Below, piece by piece: positions 1 through 64,000 of a DNA stretch of 64,000 nucleotides. Both the position numbers and the translations under genes were made by a program. Source of the DNA: Azolla caroliniana (Eukaryota; Plantae; Polypodiophyta); assembly GCA_043228905.1 (NCBI GenBank), contig JBHGNT010000007.1, positions 4,030,001-4,094,000 on the forward strand. Reading direction: 5' to 3'. Each line of letters begins with the position of its first letter. Within the stretch, counting starts at the first letter, position 1. A model generated the notes under the pieces. The model had not been told where the DNA came from, did not search any database, and saw nothing but the letters and a program-made list of their open reading frames with translations.

Positions 1-2850
1 CCTCAACAAAATGGAGTGGTCGAACGCAAGAATCGGCACATATTAGAGCTGGCAAGAGCAATGATGAACAAAAAACACCTACCAAAATTGTATTGGGCAG
101 AAGCGGTCAACACAACCATCTACCTCATGAATAGGTGTACAACCTCCGGAGTGCACGACGTAATGCCCCATGAGAAGTTATTCGGGAAGAAGGCAGACTT
201 ATCCATATTAGGATATTCAGCTCAATCGCCTATGTACATATTCCTGACGATAAGAGACATAAGCTCGATCCCAAGTCGAAGAAATATATCCTCATAGGGT
301 ACTCAAGTCTCGAACAAAAAGGGCACAAGCGTTATAATCCATCTACCCGAAAAGTTTGAGTGAGCCGTGATGTCGCCTTCGACGAGTCGGCATCCTGGTA
401 CGAACCAGAGACGACTTCAACCTTAGCCCCGGTCGACCCGGATTCGGCCGACCAAGAGATAGAAGACAAAGATTGACTCAGGCACATGTTCGAAGAAAGT
501 CCAAATACAACTAGATTGAGTGGACCTCAAGAGCCTCCGAGCGATCAAAGCACACCTCAGCCGAGTCCGAAGCTAGACAAAGGGAAGGCCAAAATGCCAG
601 AATATGAGGACCTAGTCGACAACAAATTGACACACTCACTCGATAGTGAGCTTGAAGGCCTCGATATTCCTATGATCCAGACGAATGGAGCGAAGAAAGT
701 GATTATCGTTGCAAACGAGAAACTTCGTCGCTCTACCCGAGAGAAAAACCCGATTAGCCGATTCGGCTACGACGACTATATGGCATATCACTATGCCTTT
801 ATGATGAAAGTGGCGACCATCCGAGAACCGGAAACATTTTCCTAGGGAGCCAATGATCCACTATGGATTGAAGCAATGAACAAGGAGATGCAGGCGTTAT
901 GCAACAACAAGACATGTGATCTCATCCCCCGTTTTCCACACAAGAAAACGATCAGATGTAGATGGATATATAAAATAAAATATAATGCCAACGACTCAGT
1001 GAACCGCTACATGGCACGACTCATAGCTAAGGGGTATGCTCAAATACACAGAGTTGACTATGAGGAGACCTTTGCCCTAGTGGCAAAGATGACAACTATT
1101 CAAACAATCATTGCTCTCACAGATGCTAAAGGGTGGCATCTCCATCAAATGGATGTAAAGAACGCCTTGCTACAAGGAGAATTAGAGGAGGTCTTCATGA
1201 TTCAACCACCCGGTTTCGAATTGATCAAGCATCTAACCGCAGTCTACCGACTCAAGAAGCCATCGTACGAACTCAAGCAAGCACCGCGTGCGTGGCACTC
1301 GAAGATCACTCAGTATCTTCACCAAATCGGCTTTCGAATGTCGAAATCGGATAACTCTCTCTACATCAGAAGCAAGTCGGACAACCCGATTGTCATCATC
1401 CTATACATGGATGATCTGGTCATCGGGGGAAAGAATCTAGCCGACATTAGTAAGATCAAATTACTCCTATCCGGCATCTTCGAGATGAAAAATATGCATG
1501 AGCTCCATTACTTCCTCGGTATCGAAGTAATTCGGACATCAATCAGGACACTAATCTCCCAACGACACTATATCCTCACCTTACTCTACAAATTCGGGAT
1601 GATTGAGTGCAAACCTATGTCAACCCCTCTCGATCGAAACCTCAAACTCGATGCCGACTCTAGAACAGAAGAGTGCGAGGCGACTTAGTATCGTCAACTG
1701 ATCGGCAGCTTGATATATCTTACCATCACCCGACCTGATCTCAATTACTCGGTCGGCCTCATTAGCCAATTCATGCAGACTCCACGTGACATTCACCTCA
1801 ACTATGCTGAGTACTAAGGTATGTGAGTGGGATGTTGGATTTCAACATCCTCTACAAATCGGCCACACCGCTTTGGCTCGAAGGGTACACTGATGCCAAA
1901 TGGGCCGGTTACAAAGCCGACAGACGATCAACTTCAAGAATTGTCTTCTCCTTCGGCAGTAGAGTCATCTCCTAGAGCAGTAAAAAGTAGCTGACATTCG
2001 CATTGTCGAGCATAGAAGCCGGATACAGGGGCGTGGTTGTCGTAACATGTGAAGTCGTTTGGCTAAAACGAATGTTGAAGGATATGGGCGTACCCATCAA
2101 GGATCCGATTCTCCTTTATTGCGACAACATGAGCAGTATTCATCTTGCTCGGAACCTGGTGTTCCAAGCACGCACAAAGCATATTGAAGTGCATTATCAC
2201 TTCATCTGAGAGTGCGTCCAGGCGGGAGATGTCGACCTACAACACATTAGCATGAATCTTCAAGTTGTTGACATCTTCACGAAAGCCTTATGAGTCGAGA
2301 AGCTCAGGCAATTTACATCGGACCTAGGTCTAACGATATCTACATTGTCGCGCTTGAGGGGGAGTACAACAACTGACGAGTACACATTGTAGCCGAATAG
2401 CAACCGATCAAAGCCGATCAGTTGATTAGTGGACACAAGTCTACCACACAAATCGAACGAGGAGTCGAAACAATCGAAGTCGACTGACCATCCGGTTATA
2501 GAGCCAAGAAAGCCGAAACGAGCTAGAACAACGAGACAATCTCTTCGGCGATCGGAAGTTGTGTTCGACGGGGCGTGTTGAGAATCGAACCCAACTTCCC
2601 CATTGAAATGGCTTCCACAGTAACTGTGGATATACTAGGCTAGTTTTGTAAATAGCAAAAAGACAAGTTTCCCTAGTTAGTTGGTATTTAAACCAACCTT
2701 TTGTAGCTTGGTTACTATTGGATGTATTTTCCTTTTGGATTAATACAGCTTCTTGTTCTCTATCTATAAGCTTGTTCCCTCTCTCTCTCTTGTGACTCAC
2801 ACACACACATAATACCTTCCGCTGCATAGAATCACTCATGATTCTTTACA
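1..2850 (+). mobile_element. Ty1/copia LTR retrotransposon, degenerate 3' half (integrase end, RT, RNase H, PPT, 3' LTR); the 5' part lies outside the window
   Basis: ORF fragments occur in copia order. Integrase: PQQNGVVERKNRH...YWAEAVNT (1-297). RT: RWIYKIK..ARLIAKGY, LHQMDVKNA, LKQAPRAW, LYMDDL (876-1688). RNase H: YCDNMSSIHLA..RTKHIEVHYHF (2003-2209). There are several stops and frameshifts. The PPT-like TTGAGGGGGAG is at 2354-2364. Confidence 0.93.
2576..2850 (+). repeat. probable 3' LTR of the copia element
   Basis: Starts TGTTG directly after a G-rich run (GGGGCG) and contains a TATA-like TATTTAAA. It ends ...TTTACA at 2850, where composition shifts to AT-rich flank. The partner LTR is outside the window. 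Confidence 0.6.
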
Positions 2851-5800
2851 TTAACTCTTCAATATTGTCTATAGAGGTTTCATTGATCCATTTGTTCCTT
2901 TTAGAAGTTCATTTGATCCCCTAAATTACTGTTTACAAAAAATGGAACACAATTTTACTAATTTGCTACTAACACAATATATTTTTGTTGTTGCATTTTT
3001 TTATTGTGAAATCATGTTACATAGAGAAATGGAAGTTTTAACAATATAAAATATGGGTTTATGGTCAGCAACAAACAATATTGTGTATGCCCATTGGTAA
3101 GTTCATGCTATGGTTATATATTTATTAGAATAAATATATCTATCATATGTTTAGACAAAATTTGTGAGCAATTAATATAATACTGAAGTATACAAGCATA
3201 CATATAACTTTTATATTCATCTCATGAGTATCAAGCTTATGAATAGAATCATATCCTTACAACCACCAATAGAGACGATGCCTAGACATGAAAATCCCAT
3301 GAATCACAAGCACTTGAAAGATAATATGTTTGCAACTAATGAGTACTGTATTCAAAATAAATGATTGTGAGATGAAGGGTTGGAAAAGCTATGAAGGAAT
3401 AACATAAAATGTTTAAAAACCAAGATGCATGATGTGTTGAACAATCATAAATAACAAACTCTTTATGATGATCATATACACAAAGAAACCATATCATGAG
3501 ATTTCAAGTGCATCGAGGTACACAAGGACTATTAATGTGTTGGTGTAGGTGTACTCACCCTTCCAACATATTGCCTTCCTATAATCAATACAATAACAAA
3601 AGCTTCCCTTTGACGTGAACATCTGAATTCTTGCCATGAGTGATCGAGGTTGGTACAAGATGTTCAACACATCCAATCAAAGTAATGCACATAATCATTT
3701 GCATGGGTAAAGTGTGCTATAAATAATCAATCAATAATGGTAAGGAACAATAATAGTGGCCAAATTTATTTCCTTTCCAAGGTGGGAACACTAAGTACTT
3801 TATCAAATAGACAAGCATTGTCCTGCTCTCAATAGATCTCTCAATAGATACCTAAAGGAGGTGGTGCACAATAGGATTTTGAGGTATTATGTAACTATGT
3901 GAACTTTGTGAGCTTTTCATGGATGCAGCAAACCCAATAGAAATGGACAAGTCTTACTAGATAGTTTTCTTCACAAGGGTATTATGGATGCAAAACTAAA
4001 AAAGTAGAACATAGTAATTTATGTGGACACGTGAGATTTTGTGGGAAATTTTCTCCATAGAACATTGATCCCAAGAGGAATCCTACCTCAAAAGAATAAG
4101 TGTCCTCGTAAGCAAATACTTTGATTTAAGCAATTATTTACATGTTAGATAGTGAAACGGTTGTAATTCAAGGGTTTTTACCAAAATAATATGAGCTTGC
4201 TTTGCCAACCTATTGAGATATGTATTATCACAATGTAGCACTACATTCAAGACCATTATCTTGATTGTAGAACTTATCCCACAACATGTGAAAAAATAAT
4301 TGTACTAAGATTTGGAAATGCATAAAGTGTTTATCGTGATGAAAGTAGATCATATTTCATTCATCATAAATTGTAAACCTTGCATCAAGATAAAGTCTGA
4401 AATTTTACATAAATGTCTCGGAAACACAAAAAGTGTGTCTTCATCATTCACCTAAGTAGCGACAATACTCTATCTAAGTTTGTAAACCTTGGCATTCAAT
4501 GTTGAAAGCTACGTTTGTGATTACAATAAGTAATCATATAGACACTTACACACATTATTGAAAGATTTTCAAGAGAATATTAACCAAAAATACAGCACAT
4601 AAATTAGACATCAAATGTTGAAGAAAACTTAGTAGCTTCATTTGGAAGCCTGTGACTTGAGTAGCTACTAGCTCTAAAGGACTCACGAAAAATAACCATT
4701 TAGTACACCTTCTAAAGATAGATGTACCCGATTAAGTTTTAAAATGCATAACTCTTAAATGCTTAGAGAGAATACATGCTTTTGACACTAATGGAAAGAG
4801 GAAACACGTAAGTCAAGGGCATCTATAAAATAATTGGTGAGTCTCGTTGTAAGTGATATGGTAATAAATGTATCTGAGGGTTAAGGCCCAAGCAAATTCT
4901 CATCTTTTCTGGTTGAGTATGTGTTGCTTTGAAATGCTTCTTATTAAGGGTAAGAAGTTGAAATGAATAAACGAAGGATTTGCAGTAAATACCAATGGAT
5001 ACTTAGGGTCGTGTGTATACAGGTATGCAAAGTTGCCACCTTATAACACATTAAGTATTTGATACCTAGGGATGCTGAAACTTAGAAGGAATTGATCTCA
5101 TATACACTAGTTTGATCCAATATGGAAAAAAATATAAACAAAGAGAATTGTTCACATAGACAAACAAATACATATGAAAAATATTCATCATCTTTTTATA
5201 CCAAATAATTACTTACCAGTACCACTGGAGTTATTATTGTTAGAGGCCCAATGCAGGTTTGTAATAAAAAAAACATACATTGGATTTATATAGACATACC
5301 CAACAACTAAATGCATAGCTGTTTAAAAAACATGTCCTCTATAAAATACACTGAAGAATTCTACTCTTATTTTTAAGCATTCAACGTATTCTACATATTT
5401 AATAAGTATTTAAAGTTTCCAAAAAGTTTAAAATAGATATAAATTTATTTTTTAAACTTTGAATTTTAAGAAGTATTTCACACATTCTACATATTTAAAG
5501 TATTCCACAACTATTTTATTTGTAGAATATGCATTCTCTAAGTATGTATTTAAAAAACAAATAGAATCATAAGCATACGGATTCTATTCTATGTGTATTA
5601 TATGCTAAGTATTCTACAAGAATGACTATGCCCAAACTTGGGTTTTGCATCAAAAACATGCCTTGATTTCCCAAAAGAGCATTAGAAGTTCGATCCGTTC
5701 TTTTCAAAAGCAACGTAATACTCATGGAGAGATTCCAAAACAAAAAAATCTTTTTGGTACCCGATCACAGTTTTTCATGAGCTCTCTAAGCATTTCATGT

Positions 5801-6899
5801 TGGAAAGTCGCGGAGATATTCATATTCTAGAAAGTTTCCAGCTCATATGTGCAAGATGCAAGGAAATCAAAAGTTTGATTCCACTGGGGCAATGAATCAC
5901 TTGGTTCAAAAACGTTGTACCTAATAGATTAAACAAATACAAAACCCACAAGGGAAAGGCGTTGTTATAATGCTTGATATACATATATTTGCATCTTTGA
6001 AGCATGGCCCTAAGCATGAGGGTCACAGTGTTAACTTTAATAACAATGTGACAACACACATAGATGCGCTACGATATATTAAAAGTGAAGCAAACGTCAA
6101 TCCATGAGTGAGAATAATCTTGACAGAATAAGTTCACGGCTAAACCCCAATATTCTCAAACCTAGGGTTTATAACCTCGTTAATCTTGTGCTAAACCCCA
6201 CCTCCCCCCCAATCGAAAAGGCGAGGACCAGACATTGTTATTACCCTACGCACAATGAGACGCGTTGCCTTTTCATCTTCACACAATTTGATAATAAATA
6301 TAACATTGGACACATACATACATATATGTGTGTGTGTGTGTGTGCGCGCTTAGATTCTATTACAATCCAAGTATTCACACATCCATCTCAGGACTGAATA
6401 GTAGTAACAATTCCAAACAATCCATTTTGAAAATGAACAATCCAAACAACTAATAAAAGATCCACTTTGCAGATGAACAATCCAAACACCTATAAAATCC
6501 AATTTAAGTAAAAAAATACTTGGCAAAAGAAAGCTAGCAAACACAGGAAAAATTCACCAACTATTCAAACGCATTCTGACTAAGAATCCAGTGCAAAAGA
6601 TAAAAAAAAGTGCTCAAAATTCCATCGAAGAGACTAGCAGGAAAACGAGATACATTTGCCTTTTTCTTATTGATTCTTATCCTACACGATAAAGACAGTA
6701 AGTAGTAAAAAAAGGAAAAAGCAATAGCATTTAGTGTCAGAAAGATTATCCGTTTGTCATCTCAGTCAAATGTTAAGATCAAATAATAATACTTTCTCAT
6801 CGACACTATTCAAGAAAAGGCCTTCTCCAAAGAAGACATTAGACCTCACTCTTTTCTCCTGAGAAGATGGATCTCTATTCCAAACTGGACTTAATCTAA

Positions 6900-7200
6900 A
6901 AAACAGTAACAGTAGTCTCCATTACCGCAGTAATGGCTTCTTGTAAACAATGCATTCCATTCCATTACAGTACATTACTCATGGACAATAGATAGGCCTT
7001 TCCACTTCAAATTTAGGCTTACGTGAACCGTAACTGTAGTGTCCATTACCGCGGTGATGGCTTCTTCAAAACAATACATTCCATTACAGTACAGTAAACA
7101 CATAGACAAGAGGCTTTCCCTATAAAATATGCACGAATTGAATGTATCAGTCTCAAAAGTTTATCTGCTACGATAATGGCTTCTTCAAATCAATGCAATT
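6900..7200. repeat. short array (2 good + 1 degenerate units) of ~120-bp repeat carrying the hairpin CCATTAC-N4-GTAATGG
   Basis: Hairpins at 6919-6936 and 7043-7060, with a degenerate one near 7165-7180. Paralogous to the 13010-13630 array. Confidence 0.75.
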
Positions 7201-7855
7201 CCATTCCAATAGATACAAGGCACACTCCATTACAATAGACACAAGAGAAATCACACAAACCATCCCATCAATATGGCATGATGGTTACAACATTACCCAA
7301 ATTCATGTCTTTATGTCGGCGAATATGATGCATTACAATACACAGAAACAACCACACAGGGGATACACACAAATCTGTCTGTAGTTTAGAAGTAAAATTA
7401 TGTCAGGCTTCCCTTTACCATATGAGATTTCACCAATAGAGCTACTAGAACTTATGACATAGGGTTATTTCAGTATAGAATGCACATAGAAGGACATCTT
7501 CTTTCGTATATGAAAACATCCACTCTCAAGACATCTCCTTTGGCATTTGAAAACTCCCTGTTGGGTTTGGGGTTGAAGAGGGTTAGGGTTTTAAGAATTC
7601 ACGGGATTAATCATTTATGGTATTTAGAGCTAAGAGTGCAAGCTTTTAGAGGGATAGGGCTTATGTTTGTAGGTTGGGTTATAAGATTTAGGTTTTACGG
7701 TTCAAGTTCAGTTTAAGATTTAAGTGGATTAGGGTTTAGAATGTAGGAGGATTAGGGTTTAAAGGTATTGATCCAGGGTTTAGAGTCCAAGATAGAAGAG
7801 AATTAGAAATAGGGCTAAGTAAGGGTCAGGGGTTATGGTTTTTAGGGTTGTCTGT

Positions 7856-10800
7856 CTATAACCGACCACCTCCCCCTCCACCTGATGCGTCTGCTATATG
7901 AGCACCAGCATATTCAGCAGGTGGAGGGTAGGGATAACCAGCGTTGACAAACTGAGGTGATGGATATGGAGAGAGGATTTGTAGAGGCTGAGTCAGGAGA
8001 CGATATTCTATGCCCAGATCTGAGAAGAATTTCTTCATCTCTAAGAGCAGCTCTGATCTTCTGCTCATTCTCTCACTAAAGTCCTGGAAATTAATGGTGT
8101 GCTGCATGGACACAGAGAGCTTGAGTTTATTTAGCTCCTCCAATTCTTTTACTATAACACTGAACTTGGGCTGCCAATGCTCACTCTTCTTCTCCACGTA
8201 CCTGCACATGCATAAATAAAATTATTGTCTATCAAAACCGCCTTGTGCCAGTTGAATTCAAGATTAGGGCTTCGAAGCTTGTGTCAATTGGATACAAGTT
8301 TTGGGGGTCAGAAACTTGTGCCTATAGAATGAACGACTAGAGTTTCGGGTACAGAAACTTATCTTGGATTTAGTTAATATAGAATTAGGAGCTATCGAAC
8401 CTTCCATTAGAATAGTTCAATATAGGTTACGAAGGATTTACTGGTTTGTATCTTCAGAAAATGCAAGTTTTATGACGGGTTTAGGATTTAGAAGCTTGTG
8501 GCTATAGAATGGACATCTAGGTAAATTTTGAGATTTAGAAGATTGTGTCTATTCAATGAGTGCTTAGATTAAGTCTTAGAAACTTGAGTGTTCTGTAGAA
8601 GTTTTGTGTCTTTGGAATCCATATTTAGAAACTTCGAATGGAATTTGCGTAAAGTTAAGTTTTACAGGATTGTTTCAATAGTTTGCTTTTTTACATACAA
8701 ATAAAATCCGTATTAAACCACAAAACTCACCCTGCGATCTTCTCCTTGAATGCATTAATCTTCTCTGTTGTCGTTGAGATGTGAATAGCAAAATCCAGGA
8801 AGTCTATCATATCAGGGCTCCGATACAAATTGCTGATCGGCTTTGTTGCGAGTACGGAATTGGGATAAAACACCTTCTCATTGTCCGGCTTCAAGAATAC
8901 TGTGGTCAAGATCTTCATCTTCTCCACCACTAGCTGCAATGTAACCACCACATATAGGTCAATCAATAGTCAATGCTAGGACACAGTAACATTCCTTTGA
9001 TTTTGCCCTAAAATCACCATCTAACCCTAAAACCCCAGAAATTCGAACCCCACTTCCGCCCCAACGTATTCATTTGATATAGCCCTACAGTCACCATCTA
9101 GCACAGGATCTAGTCTTCTTTTTATTAGCCCTAACATCCCTGAAATGCAAAACTCACTTCCCCCCAATATATCATCTGATCAGTATTCATTACCCTTCAC
9201 ACTAAACCCAACATTTACCATATAATACCTACAGGATTCTTTTTCTTTAAACTGAACCTATCAATACCAGAATGTGGCACATCATTCTTTGATTTTTGCC
9301 TGTAACCCTGAACCATCAATACATCTTAGACATAGTTTTTTTTTTTTGCCTGGAACGCTAGACTTACAAGATATATTCTTTAGCCTTTGCCCTAAACTCT
9401 AAATCTAACAATACATCATATAATATCCTTCAGTTAAATATACCCCCCATCAGAAGCCAGACCAAATAGACTGCCCATTTCCACTTACATGGACACCATC
9501 CACTATGCACCGATCTCCCACATCATAAGGATGCATCACAAACAAGAATATGATGGCCTCAAATATCTGTCTCGCCGTATTGCCAAACATGAAGCCAACA
9601 AGCAACAATTGAGAGCCAGCCAACATCAAGATTCGCGTGGATGCAATGCCTAGCACAAGAAGCCACACTACGATGATGATGATGGACACGATAGCACTCG
9701 CCATCCGATGCAACTCTTTCACTGCAGTATTCGTATCATTCAAAGAGTGAGCTAGTGCCCTCCTCTCTTGATATGCCTTCACCTGCATACATTATAGTAG
9801 AGATCGTTAGGGTTACCCCCTCTGGATCTAGCTGTGTTTATAAGTTTGTAAGCACCTATTCAGTCACAACTAAATTTGCAAGGCTCCACCCCTTACCCAT
9901 TATCATTACGTAGGAGAAAACCTATGTACACAGGTCCTGCCAAAGTCTGTAGGACTAAGCCTTGTAACCATTCTCTATAAGAGAAAACATGCATACACAG
10001 CTCCTGCTTCCAAGCACTGCCATTTTATATACTATATCACATACATCCTAATCTTTCGGGTTTCTTGCTCTAGATCCAGTAGCGTTTTAGCTTGTATGCA
10101 TTTCTATATTGACACCATCAAGACCATAATCACATGTACAGGAAAACCTACATGCGTTTATCAAGAGCTTGGAAATCCTTACCACCCAATTTTTCAATGC
10201 CTTTTTGGTAATCTTGTCCGGGTCTTTTGCACACTCAAATAGACGCATCACATTGTTAATCTCCTCTTCAGGTATAAATCGTAAGAGGTCCTCCCTGGTA
10301 ATGAACCTGGGTTGGCAAAATGGTCAAAACCAGATCAAATATTACAAACAAACCATGGAAAGATATAATGCTTCTAATTTCTTCTTCATGTAATGGTTGA
10401 AATGAGAATTTTCGAAACACAAGAAACCAAGGACACTTTCCCCACTGTGATTCCTACATCATTGGAATATGAGCTTCACACTACCACTAGTTATTACATT
10501 AATTTTTCCCAGCTATTTATACATGACTGTGACTGCAATGGTATTCTTACCGAGAGTCTCGTCGAGCCACATTGCTGAAGATCAACTTGGCAGCAACCTT
10601 GGCTTGGAATTCACTATCAATCTCAACTTCACGGGAGCTGGTTTCAAATGTATCAACCTCCTGATCAATTGTTGTTACCAGAGCCCGAAATCCAGGGTGT
10701 TTCACCACACCCATAAGCGTGGTTATCAATCCCGCTGAGATATCTTGGCGTGAGAGCTTCCGAATCTTATTCCAATGGTTACTAACCTTGTCATTTGTGG

Positions 10801-12184
10801 GGGTAATGGGCACGGACCCCTTACCAGTAGTACTCATTCTCGAGGGCCACCGAGTCAGGGAGGGCACTTTCTCAGATACTGAGGTTCCTCTCTGGGACAT
10901 TGATGATACACCTGGATCCTCACGGTAAAACAAATGAAGAGATGGGCCTGACAAAGTTTCAAGGATGTGTTGGTTAAACAAGGACTCTTGGATTCGTTCA
11001 AAGAAAGTGCTAACATGGAATGATGAAGCAAGAGATTTCACCATAAGAACCTTAGCTAACCAGATGAATGCAGCTATAACAAAACAGTCAAAAAGACTTG
11101 TCATAACTGATATAATCCGATGGCTTTTTGTGGATGTTTCAACGACTGGATCAATTATGAGTTTCCATGCAAGGAGAGTTAAACCCAACCAGAGACAGTT
11201 CTGGACCCCCTTTCTCAAACCGTACACAAAATAAAGAAGCTTCTTGCGAACAAGAAAATTCTTTTCAAAGATAAATATAAGTAGATGGATGAGCCAACCT
11301 GAGACTAATCTTCCGCAGAAGATAACGAGAACCATTAAAATCCATTTCCAGAGCTCTAAGCCCCATGTTTCTTTTCCTTTAAGCGATTTCACTGTTAGAG
11401 AGCAGAATAAACCTCCAAAAATGAGGACGAAAGCTAACCACTGTAGCACTGTGAGAATCTTTGAGTTCCCATGCCTGAACTCCATATCTATGTCTATGTC
11501 TTTAAAAGGGTCTTCGTCATCTTCATTTCCTGTAAATTTATGCTGATCTACTGGTGCTTCGTTGCCTACGGAACTGTTCTTTGGATTAGCTAACGATGAC
11601 GGGAGAGGAGGAACTTGAACAGAAACCTCAATGAGCCTTGACTTTGTTTTTGCCTTCTGAACAAACTCTCTTGCATGAAGAAGAGCAGTTGCAGCTGTGG
11701 CAACGATGCTCCCTTTGGTATCTGGAGCTTCTACAGCCCTATGAGATATACCTGAATGGCCAGGAGACTTTACTGTAGAGCTTTCCATTAAAGCTGAGGG
11801 ATTAGAACTTTGACGATCTCCATTGTCATAGTAACTTGCAGACTCTTCTTTTAAATTAAAAGCGCTGTTACACGAATTTGATGTAGACTTAAGGTTTTGC
11901 TGCAGATCTCTATAAAAGACAGAATTAGCTTTCTTGTCAATCTGAGTGAGATTGTTCTGGATTTGTCTCAGGTTCTGATCGATTGTGGCTTCTTCCGTAT
12001 CAATAAATGTTGCAGAAGCGGTGTTCTTTTCCTTCTCTTGATTAAAATTTCCAGCGTCCTTCTTCAAAACCTCACAGCGGTTCTCTGACGATATTATCTG
12101 TTGACTTGAAGTTGTGAAAGAAGCCGCTTTATTCTTTTGATCCCCATTTTCAGTGTGAGCAGAGAGATTTTGAAGACTCTCCAT
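7856..12184 (-). CDS. MSL: MscS-like mechanosensitive ion channel (plant MSL4-10 group), copy B, N-terminally truncated, ~866 aa
   Basis: Exons 12184-10551, 10306-10183, 9782-9489, 8933-8731 and 8201-7856, all GT-AG and phase-consistent. Motifs: WGLELWKW, LYFVYGLRKGVQNCLW, LASSFHVSTFFERIQESLFNQ, FMFGNT, MHPYDVGDRC, YPNSVLATKPISN. Confidence 0.85.
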
Positions 12185-12776
12185 AGGTGCCCAAGAGGAA
12201 GATGAATTTGAAGACGTAGAAGTAGAGGAAGATGGAGAAGATGAAGAAGATGGAGATTGGAGATGGAGATGGTGATGGATTAAATCTGTAGTACTGATCA
12301 GCTGTTATATTTACTTTCTCGTGAGCTGAGGAAGAAATATGCGATAGAGAGGTTATATTGTTATCCAGATATTGCAAGAAATTGGCTCTGGTTTAACGAT
12401 TTGTTTAAGGCAGAAGGAGAAATAATGAGACTCGAGCAGGTGATCAGAGAGAGGGTCGGAGATGGTGATGGAGGTTTAAGACCCTGGTCTCGGGAACAAT
12501 GTTATCAGTGACTAACACTAATATTATCAAGGTCAAGAGAATGGTGATGAGGAACAGCTTCTGAGCTTTCAAGGCTTCGTTGACAAAGTTGAGACAGACT
12601 ATATTCACGTCCAGGAGAAGGGTTAGGGTTTAGGGTTTAGGGTTTAGGGTTTAGGGACAGACTATATTCACTTCCAGGAGAAGGTTTGCGTTGCTTTACT
12701 CCTGAGACGAGGTCGCCATGGCCGCCATTTTCTGCTGTTATGCTAACATTGTCTGTGGTATTAAGCTGTGCGGAAG
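12185..12776 (-). pseudogene. decayed remnant of the MSL N-terminal coding region upstream of the copy B start codon
   Basis: Aligns to copy A 18562-19149 but carries indels and a telomere-repeat insertion. Homology stops abruptly at 12776. Confidence 0.8.
12593..12684 (+). repeat. interstitial telomeric repeat (TTTAGGG)~5 flanked by a 29-bp direct duplication
   Basis: GACAGACTATATTCAC[G/T]TCCAGGAGAAGG occurs at 12593-12621 and 12656-12684, with a 34-bp telomeric insert at 12622-12655. Copy A has one uninterrupted copy (~18992-19020). Confidence 0.92.
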
Positions 12777-13009
12777 GTGGTTATACTGATTCACTTATAT
12801 ATACCACACGATAAAGACAGTAAGTAGAAAAACGAAGAAGCAATAGCAATAGTGTCAGAAAGAATATCCGTTTCTTATCTCAGTCAAATATGATCAAACA
12901 ATAATACTTCATTATTGACACTATTCAAGTAAAAGGCCTTCTCCAAAGAACACATTAGATTTTTTCTGTTGAGAGGATGGATGTCTACTCAAATTTGGGC
13001 TTATCTGCA

Positions 13010-13630
13010 AAAACACTAAAAGTAGTCTCCATTACCACAGTAATGGCTTCTTCAAAACGATATGCATTCCATTACAGTACACTCATGGACAATAGGCCTT
13101 CCCTTTTCAAAATTGGGCTTATCTAAAAAACAGTAACAGTAGTCTCCATTAACGGAGTAATGGGCTTCTTCAAAACAATGCATTCCATCACAGTACAATC
13201 ATGGATAATAGGCCTTCTTCCCCATTCAAAATTGGGCTTATCCAAAATACACAAACAGTAGTCTCCATTACCACAATAATGGTTTCTTTAAAACAATGCT
13301 ACACATGGACAACCGGCCTTCCCTAATCAAAACAGTAACAGTACTCTCCATTACCGCAGCAATGGCTTCTCCAAAATACACAAACAGTAGTCTCCATTAC
13401 CGCAATAATGGTTTCTTCAAAACAATGCTATACATGGACAACCGGCCTTCCCTAATCAAAACAGTAACAGTACTCTCCATTACCGCAGCAATGGCTTCTC
13501 CAAAACAATGCATTACAGTACACTCATGGACAAGAGGCCTTCCCTATACATATGCACGAATTGAATGCATCAGACTTAAAATTTATTCTGCTGCGGTAAT
13601 GGCTTCTTCAGACCAATGCAATTATTCCAT
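13010..13630. repeat. tandem array (6 + 1 degenerate units) with CCATTAC-N4-GTAATGG-type hairpins; includes a near-exact ~129-bp tandem duplication
   Basis: Hairpin cores at about 13029, 13146, 13265, 13348, 13394 and 13477, with a degenerate one near 13590. The segments ~13243-13371 and ~13372-13500 are nearly identical. Confidence 0.85.
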
Positions 13631-14509
13631 TCCAATAGACACAAGGACAATCCACGTCTCTATACATCTGGACGAACTTAGAGCATCAACTTAAGGAAAT
13701 ATTCAGATCCAAGAGCAATCACACAAACCATCACATCAATATAGCTTGATAGATACCACATTACACAAATTCATGTCTTTATGTCAGCGAAAATAATGCA
13801 TTACAAAAGATGAAAAATCCACACAGGGATACACAAATCTGTCTGCAGTTTAGAAGTAAAATTATGTCAGATTTCAAAGCCAAGGATAACAAAGAAGAAG
13901 GTTAAACCTAAATCAATCGGACCTGGGACAAGGGAGATTGAGAGTCAGAGCTCTATCGATCACCTCATGGCTTGAGTTCAGAGGAGAGGTAACTTGAATC
14001 CAACTAAAATTGCCCCAATTCCATCTACCTACCATTATTATTATACAAACTAAAGAAAGGCTTCGCTTTTTACCATATGAGATTTCACCAATAGAGCTAC
14101 TAGACCTTATAATATAGGGTTGTTTAAATATGGAATGCACATTGAAGGACATCTTCTTTCGTATATGAAAACATCCACTCCCAAGCCATCTCCTTTGGCA
14201 TTTGAAAAGTCCCTGTTGGGTTTGGGGTTGAAGAGGGATAGGGTTTTAAGAATTCGCGGGATTAATCATTTATGGTATTTAGAGTGAAGAGTGCAAATTT
14301 TTAGACGGATGGGACTTATGGTTGTAGGTTAGGTTATAAGATTTAGGTTTTACGGTTCAAGTTCAGTTTAAGATTTAAGTGGATTAGGGTTTAGAATGTA
14401 GAATGATTACGGTTCAAAGGTAGTGATCCAGGGTTTAGAGTTCAAGATATATGGAATAAGAAATAGGACTAAGTAAGGATCAGGGATTATGGTTTTTAGG
14501 ATTGTCTGT

Positions 14510-17500
14510 CTATAACCGACCTCCCCATCCACCTGATGCGTCTGCTATATGAGCACCAGCATATTCAGCAGGTGGAGGGTAGGGATAACCAGCGTTGACA
14601 AACTGAGGTGATGGATATGGAGAGAGGATTTGTAGAGGCTGAGTCAGGAGACGATATTCTATGCCCAGATCTGAGAAGAATCTCTTCATCTCTAAGAGCA
14701 GCTCTGATCTTCTGCTCATTCTCTCACCAAAGTTCTGGAAATTAATGGTGTGTTGCATAGTCACAGAGAGCTTGAGTCTATTTAGCTCCTCCAATTCTTT
14801 TACTATAACACTGAACTTGGGCTGCCAATGCTCACTCTTCTTCTCCACATACCTGCACATGCATAAATAAAATTATTGTCTATCAAAACCGCCTTGTGCC
14901 AGTTGAATTCAAGATTAGGGTTTCGAAGCTTGTGTCAATTGGATACAATTGGATACAAGTTTTGGGGTTCCGAAACTTGTGCCTATAAAATGATCGACTA
15001 GAGTTTTGGGGACAGAAACTTATGTTGGGTTTAGTTAGTATAGAATTAGGAGCTATCGAACCTTCTATTAGACTAGTTCAATATAGGTTACGAAGGATTT
15101 ACAGGTTTGTATCTTCAGAAAATGCAAGTTTTATTACGGGTTTAGGATTTAGAAGCTTGTGGCTATAGAATGGACATCTAGGTAAATTTTGAGATTTAGA
15201 AGATTGTGTCTATTCAATGAGTGCTTAGATTAAGTCTTAGAAACTTGAGTGTTCTGTAGAAGTTTGTGTCTTTGGAATCCATATTTAGAAACTTCGATTG
15301 GAATTTGCGTAAAGTTAAGTTTTACAGGATTGTTTCAATAGTTTGCTTTTACATACAAATAAAATCCGTATTAAACCACAAAACTCACCCTGCGATCTTC
15401 TCCTTGAATGCATTAATCTTCTCTGTTGTCGTTGAGATGTGAACAGCAAAATCCAGGAAGTCTTTCATATCAGGGCTCCGATACAAATTGCTGATCGGCT
15501 TTGTTGCGAGTACGGAATTGGGATAAAACACCTTCTCATTGTCCGGCTTCAAGAATACTGTGGTCAAGATCTTCATCTCCTCCACAACTAGCTGCAATAT
15601 AACCACCACATATAGGTCAATAAACAGTAACATTCCTTTGATTTTGCCCATCATAAGCTAGACCAAATAAAACTGCCTTCCTCTTACCTGGACGCCATCT
15701 ACTATGCACCGATCTCCCACATCATAAGGATGCATCACAAACAAGAATATGATGGCCTCAAATATCTGCTTCACCGTATTACCAAACACAAAGGCAACAA
15801 GCAACAATTGGGAGCCAGCAAACACTAGGATTTGCGTGGATGCAATGCCTAGCACAAGAAGCCACACTACGATGATGATGATGGACACGATAGCGCTCGC
15901 CATGCGATGCAACTCTTTCACTGCAGTCTTCGTATCATTCAAAGAGTGAGCTAGTGACCTCCTCTCTTGATATACTTTCACCTGCATACATCATAGTAGA
16001 AGTCATTAGGGTTTCCCCTTCTGGATCTAGCTGTGTTTATAAGTTTGTAAGCACCTATTCAGTTACAACTAATGTTGCGAGGCTAAACCTTGTACCCATT
16101 ATACGTCCCAGAAAAACCTATGTACACAGGTCCTGGCTAAGTTTGTAGGGCTAAACCTCGTACCCATTATCAATACGTAGGAGAAAACTTTATCTACACA
16201 GTTCCTGGCAAAGTCTGTGGGGCTAAACCTTGTAACCCATACGAGAAAACATATGTACACAGCTCCAGCTTCCAAGCACTGCTATTTTATATACTATGTC
16301 ACATACATCTTAATCTTTCGGTTTTCTTGCTCAAGATCTAGTAGCGTTTAAGCTTGTAGCATTTCTATATTAACAGCATGAAGGCCAACATGTACAGGAA
16401 AACCAACATGCGTTTATCATGAGCTTGGAAATCCTTACCACCCAATTTTTCAATGCCTTTTTGGTAATCTTGCCCGTGTCTTTTGCACCCTCAAATAGAC
16501 ACATCACATTGTTAATCTCCTCTTCAGGTATAAATCGCAAGAGGTCCTCCCTGGTAATAAACCTGGGTAGGCCAAACGGTCAAAACCAAATCAGATATTA
16601 ACAACAAACGATGGAAAGATGTAATGCTTCTTATTTCTTCTTCATGTTTTGATTGAAATGAGCATTTCTAAAACATAAGAAACCTGGGACATTTTTTTTC
16701 CCCACTGTGATTCCTACGTCATTGGAAATCAGGGCCTAACAAGTTGAGCTTCACACTACGATGAATTTGTACATGGTGTTTTTACCAAACATTTCTACAT
16801 GACTGCCAATGTGATGGTATTGTGCACGAAATTACATCACAACATTCTTACAATAGCTTACCCAGAATCTGGTTGAGTCACATTCCTGAAGATCAACTTG
16901 GCAGCAACCTTGGCTTGCAATTCGCTATTAATCTCGACTTCCTGGGAGCTGGTTTCAAATGTATCAACCTCCTGATCAATTGTTGTTACGAGTGCCCGAA
17001 ATCCAGGGTGCTTCACCACACCCATAAGCTTGGTTATCAATCCCGCTGAGATGTCTTGGCTTGAGAGCTTCCGAATGTAATTCATCTGAATCTTATTCTG
17101 GTTGTTACTAACCTTATCATTTGCAGGGGTAGTAGTACTCACTCTCGAGGGCCTCCGAGTCAGGGAGGGCACTTTCTCAGATACTGAGGTTCCTCTCTGG
17201 GACATTGATGATACACCTGGATCCTCACGGTAATACAAATGAAGAGATGGGCCCAACAAAGATTCCAGGATGTGTTGGTTAAACAAGGACTCTTGGATTC
17301 GATCAAAGAAAGTGCTAACATGGAATGATGAAGCAAGAGATTTCACCATAAGAAGCTTAGCTAACCAGATGAATGCAGCGATAACAAAACATTCAAAAAG
17401 ATTTGTTATAACTGATATAATCCGATGGCTTTTTGTGGATGTTTCAACGACTGGATCAATTATGAGTTTCCATGCAAGGAGAGTTAAACCCAACCAGAGA

Positions 17501-19395
17501 CAGTTCTGGACCCCCTTTCGCAACCCGTACACAAAATAAAGAAGCTTCTTACGAACAAGAAAATTCTTTTCAAAGATAAAAATAAGTAGATGGATGAGCC
17601 AACCTGAGACTAATCTTCCGGAGAATATAACGAGAACCATTAAAATCCATTTCCAGAGCTCTAAGCCCCATGCTTCTCTTCCTTTAAGCGGTTTCAGTGT
17701 TAGAGAGCAGAATAAACCTCCTAAAATGAGGACGAAAGCTAACCACTGTAGCACTGTGAGAATCTTTGAGCTCCCGTGGCTGAACTTCGTATCTGTGTCT
17801 ATGTCTTTGAAAGGGTCTTCGTCATCTTCATTTCCTGTAAATTTATGCTGATCTACAGGTACTTCATTGCCTGCAGAACTGTTCTTTGGATTAGCAACTG
17901 ATGGCGGGAGAGGAGGAACTTGAACAGAAACCTCAATTAGCCTTGACTTTGTTTTTGCCTTCTGAACAAACTCTCTTGCGTGAAGAAGAGCAGTTGCCGC
18001 TGTGGCTACGGTGCTCCCTTTGGTATCTGGAGCTTCTACGGAATCTTCGCAATTATTAAGTTCTGTAACCCTATGAGATATACCTGAATGGCCAGGAGAC
18101 TTTACCCTAGAGCTTTCCTTTAAAGCTGAGGGATTACTATTTCGACGATCTCCATTGTCATAGTAACTTGCAGACTCTTTCTTTACATTAAAATCGCTGT
18201 TACACGAATTTGATGTAGACTTGACAATCTGTTGTTTATGACGTTGCATAATATCATCCATAGACTTAAGGTTTTGCTGCAGATCTCCATAAAACATAGA
18301 ACCAGTTTTCTTGTCAATCTGAGTAAGATTGTTCTGGACATGTCTCAGGTTCAGATCGATCGTGGCTTCTTCCGTATCAATCAATGTTGCAGAAGCGTTG
18401 TTCTTTTCCTTCTCTTCATTAAAATTTCCAGCGTCCCTCTTCAAATCCTTGCAGCGGTTCTCTGACGATGTTATATGTTGACTCGAAGTTGTTAAAGAAG
18501 CCAATTTATTCTTTTGATCCCCGTTTTCAGTCTGAGAAGAGAGATTTTGAAGATTCTCCATAGGTCTGGGCTCTGAGTATGTTGCCGAAGAGGAAGATGA
18601 AGTTGAAGACGTGGAAGTGGAGGAAGATGAAGAAGATGGAGACGGAGACGGAGATGGATTAAACCTGCAGTACGGATCAGCTGTTATATTTACTTGCTCG
18701 CGAGCTGAAGAAGAAATATTCGATAGAGAGGTTATGTCGTTATCCAAGATCAGGCGAGAAATTGGCTCTGGTTTATTAGCGATTTCTTTGGGGCAGAAAG
18801 AGAAATCATGAGACTCGAGCAGGTGATCAGAGAGAGGTCGGCGATGGCGATGGAGGTTTAAAACCCTGGCCTCAGGAACAATGTTATCGGTGACATTACT
18901 AGTGTCGTGGTTAACAATAATATTATCGAGGTCTAGAGAATGGTGATGAGGAACAGCTTCTGAGCTTTCATGGCTTCCTCGACGAAATTGAGACAGACTA
19001 TATTCACGTCCAGGAGAAGGTTTGCGTTGTTGCTTTACTCCTGAGACGAGGTCGCCATGGCCGCCATTTTCTGCTGTTATGCTAGCATTGTCTACCGTGA
19101 CAGTGGTAGATTCTGGCGATGACGGAGTTTGTATTAAGCTGTGCGGAAGCTCATTATGTTGAGTATCTTCAGGTTTAGTAGGAAGATGATCAGGACTGGC
19201 TAGCTGCTCCCAAATTGCGTCGTTTCTCTCTGATAATAGTCCTGAGCTTAATCGTTGCTTCTGCACAGACTCTGCAGGATCATCGGTGGGTATGGCGTCC
19301 TTGATGATTTGGCTGGACTCCACAACCCTTACTATCACGGCTTCATTATCGACACCATTGCCATCGCCATCACCATAGCTAGCTTCAGGTTTCAT
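14510..19395 (-). CDS. MSL: MscS-like mechanosensitive ion channel (plant MSL4-10 group), copy A, full length, ~1165 aa
   Basis: Exons 19395-16862, 16562-16439, 15981-15688, 15591-15389 and 14852-14510, all GT-AG and phase-consistent. Same diagnostic motifs as copy B, plus a long Ser/Pro-rich disordered N-terminus. Confidence 0.93.
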
Positions 19396-19984
19396 GGCAG
19401 AATTGCGCAGTTATATAAGCTGTGAGAGGAGAGTATTTGACGCGCCAGACTAACAATAAAACCCTAAACAGAAATAACAAGGAAATTTTGATCCTTTCTT
19501 CTTCCTCCTGCTTTCTTTCTTACTCGTCCTATTCCTTGTATCCTTCTTCATCTTTAATCTCATTCTCTGCAGAACCAATCTGAGCAGAGACTTATGGACT
19601 CAGCAACCGTTCCTTGCCTACATTAGAGCTCTGAACGGGATAATCGTGAAGCAGAAAGCTTGCCGAACCTCATGAGATCAGTGGCGATGGCGAGGATGAG
19701 CAAGCAAGCAAAGCACAAACAACGAGCAAGGGATTTTCTAGGGTTTCAGGAGCAAAACTGCAGGACACATCAAAATTAGGGTTTCAAAGTTTTGGCGGTC
19801 TTTCAGGGGGGGTTTTCCCTGGGGAGGCGAAACCCTCTCTAGAGTATCAAACGTTAGGGGGTTTCCAGCGATGGAGACTGGGGGGGCTAAAGAACTTAGG
19901 GTTTGGGTTTAGGGTTTAGAAGCTAAAAACCCTAGACTCAGAGCGTGGGGTATGGAATCGAGGAATTTGATGGCTGGCGCACTT

Positions 19985-19997
19985 TGTAGAGAGAGAG

Positions 19998-20039
<42 letters not shown>

Positions 20040-20072
20040 CTTGTCTGTATAATCATTAGCTTTTCTGTTCCT

Positions 20073-20117
<45 letters not shown>

Positions 20118-20345
20118 TAGACACACACACACAGAGGGAGAGAGACAGAGACAGAGAGAAGAGAGATAGACAGACACACAGGAAGAGAGAGAGAGAGAGA
20201 GACACACACACACACACATAGAGAGAGAGACACACACACACACAAATAGAGAGAGACACACACACATAGAGAGAGACACACACACGCTGACTCGGACAGA
20301 GAAAAGAAAGAAAGAAAAGAGAGAGTGTGTGTGTGTGTGCCCGCG
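19985..20345. repeat. compound (GA)n/(GT)n/(CA)n microsatellite upstream of MSL copy A
   Basis: Long GA, GT and CA dinucleotide runs are directly visible, followed by (GACG)n and (TCGTG)n. Confidence 0.95.
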
Positions 20346-21174
20346 CGCGCGCGCGAATTTCCCGTCGGGAATTTCAATTTTCCCGATCGGAAAGCCGTCC
20401 GGACGGACGGACGGACGGACGGAAATGGGAAACTGGAAAACATTATGCGGGAGATGCTACACGAGTACTCGTGTTTGTTCCGCAACGTAAAAAATTTACA
20501 GACCGACTCCTGTCGTGTCGTGTCGTGTCGTGAGAGCCACACGCTCGACTCGCATCCATCAATTCGATCTCTATGTGTGTGTGTGTATTCATCCTTCGTG
20601 CTTCTCGTGGTCTGGCATGTCCAAGAGAGACAAACGTTTCGGACCGATAAGCTCTTGTATTTTTTAGGGAAACGTAGAAGTTCGTCTATTTACCAGAATG
20701 CCCCTGGAAGTTCCAAATTTACCAAACTACCCCTATGTCCAAGAAATTACACTTTATAAAGTAATTATGTATACACTCAAATCTACAAGCCCTATTTACT
20801 AAAGATGGAAGAAATGGACCCGAACTAACCCTATTTACCAAACAAACTCTCTTCTCTAGCACATAGGGAGGGATAAAACAAAAAAAAGCATCTAGCAAGA
20901 AGAGTGTTTTGTCGTTTCGTGCTTGGCATGTAGGGAAGGGAATATAACATACTTGTTTCAATGTAGATAACTGTTTGGCACGCTACGATTTGGTGGGGTT
21001 TGGTCAAGTGTTTTTGTCATGGCGGTTACGGTTACAGGACAATATGCGAGTGTTTCTTTAACATAGAAGTTTCATTTGGGGGGGGCGGGGGGGGAGAGAA
21101 AGTGGCAAGAATCTTCTTCTTTACAAAGAAGTTGAGTTTTTTTTTGTTTTTCTCCTCGTGGACCTGGCCAGCAT

Positions 21175-21420
21175 TTGATCCACATGGCATGACCATTTTT
21201 TCCGGTAGGTATTTCCTCTCCTAGATCCATTTAAAAACCCATTCATGGATTTAGACTCAAACTTCATATTATACAAGACAAATGTGAGTGAGGTTTTGAC
21301 CTAGATAGATGCTTGATCCAGATGCTATGACAATTTTTTTGAGTAGGTATTTCTTGTCCATGATCAATTTAAAGACCTGTGCATGGAATTCAAAGTCAAT
21401 AATCATATTATATAAGAGTA
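21175..21420. repeat. degenerate ~140-bp tandem duplication
   Basis: TTGATCCA.ATG..ATGAC.ATTTTTT...GTAGGTATTTC...CATATTATA.AAGA occurs twice (about 21175 and 21313). Confidence 0.6.
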
Positions 21421-22045
21421 AGGTGTAACTCCAACTTCACCAATGTGCATCGTTCACAAGTCCTTATTTATTCATTTAAAATGCTAACCTATATTACACG
21501 GTAGAGCTATTATTTTAATTCATTCATATTTTAAACATAGTAGCAATATATATTGAAGATTATGGGTCAACCTTTGTGTCATTACAAATGTTATAGGAAC
21601 TGTAAAGCTACTTTTAATGTTTTAAGGGTAGGATAGTTGGGAAACCGGTTACCCTAGGAATTGGGACAAACCCATGTGGACCTATGACACATGGTAACAC
21701 GTAGTGGACTAGAAGCCTCAGATGTTGAGATATAACCCCTTCATCACAACATCTTTACATGTCTTCGAGACTCTATTTGTGAGGCTAAAGCTCTTTGCAT
21801 CAAATCCGTTGCTCAACATCCAAGGTATAACATAAGGTAATATTCAATGATATTTTATGTTCATCTCATGTCCTTTGCTTATGGGTGGCCGATGTGGCTA
21901 AGTGCCCTTAATCTCTTATTCTTTTTTGCAAGTCATTGTAATATTTGGCATAACTTTACGAACCAATTGTAAAACTATGCCATAGCAATAACTCGTCCAA
22001 ATTACAAAAATGCTTGCTTACATTAGTATTAATGAATCTTATTAT

Positions 22046-22669
22046 TGTTAGGAAACAAGTCCCTCCAGATGGGAAGGGAAGAGCTGAACCGAAAACCGAA
22101 ATTGAGAATCGATTTATGACCGATTCGGAAGACTATATTTGTAAATAGTCAAATGTGCCCCTTGTGGGCTATAATTGTAAATAGCCAGAAAGTTGTTTTA
22201 GTATAAAAACAACTAGGGCAAACTTTACGGGTAGTGTTAGTGTATCATTATTAGTTGTTGCATAGTTAGAGAAGGTTGTTGCCTCCTGTAACTGTGTTGG
22301 TGAGTGAGAGTTAAAAAACAACTAGGGCAAACGTTATGGGTAGCGTTAGTGTATCATTATTAGTTGTTGCATAGTTAGAGAAGGTTGTTGCCTTTGTAAC
22401 TGTGTAACTCTGTTAGACGAAGAATATCTCTAGGTCATTGCCTCCGAGTATCTTATTGTACGCCTCCTCATCATAGTGATTCAGTTTTGGGGTTTGTGGA
22501 GTCCACGTGGTTTTTCCCGATTTGGGTTTTCCACGTTAAATCTTGTGTCTCTATTTTTTTTTGTTTTCTGCCCCCTCTTGTTTATCTGTCTCTGCACTGT
22601 TCTTTTCTCGACTTTTGTTCCCGAACAAAAGAACGAGCAACCGATTGTGGTCAGTAGCGATTCTCGACA
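22046..22669 (+). mobile_element. solo LTR (copia-type) with 5-bp target site duplication ATTAT
   Basis: TG...CA termini with ATTAT at 22041-22045 and 22670-22674. Contains the GTGGTTTTTCCCG...GGGTTTTCCACGT motif common in plant copia LTRs and an internal ~110-bp tandem duplication (about 22204 and 22313). Confidence 0.85.
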
Positions 22670-24337
22670 ATTATAGCACGGTGATGCATGCTTTTTAGGT
22701 GCCAACATTCACTATCTAAGTGTTATGGGTATGCCCACCCACAAGATGTGATGACAAAGTAATAACGAGAGAGATTGTTGCATTGTCTATTAAGAGACAT
22801 CGATATACATGTGATGTGAGGGTTAGAGATAATTGGCACATTCACATGTTATTCAACCCAATGCAAATATCCTATAGGAGCAATGCATGAAAACAAGGCA
22901 TACAGTAATAAGGTCACAACCAAGACAAAACGCTCCAAGACAGAGATAGATCAAGATGGCAAGGAATCAATCCAAATGCCAAAGATGACGGCCTCATTAT
23001 TTACAATAGATATTGTCCTAGTGTACAATGTCTCTCTCACATGCACTTTGTCTGAAAATGGCTAATTCTCCCCAAGATTTAAGTTTATCCTATATACACT
23101 CACACTACTCCAGCCCAATGGTCTTTCCCATGGTTTCTTATAAACAACCATCTTCCACCAAAGGTCAATATAAATCAAAAGTTTATGTCCGTTTACATCC
23201 TTCTAGTGTAGGTATACCATCTACGCATATGTATAGACATCTACGTGTTGGTCACATAGAAAAGCCCATCCTAGTTACATAGGAAGATCATCACCCTTGC
23301 AATGGACGTGTATTGGAATCCATGGTCTGTGATTTGGCATTCATCTATACTTCACCATTCACAATATGTTATATGACATCAAGTATTTATATGCAACGTA
23401 ACACTTGCACGACCAAAATCAACCCACAAAACCAATATAAAGCATAGAGGGACTTTTGTGAGTTGCATCAAATATGTTGACTAATGTATACGCACTTTTC
23501 AACACAGTGATCCAACTCTTCTCAATGCAATCCTAGCAAAACTAATGTTGCATGTCTATATCCTTAGTAATTGTGTGAAAGATCAAATCTCACACCAACA
23601 CAAACACATTTTGGCTATATTTATGAAGGGTTGGACTTTTGGCTGGCCTAACCCATGTCCACTTCGAGGTGAGAAAGCGACGATGCTTCCATGCATGTAT
23701 TGTTGGCATCAACATATTGTATTTTTACTGTCAACAACGTTGTGCACTTGTGGTGTCTTGATTGTAGTACCAGGGAGATGCATCCACATACCCCGAGTTC
23801 ACTTATTGTTTATTATTACAAAAAGATGCTTCCCATCAGTTAAGTAGAGTGTCTTTACACTCCAATATGTACAACGGAAATGTCATCATAGACATTCAAC
23901 CACATTACCCCAACATGCGTTTCTCATCATGCAGTATGTAAATTTTTAGAAAAGTACCATCTTGTTATTCATGAAACTGAAAAGTCAAAAGTCTGAAAAA
24001 CCACCACCAATCTGTCCACTTTTAAGGCTTAGGCTTTGGTACTTCATACCAACGAGACAAAGAGAAAGAGAGTGGAGGGAAAGAATATACTAAGAGGACT
24101 TTTAAGTTTTATTATCAAATAAATCGAAGATCACAATTATAAGAATTGTACTTGATCAAATGATAATCAACAACATAAGAGATGGGGGATGAGCTCGTAT
24201 ACAAATTCTGAGCACACATTGTCATTAAGGAGACTAGTTTGCTATCCTTGATTAATAATTGATTTACTCTTGGTATTATTCGTAATTTTCCCTTATATTG
24301 GTTAATACATTGTTGTGGTGCATCTTATGTGTTTGTA

Positions 24338-24368
<31 letters not shown>

Positions 24369-24589
24369 CATACATGCACATAAACACACACAAATCCTAC
24401 TCAATTTATATTCTTGCATAGAAAAGGATTGTTTATATTGCATCCGAATATTTGTCATATAAATAGATTGATAGATACAAATATAGATATATAATACCTT
24501 ATATATCAAGACATTATCATAAATGATATACTTCACAATATATTTTTAATAAAATAAAAAATAAAGCATTTTTCCCTTTGAGTTCTTGA

Positions 24590-25650
24590 AATGTATAATG
24601 GTTGGATATTCAGAAATAGAGAACAAAGATGACATTATAGTTAGACATGATTTACAAATGATGCAATTTCCATATGGATAATGCTAGTCACAAGGGTGCC
24701 AAACGTGAAGGAATGATGGTTCGAATAGATGGATCACCAACTTTCACTCCATCATGTCCACATTATGCAAATGCAAGGTCCTTGAGACTTGCCCTCTTTA
24801 ATGCACTAAAATTATATAGTACATGCCAATGTGGTCCAGATGGTGTGTCGTAAGGGATTCCAAAGGAGTAAATAAATAAATCTCACCAACAACCAAATAT
24901 TTATCCATTTGTTGGTACCATAAAGGGAGAGCAATAAATGAAGCCCGAGAGCTTTTTGATGAATTAATGTTGGTTTGAGATGGGGTACAATAGACTGCCA
25001 TGTTATTAGGCCATACTGAGCATGATAAGAACGAGGATGCTATACAACTCTAGTCTCTATCCTCAAATGCTTGTGCAAGGCCTCTTACCTAGTATGGTGC
25101 CATTTTTTGGTATGTTGAAAAACATGTGGCAACATGGGAGATATACAGAAAAGGAACAACTTATATGCTCAAATGTCTTGGCAGAACACGGAGGTCACTG
25201 AAACAAGTGATCTTATTGACATGTATGCAAAATGTGGAAGTATGCTTGAAGCTCATAAAGTATTTGCTATTAGACAAGCAAGAAGTCTTATTGAACGGAC
25301 TGGTTTAATTTCAGGATATGCTCGAAACGGAGCAATTGTACTGAAAACATTTAGCACAATTATGGTTTCAAATATTGTCTCGTGGAATGCACTCAAAAGA
25401 GGCTATAGAGACCATGGATATGCTGAGGAGGTGTTGTATTAGTTTTGAATAGATGCGAGACAATACATGTATAGCATTTACTTTAATTTTAATACCAATG
25501 GAGGATATTTTTTATGGAAAAAAAACAACCAAATATTGATGCCAATGCATACTCTCGTCGATTCCATGGTGCAATGGCTTGTCGAGTGGAGCTTTATGGC
25601 TTTATTGATATGTTGCATTGATTGGCATGGTAGTTTCCTATATTTTATGG
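24590..25650 (+). pseudogene. decayed PLS-class pentatricopeptide repeat (PPR) gene
   Basis: Fragments EARELFDEL..D.V.*TAMLLGHTEH, LIDMYAKCGSMLEAHKVF, LISGYARNG and NIVSWNAL..GYRDHGYAEE, interrupted by stops and frameshifts. Confidence 0.8.
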
Positions 25651-26207
25651 GACTCTAGGAAGCTATTTTGATTATAACCATAATAGTATCTTTGCTTGTG
25701 AGGGACATCTCAAAGAAATATGTCATAAACGAGATGAAAAGAATCGTATTGAACATAGACCATATACATTATCATTTGAATGTATTACCTAATGGTCCAA
25801 TGAATCATGATACGCAATGGGATTGTGTGTTTGGAAAGATGGAAAATATCAAGATCCAAGAGCTAATTAGATATTGACAAAGATGGAGAAATTATATTTT
25901 TGGGAACTCCATTTATATGTGTCAGGATAATATGTTGACAAGTAGACTTGTTTAGGTTAAGTATCAAATGATAATTAATATTTTAAGAAAACAATCATGG
26001 AGTTGTTCATTGTTAGGCAAGGGTGGTTGTAAAAAAAACAACACCAATGATAAGATTGATCCTAACTTTTATATGTATTTTTTCTAGAAGTTCAATATGA
26101 ATTGAGCCCTCCCTCCACTCTCAAGTGTTGATTGTAGGTGAATTACATGCTGATTGCATTGTTGTTGTTATCTTCCCCTATTTTACTCATTGCAAAATTG
26201 GGTCTAT

Positions 26208-26247
<40 letters not shown>

Positions 26248-27544
26248 CCGTTTATTAGTAAATTTATTGATCATTGAGATTCAATACTCAATTCCTCACA
26301 CACTATATAAAAATGATGCACTTTTGATCCTGCTGATCAAAACTGACATTTGAGGACAATAACAAATATATATATATAATATGATTGTTGGCTTGTAGCA
26401 TTGAATTCCTAAATTTTAGAGAACAGAAATTCGACCCACCATTGGGTAGGTGGTGCCTCATACATACATTGTAATTGGTCTATTGTTGTGTAAAGACTAC
26501 ATGTTTATAGTTTTGTAAATCTTTACAATTAGTTCGACCAAGGTCGTCTTATGGAGTCGGATCATCGTCTTCCCTTTGGTTGTTGAGATAGCTAGATTCA
26601 ATCGACAATCATGTGATTGAGTAAGGCATATAAGCACAAGTTTGGCAAGAACAATTCAAATATATTGAAAGAATTCAAAACAAATACCTCTTTAGAATGA
26701 TTCGTTGGCTAAACCAATGGGTTATAAAAAGGACATTTTTAAAATATATGCAATTATATACAAGGACCTCACATCTCACACTAAGTATAATACCATAATA
26801 GGATTATACACAATGGGAGAAATACAAACAATCAAATTATACACGAGAAAATACTATCTAACATATTAGATTTGTTTTGATGTTACAATCCGCTCTTCCT
26901 TTTTGTCTATATTTTCTAAACCTTCTATTAAAAAGTTAACAAGTACGCATTTACTCTCTCAATCAATCATACAAAGATTAAATAAGTAACAAAAGATTTC
27001 TCAAACCACAACCTAGCTAAACACGATTCGATTATGTAAAGATTTAACCGATGCTCAAGCAAGAACGATCGATTGTGCTTCGATCAGTTGGTACTCCTCC
27101 ATTGCTTGTCTTAAAAGCTCTTGCTCCAACTTCAACTTCTTTCTCGAGCTACTTCCCCCCCACAAGTTCTACACATTGCTTCTACAGTTTGCCACCTCTC
27201 GCTATATACATAACCAACACGTTAGGTCTCAAGTGAACTCTCTCAACCACTCATCTAGATCGACACATCAAGGAACTTTTTTTGTTGATAGAGAGAGAGA
27301 GAGAGAGAGCAAAGGTGGTATTGTTGAACCTATTCCGCCTTCAAGTATTTATATAACCATGGAAGGGCACTTAGTTTTGGCCGCATGCCCATAGATACGA
27401 TTCAGCCGCAAAAGCTTCATTGGATCCGAGGAAGGAATGTGACCCGCGTAAAAAACCATAACACTCTCAGGAGTGTAAGGAGCTTCATATGCATTACCTT
27501 ACCTTACATTACTAAAGAGACAGGAGGAAAAGAAGGGGCAGCGG

Positions 27545-27630
27545 GAGAAACGCAAAAGCTCCAGAGAGGGAAACGCAAAAGCTACAGAGACGGAAACGCA
27601 AAAGATACAGAGACGGAAAACGCAAAAGAT
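27545..27630 (+). repeat. 4 x ~22-bp tandem repeat (GAAACGCAAAAG core) upstream of the acidic ORF
   Basis: GGAAACGCAAAAG(C/A)T(A/C)CAGAGA is repeated four times. Confidence 0.8.
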
Positions 27631-27793
27631 TAGGAGGGCAAAACCCACGCAGTACATATATGTACATATAGAGAGCGCCGGAGGAACAGAAAGGCGTAGC
27701 AGCAGCACAGAAAAAAGCAGAGAGCAGAAGAAGCTCACAGAAAGCTTAGAGAGAGAGAGAGACAGAGAAGGTAAGGGTTAACAGGTTAGAAGG

Positions 27794-28339
27794 ATGAGGG
27801 TAAGTTGGATTCAAGACCTGTTCAAGAGGCATCAAAATCAACACTACCCCTTCCCTCATGAATATGAATATGAATATGATGATGATGATGATGGCAGCTA
27901 TGACTACGATGGTGATGGCAAGGCTTCTCAATGCATGCGCTTGCTGCGCAGCATGAAGAAACTTGCCTCGCATTACATAAGCAAATTATACTTTAGCACA
28001 AGTGGTAGAAAAGAAGATCAAGAAGACAACGAGGACGCTGTCAATGAGGGTGAAGATTATGGCAATGACGGTGAAGAGGATGCTGATGAAGATTATAATG
28101 ATGCCGATGTTAACAATGGTGGTGATGATGGAAATTCCGATGCAGGATTCAATCCTGTTAACAATGGTGATGCTGATGGAAATTACTATGCAGGATTCAA
28201 TCCTGTTGGTGATGATATCCTTGGTGGCCCATATTATTACAATCAATGTTTCATGAGAAAGCTTGGCACCATTGTCGAGCTTCCAAATGAAGGATTTGAT
28301 GGTGATGATGATGATATTCATACCAAGTCTCAGCATTGA
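27794..28339 (+). CDS. hypothetical acidic, Asp/Glu/Asn/Gly-rich disordered protein (181 aa, intronless)
   Basis: Open ATG-TGA frame with coding-like GAT/GAA codon periodicity, a purine-rich leader and an internal AGFNPV repeat. No family recognised. Confidence 0.55.
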   Translation: MRVSWIQDLFKRHQNQHYPFPHEYEYEYDDDDDGSYDYDGDGKASQCMRLLRSMKKLASHYISKLYFSTSGRKEDQEDNEDAVNEGEDYGNDGEEDADEDYNDADVNNGGDDGNSDAGFNPVNNGDADGNYYAGFNPVGDDILGGPYYYNQCFMRKLGTIVELPNEGFDGDDDDIHTKSQH

Positions 28340-29208
28340 AAGAAGACGGATGTGATTCAGTAGTGCATAATACTTCTCTCCAAGAATTTGTACATACCTA
28401 ATAAATATATAAGTGCCCAAGTTTACAACCACCATCACATGGTATCCAAAACCCATCATAAAGTGGTACGAATGTGCAAAAGAAGACCTGTGTTTCTTTG
28501 TAAATAACAAGTTTGTGAGACTACAAATATTTGATGACATTTTTGAAAGCTTTTTGATGCCATGGAGTGTTTTCCCACATGCTTGATGGTCTTTGTATGA
28601 ACCATACATTGTCTTTAAATACATGGTTTCTTCTTTCACCATTATGCTTAGTTACCACAAGCATTGATAATACCATCCACTCACAAGTAATTTAAAGTTT
28701 TGCTTCAAAAGAAAATACTTCAGCATTGATATGTTAGGCAAAATGTTACGAATATACAATTCTTTTAAGGAGACCAAAAGATCCTATACACCAAACACTC
28801 ATAAAAATAATGTAAACTTAAATTGTACTTGTTTCATTATGTTACAAATAATACAACATCGTTCAACAAGACCAAAACATTCTTTACACTCGTCACTAAT
28901 TTTGGCAATTTTTTTCCTCACACAGATGCTTTGCCACATCAATATCCAAAGATTCTAGTACAACAAGACTTTTTACACAGAATATACAACCATCACTGTA
29001 TGCTCACATGATGCTTTCTATACATGTCTATGTGTGTGCATCACTACACATTAATGTATGTAGCATTACAAAAAAGAGTGTGCGCATGTTTAGATGGATG
29101 GGTGGATGTGTATATACAATCTATGTATGGGTATAGGTGTGTGTAAATTGTATATATGTATGCATGTACATAAGAAGACATCAGTATCATATAGTCATCA
29201 CACATGGG

Positions 29209-32200
29209 CTATCTCTGAGAATGCATGCTTCGAGCAACCCAGGCACTCGACTCAAAATCGGCTGATATTTGCACTCGGAGGATTTCATGTAGTATGCCCC
29301 GATTGATGACTTCTAGGAATGATCTCGGTTCTAACTCAGTTAGATTAATCAATGATGCTATTCGCATGTGCATCTCATCATGTCGACGAAAACCATTTCT
29401 CCAGCAGCCAAGGCTCCACCATCTCAAACACACTTGTCTTTCTCCTATGTTGTTCTTTAGTAGAGCCTCCCTCACATCTTTACTCTGCTAAGTGAATATG
29501 GAATTATGGTAAGATGCACTTCGTTGTTTTAAGAAAACTACCAAAATGCTTCATGTACAAAATTCTTGAAGTACTTACTCCTAATACTTACAAATATCCC
29601 AAAATACCCTCTTTTTAACAAAATCCCAAAGCACCCTTCTCTATTGAAAACATTTGGGGTAATTTGGGAGTTTCATGAAACATTGATAGATTTTTCTCGT
29701 TTTAAATGGCATATAGTGCCAATATCCGACATAATCAGTTACCTGTATTTTCAGCTGCAGAAGGCAGTAATGCATACCAAGAAGGTTGACAAGGACACTA
29801 TGCTTTGCTGCCAGCAAGAATATCTGAACATCTGAAAATTGAAGGCCCATTGAAATAAGCAAGGCCATAGCTTTCTGGTACTCTGTCACTTCTAATGAAT
29901 CATAACAAGCCCTTGCTTTTACATATTCGACGATGGTCATAGCACCAGATGCCATTTGTTTGTGCAAATGTATATATGTGGCACGCCAACCCTGCATCAT
30001 GCAATATTCTTAGTGGCCTTCTTATATCATAATGCATGGTACCAATTATTAGAATGCATGGTACCACACAAGCTACTTGATAGTCATGATTCCTGTTGTC
30101 ATAAGGGTTACTTTATAGTTTAACTATCGATTGAGCTCTTTGAGATTTTGTTTTTGTATTTATGAAGGATATTAGATGACACCAAAATTTAGAAGTTATT
30201 TCGGAACTCATTGGACACCTTAGCCTCTTCAAAGTCGTTAAGGTAATTCTTTCCTTCTCTGTAGGACAACTTTGAGGAAAATGTAATCCACTAGGATTTT
30301 GTGGAAGCTACGAAGCTAGGATTAGGCCTGAAAAAGTCTCAAATAATTTATTGACTTTATCAATCTTCTTCATGCATCATGGTGGATTGACAGATTCGTG
30401 GAGTTTAGCCAAATCAGTTAGACAAGTTTGTCCTATTACTGCATTACTATTTACAGTTGCAACTCCACTATTTCTGTGCATAGATAATCTAGTGTGAACC
30501 AGTCAACTTTAATGTTTTGGAAACGCATGACTGGCAAGATTTTGTGGCACAACCATATGCAGGTGATATATCATTCATGTCACCAAACAACCCAATGATA
30601 TGAGAGTGATAATGGATGCCCTCAAATTGTATGGATTAGTTTTGCATAATTTAACAAGTTTAAACTCTTACTCTTCACAAGATACAACTGCCATCAAGCT
30701 CTGAGGCCAGGTCAGATTGTTATCCCAAACAAAATGGTTAGAAAATTTAGATCGGATGGAATGCAACAAGGAAAGTATAGGCCGGACGAGTTCTGCAAAA
30801 AGTGCAACAAAAGCTAAGTTATTGGCGTATTACAAGATGGCCCCTCCGAAGTAAGCTGGAAATAGTTAGTCCATATTCATGGCTTACATGCAGATTAACT
30901 TGATTATGGTTCATTGGCCCAAACAAATGATCTGAAAGGTTAACTCAGAAATTGTAGAACACTTTTGGTGCTCTAAATGGTCACACAAAGGTGTAAGTTT
31001 CCTATCACAAGAGAAATTATGCACCACATGAATATAAGGAGGAATAAACTTTCTTAATTTTCAAGTTGCATACATTGTCTAGAAATGCAATTTCATAGTC
31101 ATAATTCGCTCAACAGACATTGCCTTGGGCAAAGATGCTAGCATTATGTTTGTTTGTCAATTTAAAAACCAGGACATTTGGCTCATGGAATACTAACCAT
31201 TGGGATATCATTTTAGGAAACGCTTGATGGACATATCAAAGGATGTCCATTTAGTTCCAAGTTTCTAAAAGACTGGAAGGTAGCATTGCAGTTATAAAAT
31301 GGAAAGGAAGAAACTCGAAATCAGGGAACCTTCTGCGCTTAGAAAGCTTACATATGACTGCTATATTTCCAGAATCATTAGTAGAACAAGAATCTAGAAA
31401 AGCTGTTTTCTAAGAAATGAAGGAGGTGAAATCAATTCAGAATGTATAAATTATGGTCACTTATTCCGCTTCGATGACATGGCATGTTGTTCTAGTTTTG
31501 GCCAACATCATCGACCCATATGGAATAAAGTGGCAGTTGGTACTCTCATAAGTGCTTCTGCTAGTTTTACACAGATTATAGTATTCATGATTGGATGCTG
31601 GAAAAGGCAATATTGTTACTGCAGTGGATAAGATTAACACACATTCAGTGCATTAGTTGTTATAATTCTCCTCATGGTTTCAAGAGCCTACAAATGCTTT
31701 GTGGCACTTGCACAAATTATGGCCATGGTGATAAAAGAGGCTTATGAGTGCAGGGAGGTCTGGTCTTCCATATAAGCTTATTGGACATGCTTATTGGGTG
31801 TGCTTCCCACAGGGTTGAATCTTGAAAGGAGAAAGATAACTTTGTCGCATCGTGCACGTTGTGGTGGAGAATCAAAAACCATCTTATACTTCTTATGGAC
31901 CTGCTCAATCACCAAAACATTTACATAAAGAATACATGCATCACTTTTATCCAGATTTCCCAAGCAAAGGTTTGGGAATAACATTTGGTTGTTTGGACAG
32001 ATCCTGTGTGACCTATCAACCATGCTTATTTCCTCCAATTGACAATATTTTGGTCACTTTGGACCATCTGGATGACCAACAATTGTAAGGTCTTAAGTGA
32101 AAACCAACTGCAAGAAGCTAGCTTCTTCAAGCAATGCCTCAGTCATTCCTGTTCATTTGTCTTCAACTTACGGGACATCCCATCAGCAGTTCTAAGCATT

Positions 32201-33859
32201 TTAGTGTCTACTGGACACTGTGTACATTTCTCTTAGATATTTTTGGGTTTTCAACTTACATTGAGGTTTCCCACTTGTAATATAAGTATTAAACAAAAAA
32301 CAATTGATGGAAAATGCCGCAATTCTCTTGCAGTTAGAAAATGCATTGAGTAAAGAATGACAATATAATGGGATCCTACCTCCCTTCATGCATATTCTGA
32401 AAACACACATGATATGCTATCCCTCTAGGAGCTAGAGGAATAGAGTTCTTTTTCAACATATGTGCAAACACACAAAATTACTCGTTTGGGAAGAATTGTT
32501 ATTGAATGAGCAGTTTAACAGACATAAAAATATAAAAAATCCAAATGAAACTGTAAAAGAGGATAAGATGAGATTTTGAACCTTGCAACGAGTATTTGTT
32601 TCCTCTAAAGTTAAAAGACCATTTCTTTTGACATCATAGACTTCTCCTCCTTTGAGTTTACTTGATGAGTTCAGCCGATGCCATCTTTTTTGGTAAAGGA
32701 TATGCCAAACAATATTTGAAGAACAAAGAAGATGCCATTGCCTAGAACAAGCACCCAGAGAGCATACATCCAAAACCTACATCAATCAATTGTGGTATAC
32801 CCTCTTAATAAGTCAATATAAATCTTCTTCTCCCAAGAAGAAAACATTCATATATGCATACATCAACAATACGTTTCATGATTAATATCATAAGATGCAT
32901 GCCTATTCATTAACTCACGTACTTAACCAAAGAGTGCATAGACACACATACATATATACATGTATCCATAAAATGGATACAAAATAAGGAATCCATGTGT
33001 ACCCAAAAGGTAGACTCATGGAATGCAAATATCCATCACACATGCATATCGAAAATATGTTATGTGATCGATGCATAAGCTTTGTGTGTCGATCCACCCA
33101 ATATGTGCAGAAACGTATAGACAGATACATCAAATAAAATGGGTAAAAACAAAGTGTCAAGAGTGATTATACGAACAACCGATAGATTACACATACATTG
33201 ATGCACCACATCGAATGGATAGAAATAAAGAAATAGGATCGAATATAGATGCATCCAATGAATACACGTACATAGATGCATCACTTCAAATGGATAGCAA
33301 TAAAGCAATAAGATTACGTTTGGATGTATCCAATAAATAAAATGAGGGGCATCACGAAATATGGATAGGAAGTAAGAATCAAGAATAATTATGTAAAAAT
33401 TCAAATATATATACATACATACATGAATCAGATGGAACAGTTACAAATAATGTATGGATGCAAATGGACCCAATGGAACATATACATAGATGCATCACAT
33501 CAAATGGATCCGAGGAATACAGGTAACATGTAAATGGATAGAACTAAGCATCAAAGTCATCATGTATGCTTACACATACACAATCAGTCTTAATTCACAT
33601 GATACATACATATATACACAGGCATACACGCATACGCATACATGTACACACACGCATATAGATACGTCACATCAAATGGTCCCAATACACATTCACAGAT
33701 GAAGAATCAGAGAAAGCAAATAGGAAGAACCATTAGAGAAGGTCAAACCAGTTTACTTACAGAAAGGAGAGTGATGATGTTAGTACAAATATCTCCAGGT
33801 ATCTCAAGTTGTTGAATTATTATTGGAGCATTATCTTCTCCTCTGCAAAGTATTTCCAT
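29209..33859 (-). CDS. F-box domain protein with plant-conserved C-terminal domain (~273 aa)
   Basis: Exons 33859-33761, 32776-32582, 29991-29743 and 29487(or 29484)-29209, all phase 0 GT-AG. F-box: IPGDICTNIITLLS|VLDVCSLGACSRQWHLLCSSNIVW. C-terminal motifs RQVCLRWWSLG..GFRRHDE and RGILHEILRVQIS. Confidence 0.85.
30900..32230 (-). pseudogene. heavily decayed coding relic, possibly PPR-derived, inside F-box intron 2
   Basis: Broken fragments reminiscent of PLS-PPR (e.g. ..VNVL.., ..MVFD.., HEPNVL, CASATK). No long frame, and boundaries are uncertain. Confidence 0.35.
32930..33700. repeat. degenerate minisatellite (core GATGCATCACATCAAATGGAT) in F-box intron 1
   Basis: The core recurs at about 33200, 33275, 33348, 33489 and 33661 with variable spacing. 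Confidence 0.6.
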
Positions 33860-34032
33860 GGCCAAAAAATAGCAGAAGAAGAAGGAGAAGAAGAAGACAA
33901 TGGGGAGAAACAGAGCATTTCCTTTTGTAAATCAAAAGAATAAATAAAGGAAGACAAGAAAAATTAATAAACACTTTTTTAAAATGATGTTTTCACTTTC
34001 CATTTAAGAATTAGATTTTTAGTCAAAATCTG

Positions 34033-34187
34033 GTCATTAATGGGGAGCAATTAGTGAGTAATTAGTTATTTTAGCATGGAGCTCATTAATGGAGAGTAAT
34101 TAGTGAATAATTAGTTATTTTAGTATGGAGGTCATTCATGGAATGTAATTAGTGAATAATTAGTTATTTCACCATGGAGGTCATTAA
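34033..34187. repeat. 3 x ~49-bp tandem repeat in the F-box gene promoter region
   Basis: TCATT(A/C)ATGG..(G)TAATTAGTGA.TAATTAGTTATTT...ATGGAG is repeated three times. Confidence 0.85.
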
Positions 34188-35860
34188 CAACTATCAAGCG
34201 TATTGTTGAGAGAATGGTCTTTGTATAAGGCAACTAACCCTAATAGCTCCTTATCCTCGTGGGTTTTAATGTGCTCATTAACACGAGGCTTTAACATTGT
34301 CAACGAATGAAGGTTAATTTATGATTTTGTGACAATCTTCATGTGTTGATTCCTTTCGATAACAAATGTGCATTTACTTCTTCCCTTTTATCATACATCG
34401 CCAGAATTCACTTGTTTCGATGACTCATAATGTTACCATCGTTATGTAAACTTTTATTATCCATGATTTTGCACCCCAGGATAATAATGGTGCGGGAAAA
34501 AATGATTGAAAAATGGGTTTGCCTAGGTTTAAAATAAGGAGAATTCAAGGCTCACAAAGTGTGCATCATTGGGTTCATTAATATTCCCCTAGTAGGAATT
34601 GGGCTTTACCTTGAATTTTCATAATGTTTTGCTCTTTTAAGCAAATGTAAGAAAATTCCTCGAACTTGTTGTCGTTAATTTTGATGGTTCGCCTAAAATA
34701 ATAATCAAAGAAATTAGCCATAAGTTTTCAAAGGCCTTGAATGTAAAGTATTAACCACTATGACTATGACTATAAGCATAGTGTATGGTGTTTGTTATAT
34801 AGGTTAAGAACATAACACCACAAGCATTTTTAATCGTGCAATCAATATGATCATCAAACTTCGACCATGAACAATGAACTTGGATTCCTTGTGGGGGGTA
34901 TGTAGGTCCAGTGGTGTCCTAGTTTTATTCAATTAGCTGGCTTGAAAGAGATTTCAAACTACACTTTTTTATTTTGATATTTTTTATCCATTTTCGGTTT
35001 GCAAGGTTTTACTTTTTGGCATAATGTGCGTATGTTGAAAGGTAGTATGTTTACATGTGGAATTAGAAGCTTTAAAATACTAAATATCTAAAGGATATGG
35101 GGTCCTAGGAAATAATTGGATATAAAATATAAATTTTTATTCCTGTATTTATTACATGGATTATGTATTAACAAATGAGGCTGCTTATTATGATAATTTT
35201 CACCATATTAGATTAGGCGACATTTGTATATGTATTTGAATGTGGGCAAAGAATTGGTGTGCGTGGTTACAAAACTAAATTTATGAAGATTTTTTTACAA
35301 TAAACTCAACATCAAACCCAACACACAAGACTCAATTCCACAACTACAACGTCGCTACCACTGTCTTTTCTTCTTCTTCTTCTTTCCAAAAAAAGAAAGA
35401 TACGACATTATTAGAAAACGCCACAAGGCTATATGTACAATGTACATACAAGATATACCTGAAATCCCCTTTATTTTTCTAAATTCTAACCATCGGCTTA
35501 AATAAATACTTTGGTGTTGAGTAAAACCACTCCGCCTTATCAAAAAGCTGTCTATAAAATATACCAATGTCCCTGATGGCATAAAATACATACAAGTTCC
35601 GCTTGGGTCACAACCACAACCTTTGACATCACATCGGCAAATTCATGGTTATAGTTTACTCTCACCAAAACTGAATGGGAACCTCACAAATTGTTAAAGC
35701 AAACTATTGAGAAATGTGCATGGGTTGAGCAAGATTGCACACGAAAACAAGTCCATGAAATGAAAAACATATGATACCTCCTATATTTCTTCCTAACTAA
35801 TGGGTAGCATACATACTTTTTTGGAGAATAAAATAAAATAAAAATGCTCTAGTAAATTAA

Positions 35861-35894
<34 letters not shown>

Positions 35895-36754
35895 AGTGAA
35901 AGCGTATGATCATAAAAAATGTGTGTGAAAAGCCTTTGTTAGGATGAACGGACAAGTGAATTTTTTAAGCAATATTTCAAAATTTTAAAGGCCCCCCTAG
36001 CTTTGATGTTTTAACATTGTTGGGATTCTAGTTGTATGCCTTGAGCATAGAAGGTTTGTCTCGTTAAATTAGTTCCAAAGTTGGCATCACCCAAGTCATT
36101 TCACCAACAAAACTGCATTCTCCGATTGAAGAAGCTTTCAATCTCTTGTTGAGGGGTTGTCGTATTTTTTTTCAAAATATTTTAGTAGTTTTGATACTAA
36201 TAGCCATGGTCTTCATAATGACTTTAGTACAATTGTCAAGATACACTCATCTAACGATGTTTGACGAACCCCACTCCAATGTATGTGAAACCGTTCTTGA
36301 AATTTTGCCACATTTGCTCAAACCTCTAGAGTCACCACTTTGTTGATTTTTGAGGCACCATGTGTAGCCTTGTCGTGCATTTATTAGCCATTTTATTCTC
36401 ATAGACCTCTAGAAATCTTGTGATGTCTTCATCGTTGAATTACCAATCTTTTGAACAAGTTGTACCACGAAGTGTCAACTTGCTTTCCTATCGGTTAGTT
36501 GCGCTTTGTTCGTGTATCATTTGGCTCATCATGGTCCTCATAAAGTTGACTATGTCTACATTGATGCCGCTCTTAACCGTTTCTTCTATCAGATACTCCC
36601 CCTCGTCGACGCTTCATGATCGATACATCGAACCACCGGGGTGTAGAAAAGGAAGGGAGAGAACGAACACATACAATAGATTTAGGGGGTGTATGATTGA
36701 AGAAACAAACAATATATGATAACAATATGCTCTATTAATTAGGAACAAAATATT

Positions 36755-36830
36755 CGTTTGTTTGCCACTCCAACTCGAACCCTTGATTTCGATCTTGAGA
36801 GATGAGAAACCTTCCTAATGAGCTAGTTTG
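36755..36830 (-). mobile_element. possible tRNA-derived SINE head (Pol III A and B boxes)
   Basis: On the minus strand, A-box-like TAGCTCATTAGG (36825-36814) and B-box-like GGTTCGAGTTG (36781-36771) are 32 bp apart. No cloverleaf is evident. Confidence 0.35.
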
Positions 36831-37254
36831 TTCCCTTAATTATTAAGCAATGAGCTTTTATTGATTCCTTCATTCTTCCATTCCTTTTCCTTAAGCAAAT
36901 GTTTGAATAAGAATGCATGTGAATGTAATCGCCACTTGGCACACTTTGTGCTATGTGTGATGCATGACATCCATGTTGCTCATTTGAGTCACCATGTACG
37001 CAATATACGTAAGACATAATTATGATGGTGGAGAATATAATTTTTGTAGAAGAAGTTATCCTAATAGTTCACACTTGGTGATTGATATGTGAAGTCATGG
37101 ATTTGAACCTACTTAGAGTGGGCATGTGCCATGTGTGGATACTAGCATGCATGACACTTCGAATACTACACAAATTTGTTTTCAAGCAATTTGCTTCGTG
37201 ATAGTGCAATAATCATGAAGAAGGGGACCAAATTGATTGAACGGATCAGAAGGA

Positions 37255-37515
37255 GGTTATGAACACGCGTTGAAAGATGGGATTTAGTTTTTGACACCCG
37301 AGGAACTGATTGAGAGTGAATGTTATGGATGCCCAATTGATTGAATGGACGAGTAGCCAAGTTATGAACACATGTTGGAATTACTGTAACTAGATCCACT
37401 ATAAATTCATCCAAGTGAATGTTATGAATGCTCGACTGATTGAATGGATGAGTAGCCAAGTTATGAACACGCATTGGAATTATCGTTAGATAGATCCGCT
37501 ATAAACTCATCCACT
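37255..37515. repeat. ~100-bp degenerate tandem repeat (~2.5 units)
   Basis: GAGTAGCCAAGTTATGAACAC and TAGATCC.CTATAAA.TCATCCA are each repeated. Confidence 0.7.
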
Positions 37516-37875
37516 TCTAGCAGAGCTCTTCATTTCATTTGGACACCTTAAAATCCTTAGGGTTTAGAGACCTTATACACATATATATGCATAGTACGTA
37601 ATATACTCAAATGCATGGGCAACCATTCTACTTTTACACAAATGCAAACGAATGCGTACGATATCAAAACATTCTTATGTTTCTTTTTTTATTATTACAC
37701 TTTTTACCTTAAAAAATATATTTTTACCTTATAATAAATAACAAATACAAAAGTATATTATTTACCATACTTCGAGGGTGTTTACCATACTCGGATGATT
37801 GAAACAATCTCGAATGAGAATGCACATATGGTTCATACTATGCATATATATATGTGTGTGTGTGAGAGGCAGAGA

Positions 37876-39635
37876 AAGAAAGAAAGAAAGAAAGATATAT
37901 AAACGTCTGCTAAGGCCAAATTTGGTCCATGAGACAAATGGTTTACAAAAAATGGGATATTTACCCATTCATTGAAAGTAAAATAATAATAAATAAATAA
38001 AAAGTTCTAAAAAAAAAACATGTTCTACAATGAAAAGATGTTATACTAGGCCTAATTTCATTTCCATCCAAGTCTCTTGAAGAGAAGCGGGAGGCCGAAG
38101 GGTTGCGATGTGGATGTGGCCCGTGGTCCCGATGTAAAAGGTACCCCAACCATACCTTCTAGTCGACGTAGCTCACGTTCCCTTATCTTCTTAATCTTTT
38201 TTACTCCACGTCGACTTGTTTTGAAGCCCAACTTCCGAGGGCGTTTGGTTGTTCTTTTTATTTCTGCTTCCTCAAGAGAGAGGCCGAAGCAGCGTAAGTG
38301 TATCCACATTCATCGTCTCCCCTTGTTCCTGAAAAATTACACTAGTTACATGTTGATGAATAGTAAAAGGGTTATGATTAACACTTTGTAATTTATTCTC
38401 CCTATGTTGTTTTAGCTCTAAGATATACCTACCTAGTCTTTTTACACGCGGGGTATCTAATAGTTTGGAGAGGGTGGGAGAGGGTCCTAATATGTCTTGT
38501 ATTCCGCCCGTATCTCGGCATAAGTTGGGCACTTGCATGTGAAGTGATACTCATCCTCTATCTCTATGTGGCATAACCTACATAGCCTTTCCTCTCTAGG
38601 GACTCTATTAGCTCGACCATTCTCAATCTCAAGTTGGTGAGATGATATCCTAAGTTATCCAATGGCCACCCTTAGTGCATATGATAAGAATGTATCTAGA
38701 TATCTTGGTTGTGTAATAAAACCTAACTTAGAGAAGTGCAAGAAGTGTTCCTTATAGTACAACATTTTAGATGGGAGTGGCTCTCATGGGGTGATCCATT
38801 TATATCAAGTGTAAATTTGTCATATTTCTTGGCGTATCACTTTATTACGGTTTTCATGAGAGATTAGAGTTTGATCAGTCCCATGGTTGTACTCAAGGGG
38901 AGGAAGGTTATTAATGTCTATGTTGTTTGCAAGTAACCAACTCACCACAATGCTATACCAAGAGCTAATGTCTCTAGATGCATGTAGGGATCGGGATGCC
39001 TCAAAGGCTCAACATGATATCCTATCTTGTGGTTGGCTATGTATCCGATGAATAAAAACTACCATTTGAAAGAGTGCTTCTACTAACATCGGGGGTAGAC
39101 AAAACTCTGCTCTAATAATGTCATGCGATACTGTCGATTTGCTTCGGAGTTGACGTGATAACATCATCACCAAAGGTCTCTCTAATTGTGTCCACATGAA
39201 GGATGGTAGACCTGGAGCCCATACTATTGATGCATGCATGAGGGAAGGGGTCACTAATGAGTCAAAGAGCCATCCCTTAGTCCGTGGCTCTTGAAATTAT
39301 GCCTGGTGGCATTGTCTCTCGAAGAGTGAGAGGGATGCATACCCTCTCGTTAGTCTATCTTTGGCTGCCTGGGTCATCGAGAATTTACCTAAGTGAGCAC
39401 TAAAAGTGACTCCCAAGTATACATATGATCCCACTACCTCAACTAGTTTATGAGAGAGGGTTAGGTGACATTTACTGCTAACTCGAGACGATGTATGAAA
39501 GATAAGGACTTTAGTTTTCGTTAGATTCACTACCAGTCCTGGTTGTGTACAAAAGTCATATAGGGCATTAAGTTGCTTTTGTAGGTCGTGTTCCGACTCT
39601 GAGAGCAAGATAATGTCGTCTATGTAGAGTAAGAG
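37876..39635 (-). mobile_element. 5'-truncated, decayed RTE/RTEX-like LINE
   Basis: The 5' end starts at the RT motif LLLY(I)DDIILLSES, then LVVNLTKTKVL..YVYLG (39297-39608) and broken C-terminal frames. The 3' stem-loop is at 37905-37935 and a (CTTT)n tail at about 37876-37895. Confidence 0.85.
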
Positions 39636-40067
39636 AGAAAGAGAAGAAGAAGAAGAAGAAGAAGAAGAAGATCACTTTGACTTGACTAGACTAGACTCCG
39701 AGAGCAAGACAATGTCGTCTGCGTAGAGTAAGAGAGAAAGAGAAGAAGAAGAAGAACACTTTGACTAGACTAGACTAGACTCTGGGTGGAAAGAGACAAA
39801 GGGAGAGAGAGACAGGGGAGGGTGTTTACCATACTCGGATGATTGAAACAAACTCGAATGCGAATGCACGTATGACGTATGGTACGTATGGTTATACTAT
39901 ATATGTATGTGTGTGAGAGGGAGAGAGAAAGAGAAGAAGAAGAAGAAGAACACTTGACTTGACTTGACTTGACTAGACTAGACTAGACTAGACTCTGGGT
40001 GGAAAGAGACAGAGACAGAGAGAGACAGAGGGAGAGAGAGAGAGAGAGACAGGGGAAGAGAGGGGAG

Positions 40068-43000
40068 ATGGAGTTCGAAGCTCGCAAGCTCCATACCCTC
40101 AGAGCTCTTTCCTCACCTCTCCCTGACAAGTCTCGCAAGGGAGATGTCGACGCTCCCATCGCTGACCTTATCCATCGCATCAACAAACACCCTTCCTTCT
40201 TCACCACAAGTTCTTGCTCAGGTCGTATCTCCATCTCTACTTCCTCGCCTTCTTCTTCTTCTTTTGCGCTTTCTTCCGGGCCTGGGAAAGACGCAGATGA
40301 TGATGTCGTCAGTAGCTCAGATCCGAAGCTTGAGAAAGTTATCCCAAATCAGAAGAAGAAGAAGAAGAAAGGAGGAGATTGGAGCTTTGTTTCTCACTAT
40401 CAAGCTGATCCGGAGGAGGTGTTGCGAGCTTTGATGCAAAATTGTTGTAACTTTGAAGAGGAGAGAAATAAAGAACAGAATGGTGGTAAGGTTGAAAAGG
40501 AAAGGTATATTGACCAGCAGAAGTACACTGAAATGAATGGTGGTAAGGTTGGAGAGGAAAGTGAGGACCGACCGAAATGTGGTATGTATGAAGAGGTAAT
40601 GGATGGTCAACAAAAATCTGGTAAAAATGAAGAAGAAAGATATATTGAGCAGCAGAATTGTGGTAGCTTAATGGTGTTCAGGTTCGAGCCTTTCATTCTT
40701 GCCGCCGAATGTCGAGACATTGCCTCAGCTCAAGCTTTGGTCTCTTGTGCCATATTTTCAGGATTCCGAGAATCAGGTAACTGTTTATGTTTCATAAATA
40801 ATCATAATCTAGGAGGCATTGGGAATCTGGTAATTGTTCATGTTTCATAATATAATCTAAATCCCGGGGATTGTGAGTATCTGATAACTGTTTATCATCT
40901 GTAAACTAGTCTAAGTCCAAGAATATGGTAACTGTTTAGGTTTGAGAGGCTCTTCTGGATTCCTACGATTCTTGTAGTAAATAATTTGTTATGCTCTTAA
41001 ATTTTCAATCTCGAAGATTCGAATAACTATTTATGTTCATTTAGTCCTAATCCTGGAGAATCAAGGACGAGCTGATGGCTAAAGCTAGTAATTGACAAAA
41101 TTTTAATTTATTCTATAAAATGAGGTGAAGAATTACAATTAGAAACATGCTGACATGAGGAACTCCGCCTTATCATGCACAAACACAAGCTTTTATCAGC
41201 CAAGTGACTGTGAAATTCCACAAAAGGATTAGCTTTGAGATTAACAAAAGTGTCCAGGTTATGCTGCACAGCTTTCTGAATTCACTGGTCACTGGTCAAT
41301 CTTTTTATAGGCTTAACCTTGTGCGCACTTGTCTTAATCAGTAAATATGTATACCTTCATATAGACTTAGACTTAATCTTAATCTCGTGTTAATGGGTAT
41401 GGAGTGACATGCATGTGAAAGAAAATGGGTAATGATTAATGTAATAATTTACGTGAGGAAGAACTCAGAGAATCTAATAAAATCAACCATACCAATTAGT
41501 GAGTGACTGATGATGTCTGGAACTGTCCACCTGTGTGCTCCAAATGTAGAGGTTAGATGACTATTGAGACATATATTGGAAGGACTGGCACCGCTGTGTC
41601 TTGTATACATCAGGGAGATGTATTATGTAGAGTTGAGATTGTAACAGTTGCTCATCCATCAAATTGGACGCTGTCCATAATAAACAATTGGTTTGTTAGA
41701 TTACTGTTGCCATGATACATACCATCTGTGGGTGTTGCCCCATGCCCTGTCACCGCAAGGATGGGCCTCGGCATGGCTGGACCCACATTAGCCGTCTCAT
41801 AACCATATGCTACCTGTTTATGCTCATGTGTCCTAATCCTCAGAATGTAATCACTGTTTATGCTCATATAGTGTTAATCGACAATTGATTATCTAGATTT
41901 CATATGCTCTGTATTTATCTCAACTAGGATTGTTCATTAATTCCAGAATCTTGCTCCTCTCAGTCAAGTGTGGTGGCTTTTTCTTAATTTATGTGATTTA
42001 AAGCATACTTTTTACAAATTCTTCTGTTCTTTTGATGGAGATATAAGCTTTTGTTTCTAAATCCTAAATGAGTAAAGCAAAGGGATACTTAACCTGATTA
42101 GTGATGGATTTTTAGGTATCACCAGTATGAGGAAACGCATAATTGTCGCAGTCCGCTGTTCGATTCGTATTGAGGCCCCTATTGCAGTAGGAGACCATCT
42201 TCTCGTTAGCCAAGATTATATAAGATTTCTTGTAGCGATTGCCAATTCTAAACTGGCAAGCAATCATCAAAAAACAAACAAGTTTTTATCTTCTTTCATC
42301 CAACAGGTGTCAAGAATGTTCACTTTGCTTATGATTTTTGTCAAGAAGACATTCTGAATGATATTTTTCTGCTTCATTATGATGTATTTAAATAGGTCGA
42401 GGCTACTTTACATGGAGAAGACATTGAACCCAGAGTCTCTTTCAAACAACAAAAACATCTAAAGCACGAAGAAAAATGTTACCTTTCAGAGAAATGCAAT
42501 ACTAAATCAAGAAGACTTCAATCCAACGACAGAAAGCTTTCAGAACTTGAGAAGAGACAGCTGCGCCTCATATCTAGGCTCGATGAAGCTGAAAAGAAAC
42601 TTCATGATTTATTTCGTGTACCTGTCTTAGATGTGGAGGAGTTGCCTGATTTGAAAATGGGAACGCGAAGTACTATTTCAGGTCAACAATCTAAACAAGG
42701 TCTGGAGGCGTTGTCTTATTCAAAAATGGGAGTGGGGAGTATTATTCCCGAACGACAATCTAAACAAATTAGAGAACCAGAGTTCAAGTTACCTCTAAAA
42801 GGTAGGTAGGTATTCTCATGCTTCATCATTGATGGATAAGGTTTTTAGCTGATGATTTCATTTTTACATGGTTAGAGGCATATTTTAGTTTTCTTATGCC
42901 AACAATCACACTGCCTATTTAGAAGTGCTAATAGGACATTGCATTAGGAACTAGTATTTTCTCTTTCTTCGTTTTGTTTATTTGAACACTGCATAAACAA

Positions 43001-43665
43001 TGCAGCTTATTAGTATGGTCCTATATGATTTTATTATGTGTACCTGCTGAATATTTTTTTTGTTGCAAAATTTTCTATTTCCACAAGATTAAAAGTGTAC
43101 AAATAGACTGTTTCTATGAGTTATGAAGTCATAAATTCATGTGTTTGGGTAATATTTAATTAAAAGTTTTCCCTAATGCAGATCTGAAAGGACAAAATTT
43201 AAGTGTTTGAGTGTTACGTCGGACAAGCTATATCGCTGGGGTCACTCTACATGTTCCTTGCATTGCGTTCCAGGATTTCCTTCAAGATCACTGCTGAGTT
43301 TTGGTGGGTATGGGGGCTCTCTCAGGCAAGGACGTCAAAATGACTTAGTTCTTCTAACACTTGATGATAGTGTGGTGCAGTCTATTGATGCCGAAAATCC
43401 ACCCACCCCAAGGATGGGTCATACAGCATCACTTGTTGGCAGTAAGATGGTTGTGATAGGAGGTAGGGAGGATCCAAGCAAGCCATTAGGTGACGTTTGT
43501 GTGCTTATGCTTGATAAAATGCAATGGCAATACCCTCAAATGGAAGGTGTTTTCTTTCCTCCAAGGTATTTCTACCTGTTATCTATTGTTCATAATATGA
43601 ATCAGAAAAATCTCTGAAATGCCTCTTCAAGTTTTGTTGTTTTTCCAAATGCCTGTGTCCAGACC

Positions 43666-43747
<82 letters not shown>

Positions 43748-46700
43748 TGACTTCACCATATAGGTGATCATATAGCACATATAACTGCTCCAGGCAGGAT
43801 TGGGCTAGGGCATTTGGGGAAGTAATGGAAATTTAGGGGCATTTGGGAAAAGGAAGAAAAACTCGGGATTTTTTCCCTATAAATTATGGTTGCTACTCAG
43901 AGATAAGATTCCTTCCATATTTTGTTTTTGCAGACATAGGCATGCAGCAGTCACCATCGAAGAAAAGGTTTATGTGTTTGGTGGTCTGACCAATGAGAAA
44001 GTCTTAGGAGATCTCTATATTCTAGACACTAACATGATGCAATGGACTCTGGGAGAATGTAAAGAGAAAGTTCCAGCCCCGCGACACTCTCATTCTATGT
44101 CAGTTATAGATAAAAAAATATATCTGTTTGGTGGCTTTGATGGTGCATCTATTCTTGGCGATTTATGGGTCTTAGATCCTGGAACCTTGATATGGACATG
44201 CCTGAACCTAAACACAGTACGAAGATTTTCTCACTCTATGACCGCTTCCTCTGATTTCTTGGTGCTTCTTGGTGGTTGTCCATTGACTAAGAATAAGAAT
44301 ATAGTCACTTTTCTAAATGTGAAAAAAAAAGAATGGAGACATATTGTATGTGATGTCCCACATGAATCTTTGTTTGTACGTCATACGGCCACTTCTATAG
44401 GGAATGAGATTGTGGTGATTGGTGGTGGGGTGACCTGCTATGCATTCGGTATAAGGTTCAGTACACCTATCCTTATGGACCTTGGTTCATTTTCACCAAA
44501 TAAGACACATGAAAATGGGGTCATTCATCATCCAGAGGCTAAGTTCGCCCTTCAAAATGACATGTGGGTGCTAAAGATCGACAAAGCACATGCAAAGATT
44601 ATCAAAGATTATCTGAAGCGACATGGTTGGCTAGATATGAGAAAGAAGGTTAAGACAGAGGAAGATGGCTTGCGTGTGGTTTTTCCTATTACTGTAGAGG
44701 CAGCAAATAAACTGCAAGAATCAGACCTATATGATAGGATATTCAAAGACTGTTTTAATGTTGTTGATGGTCCAGTGGATTGTGAGATAACTCAACTTAA
44801 AGGGCAAAATGAGTCAAAGTCATCGAGGGATCCACGAGAGGTGTTGTATAATGATGTACTTTCCTTATTGCGAAAGTATGATAAACCTCAATCTCTGATT
44901 GAGGAGTTGCCGAAGAGGTAAGCTTTTTGATTTCTTAATTTAGTGCCTTGTTCTTATGTTTCAGTTTCAGTTTTCTAATATTATTAGATAAAGTAGGGTG
45001 GCGTATCGAGATTTACAATGTCAAAATGTAGATGTACTAAACATAATAAAACTATGCCATATTTAGCAATTTGCACATATTAGTTGAAAAGTTATAACAC
45101 GCTAGTAAAAAAATAGTAGTCTAGGCTATTTGATCTGTTAGAGATTATTTCTAATCTAAGCATAAGACAAGGAAGTAAATGATAGATAGAAGGGTGCCGA
45201 TCCTCCCAACCACCCCTGAGCAAAGGGATCGAGATGGAACTTGCACTCGCCCAACTCAAGATTCTGTTCACCACAAGATCATAGTCTCAACGTAGTCGAA
45301 TAATGTGTCTAATGAGGGTATCTAGGCCTCATATTCATAGCCAGACCTAAGGCCGCTAGACAAGCTCACACTTGGCCTTTATGGGTTGTCTCAATCCCTA
45401 GGACTAAAAGTAATCCTACCTTCTTTACACTCTAGAACTCTCGATAACCCTGACACTCTTATCTTCATGTGTAGAATACTACAGTACAAACTACCACGGG
45501 ATAAATTATGATCATGCCTGTAACGTGATCCCTTTATAGTAATTCCATAGACTTTGTCAGTTAATTTCTTGGTACTGCTGAAGCTATTGTATACAGTAAG
45601 CTAAATCTCATATATTTATACATTTCAGATCATCTTGGTTTTTACTTTCTGATAATGTAAATAGTTCAGAAAAACCTTGTAACAGAGGATATGCTTTATG
45701 CAGATGGGAAAGACTTGATGATATGGCAGTGCTTCCTGCTGACGCTTTTAAGAATGAGATCTGGTCATCCTTGGGTGAAGAATTATGGGCAATTGTAGCA
45801 CGGTCTTTGAATGTACAACGTGTTGCCCGTCAGGTGAGATTTACTGTTTGTACATGTTAGGTTACTTTCTTTTGATCCTAAGTCCCCCCCTCCCTGTCCC
45901 ATGTGTGAAATTAATTGTCTATACTGAATGACCCCACTAATAGAAATTTAGTGATGTGGCATTGTTTTGAATAAACTCCTTGTTTCAACTGCTTATTGAA
46001 CTTTTGATTGCATTGCTTTCTCTTCAGCAAGATTATATTATTTGTAAGTAGTGCTATAGATTATATAGCTTGCAAATAAAGGCCATATTTCTAATGATGA
46101 ATTGCTGTACCTCAGTCATGTTTCATTTGCTGCATGATGCAACTATTTCATTAGCAAAATCTGTAGGAAGTGGTTTTAAGCTGTGTTATTTCATTTCTCC
46201 TCTGCTCTAAAATATGTTAGCTCTTGATTGATTGCGCCATAATATTTATAGAAATATATCACGTTAGTGAGAAATAATATTTTATTTGGTAATAACTTTA
46301 AGTATGTTGTGCATGACTTCTAGGCTCGTGTGGCGGCCAATGGCACAAGGGACAGCAAATTGACCTTACTTTTAGGAAGTAATGGTTGGGTACAACATCG
46401 AGAAAATAGTATTTTATACTGTTTTGATGCCACAAAATGCATGTTCTCCTCAGGTAACGTATCAGAAAAGATGAGAATAGCCAAGTTAAACTGCAGCGGT
46501 GAGACAGTTATTGATTTATTTGCTGGCATTGGATATTTTGTCTTGCCTTTCCTTTTGAAGTGAGTACTCCTGATTTCTAGTCATAATCAAAGATAATGAT
46601 GTCTTAATCTGTTTTATTTTCTGGTGATGGTTTTGTTAAGTTCTTAAAGTGCCTGTGTAATACTGGGACAGAGCTAATGCAAAGAGAGTATATGCATGTG

Positions 46701-47657
46701 AATGGAATCCTCCTGCCTTGGATGCTCTTCGGTATAATTTGCAAATAAATGCAGTGGAAGATCGTTGTATTGTTTTAGCAGGAGATAATCGATGTACAGC
46801 TCCCCATGTAAGGCTCGCCGAGTTCATTTTGTAATAAAAAAAGATATTCCCCAAAGATGCGTCAAGCTCTATAGTTACGTATGACTTGTAATAAATTATA
46901 AAGAAACCATCTACTTGTTCATGGTGAAACACAGGCAATAGAAAGCTTTTCAAACCAGGCTTTCAAAACAATAGATTAGTGTATTACACAAATAAAATAA
47001 AAGGAAGTTCTTTTAATTGTGTATAATGGCAAATGTGATTCCAGGGGATAGCTGACAGAGTATGCTTAGGGCTTCTCCCAACAAGTGAGCATTGCTGGGG
47101 TGTAGCTGTCAAAGCTTTACGGTAAGCCACATGTGTATACAACTTTCTAAAACATTATAAATATAACAATAGAGTTTCCTTGTCTTAAGGATGACTGGTG
47201 GCATGCTACACATTCATGGAAATGCCAAGGACACTGACGAACAACAATGGGTTCAGTATGTATTGCTCTCAGTAAAAAGCCTGGCTGAGAAGGAAGGTTA
47301 GTATATCCTTATTCCTATGCTTGTATTGTATAGGGTAAACACCAAAAAGTTCACAGAAGTTACCACAATTCTTGTGTAATAGCAACCTTTATCTGTACTA
47401 AGAGGAGAATGTTAGTGCATTTTTGAAGACTCAAGAGATACCTTGGTTAATAGTGAACTAGTTGGGAGTATTTTGTTGTTTCCCAGGATGTGATACCGAA
47501 AACTCTTTGTTTGACATTTTTTCTGTAATTTGATACACTAACAGGATATCAATGGGATGTTCATGCTACTCATATTGAGAGGGTGAAGTCGTATGCGCCT
47601 CATATATGGCACCTTGTTGTAGATGTGAAGTGCAAGGCAACAATTATAGGAGGTTAA
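40068..47657 (+). CDS. TYW2/3/4: tRNA wybutosine-synthesizing protein 2/3/4 (TYW3 - kelch TYW4C - TYW2 fusion)
   Basis: Eleven exons: 40068-40776, 42116-42306, 42396-42805, 43182-43565, 43934-44917, 45704-45833, 46324-46559, 46672-46807, 47045-47121, 47190-47296, 47545-47657. TYW3 motifs DKSRKGDVD, FTTSSCSGRIS, FRFEPFIL, GFRESG. Kelch repeats RWGHS, PRMGHT, PRHSHS. TYW2 motifs MFSSGNVSEK, DLFAGIGYF, CEWNP, DRVCLGLLPTS, VKSYAPH. Confidence 0.95.
43669..43744. repeat. (GA)n microsatellite in TYW intron 4
   Basis: Perfect GA run of about 75 bp. Confidence 0.95.
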
Positions 47658-48761
47658 TTCCTATTAAGATCTGGCAGCTCTGTTTTGAATAAGATCTTCT
47701 TTGCCATATCAGGTCTGAGAACACTCAACAAAGGCACGTGGTTCTATCATTTTGATTAATATCAATCTTTTCCTAACATATCCCATCCATGATGCATATA
47801 GATTGAGAATTCTTGAATTTCTTATTGCTACAATATGCTGGCAAAATTGAAAAGAAAAACAGTACATTAGTAATACGTTAGTTCCACATGCCATTTTTGT
47901 AAATCTTTGTCTGAGTTAGTTTTTTTGACACATTTTTAACATACTAGGTGTTGCACACGATCTTTTTCACATGCATTATTTTTCAAATAAACGAACAGTG
48001 AATGGTGGGATCAATTAATGCCACAATCAAGGGGACTGAAATTTTCTTCAAATTAACAATTATAATTATGGGTTGATATCTTGTATGGACAAAATGTCAC
48101 ATTCTTTGATGGATTGTTAATGTATCTTTTTGGTCTCCTTGGTGTTTGTAAGTACACAAGTTTTGTACATAATTATTATTTTTAGGTTTTCATCATTTTG
48201 CAAATGTTCCCAAGGATAAAGGATGTTATATCCTTTATCTAGGAATTAAATCCACGCGATAAAGTAACCAATGAGGATTATGTATAACCTACCTCTAGAA
48301 GGCCCAAATAGTTGGCTAACATCGTCCAAGTGAATGATGTTAGATATATTTGAGTGAAATTGTTCTCTTTTTGTGTTTTTTATCGTATCCTACTGTTGAT
48401 GCTCATAAAAATTGAATTGCGGTCCCAACCAAACACCCTTGAAATTGCGACTCTTTACTTCAGAAGTGAATGCATGCCATATTACATTAGCTTTTGTCGA
48501 GGTTTTTGAGACCATGGTTTGTTTGAATACCTACTTTGTCTTGTGACATGTGATAACATAAACCATCTATCTCACCAAGACAAACCAGTTTCTTGTGCAA
48601 TGTTTCAACTTGGTTAGTGAAATCCTCATGTACCAAGGGGAATAGTATGGTTTGCCCATTTGAGATTTGCCATGGTGATTTCAATGCAGCTTTGTTCTAT
48701 GGTTATTGAGTCAATTTGAATAGTTGTGAGCTGAGCTTCATTGCATTGAAGAAATATACTT

Positions 48762-48762
<1 letters not shown>

Positions 48763-48823
<61 letters not shown>
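48763..48823. repeat. (CA)n microsatellite
   Basis: Perfect CA run of about 60 bp. Confidence 0.95.
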
Positions 48824-48827
<4 letters not shown>

Positions 48828-50307
48828 AAATGAGGAAATTGAAATGCATTGGAAAAGGGAGGGAGAGTTTGTTATTAACACAACTTAGCATATAGACAAA
48901 GGGTTGGAAAGTCCTCAATCAAAGCTTCGTGAGAGTATATAGCAAGTTTAAATTGGTAGTATGTACTAGTAGCAACAATTGAAACAAAGAGCTTTGCTTT
49001 GTCAAGATACTCCTACTCTTATCATTTTCTTCATCTTTGTTTCTTCAATTGGGTTCTAGTTTTCTCTCTTATTCATGGAAAAATCGTTTGATCCTGGTTT
49101 CTTGTGACATCAAGAATAGAGGGCATGAGCATTACTTCCTCACAATCTATGGGGAATATTGATATGAAAACAATTCCTCCAACAAATAGAAATATTATGT
49201 TAGAATGTAATTGTGCTTAGCACCAATGACTTATGTACAAAGTGTTGGTATCCCCATATAAATATGCTATAAATAATTGCAAATTATGTGTGTTATGGTA
49301 TACAAGTCATAAGAGGCCAAGATGGATGGGTATAAAAACACAAGGTATGAAGAGATTTTGTTTTCAATTGAAATGAGAGACGTTTGTGGGTCATTGCCTT
49401 AAATATGGTGAATGAAGCCACTTTATGGTAGAATGTCAATTTTATTGTCCTTCAGCTATGAAGGTTTTAAATGAAGGGAATGGTACGGAAATAGTTGGGA
49501 GAGATTTTGGGATGTCAGCTATTGTGGCTGTTATGGATAAAGATTGGTAAGTATGGGCATAAAGATTGGTAAATGACTCATTTTGGCAAGTATATAAGAT
49601 TGGTGGTGGAGATTTATGCCCCTAACTAGGCTACTCAATGTATTGCATCGTGGGGCTCACTTCATATAACTCTATTTATGGGCTGCCCATGATTACCTAA
49701 GAGCGATTTAAACAAGTGATTTGATGCATGGCACATTATGTCACAATGCTCAAATCATAGATAGAGCCTGAGCAAAGTGCATGGGTTTCATTGGCTATTG
49801 AGGTTCATATAGTTGGATGATGTGTGGACATGGTTGGATGGAAATTGATCTACGATTTACCTTGCAATATGTATGACATACATAGATGGTTAGACGTAGG
49901 TTTCCGAAACACAAGATCGGAATGTGTTTCCGACACATAAGATCGGAAGGTAATTATAGGGGGGGGTATTGCAGAAATATTGGGAAATTGTATGGGGGTT
50001 CATTGCTGAAGAAATATTGGAAAAGTATGAGAAGAATAGCATGAAATAAATGGAGTGGGATGATTGAATGTAACCATTGAGTTTGCAGAGAAAATGGGCA
50101 CAAGACTTTGGAGAGATCTTCTTCTATTCATGATACTAGAATTTCCTGCTTCTTTCTTTCTTTTGAGTAGGCAAATTTCATGGGGGAAGACTGGAGATTC
50201 AAAAATTCTCCATCGGCAGTAGCCTTACTCTGTTTTCCCTGATGTCTCTGTGCTTCCTTTGAAGCATTCTGCGATATTCGAAAGAAGAAAGAGGGAAGAA
50301 AGGAGCC

Positions 50308-51975
50308 ATGGCTGAAGACGGAGAAGAAGATGACTATATGGGCGACCTCTCACGCTTTCTTCAACCCCAAGAGCTTCTCAAATCAACGCAAATCTCTGTA
50401 AGTCGTTTTCTCTCTCTCCATGTTTCTGTGTATTTCTGTATGCCTTCTTCACATATTTCTACTTTTCCTTATCCTTTTTTTAAAGTATGTTTCCATGTAT
50501 TTTTCTATGTCTTTTCTATTTCTTCTACAGATTCTATATGTCTTTCATTCTGCTCAACTTGAACCTATGGTGTTTTCAGGAAGCTTCATACCCATCTCAA
50601 TCTCAAGGTCTCAGAAAGAATCAGAGAAAGAAATTGAGGACTGAAATACTTCAGAAAACAGAGGATGAAAAGCGATCTGAAGGTCTGAGCTCTGCCATTT
50701 CTTCTTCTAACATTGGATTCAAAATGCTACAGCAAATGGGTTATAACCCAGGGAAAGCTCTAGGGAAACATGAGCAGGGAACCTTAGAGCCTCTAAACCT
50801 AGATGTGAAAAGGTCACGGTCGGGTCTTGGAAGAGACGAAATTGAAAAAGCAAAAGCGATTGCAAAAGCAAAAGCAAGGGAAATTGCAGATGAGGCGAAA
50901 AAAGGTATCACTAAACAAAAGAGGGATGAGTTGGAATCAGGTTTTCGGGAGAGGAGGAAGAGTAACTGGCAAGGTTATAAGCTTTTCCGTGATTATCGGA
51001 AAGCTCAAACAGCTCTTCAACATCTCGAAGGATCTCCTCGACAACACAAAGTTCCCCAAGAAGATGAGTTGGAGAATCTCGAAGGGAAATACTTACAAGA
51101 TGGTAGTGGTAAAGATGCAGGAGATGGTCCTGAGGAAAATGAGTCTGATGAGGAAATCGAACTTCAGGTGTGTTTTTTGTTATAATCCTTCTATTTCTTC
51201 TTGTTCGATGTTGTTTTATGTTTAAGATGATACAGACATGAATATTAAATTGTGAACATTGACCCGGAATTTTGGGTTGAATATAAGGCAAGAATGCCAC
51301 CTTTGGGCATATAGTTTAGGTCAAGTTCCAAAGGTATGAAGCCCGCAAAAAGGGTGAAATAATATGGGTTCTAAATTGTGGCTAACATTATGGGCTATAA
51401 AATAGTGAGGTATTCGTCACTCCCTATATACCAGAGTTCGGAAAATATGCATCAAACATGAACACATAACATACAGTACATACAATGATGTACTTTTTTA
51501 TTCTTAATGGCTGAAATATTTCATCAAAATCCATGGCCATTATAAATGGGCCACACATTATATATATGAATTAGTCATAACAGTTTGCTGCAATTGATGA
51601 AAAATTTAAGCTCTCCTTAGGAATGATGCCTGCCTCATCGTGGTTATATTTTTTAGTACATCTTGCTAAATAAAATGATAGAGAAGTGATCAACTTATTG
51701 AATGCTTGATTGAAATTTATTCATTCTTTTACTTTTAGTGAAGTCTACTAATGCTGATGTCTCTTAATGTAGGACCTTCTAGATTTGTTAACAAGGTTGC
51801 GATCGGAATATTTCTATTGTTTGTATTGCGGGTGTAAGGTAAGTGTACAGTTACTTATGTGCAAACCTGATCATTTGGTAAGTCTGTAAAAATGAAGTTT
51901 TCTTTTGCCTCTCAGTATGAGAATGCGGATTCGTTGCAATCTAACTGTCCTGGCATGGACGAAGAGGATCATTAA
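50308..51975 (+). CDS. GPATCH11: G-patch domain-containing protein 11-like (G-patch + DUF4187-type Cys C-terminus), 267 aa
   Basis: Exons 50308-50397, 50580-51167, 51773-51838 and 51916-51975, all phase 0. N-terminal EEDDYMGDLS, G-patch SNIGFKMLQQMGYNPGKALGK..G...P......RSGLG, and C-terminal LRSEYFYCLYCGCKY..LQSNCPG..EEDH. Confidence 0.92.
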
Positions 51976-54900
51976 TTTGGTTTTATTATATAAACACAAT
52001 TGGATATTGCAAAGCCCAGACTAAACAAACTTACCACATGTACAAATATAATGATGGAAGGAGAATGGAGCTTTGTGATGATGGCATTGATCTATGGGGA
52101 GAAAAAGGTTGCTCTGAAATGTGTCTAGAGTTCGTGGCCCTTCAATAGTGATCTCTTTCAAAAATTTGAAGGCATATATGTTTTGGAGGCCCACATTTAG
52201 AGATATGGAACTATGTTTTGTTGGTTTTGCGTGTTGGTCACAGATTTCCCAAGAAATGAATGAGAAGTGTGAGAGTTTCTTCCTCATGACATCTAGTTCA
52301 AGACGGACAAATGGAGTTGTGCCTAAATATTGTTGGATCCTACATCATCCCAAGAAAATATATTTTCAAACTTTAAAAGAAGACTCCTGAGTACATTTTT
52401 TAGAAATCTGGAGATTAAGAAAGATATCTATGAGTTCTCTATAAAGACTTATTCTTTATGGCATTCAAACCAACAGTCATTTGGCAGCAAATAGGAGTAA
52501 TCGTATGCTTGATGCCCATGTTAAGTGAAGACTGTTTTTTATAAAGCCGTTGGTCCTCGGCCATGTAGAAACCAAGTTTTAAGCGCCTTTCACAAAGAAA
52601 ACATGTACTTTTGATAATATTGCAAAAAAATTGTCAGTTTGTCTATCAATCTCTCTATTCGTATTTTTTTACATTCTGTAGTTGAATGGCGGAGACTTAA
52701 GGTTTAGGGTTTAGGTTTTAATATAGCATGCTTATTATTCTTTAAACTGTCATCTTCTGTCTAGCACATTAGTATTTGTTTTCTTTTATGGACTGCTTTT
52801 GTGTGACACTTGATTTTATTCTTATTTAAGGGGTTTGTGTCGTGGATAGTACTACTTTAGTGAATGGGCTTGATTTGTTCCTCAATTGACACCTCAATGT
52901 ACCACCAAAGAGGATAAATTTAGGATTATATGAGTGCTTGGTTAGGCATTGTCTAATGATGCCAACAATTGGGCATTACCAAGTTATTTAACATAGGTCC
53001 TTACAAAGCAATAGACTCACTCAGCTTTTGTTCAATTTTTTACTTGGTGATTCTCTTGTTTTTTTGTTCAAATTGAAATTTTGGAATTAAGCAAAGCTAA
53101 CCTAATGAATTATTTTAGTATACTTTCATTGCGTCGATGTTTAGATCTTGCTTTACAACTATGGATTCTATAATCTTTTCTCAAATCTTTCCAGAAAGAT
53201 AAGGATGTTGTCTAGATGTAAATGATTGTCATCTCCACCAAGCCATGAGAATGATTGTCAAGTGTCCGAAAAATGTACACAATAATAAATGACAAGGGTA
53301 TTGGGAAGTATCAAATACTTGAATAGAAACCATGGATATGTATCAATTAGTCTTGTATGTGTTATTTTACTCATCATGAAATTTTCTTAAATCTTGTTTA
53401 GATTATTTGACCATAGAGAAAAACCTTACCCCAATACATTATGGCGTTAATTTTCGCTATTTGCACAAATTTGGTTGGAGCTTAAAGTTCAGATGTCTAT
53501 TGAAATTTGTATTAAAAATCCACGAGTTACTTGGGGTTAGGATACATACTTGGGGCCCCTTCAATTATTGTTTGATATATGCATTGCGCAACTTCTATCT
53601 GTGTTAATGATAGACATCATTATTATTTCATGTCACCTTAAAAGTGTATTGAGTATTTGATATGCAAGATTTTATGTCTCGTATAACCATATATTTATTG
53701 ATTATAAGTAGTTTATGTGATGTTTGATATATTTGGCTTCAATAATTCTCTATAAATAGACGGTAAATTCTGGCATAACCTTTAACAAACTAGAAAGAGA
53801 GGATTGGAATAGGAACACATTCATATGAATCTTCGGTCTAGTTATCATTATACACATTGCATAAATGCCAAAATCATTGGAGACCTTGTACGACAACATG
53901 TACCTCAAAACATATATGAATTTGATATTATACTTTTTGAGATACAAGATAAATAAATCCCTTGTTTCATACAACTAACTTTGACAAGATTGTTATTCCA
54001 ACAAAATTGTATGAGGTATACATCATAGTCCCTTTGCTAACTTATCCATTACCACTCTTGTTCCCCATGTTATTTGTGCATAGCTTGCTTTCAATTTTAT
54101 TCCCATTTTAAGGGTCCCCTTCAATTATTGGCAACCCAATAATAACATTGGCAAGAAACATTGTTGGAGTATGGGGTTCGTCGCAATATGAACACTTGAT
54201 GTTATTTTTGTGATTTGTTGTCCTTTCCTACCAATTTAGTAATTGGATGTTGCTATTTGCAACCATGGTACTAAACTTGTGATTTGCTATCCATTTTGTT
54301 CATGAATGACTAGATGTAGGTCATAAAAATTTTCTCTCTCGTAGAGATTCTTATAACATTTAACTTGCACAATTTCATAATCCATCATGGAGATAATTCA
54401 ACAATATGAGCATATAAGAATAACTTTCCATGAAGTCATTATAGTTGTAATGATTCTTTCTTCACTAACAGAAAAAATATGAACAATTTTGATCTTAAAC
54501 AAGTGTGGTTAAACATCGAACTAAGAATAACTTTCCATAAAGTATTTACAATACAATCCATTTTCTCTTATCACATATCTAACACATGCAATAATTTTGG
54601 TGTTAAATGGGCATGAAGTAAATGTGATGTGTAGGACACAAAGTTTTCTTCATATACATAATACATAAATGCATCTATTTCAAATGACAAGTCTTTCTTG
54701 TACTATTGTGAGAGCCAATTATAGCAGAGGCAAGAGCACTACAAAACCGTGTTTGAAATCAACATCCATGCTACCTTTTAGAAATATCAAGGTTAATTGG
54801 TAAGCCAAGTTATATGACTAAACTAATGACAACACACAATATAGCATTATAAACACATCATATGAAAATTGATGATAATAAGTAGGGATCGGCAACGGCT

Positions 54901-55205
54901 CGGCTCAAGCCTAAACCGTTTGGCTTAGACGGCTTGAAAACGGCTTGGCGGCTCGGTTTAGGCTTGAACTTGCCTTAACGGTTTGAGCTCGGCTCGGCTT
55001 GGCTTGAGCCTTGCCAAACCGGCTCAAGCCGTTTATAAACTTTAGAGAGAGGGGGAGAGAGACAACAGACAAGGGGAAAGAGAGAGAGAGAGAGAGTGTG
55101 TGTGTGAGAGAGTGAGGGAGACTAAACAGACGATGGGAGAGAGAGAGGGAGGGAGAACTACACAGACGTGGAGAGAGAGAGAGAGGGAGGGAGACAACAT
55201 ATAAG

Positions 55206-55252
<47 letters not shown>

Positions 55253-55261
55253 CAGAGGGGA

Positions 55262-57495
55262 GAGATAGATAGATAGATTATATTATCGTCTTCGGAGGTC
55301 AAATATGACCTATGAGACCAAAAATATTACATTTCACGTGATACGTGTGAAAGTGAGTAGTGACTCTTGATGTTCAAGAACTTTACCGATGAATGTTGCA
55401 ATCGAGAGTGCACATTGTGGTTGTGAGAGGAATTCATGCAAAGATTGGGCTTGATCGAAGAGATGTGGAAAGCATGGTCGAATATGATCAAAGGTAGAGC
55501 ATTGTATCAAAGTGTGATACTTAGACTTGCGAACTTGTTTAGGGCAAAGTGTGCATAGCCGACCACTCTCATCACTTGTACCCCAACGCCCTGTTTCACA
55601 TCGCAATGCATGTGAGCTAAGTCGCATGGAAGCAATGGTTCGAATGGCAGATAACGGTATGGGCTCTAACATGTATGGATGTGTACGATTTCCCAGTTCC
55701 GCAAAGAATATGGTTTTGTAGTTAAGTGCAACATGTGTAATATAATGTGTGAAGCGTGAGGCTCCACATTTGTCCCATGTCATGATACATTGGCGTTGCA
55801 AAAATGCTTCATTTACAGAGGAATCTAATGATGCATCATGAAGCAAGTGTCTCACATCCCATCTACCAAACCATTTTTCTATATCTTGCATCCAACCGGA
55901 ACACAAAATTTTGCTTTTATGCGTCTTTTGGATCTTTTTGCTTGCTTCCCACGCAATTCTAGGAAGTCGATGTGAGGGTTTTTTTTGAACCTTAAGCATG
56001 TATTCAACAACCCTTTCCATGGCCATGATCTCAATGGGAAGCGATCCCGTCTCAAGGAGGAGGGTGTAGGGCGTTTGTTTCTTAACTTGTAGAAACTTCG
56101 TAAGAAAATGCTTTTGGACATTTTCAAACTCTTTCCACATAGATTTAGGGATACTACCGCCCCATACTTCCACCCCATAGAGAAGAACCGGTGTCACCAA
56201 AGTGTCGAAAAGATATTTCTTGAGGACCCAACACTTAATATCTCCAAGATTGCATGTGTTCTCAAATGCATAGTATGCTCGCTTGCCCGCCTCTAAGCGG
56301 CGTGTAGCACATTCATTCCATCTATGATTTGAAGGAACTTCAAGGCCAAGATATTTGAAGCTTTCCACACATTCAAGTGGCTCATTGTTGTACATAATGC
56401 ATGGTTTATCTCTTTTTTGCCTCTTCACAAGCATAATCTTTGTTTTAGAGCTATTGACACTTAATTTTGTATGCATGCAAATTTTTTCCAATGCCTTCAT
56501 AAGCTTTTGTGCATCTCCTAAAGTATTTGCAAAAAGCACTACATCATCTGCATATAGCAAAAGCATAATCACAACATTCCTAATGGCAACTTCTTCAACA
56601 CATTCTTCCTTTGCAAACTTGGTAACCATTTCTTCCAATTCATCAATGCATAGACCAAATAGTGTTGGTGAGAGTGGGCATCCTTGCTTAACACCAATAG
56701 TGCTTTTGAAAAAATCTGAAAGTTTATCTCTTATGCGCACACAACATATAACCTTCTCATAAATTCGGGAAATTGCAAGCATATATTCACTTGGCACCTC
56801 AAGTTCTTCCATTCGCCTCCAAAGATGCTCACAAGGTACCATATCAAAAGCTTTCTTGAAGTCTACAAAGCAACAATATAAACCTTTACCTCTAAGGCGA
56901 CTTTCCTCCATTAATACTCGAAGGGTGATAAGGTGATCAATGGTGCTATGGTGTTTCCGAAAGCCAGCTTGTCCATAAGCTCTCTTACCACTTTTTTTAG
57001 CCCATACACTTATCTTTGATTCCATTATACATCCAAATAGTTTTGCCCTTAATGAGCCAACCATGATGGTTCGATAGTTGTTTACATTATTTATATCTCC
57101 ACCTTTATGTAAAGGTTTGATCCAATTTGTAGTCCAATCGTACAACATACCATGTTGCAATGCATCATTAAACATATCGCTTATCCATATATGTGCTTCC
57201 TTTCCCGTTCATTTGAGCATTTCAGCCTTTATACATTGAAGATCGCTTGCCTTACGAGAGGCCAATTTCTTAAGTCCTATGCATATATCTTCAATTGTAA
57301 AGAAGGGAGGCATATGTGAAAGAGAACCATAACACCTTATCTTTCCGGCAAGAGATAACTCATATAAATTCTTATAATGCATAGACAAGTCGTGAAGAGT
57401 TAAGTCACCATAACTCTCAACACGTTTTCCCTTTAGATTTCCCCAAAATTTAGCACATGCATGTGCTTTCTCTTGCGTTTTCCAATGCCTTCATA

Positions 57496-57497
<2 letters not shown>
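55262..57497 (-). mobile_element. 5'-truncated RTE/RTEX-like LINE inserted in a (GA)n tract
   Basis: Contains the 613-aa RT frame, a short 3' UTR with the stem-loop at 55288-55318 and a (CTAT)n/(CT)n tail. GA repeats flank both junctions. No endonuclease domain is present. Confidence 0.92.
55334..57175 (-). CDS. non-LTR retrotransposon reverse transcriptase with C-terminal CCHC-type motif (partial ORF2)
   Basis: Motifs NYRTI, QAGFRKHHSTIDH, FVDFKKAFD, GVKQGCPLSPTLF, LLYADD, FKYLG and RLSSHALRCETGRW..RLCTLC..HTLIQC. Confidence 0.9.
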   Translation of the reverse strand: MFNDALQHGMLYDWTTNWIKPLHKGGDINNVNNYRTIMVGSLRAKLFGCIMESKISVWAKKSGKRAYGQAGFRKHHSTIDHLITLRVLMEESRLRGKGLYCCFVDFKKAFDMVPCEHLWRRMEELEVPSEYMLAISRIYEKVICCVRIRDKLSDFFKSTIGVKQGCPLSPTLFGLCIDELEEMVTKFAKEECVEEVAIRNVVIMLLLYADDVVLFANTLGDAQKLMKALEKICMHTKLSVNSSKTKIMLVKRQKRDKPCIMYNNEPLECVESFKYLGLEVPSNHRWNECATRRLEAGKRAYYAFENTCNLGDIKCWVLKKYLFDTLVTPVLLYGVEVWGGSIPKSMWKEFENVQKHFLTKFLQVKKQTPYTLLLETGSLPIEIMAMERVVEYMLKVQKKPSHRLPRIAWEASKKIQKTHKSKILCSGWMQDIEKWFGRWDVRHLLHDASLDSSVNEAFLQRQCIMTWDKCGASRFTHYITHVALNYKTIFFAELGNRTHPYMLEPIPLSAIRTIASMRLSSHALRCETGRWGTSDESGRLCTLCPKQVRKSKYHTLIQCSTFDHIRPCFPHLFDQAQSLHEFLSQPQCALSIATFIGKVLEHQESLLTFTRIT

Positions 57498-57541
<44 letters not shown>

Positions 57542-57638
57542 TCGAGACCACAGACGTGAGAGAGAGTGGGAGGGAGAGCTTGTACAATGTATAGTATATA
57601 GTATATAGTGGATCATCTGAGAGAGAGAGGGAGGTAGG

Positions 57639-57669
<31 letters not shown>

Positions 57670-57894
57670 AGGTTTCTAAACCGGTTTCCAAGCCGGTTTG
57701 GAAACCGGTTTACAAGTCGTTTACCAAACCGGTTCAGGCCGGTTCAGGGCCTGAACCGGTTTGTGAACCGGCTCGGCTCGGTTCGGCTCAAGTTTGAGAT
57801 CTCGTAAACGGTTTAGGCTTAGCCGGTTTGGCTTGGATAAGGCCAAACTGGCTAAGCCTAAACCGAACCGTTGCCGATCCCTATTCATGGTCTC

Positions 57895-57933
<39 letters not shown>

Positions 57934-58116
57934 TTGATACATAGCTTTTTAAGATCCCTATAAGATGGGGCTTGGCCCATGGCAAGGATTAAAGTTCGAT
58001 CTCTCAATTTTATGACTTTGATGTTGTGGCGTAAACCATGAAGGCAACTATCAAAGAGAGAGTGAGAGAGTAAGTCTATACGAGGAGAGAGAGAGAGAGA
58101 GAGCTTTTCAGAACGT

Positions 58117-58963
58117 CCCTCTCCCAAGATAAGCATATGATAGGTAGAGGAGACTAAGAAGTGTTGTAACTAAGTGGATTTTACATACAATTAATATCAT
58201 GAGTCGTTTGGATTCTATATGCTAATTGTGATGCTCTTTTTTCGTCATCCTCTAATTAATGAATGACACATTTGTAGACTATTGTTATGTCCCCTCGTTT
58301 CATTGTTGGTATGTTGAAGCGGCCTCTTGTAGGCATGTGATTCAGTCTTATGGATGTTTTCACGTTGATCACACCTCCACATGTCTCCATTGATGACTCC
58401 AATTTGCCATGCCTCGTCTTATAGATCAATGAGAGTTGGAATGCTTCAACATCTAGTTTTCAAAAGCATCTAAATAACCGTGTTGACATGAAGTCTAGTT
58501 ATCGCATCCTACTAGATTATGTAGCCTCTTGTCAACTCGTGATAGGAGGTAGTGGATACATGTCCCTCGTGCCTCTTGATTGCTAAGTTCTAACCAACAA
58601 CACGACATTCTAACATTTTATTACCCTACACAAAGTATATGGTTATGGATGGAAATGAAACTAGGCCTAGTATAAAGTCATTTCCTTGTAGAACATGTTT
58701 TTGCTAGAACTCTTTGATTTACATTCTTTTTTTTCTTCTTTTTTCTTTTTTACTTTCGATGAATGGTTAAATACCCCATTTTTATTGTAAACCAATTGTC
58801 TCATGGGCTAATTTTGGTCTTAGAAGACGTTAATATATCTTTCCTTCTTTTCTGTCTGTCTCTCTCTTGGTAAAAACACACAATTATATTAATTGTATGT
58901 AAAATCCATAGTTACAACACTTCTTAGTCTCTTCTACCTAACTATCCTATGTAGGGAGAGGGG
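58117..58963. repeat. ~80-bp inverted repeat pair enclosing a LINE-type 3' end
   Basis: 58141-58197 matches the reverse complement of 58886-58940 with one substitution and one 2-bp indel. Weaker pairing extends to 58117/58963. Confidence 0.8.
58647..58868 (+). mobile_element. 3' terminal fragment of the RTE-like LINE family (or a SINE-like derivative)
   Basis: GGATGGAAATGAAA.TAGGCCTAGTATAA...TTGTAGAACATG...GTCTCATGG...AGACGTT.ATATATCTTTC aligns with the reverse complement of about 37890-38070. It ends in a CT-rich tail. Confidence 0.85.
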
Positions 58964-58969
58964 CATCCA

Positions 58970-59500
58970 ATAGTGCCATTAGAAAACTTGAATATGTATT
59001 TGAGGAAATGAGCCCCACATGCTCTAACATCAAGAAATTCCACATAAGAATACCTTTCAACTTCTTCATATCGGCTTTCACCCCATATTTATTATCAAAC
59101 ATGAAAGCATTACACATATTCCAATTGTCTTGTAGTCCCCAATAACATAAAAATTGGAGCAATATCTCCATCTCATCATTTGAACCATTTTGAACATACT
59201 AAGAAAAAAACCCATTGTTGAGGTCTCAAACAACAACAGGTTAAATTTTGCCAAACTTCTGATAAATACTTCCAAATAGTGCACGTTGTAGGACATTTAA
59301 CGAATCTATATGTATTGTCATCCAATGGAATGGTGCAAAAGAAACAAGTCCCTTAGTCCTCATCTCTTTAAGGTTGAACCTAATGGAACCCCACCAATCA
59401 TGACTCTCCATGTGAATACCTTTGCACGAAATGGCAGATGGAATGCCAACCACGTTGTAATATTTTCCACCACCTTGCATTTGACTTAGATACATTCAAT
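58970..59500 (-). mobile_element. L1-type LINE relic (C-terminal zf-RVT region)
   Basis: Broken frames read LPFRAKVFTWRVMIGGVPLG..LKR*G / CFFCTIPLDDNTYRFVKCP..CTIWKY, typical of the plant L1 zinc-binding region. Confidence 0.65.
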
Positions 59501-62245
59501 ACCTTTTTTTATTTAGGTGATAGCCAAGATAATGATGTCATTGCATGATGATACAATATATTTGTAGTGATCTCTCTCTCTCTCTCTCTCCACACAAACA
59601 CATACGTGCAAATGCCTTCTACATTAGATTTCTCTTAAGGGGGATAGAGTGTAGTAGCCAAGGGCAAGAAAAAGAGATGATTTTGTCACCCATGACTCAG
59701 AACATAAGGGCTCTAACCACTCACTTATCTATTATCTCCCGAAACAACCATGCTTCGGTCAAAGTTCTACTTATAACCACATATATGCTATACTAATAAG
59801 GAACCATTGCTTAATTAGTTTAATTGAGTGGAGAGGGTAGGTTTGGTTATTAGCATTACCTTAAGGTAACAAAACCCTTCATTTCTAGAAATTGTAAAAT
59901 CATATATTTAAGAGGATCTAATGCTGCATGAAACAAGAACTTCAAGAAAATTTATCCTAGGCCTCATATCAAACATGCCATTCAAATATCAAGGATTATT
60001 TTATGGATTTGAACTCACAACTATAAGGCTCTCAACACTAAGATGTGGGTTTAAATCCTTGCTTTTGCACATATATGCCACACCACATATCACTTTTGCT
60101 CAACTAGATGCCATACAGATGAATCAATTTAACAACCCCACATCTCCAAACAATTGACAAAGGCATCTAAACTATGGAAGAATTTAATATAGGTTATGTG
60201 AATTACATAATGTGATAAATCAATTGATTCTAGAAAAGTTATGTGATTAATCATGTAGTTAGGGACAAGACACAATTTAATTTCTTTATGGATGCATGAT
60301 CAATTGCATGGAATGGAAGAATCATTAAAGAACATGAGGCAAACACTCATGTTTGTAACACCCATCATAATATTAGTATTAATAAGTAAAAAAGAGAGTA
60401 ACTAATGATAGACCACAATACATGCATCGTGTATTACAAATATTTATAAATAGGGCTAAAATGCCTAGGGCACAAACATATATTGTGCCATATTATGGAT
60501 ACAAAGATGTTTACTCATACATCGAGCGTTAATCTCATTACCTAAGGCAAGACATGTATATTTTAGTGACACCAAATCAAACCAACAGGCATCCAAAGAC
60601 ATCACGTTTCAGATTTCTCATTTGCAATATCTTACTATTTCTAGTTTGAAACGCAAGTTGAGAAGGGAACATGGATAGAAAAATACTTGGTGACAACACA
60701 GTCCCATATATGTATATGATCACATGAATAAAGGGAAGGAAATTTTGTTGAAGGTTGTTTTCATATGTGGCATGGAAAACCAACACATGGGATTGTATCA
60801 TTATATGCTTGGTATACACTTATTGGATTGGTAATGGAAAGTACCGTGTAGTTTTGGGGAAAAAAACTAGCACATGGGATAATGCCACAACAATTCAATC
60901 TCTAAAAGAAATGAACTTTTGGGTAGTTATGATGTTCATTATTGGCTCAACTAGGAATTGCAACTTTAAAGAACAACTTATGTGACTTGGAACATCTCCC
61001 CCTTTTATGAGTATATTAAAACACGTTTGTGGTGAACCCAATGGATCTTTAAGGGAATACATTTAGAAGATATGCCTCGAGAAAGTGAGCCATCATTTTG
61101 TAGCGCGTACTTGATGTTCTGAGAATGGAACCAACAATTATGATTAGAGTCCAAACGATGGTTACATGGAGCATATCGTGATTGGTTCATATCGAAGATT
61201 CACTACTAAAAGAAAGCGGAAAACCATGTACGAAAGACCATGGACCATCAAGCTAGACATTATTTTCATATAGATAACCTGATATAGGTAACCTAATAAG
61301 AATATTAAAGGCAATAGTTTAGCATAGTTTCACATTTTTTTCATTTCATATATTAAGTTTTCTCCATGATCATGTAATAAGGACTTATTTTTAGGCAATT
61401 ATTAATGTACAAGACAAATGGCAAGAAACAATTTGATGATGCACTGCCCTACCAATTACAAACGGCAATCCCAAGAATGTGATCATTATTTTTCCATCTT
61501 TTGTCGTGATTTTGTTATTTGTGCATGTTGGAAATCTTAGGAAAGTCTTATGAAAAAAACATGGAAATTTTGCCTTCACTTTTTGTGTGAATTCATTGTC
61601 CTAACTACTTTTTCCAGGTGGAGACAACACAAAAACACGTTTCCATAAAGGGCTTAGGGACACATGGATTCTCGATAAATATTAACATGGTGGTCAATAG
61701 AGCCAAAGCTTAATAATATTTAGAACTCTAAAGATGGTCACGAAGAACAGTGAAAAATATATTATAACATAGCTCAAAAAGAACCAAATAAAAATTTTGA
61801 AACTCTAAAATTAAAATCATGTATTATCCAATTTGGGACATATTCAAAAACCAACTTTATTGAGCATGTTGATGCATGGAGCACAAGTGCACTTAGTTGG
61901 CGAGGACAAAAGAGATTATTAGCAATGTGAGCGTGTATGTCCACAAAAGTGGGATTGCACCAGTGTCTCCTCTCATTGTGTACAAACATCATCATATATT
62001 GATATTTGTAACAAACTGAATAAGACTTCCAAAAATGTAATTTATTCATAGGAGTGTAGTTTTCTAAAAATGTTGGATACATTATTTGGAAAGGGTTGGA
62101 CACCATCATCATCCTCTAAGCTAAATTATTCTACACACACACTCTCTCTCAAGCCCTATTTAAGACCAATTCTTCATTGCACTACCCTTCATTTGCATAC
62201 CATACCACTACCTCTCAACATTAGAAAGATATTGAGCTTAAACCC

Positions 62246-62296
<51 letters not shown>

Positions 62297-62340
62297 CATA
62301 AATTTATCTACATTCTCAAATTAGAAGGAACTTAGAAGCA

Positions 62341-63937
62341 ATGGAAGGCTCACACATACTCGAAATCAAAAGCATCAAGGACTTAGTCGACTCGGGCATT
62401 CGCCATGTTCCTGCCATTTATATCCGTGCCCCACATGAACGACCATCGTGGTCAGTTGTTGATGACCACCTCCACGTGCCAATCATCTCCTTCTCAAATT
62501 TCAACTCTCTAGAATCCCATATTGTTCAACAAATCCAACATGCATGCACTGAGTGGGGTGTCTTTCAGGTACGACACACAAGTCCATACTTTGGGAATGG
62601 GTGTTAAGAAGGTTTCCCTAGGAAGAATGTGTGAAATTGCCTTAGAAGGACAAAAACCTAACTAGCATATGAGTTCTCTTCATGATCTCGTTGGAGTACA
62701 TTGAGTTTATTTCACAATTCCATTGAATTTTTAAACTTGTTGGATTTGAATTTGTGAAACTATCAACACTTGATTTTGAACTATTTGTTTTCATGATCTC
62801 ACTACATTTTAACGTCTAGAAATAGTTCTTCATATATCATATTTTCATTGAAGAGATTCTAGCATTGTTGTGTTGTGGTTTCATTGTATGAGATTATTAA
62901 TTGGAAAAAAAATGACATTGTGCAAAAGTTTGTTTGATTTTGGCTTGATATTAAGAGCACATAAGTGAAGGTTGAATCCCCTAAAGAATCTATAAAACTC
63001 ATCTTGAAGACTTGGTATTGTGTTCATGTTGCAACTTCAAATAGTGATTAGTGGCATTTAATTTGGATATTGAGTATTATAGTGAAAAGTTAGTGATGGT
63101 TGTGGTTATACCTTCATCAATATATCGAGTCATTACTTATTTAATGTGTACTTTGGATTGCTTTGCTTCACCATATGTATTGTAATGAACCAAAAATATA
63201 TCATAAAACAAAATTTGAGAAGCACATACATATAGCCTTCAATAACAAAATTGATAATGTTCAACATGTCAAGTGAGCCAAGGCTTTAGTGATGACAAAG
63301 TAACCAATTGGTGTACATAATATATTATCAGAGAGAACATAACCCAAAGCGATTTAACAATATCATTAAGAAAAATGAAACCAAGGGTAGGACAAATAAT
63401 TGAAGTATTGTAATCATATATGTCTCATGGTACAATTGCTAGAAATTTGACTATTTGATCATTTGTTCTAATGGAAGTGAAGATCATAGTAGGTTACAAT
63501 GCTTAATATTCTTTTGATAGGAACCACTATTGATTACCACATAAACAAAAGTATTAGTTTGTGACAATTGTGGCACCATAGAATTGTTCTTTGTTTTGTT
63601 ATGATTGTCCTTTCACTACATAATGCAAAGTATTGGGTGCCAAAATACTTTTTCAAAAAAGTTGAACATTACTATAAATACTAATATGTAGTTTTCATGT
63701 TTTGAAGGTGATAAATCATGGTGTACCAACTATCATGCACAAACAACTTTGGGCTGCAGCTTCACATTTTTTCGCATTGCCAACTAACGAAAAAATGCGT
63801 GTAGTCTCAAAAGACCCTTCATCTCCACTCAATTTTTTTACTGGATTCCCCAATGAAAAAGTTCGAGAGTGGAAGGATACTCTAGGTTTCAAACCTAGTA
63901 CAACCTCTAATATGACGCTCATTCCAAGCTTCTTAAG
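62341..63937 (+). CDS. 2-oxoglutarate/Fe(II)-dependent dioxygenase (plant DOXC class), first two exons; continues beyond the window
   Basis: Exon 1 (62341-62568): IKDLVDSGIRHVPAIYIRAPHERP..VPIISF..ACTEWGVFQ. Exon 2 (63708-63937): VINHGVP..FFALPTNEK..EWKDTL. These form the DIOX_N signature. Confidence 0.9.
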
Positions 63938-64000
63938 GTAAATTTAATTTTAGGCCTTCAAGTGAATTTAGGAAACATATAAAGACCACTTCCCATCTCA

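What the first reader, a model, noticed from the sequence alone, without database searches (positions are those of the whole stretch)
6684..19149. Tandem duplication created a promoterless, N-terminally shortened MSL channel that appears to be under selection
Seen: the unit ~6684-12776 is duplicated as ~12806-19149, with the breakpoint inside exon 1, so copy B lost the promoter and the first ~82 codons. The leftover coding sequence above Met 12184 has decayed through frameshifts and a telomere insert. Below that Met the whole 866-codon frame and all 8 splice sites are intact and every indel is in-frame, e.g. loss of MDDIMQRHKQQIVKS between TAGACTT direct repeats. Known: the disordered N-terminus of Arabidopsis MSL10 regulates signalling and cell death separately from conductance. 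Inference: copy B is an expressed channel lacking ~280 N-terminal residues and driven by a newly recruited promoter.
Basis: partly seen in the sequence, partly recalled or inferred. Interest (0 to 1): 0.7.

Follow-up and report, generated by a model that had tools for sequence, protein, structure and literature searches.

The report
Expressed, head-trimmed fern channel gene duplicate
In a fern, a stretch-sensing channel gene was copied in tandem without its promoter and first 82 codons; the copy is still transcribed and spliced, keeps an unbroken reading frame, and likely makes a working channel without the family's conserved N-terminal motifs, probably from a new promoter built in its own dead coding sequence.

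Summary
Two minus-strand group III MSL genes lie in tandem: A (1165 aa) and B (866 aa). B lost A's promoter and first 82 codons; 5 of 8 indels in the leftover 588 bp shift the frame, against 0 of 5 in the ORF. B is expressed: contigs of three studies carry B letters; one run joins all four introns. A's N-terminus is ancestral: B lost five short motifs kept in fern orthologs. Selection holds the frame, but amino-acid constraint is only moderate (pairwise dN/dS 0.48-0.59; about 0.4-0.5 at conserved columns), and gene conversion blurs it. The MSL10 analogy is weak: B keeps 242 N-terminal residues, more than MSL10's 164, in a fern-only clade. New here: B's leader is the longest ATG-free run in the window (all three downstream ATGs of A lost), with a telomere insert giving four telo boxes, and four site II motifs upstream that the paralogous flank lacks. 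This suggests a promoter built after duplication; the start site is unmapped. Ordinary kind, unusually legible case.

The parts
6678..12776 (-). Copy B of the tandem unit (downstream copy, lacks the ancestral promoter and first 82 codons)
   Evidence: self-BLAST; alignment
7856..8201 (-). B exon 5 with stop codon
   Evidence: splice joint in X1, X2, X3
8731..8933 (-). B exon 4 (MscS beta domain, PF00924)
   Evidence: joints
9489..9782 (-). B exon 3 (TM5, pore helix TM6; F650 and G653 match AtMSL10 F553 and G556)
   Evidence: joints
10183..10306 (-). B exon 2 (cytoplasmic linker; B-specific changes C866R, G870C, T874P, G875D in A numbering)
10551..12184 (-). B exon 1 coding part: 242-aa N-terminus, TM1-TM4, linker; starts at the Met equal to A Met279
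12185..12776 (-). Decayed relic of A codons 83-278, now likely 5' leader; no ATG from 12718 to 12185; transcribed at least up to 12423
   Evidence: X2 record 13
12594..12684 (-). 35-nt telomere-repeat insert (12622-12656; four telo boxes on the sense strand) between two copies of a 28-nt target
12777..12805 (-). Duplication junction with TATATATAAG (TATAWAWR), absent from the paralogous flank
12996..13238 (.). Four site II motifs (TGGGCY), three in an amplified 118-bp repeat; only such cluster in the window; none in the paralogous flank 6678-7404
12800..19149 (-). Copy A of the tandem unit
14510..19395 (-). Gene A, 1165 aa; exons 19395-16862, 16562-16439, 15981-15688, 15591-15389, 14852-14510
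18562..19395 (-). A codons 1-278, with five short motifs shared with fern orthologs; missing from protein B
19739..19917 (-). Four telo boxes upstream of A's ATG (ancestral 5' region)
7856..8933 (-). Low-divergence tract (exon 4, intron 4, exon 5): likely gene conversion, B letters in A

Best explanation
B is a partial tandem duplicate of a fern group III MSL gene that is transcribed and spliced, keeps an open 866-codon frame, and likely encodes a working tension-gated channel subunit translated from the former Met279. Unequal crossing-over inside exon 1 (inferred) left B without promoter and start. B then likely gained its own start site in or just above the relic, most likely near the telomere insert (about 12600-12720), helped by telo boxes and upstream site II motifs (inferred). 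The relic became a 5' leader: it took frameshifts freely and lost its three downstream ATGs (shown), which would let ribosomes reach Met 12184 (inferred). The protein keeps all six helices and the gate, but lacks five N-terminal motifs conserved in ferns, so it would escape whatever partner binding or phosphorylation they carry (inferred). Constraint on its residues is moderate, and gene conversion trades tracts with A.
For: Expression: X1 record 3 joins B exons across three introns with 0 other letters where A differs at 53 sites, and X1 shows joints for all four introns; X2 and X3 have B-type records; X2 record 13 covers 12157-12423 with 0 differences where A differs at 29 sites plus a 16-nt gap. 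Introns have no depth in X1-X3 in the purely intronic bins. Frame: 0 of 5 ORF indels shift the frame against 15 of 17 non-coding ones (Fisher p=0.0008) and 5 of 8 in the relic (p=0.075); all 5 frameshifts in the relic, p=0.0002-0.001; no stop where 3.7-5.4 are expected neutrally, P=0.005-0.02. Conserved columns outside low-divergence tracts: 5 changes of 13.5 expected at t=0.05, P=0.008. Polarity: five motifs present in A and in 3 of 5 orthologs fully, 2 of 5 in part, none in B; phmmer E=1.6e-5 of A 1-278 to P0002. Leader: 12185-12718 is the only ATG gap of 500 nt or more among 3225 ATGs on both strands; 3 of 3 ATGs lost, naive P=0.015-0.05. X1's word share of 0.61 fits a transcript reaching about 12420 or beyond (indirect). 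X1 shows no A letters at the listed coding sites, a weak hint against pure read-through. Gate residues intact.
Against: No start site, protein or current was observed. Pairwise dN/dS is 0.48 (CI 0.34-0.63), or 0.59 (0.42-0.82) with kappa 2.5, the range expected if B were near neutral and A constrained. Against four fern orthologs 23 of 64 differences are B-derived, 9 A-derived, 32 unclear; six B changes hit columns at least 90% conserved (D698E, G870C, K904N, K957R, Q984H, E989K). In unconverted parts the no-stop test is not significant (P=0.05-0.12) and the strictest conserved-column test gives P=0.13. Met 12184 has C at -3, a middling context. The promoter motifs were noticed after the fact; three site II copies come from one repeat; telo boxes are also common in the 3' regions of both copies. 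Logan contigs drop rare variants, so A's scarcity in X1 is not shown. The runs' RNA status is a guess of the index, backed here only by the splice joints.
Confidence: 0.62

Rival explanations
1. B is transcribed but decaying: selection has relaxed, the protein is dispensable or impaired, and the frame survives through past selection, chance and repair by gene conversion from A.
For: Pairwise dN/dS 0.48-0.59, 0.64 outside low-divergence tracts; 23 vs 9 polarised changes, p=0.02; changes at near-invariant sites; at least four B-lineage indels; conversion tracts exist.
Against: No frameshift or stop in 2598 bp while the relic took 5 frameshifts in 588 bp; the unconverted N-terminal part is as diverged as the relic yet in frame; the conversion seen in the coding region runs from B into A, not A into B; with 101 broader homologs the asymmetry shrinks to 8 vs 8 or 6 vs 3; three polarity calls conflict with the closer protein P0121.
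Confidence: 0.18
2. B has no promoter of its own: its RNA comes from read-through of A's transcription across the 1.7 kb between A's stop and the junction, then processing.
For: B lies directly downstream of A on the same strand; 3' regions are transcribed far (X2 B-type record to 7185; a distal joint at 7093); one X3 contig runs over the upper end of the laid stretch.
Against: A dicistronic RNA would hardly be translated at B, yet B's frame is held and its leader ATG-free; ATG loss begins only below 12719; X1 holds B letters at all listed coding sites with no A letters (weak, contigs drop minor variants).
Confidence: 0.12
3. B works mainly as a modifier subunit: it joins A in mixed heptamers and dilutes A's N-terminal motifs or shifts gating, rather than acting alone.
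For: 767 of 858 aligned residues identical; both copies occur in X2 and X3; MSL10 is a heptamer (PMC10560256) and MSL9/10 form heteromers (PMC10400277 passage); partial duplicates can act on the parent (SRGAP2C, PMC3449122).
Against: X1 shows B with little A (weak); no binding test was run. Compatible with the best explanation rather than exclusive.
Confidence: 0.06
4. The tandem is an assembly error joining two haplotypes.
For: The junction was not covered by any read test; a metagenome scan for it found nothing.
Against: B's broken leader is itself seen in RNA (X2 record 13), both letter sets occur together in X2 and X3 and in two ENA proteins; about 10% divergence with large indels; no alternative haplotig in the genome.
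Confidence: 0.02

Closest known systems
Plant group III MSL channels (AtMSL4-10; structures AtMSL10 8jwe, Flycatcher1 7n5d)
   Same: Six helices, large cytosolic N-terminus, MscS beta domain, gate Phe and kink Gly, four introns (PMC10560256, PMC10552396 passages).
   Different: Fern-only clade on a long branch; A's N-terminus is unusually long (524 aa before the EDDPF motif, orthologs about 345-355), B's (222) is in the range of seed-plant MSL6-like proteins (193-270).
AtMSL10 N-terminal 'death' domain
   Same: Disorder-prone composition (54% vs 46-58% disorder-promoting residues, with slightly different residue sets, PMC10400277) and short conserved motifs within it.
   Different: No orthology shown; MSL10 121-164 aligns to the part B kept; no MSL10 match to the lost part was reported; none of the best 120 homologs is named MSL10.
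Partial gene duplicates with recruitment (Katju 2012, PMC3449122; Rogers 2017, PMC5460883)
   Same: Breakpoint inside the ORF, longer copy ancestral by outgroup, derived copy expressed, gene conversion with the parent.
   Different: Nothing new is added to the ORF; the copy's own dead coding sequence becomes the leader, with a telomere insert in it.
Telo box plus site II promoters (Gaspin 2010, PMC3022908) and telomere repeats inserted at repaired breaks (PMC7215372, PMC2246262, listings only)
   Same: AAACCCTA on the sense strand in the 5' region, redundant TGGGCY upstream; the pairing has been used to find cryptic Pol II promoters; insert flanked by a target duplication.
   Different: Spacing of 340-610 bp between site II and telo boxes is wider than in the rp-gene layout; shown for Arabidopsis and rice, not ferns; here the elements appear to postdate a duplication.
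Ceratopteris tandem MSL paralogs (KP509_02G100000-100600, 38G068100)
   Same: Same fern clade, neighbouring locus tags, shorter N-termini; 5 of 5 keep at most one of the five motifs.
   Different: Independent duplications; their annotated starts may be incomplete and were not checked.

Membership tests
Group III MSL (MSL4-10 type) | MscS beta domain (PF00924) | tested here: met
   B exon 4: 26 bits, cut-off 20.2
Group III MSL (MSL4-10 type) | Six TM helices after a large cytosolic N-terminus | tested here: met
   Hydropathy peaks from 243 to 638 and alignment to AtMSL10 over TM1-TM6, E 1.6e-56 and 1.2e-34; TM6 is placed by alignment, not by the hydropathy scan in B
Group III MSL (MSL4-10 type) | Gate Phe (F553) and kink Gly (G556) | tested here: met
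   B F650 and G653 (residue roles from PMC10560256)
Group III MSL (MSL4-10 type) | Four introns | tested here: met
   joints; norm from PMC10552396
Group III MSL (MSL4-10 type) | Heptamer with tension-gated current | not testable with these tools
   needs patch clamp
MSL9/10 clade | Orthology to AtMSL9/10 | tested here: inconclusive
   A and B fall in a fern-only clade, 100/100, but no MSL9/10 row was in the tree; the split is placed in seed plants
MSL9/10 clade | Lost region equals the death domain with its phosphorylation sites | tested here: not met
   MSL10 121-164 aligns to B 198-243, which is kept; A's own exon 1 was not aligned to MSL10
Partial tandem duplicate | Breakpoint within the ORF and longer copy ancestral | tested here: met
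Partial tandem duplicate | Derived copy expressed from recruited regulatory sequence | tested here: inconclusive
   Expressed; start site unmapped
Telo box / site II promoter | Telo box with redundant site II motifs in the 5' region | tested here: met
   4 telo boxes, 4 TGGGCY; spacing wider than usual
Telo box / site II promoter | Telo box near the transcription start and needed for activity | not testable with these tools
   contigs cannot show a start
Unprocessed pseudogene | Disabled frame or splice sites, or no transcript | tested here: not met

The most novel reading that the evidence does not exclude
A promoterless duplicate was rescued by a promoter assembled after duplication: telomerase-type repair wrote four telo boxes into dead coding sequence, a repeat expansion supplied site II motifs upstream, and selection cleared the leader of ATGs. 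The result is an independently regulated channel without the fern N-terminal motifs, a natural deletion mutant beside its parent.
Probability: 0.25. Interest if true: 0.72.

Novelty: new member of a known kind. Interest (0 to 1): 0.47.

Why it matters
The pair is a natural experiment on two open questions. First, what the long disordered N-termini of plant MSL channels do outside MSL10: A and B are 89% identical and differ mainly by five fern-conserved motifs. Second, how a promoterless duplicate regains expression: each step can be read here against the paralogous sequence (telomere insert, junction TATA, site II repeats, ATG loss) and tested by reporter deletions. A telomere insert shown to act as promoter element of a new gene would test the telomerase model for telo-box origin of PMC3022908. 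If these motifs are incidental, the case is an ordinary partial duplicate.

Tried and rejected
No RNA holder was on record in the run index; RNA status rests on splice joints. Four listed runs with share 0.00 and four unlaid runs (X5-X8) are not used. X1 has no cover from 11424 to 12226; a hole proves nothing. Reads were laid only on 6600-12616, with 4 of 12 runs, so copy A, the telomere insert and the junction are untested by reads; table 3 showed 40 of 313 rows and table 8 hid 168 pieces. A synonymous/non-synonymous count on the shown rows (about 10.5 vs 15.5) was dropped as ascertained. Junction scan of metagenome contigs: 0 hits. Search for short relatives of the N-terminus: only P0121. 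P0001 and P0122 are A/B mosaics with no private letters, likely assembly chimeras; used only as a sign that both letter sets exist. Conserved-column tests inside low-divergence tracts were discarded, since conversion lowers divergence there. Whether organism D (X4) is an outgroup or an A ortholog could not be settled, so no branch dN/dS was computed. The region labels 'TM1-3' and 'TM4-6' are loose; MSL10 numbering is used here. Weak Pfam hits NET2A_C and DUF3040 are below cut-off. No structure or complex was predicted. Earlier findings: none. Paper searches (0 papers) listed no report of this duplicate or of a telomere insert serving a duplicate's promoter; only listings were seen and the library omits most subscription journals. 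No supplements were opened.

Full report
Setting. The window lies on contig C7 of a 523-Mb genome. The closest named proteins are from the ferns Adiantum and Ceratopteris, so I call the organism a fern. A protein search of the genome found only these two close copies; the next MSL, on C1, is 47% identical and falls in another clade.

Observation. Self-BLAST shows the unit 6678-12776 repeated at 12800-19149. Both copies carry a five-exon gene on the minus strand with GT-AG sites throughout: A, 1165 aa from ATG 19395, and B, 866 aa from ATG 12184. B's homology ends 82 codons into A's exon 1. The 588 bp between the breakpoint and Met279 have 8 indels in B against A, 5 of them frameshifts, and a 35-nt telomere repeat between two copies of a 28-nt target. 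The retained ORF has 5 indels, all multiples of three. Neutral divergence is about 0.10 (relic 0.10, introns 2-3 0.11-0.12, intron 1 0.21).

Which copy is derived. A 1-278 matches fern ortholog P0002 (E=1.6e-5) and carries five short motifs; 3 of 5 orthologs have all five, 2 have two or three, B has none. The motifs were picked by eye from the alignment. A related organism (X4) and protein P0121 have the 27-nt segment, and X4 a loose end like the 45-nt segment, so these are losses in B. A is also unusually long (524 aa before the EDDPF motif, orthologs about 345-355); B's 222 is ordinary for the family.

Expression. Four of 12 listed runs were laid on 6600-12616. X1 has joints for all four introns, and one 734-nt record crosses three of them with no difference from B where A differs at 53 sites. 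X2 has both types: a B-type joint at intron 3, B-type records 10, 12 and 13, and A-type records 9, 11 and 14. Record 13 spans Met 12184 and the relic up to 12423 exactly, frameshifts included. X3 has four B-type records with 0 differences where A differs at 15, 13, 9 and 5 sites. So B is transcribed in three studies and spliced with B letters in two. X1's share of B words (0.61) is 3.3 standard errors above a transcript ending at 12300 and fits 12420 to beyond 12800; this is indirect. Contigs cannot show a start, a strand or a level.

Selection. The frame is held: 0 of 5 frameshifts against 15 of 17 in non-coding parts (p=0.0008) and 5 of 8 in the relic (p=0.075); all five frameshifts in the relic, p=0.0002-0.001; no stop where 3.7-5.4 are expected, though only P=0.05-0.12 in unconverted parts. 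Residue-level constraint is moderate. Pairwise dN/dS is 0.48-0.59, which cannot by itself separate a constrained B from a neutral one. Against four fern orthologs, 23 of 64 differences are B-derived, 9 A-derived, 32 unclear; three calls conflict with P0121. Against 101 homologs, outside low-divergence tracts, B departs at 5 of 122 columns conserved in 60% or more (13.5 expected at t=0.05, P=0.008) and at 4 of 67 columns conserved in 90% or more (7.5 expected, P=0.13); A departs at 3 and 2. The gate is intact: F650 and G653 match AtMSL10 F553 and G556.

Gene conversion. Divergence drops to 1-4 per 200 bases over 8384-8886, intron included. At 10 of the 40 shown rows, X2 and X4 share a letter where this genome's A equals B, which points to B-to-A conversion in exons 4-5 and the TM part of exon 1. 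X1's B allele carries nine A-type letters in a row at 7630-7676, likely the reverse event, or a chimeric contig.

The promoter. Four features differ from the paralogous sequence. (1) A has three out-of-frame ATGs below the insert site; B has lost all three, and kept the three above it. The resulting 534-nt ATG-free run is the only one of 500 nt or more on either strand of the window. (2) The insert gives four telo boxes on the sense strand; A's own upstream region also has four. (3) The junction holds TATATATAAG, absent behind B; TATAWAWR occurs 32 times on this strand, so chance is possible. (4) Four site II motifs lie at 12996-13238, the only such cluster among 39 sites, with none in the paralogous flank; three come from one 118-bp repeat. 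Gaspin et al. (PMC3022908, passages) report that telo boxes do not activate alone but act with site II motifs, lie mostly within 50 bases of the start in translation genes, may be written by telomerase at promoter breaks, and with site II mark cryptic promoters. I therefore think a start near the insert most likely. The insert could be cause or consequence of transcription there. All of this is motif inference made after the fact; direction of change is unknown for (3) and (4).

Comparison. B meets the testable features of a group III MSL. It is not shown to be an MSL10 ortholog: fern-only clade (no MSL9/10 row), and the MSL4-8 / MSL9-10 split is placed in seed plants (PMC10552396, passages). 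MSL10's N-terminus is 164 residues, disordered, with short conserved binding regions (PMC10400277, passages) and interacts with the C-terminus (10.1101/726521, abstract). B keeps 242 residues, so it has lost motifs, not the whole tail. Partial duplicates are common and can gain functions (PMC3449122, passages; PMC5460883, abstract). Five Ceratopteris paralogs also keep at most one of the motifs, so N-terminal erosion after duplication may recur in this clade; their gene models were not checked.

Verdict. A real, expressed partial duplicate whose frame is under selection: a new member of a known kind, interest 0.47. Shown: structure, polarity, transcription, splicing, frame retention, ATG loss. 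Inferred: own promoter and its place, translation, channel activity, loss of regulation. The boldest reading, a promoter assembled around a telomere insert, has probability about 0.25.

Noticed in passing
window 10947-11298: One X1 contig (depth 11.9) skips 351 nt in frame inside B exon 1 with GT-AG ends, removing residues 296-412 (part of TM2 to TM4). A lacks the acceptor AG. A 5-nt direct repeat at both ends allows a template-switch artefact.
   Followed up: partly
window 7093-8736: One X2 contig joins exon 4 to the distal 3' repeat region, perhaps an alternative last exon.
   Followed up: no
window 8934-9488 vs 15592-15687: Intron 3 is 555 bp in B and 96 bp in A; X4 has the long form, so A lost about 460 bp.
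   Followed up: partly
window 6163-19917: 16 of the 18 TAGGGTTT sites of the window lie in the MSL locus, including 3' UTRs and introns.
   Followed up: no
window 19400-19950: A's upstream region has nine ATGs within 1.1 kb and an acceptor-like pyrimidine-CAG at about 19420; a 5' UTR intron is likely.
   Followed up: no
window 39987-44921: Exons resembling a tRNA wybutosine synthesis gene with kelch repeats (name recalled, not searched).
   Followed up: no
window 846-1688 and 55334-57208: Reverse-transcriptase fragments, copia-like and LINE-like by recalled motifs.
   Followed up: no
window 50484-51185: Exon with a G-patch-like motif (recalled).
   Followed up: no
L003 (G000:C1:8140551-8144183): Second group III MSL of the genome with an MSL4-8-like N-terminal motif, sister to Adiantum P0066.
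   Followed up: partly

What the first reader, a model, noticed from the sequence alone, without database searches (positions are those of the whole stretch)
55262..55335. A 31-nt covarying 3' stem-loop shared by three divergent LINE ends, each next to a GA/CT-rich tract
Seen: three separate 3' ends carry an element of exactly 31 nt. In sense orientation they are GTCTCAT-AGGTCA-TATT-TGACCT-CCGA-AGAC (55318-55288), GTCTCAT-GGACCA-AATT-TGGCCT-TAGC-AGAC (37935-37905) and GTCTCAT-GGGCTA-ATTT-TGGTCT-TAGA-AGAC (58798-58828). The outer GTCT/AGAC stem and CAT bulge are invariant. The inner 6-bp stem changes sequence but keeps pairing (G-U allowed; one mismatch in one copy). Each is followed by a short AT-rich linker and a CT-rich tail (CTAT, CTTT, CT). 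The upstream 3' UTRs of the 55 kb and 38 kb elements are dissimilar. Known: 'stringent' LINEs such as eel UnaL2 and insect SART1 recognise a 3' stem-loop and often end in short repeats. Inference: this is the RT-recognition signal of a microsatellite-targeting RTE/RTEX-like LINE clade that pairs its CT tail with genomic (GA)n, possibly with SINE-like partners. I do not know of a description of it in plants.
Basis: partly seen in the sequence, partly recalled or inferred. Interest (0 to 1): 0.8.

Follow-up and report, generated by a model that had tools for sequence, protein, structure and literature searches.

The report
LINE tail hairpin doubling as switch
The small hairpin at the tail of these plant jumping genes is real and old, and one of its arms is complementary to the bases just after the stop codon that splits the element's two genes 3.4-3.9 kb upstream, so it likely works as a virus-style RNA switch between making the copying enzyme (likely by reading through that stop) and being copied, in elements that prefer to land in CT/GA repeats.

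Summary
The three 31-nt motifs are there, but they are two LINE families, not three: A at 55 kb, B at 38 and 58.8 kb. Among the three, only one pair changes on both sides; the rest is decay. Genome-wide the pattern has 2,903 hits (control 89), and 69 of 70 sampled are A or B 3' ends. Across 12 lineages the hairpin covaries (116 of 120 cells paired), but its length (28-45 nt) and tail repeat vary. A and B are two-ORF APE-RT LINEs, likely RTE-X, with ORF2s about 30% identical. They prefer pre-existing (CT)n: 19 of 65 5' junctions against about 1% background, and 59 of 59 empty paralogous LTR sites carry the repeat. The bases 7-9 nt after that stop are complementary to one arm of this hairpin and covary with it. 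The likely mechanism is a tombusvirus-like switch between readthrough and reverse transcription. No function was tested.

The parts
55288..55318 (-). Family A 3' hairpin: 4-bp outer stem, CAU bulge, 6-bp inner stem, 4-nt loop. In full-length copies the 5' arm with CAU is the predicted partner of the post-stop sequence.
55265..55287 (-). Family A 11-nt AT-rich linker and (CTAT)3 tail
55334..57208 (-). Open remnant of family A ORF2 (624 aa): RT domain and C-terminal Cys/His motif. The stop is 15 nt before the hairpin.
55277..57480 (-). 5'-truncated family A LINE, 97.9% identical to a full-length copy. It lacks ORF1, the junction and the endonuclease.
57498..57541 (+). Host (GA)n tract at the 5' junction of the A copy; two more units remain at 55261-55264. 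Empty copies of the host element carry the GA run here.
54883..57883 (.). Host: non-autonomous DNA transposon with inverted ends and a GA-rich interior. Empty copies are 401-945 bp with 8-bp target duplications (hAT-like; label recalled).
37905..37935 (-). Family B 3' hairpin, with one private mismatch in the inner stem
37873..37904 (-). Family B linker and (CTTT)5 tail
37895..39636 (-). 5'-truncated, decayed family B LINE (91% to a young copy). Its 5' flank is (CTT)n.
58798..58828 (+). Family B 3' hairpin in an old fragment
58646..58838 (+). Old family B 3'-end fragment (77% to a young copy), no ORF2 match, no CT run at its 5' side

Best explanation
This is the conserved 3'-terminal hairpin of two-gene, likely RTE-X LINEs, and it likely acts as a two-state RNA switch: one arm is predicted to pair with the bases just after the in-frame stop between ORF1 and ORF2, which would promote readthrough to make the ORF1-ORF2 enzyme, and when refolded as the local hairpin it would mark the RNA end for reverse transcription, likely primed at a nick in (GA)n DNA. 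Shown from sequence: the hairpin at LINE 3' ends, its covariation, the in-frame single stop, the complementarity and its covariation, and the preference for pre-existing (CT)n. Predicted: both folds and their mutual exclusion. Inferred by analogy: readthrough, enzyme recognition, the order of events (a ribosome reading ORF2 would melt the duplex and free the hairpin, so only complete RNAs make enzyme and are copied in cis), and tail-to-target pairing.
For: Local hairpin: on an unfitted MAFFT alignment of 12 lineages RNAalifold finds both stems, with outer pair 4 as UA 6, CG 3, AU 2, CA 1. Six lineages give 60 of 60 cells paired, four pairs with two-sided changes, and 1 of 500 shuffles as high. 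A motif-anchored table gives 116 of 120 paired against a shuffled mean of 100, with 0 of 20,000 as high. Reading the tree by eye, outer pair 4 changed about four times. The only common in-family variant, C21 to T (16 of 65 A, 11 of 63 B), keeps a G-U pair and lies outside the long-range duplex. A model built on six sequences recovers 3' ends of a distant branch (L188 and M2 loci). Junction: one in-frame stop in all 39 A and B copies printed, with the first in-frame ATG at codon 161 in A and 103 in B. ORF1 and ORF2 share a frame in 16 of 18 outside loci. The stop has a type I, II or III readthrough-like context in 13 of 18, against 0 of 15 terminal ORF2 stops (types from PMC3159437). Duplex: in 9 of 16 elements the best helix for the 3' motif anywhere in the element starts 7-9 nt after the stop (11-18 bp; no other of about 520-585 windows as good), matching the 8-9 nt spacer of viral readthrough structures (PMC3159437). 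The partner changes with the hairpin in A, B, C, L163, M2 and the wholly different L232. Cofolding favours the duplex by 9-20 kcal/mol in 10 valid rows and opens the hairpin. The CAU bulge, unexplained by the hairpin alone, lies inside the duplex. Target: (CT)4 or more at 13 of 38 A and 6 of 27 B 5' junctions against 0.7-1.2% background; 17 of 18 long A copies, full-length or truncated. Empty paralogous LTR sites carry (CT)n in 29 of 29 and 30 of 30, and 7 of 7 complete empty copies of the window's own host element carry GA runs.
Against: Nothing functional was tested. The duplex is not the best helix in 7 of 16 elements: four M3 copies, two decayed M2 copies, and L188, which shows none. L189 also shows no junction match, and by eye the L164 junction does not match the hairpin of its relative L169. 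Seven of 41 outside loci with a held 3' region show no motif, among them B-like L165 and L167 (read by eye; no model hit). The C junction scores as well on the A end (39) as on its own (37). Cofold energies ignore the cost of closing a 3.4-kb loop. An in-frame GTG (A, B) or ATG (C copies, L197) sits at the edge of the duplex, so re-initiation is not excluded. UAG-G is a loose context. No consistent large stem-loop follows the stop. Shuffle controls ignore relatedness, the table was anchored by hand, and R-scape was not available. The clade label has no labelled reference in the tree.
Confidence: 0.52

Rival explanations
1. Same switch, different output: the long-range duplex positions ribosomes to re-initiate at the GTG/ATG a few codons after the ORF1 stop, so ORF2 is made as a separate protein rather than by readthrough.
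For: Codon 3 after the stop is GTG in A and B, and ATG in two C copies and L197. SART1 and L1 use termination-reinitiation (PMC5972666, passages).
Against: That codon is GAG in L163, AAT in L164, ACG in L162 and GGG or TGG in most M lineages. Fifteen of 18 outside loci have no Met before the endonuclease motif. The frame is kept, and all three viral context types occur.
Confidence: 0.2
2. One reading: the hairpin is only the stringent 3' signal bound by ORF2p, and the junction match is incidental or secondary.
For: It sits 10-11 nt before the tail like known stringent signals (PMC4176376 abstract; PMC3472496). Both stems covary, including the arm not used by the duplex. Some lineages keep the hairpin without a clear duplex (L188, L189, M3).
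Against: An 11-18 bp complement at a fixed +7 to +9 offset, best in the element in 9 of 16 and changing with the hairpin across proteins about 30% identical, is not chance. The invariant CAU bulge is explained by it.
Confidence: 0.12
3. The hairpin only regulates translation or protects the RNA end by hiding the pairing arm; the enzyme recognises the AT-rich linker and tail repeats instead.
For: The GAC-GWUAA linker is conserved in sequence across lineages. Tail repeats are proposed to steer RTE priming (PMC6007223). No SINE borrowing the hairpin was found.
Against: GUC/GAC and GG/CC are invariant in 12 of 12 lineages even where the duplex uses the other arm, which fits a protein-binding face.
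Confidence: 0.11
4. The end-to-junction pairing serves RNP assembly or RNA stability rather than decoding, and ORF2 is made from a leaky stop on local context alone.
For: Type I and II contexts can act with little structure (PMC3159437). L164 has an exact type I context with no visible partner.
Against: The fixed 7-9 nt spacer fits action at the ribosome entry channel (PMC3159437).
Confidence: 0.05

Closest known systems
Tombusvirus PRTE-DRTE readthrough switch (PMC3234231; abstract and one discussion section read)
   Same: A stop before the polymerase frame, pairing over about 3.5 kb with a 3'-terminal replication structure, mutually exclusive folds, and a proposed quality-control and cis-preference logic.
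   Different: Here it is a LINE. The duplex is 11-18 bp directly after an 6-8 nt spacer, with no consistent large stem-loop at the stop. Nothing is shown by experiment.
Stringent LINE 3' stem-loops: zebrafish elements (PMC4176376, abstract), monocot L1 with ZmSINE2/3 (PMC3472496, part 1 of 3), plant RTE with Au SINEs (PMC6007223, abstract and passages)
   Same: A short covarying hairpin just before a tandem-repeat tail; plant examples exist.
   Different: Two-stem form with invariant GUC/GAC and GG/CC, kept between ORF2s about 30% identical. An arm is shared with a long-range duplex. No SINE partner was found and binding is untested. I did not compare sequences with those papers' figures or supplements.
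RTE-X (RTEX) clade (PMC3905857, PMC6890710, PMC12477816, PMC10294476, passages)
   Same: Real ORF1 plus APE-RT ORF2, 4.6-5.3 kb, short-repeat tails. RTE-X is listed in a fern genome (8,733 elements), and Ectocarpus RTEX shares 3' ends with a non-autonomous partner.
   Different: ORF1 is coiled-coil plus a weakly L1-like region, with no esterase hit. The passages seen describe no hairpin, junction stop or (CT)n preference. Placement was not tested against labelled references.
Microsatellite-targeting LINEs such as Waldo, Mino, Kibi and Koshi (recalled, no call)
   Same: APE-type LINEs that insert into simple repeats.
   Different: A preference, not strict specificity: 19 of 65 in an unbiased sample, 2 of 20 in family C. 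A different clade by recall.

Membership tests
RTE-X (RTEX) LINEs | ORF2 with APE endonuclease and RT | tested here: met
   Pfam Exo_endo_phos and RVT_1 in A and B ORF2
RTE-X (RTEX) LINEs | A real ORF1, unlike RTE | tested here: met
   Open frames of 289-309 aa, homologous across lineages. Only a weak match to L1 ORF1p, E 0.08-0.27. Criterion from PMC3905857.
RTE-X (RTEX) LINEs | RT groups with labelled RTEX references | not testable with these tools
   The tree has no labelled references; PDB gives R2 and L1 at similar E-values
RTE-X (RTEX) LINEs | Ends in short tandem repeats, not poly(A) | tested here: met
   CTAT, CTTT, TTCTAA and others; table in PMC3472496
RTE (BovB-type) clade | ORF1 rudimentary or absent | tested here: not met
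   Full ORF1 present
Stringent-type LINE 3' stem-loop | Conserved terminal hairpin with compensatory changes | tested here: met
Stringent-type LINE 3' stem-loop | Bound by ORF2p and required for retrotransposition | not testable with these tools
   needs binding and retrotransposition assays
Stringent-type LINE 3' stem-loop | SINE partner sharing the 3' end | tested here: inconclusive
   No shared non-LINE head among 22 short copies; small sample from one contig
Tombusvirus-type long-range readthrough switch | In-frame stop before the polymerase in a readthrough context | tested here: met
   (13 of 18 against 0 of 15)
Tombusvirus-type long-range readthrough switch | Post-stop sequence complementary to a 3'-terminal structure, excluding its local fold | tested here: met
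   Predicted: best helix in 9 of 16 elements; cofold opens the hairpin
Tombusvirus-type long-range readthrough switch | Large stem-loop directly 3' of the stop | tested here: not met
   No consistent local fold across the 10 valid rows
Tombusvirus-type long-range readthrough switch | Readthrough product depends on the pairing | not testable with these tools
   needs reporter or proteomic data
Strict microsatellite-specific LINEs (recalled) | Nearly all copies lie within the target repeat | tested here: not met
   13 of 38 A and 6 of 27 B, 2 of 20 C; 17 of 18 only among long A copies
Strict microsatellite-specific LINEs (recalled) | The repeat pre-exists at empty sites | tested here: met
   29 of 29 and 30 of 30, 7 of 7; three host families only

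The most novel reading that the evidence does not exclude
A whole clade of LINEs, from plants to likely algae (and, by another unchecked note, molluscs), makes its reverse transcriptase as a Gag-Pol-like ORF1-ORF2 readthrough fusion licensed by its own 3' hairpin. The hairpin flips between a long-range duplex and the template signal, giving a physical mechanism for LINE cis-preference that converges on tombusviruses.
Probability: 0.45. Interest if true: 0.88.

Novelty: new variant of a known kind. Interest (0 to 1): 0.72.

Why it matters
How LINEs translate ORF2, and why their enzyme prefers the RNA that made it, are long-standing open questions. Here one 30-nt element ties both to base pairs that can be broken and restored one at a time. 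Young intact copies exist: about 99% identical, with many open 1,126-aa and 1,250-aa frames. It also explains why two families with 30% identical proteins keep nearly the same tail, and it documents a (CT)n-preferring plant LINE with empty-site evidence. The hairpin alone, as first proposed, would be an ordinary new member of a known kind.

Tried and rejected
Three independent families in the window: rejected. (CT)n as part of the element's 5' UTR: rejected, since it flanks different truncation points and is present at empty sites. CT tail or GA targeting as a clade-wide property: rejected. Rfam: only a sub-threshold snoR64 hit, E 2.4. Viral contigs: 1 locus, without a 3' end. SINE heads: none shared; low-stringency tRNA calls were scattered and not at a common position. 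Family D search: only 2 of 25 loci showed the hairpin within 330 nt, so D rests on one duplicated old locus. RNA runs: no RNA holder listed; contigs of four runs cannot show expression. Atlas: unnamed RT clusters only. A whole-genome search with the RNA model was not possible, so further variant families remain unsampled. A duplex score with free interior loops was too noisy and was replaced by ungapped helices. Invalid rows: L360 was dropped (internal deletion); the L164 rows and the M3_L195 row matched the wrong stop and were ignored. The first tree did not finish; four short rows were dropped. Target-site duplications could not be read inside the repeats. Paper searches found no description of this hairpin, of readthrough in RTE-X, or of (CT)n targeting by plant RTE-X; one search returned only irrelevant papers. 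Kapitonov 2009 was not held, Kojima 2005 was not retrieved, and Repbase reports and the papers' supplements were not seen and may bear on novelty.

Full report
Observation. The three motifs are present as described (3 matches, 0.21 expected) and fold as drawn. They are not three families. The 38 kb and 58.8 kb ends are 78% identical over 259 nt. Against full-length copies, the window holds one 5'-truncated family A element (55277-57480, 97.9%), one decayed family B element (37895-39636, 91%) and one old 193-nt B fragment (58646-58838, 77%). The differences between the two B copies are rare or private variants. The evidence in the window itself is therefore one family contrast.

The elements. 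The genome (523 Mb; a land plant, likely a fern, by inference and earlier notes) has 2,903 matches to the pattern against 89 for the reversed control. Of 70 sampled hits on one contig, 69 are A or B 3' ends, five of them no more than motif plus tail. Full-length A is about 4.6 kb, with a 309-aa ORF1 frame and a 1,126-aa ORF2 frame. B is about 5.3 kb, with 289 and 1,250 aa. ORF2 has APE and RT domains and a C-terminal Cys/His motif. A and B ORF2 are 29-30% identical. A real ORF1 argues for RTE-X over RTE (PMC3905857, passages), and RTE-X is listed in a fern genome (PMC6890710, passages). The label is not tested by a tree with references.

Covariation. The genome holds further families: C (812 pattern hits against 113 control, many of them chance), and older D and E. 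A metagenome scan gave 80 loci. Of 41 with a held 3' region, read by eye, 31 carry the motif, 3 a variant and 7 none; the 31 fall in about nine lineages. The tree joins A, B, C, L163, L169, L171, L186 and L189 in one clade, and puts M1-M3 and L188 on a separate deep branch (hosts not established). RNAalifold on an unfitted alignment of 12 lineages finds both stems. Six well-aligned lineages are fully paired with four two-sided pairs. A hand-anchored table gives 116 of 120. GUC/GAC and GG/CC never vary, outer pair 4 takes UA, CG, AU or UG, length runs 28-45 nt, and tails differ. These shuffles ignore relatedness. A model built on six sequences finds ends from the distant branch and only the three sites in the window. 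Rfam has nothing.

Target. (CT)4 or more lies at the 5' junction of 13 of 38 A and 6 of 27 B copies, against 0.7-1.2% background, and of 17 of 18 long A copies with different 5' ends. Two A copies sit in LTR families whose empty copies all carry (CT)n at that spot (29 of 29 and 30 of 30). The window's own A copy sits in a GA-rich DNA transposon whose seven complete empty copies all carry GA runs. In these three cases most of the tract stays 5' of the element and 2-5 units stay 3'. Family C shows 2 of 20 at the 5' side and 5 of 20 at the 3' side. So this is a preference of A and B, not a rule tied to the hairpin. Pairing of the CUAU or CUUU tail with a nicked (GA)n strand is inferred; a similar role for tails was proposed for RTE (PMC6007223, passages).

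All three window copies lack the ORF1/ORF2 junction. In full-length copies the two ORFs are in one frame, split by one stop: UAG-GGA in A, UGA-CGG in B, UAG-CAA in C, and UGA-CGG, UAG-CAA-UCA, UGA-CGA or UAG-G in relatives. These are the three viral readthrough classes (PMC3159437, passages). Thirteen of 18 outside junctions fit against 0 of 15 terminal stops, the frame is shared in 16 of 18, and 15 of 18 have no Met before the endonuclease motif. I saw the in-frame stop. An earlier AI note from this genome (e1-10620961) then pointed to pairing between the junction and the 3' UTR, and I tested it. In 9 of 16 elements the best ungapped helix for the 3' motif starts 7-9 nt after the stop, spans 11-18 bp and beats every other window in the element. 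In the A/B/C clade the partner is the hairpin's 5' arm including CAU. In M2 and L232 it is the loop and 3' arm. The letters change together: outer pair 4 is U-A with junction A in family A, and C-G with junction G in C and L163; the A-to-G change at position 8 in B and L163 is matched by U-to-C at the junction. Contigs of four other runs mostly read the fully matching base at junction position 4497 of L061. Cofolding favours the duplex by 9-20 kcal/mol before loop cost and opens the hairpin. The misses are real: four M3 copies, two M2 copies, L188 and L189 lack a best-in-element match, and L164 does not match L169.

Mechanism. The arm has two covarying partners that it cannot hold at once, which is the definition of a switch. 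The closest worked-out case is the tombusvirus PRTE-DRTE system (PMC3234231, abstract and section 17). I infer that the duplex promotes readthrough on complete RNAs, that the ribosome reading ORF2 melts it, and that the hairpin refolds and is bound by the new enzyme, as stringent LINE hairpins are (PMC4176376, abstract). Reverse transcription would then start at a nick, preferably in (GA)n. Re-initiation at the GTG or ATG at codon 3 is the main rival (SART1 and L1 precedents in PMC5972666, passages).

Novelty. Covarying LINE 3' hairpins are already published for plants (PMC3472496, part 1 of 3; PMC6007223; review PMC3747384, passages), so the finding as written is a new member of a known kind. 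Ten paper searches and passages of PMC11203168, PMC12477816, PMC11481361 and PMC10294476 gave no report of this motif, of RTE-X readthrough or of the switch. Repbase reports, subscription papers and supplements were not seen. Two unchecked notes of this scan describe the readthrough duplex. What is added here is that its 3' partner is an arm of a conserved, covarying hairpin, and the target evidence. Verdict: a real feature, a new variant of a known kind, interest 0.72.

Noticed in passing
L006, L015, L019, L316, L324: Five of 70 sampled copies begin within 2 nt of the hairpin's 5' base (31-33 nt long), against three copies in the next 30 nt. This may be a preferred truncation or template-switch point, or an effect of how the sample was picked.
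   Followed up: no
window 57481-57497: The 5' junction of the A copy carries about 17 extra nt that resemble ORF2 sequence near 56425-56445 by eye, possibly a template jump during integration.
   Followed up: no
window 54883-57883; L363-L381: Abundant non-autonomous DNA transposon (706 candidates) with a GA-microsatellite interior and 8-bp target duplications. The window copy shows no duplication by eye.
   Followed up: partly
L242-L301: Two young LTR families (matches paired about 4.8 and 5.3 kb apart) carry (CT)n inside their LTRs and so spread target sites for these LINEs; several sampled A and B copies sit in them.
   Followed up: partly
L091-L107, about positions 2400-2950 as oriented: The family B 5' UTR is about 500 nt of GC-rich GCC/GTC/CTG-type short repeats, variable between copies, unlike the short 5' UTR of family A.
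   Followed up: no
window 39595-40850 and 43177-44921: The B copy ends just upstream of a gene with TYW3 and Kelch exons. About 40 nt of its 5' end is locally duplicated at 39694-39735.
   Followed up: no
window 6678-19410: A large, twice-present repeat (7405-12624 and 14058-19023) with long open frames (585 and 850 aa) that have no significant Pfam match.
   Followed up: no
L165 and L167: B-like elements with long ORF2 matches but no terminal hairpin. L167 still keeps the junction partner sequence.
   Followed up: partly
L109 (- strand, about 8000-8700), L067, L106, L110: Different families of this clade often lie nested or tail-to-head next to each other, as expected if they share CT-rich targets.
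   Followed up: no
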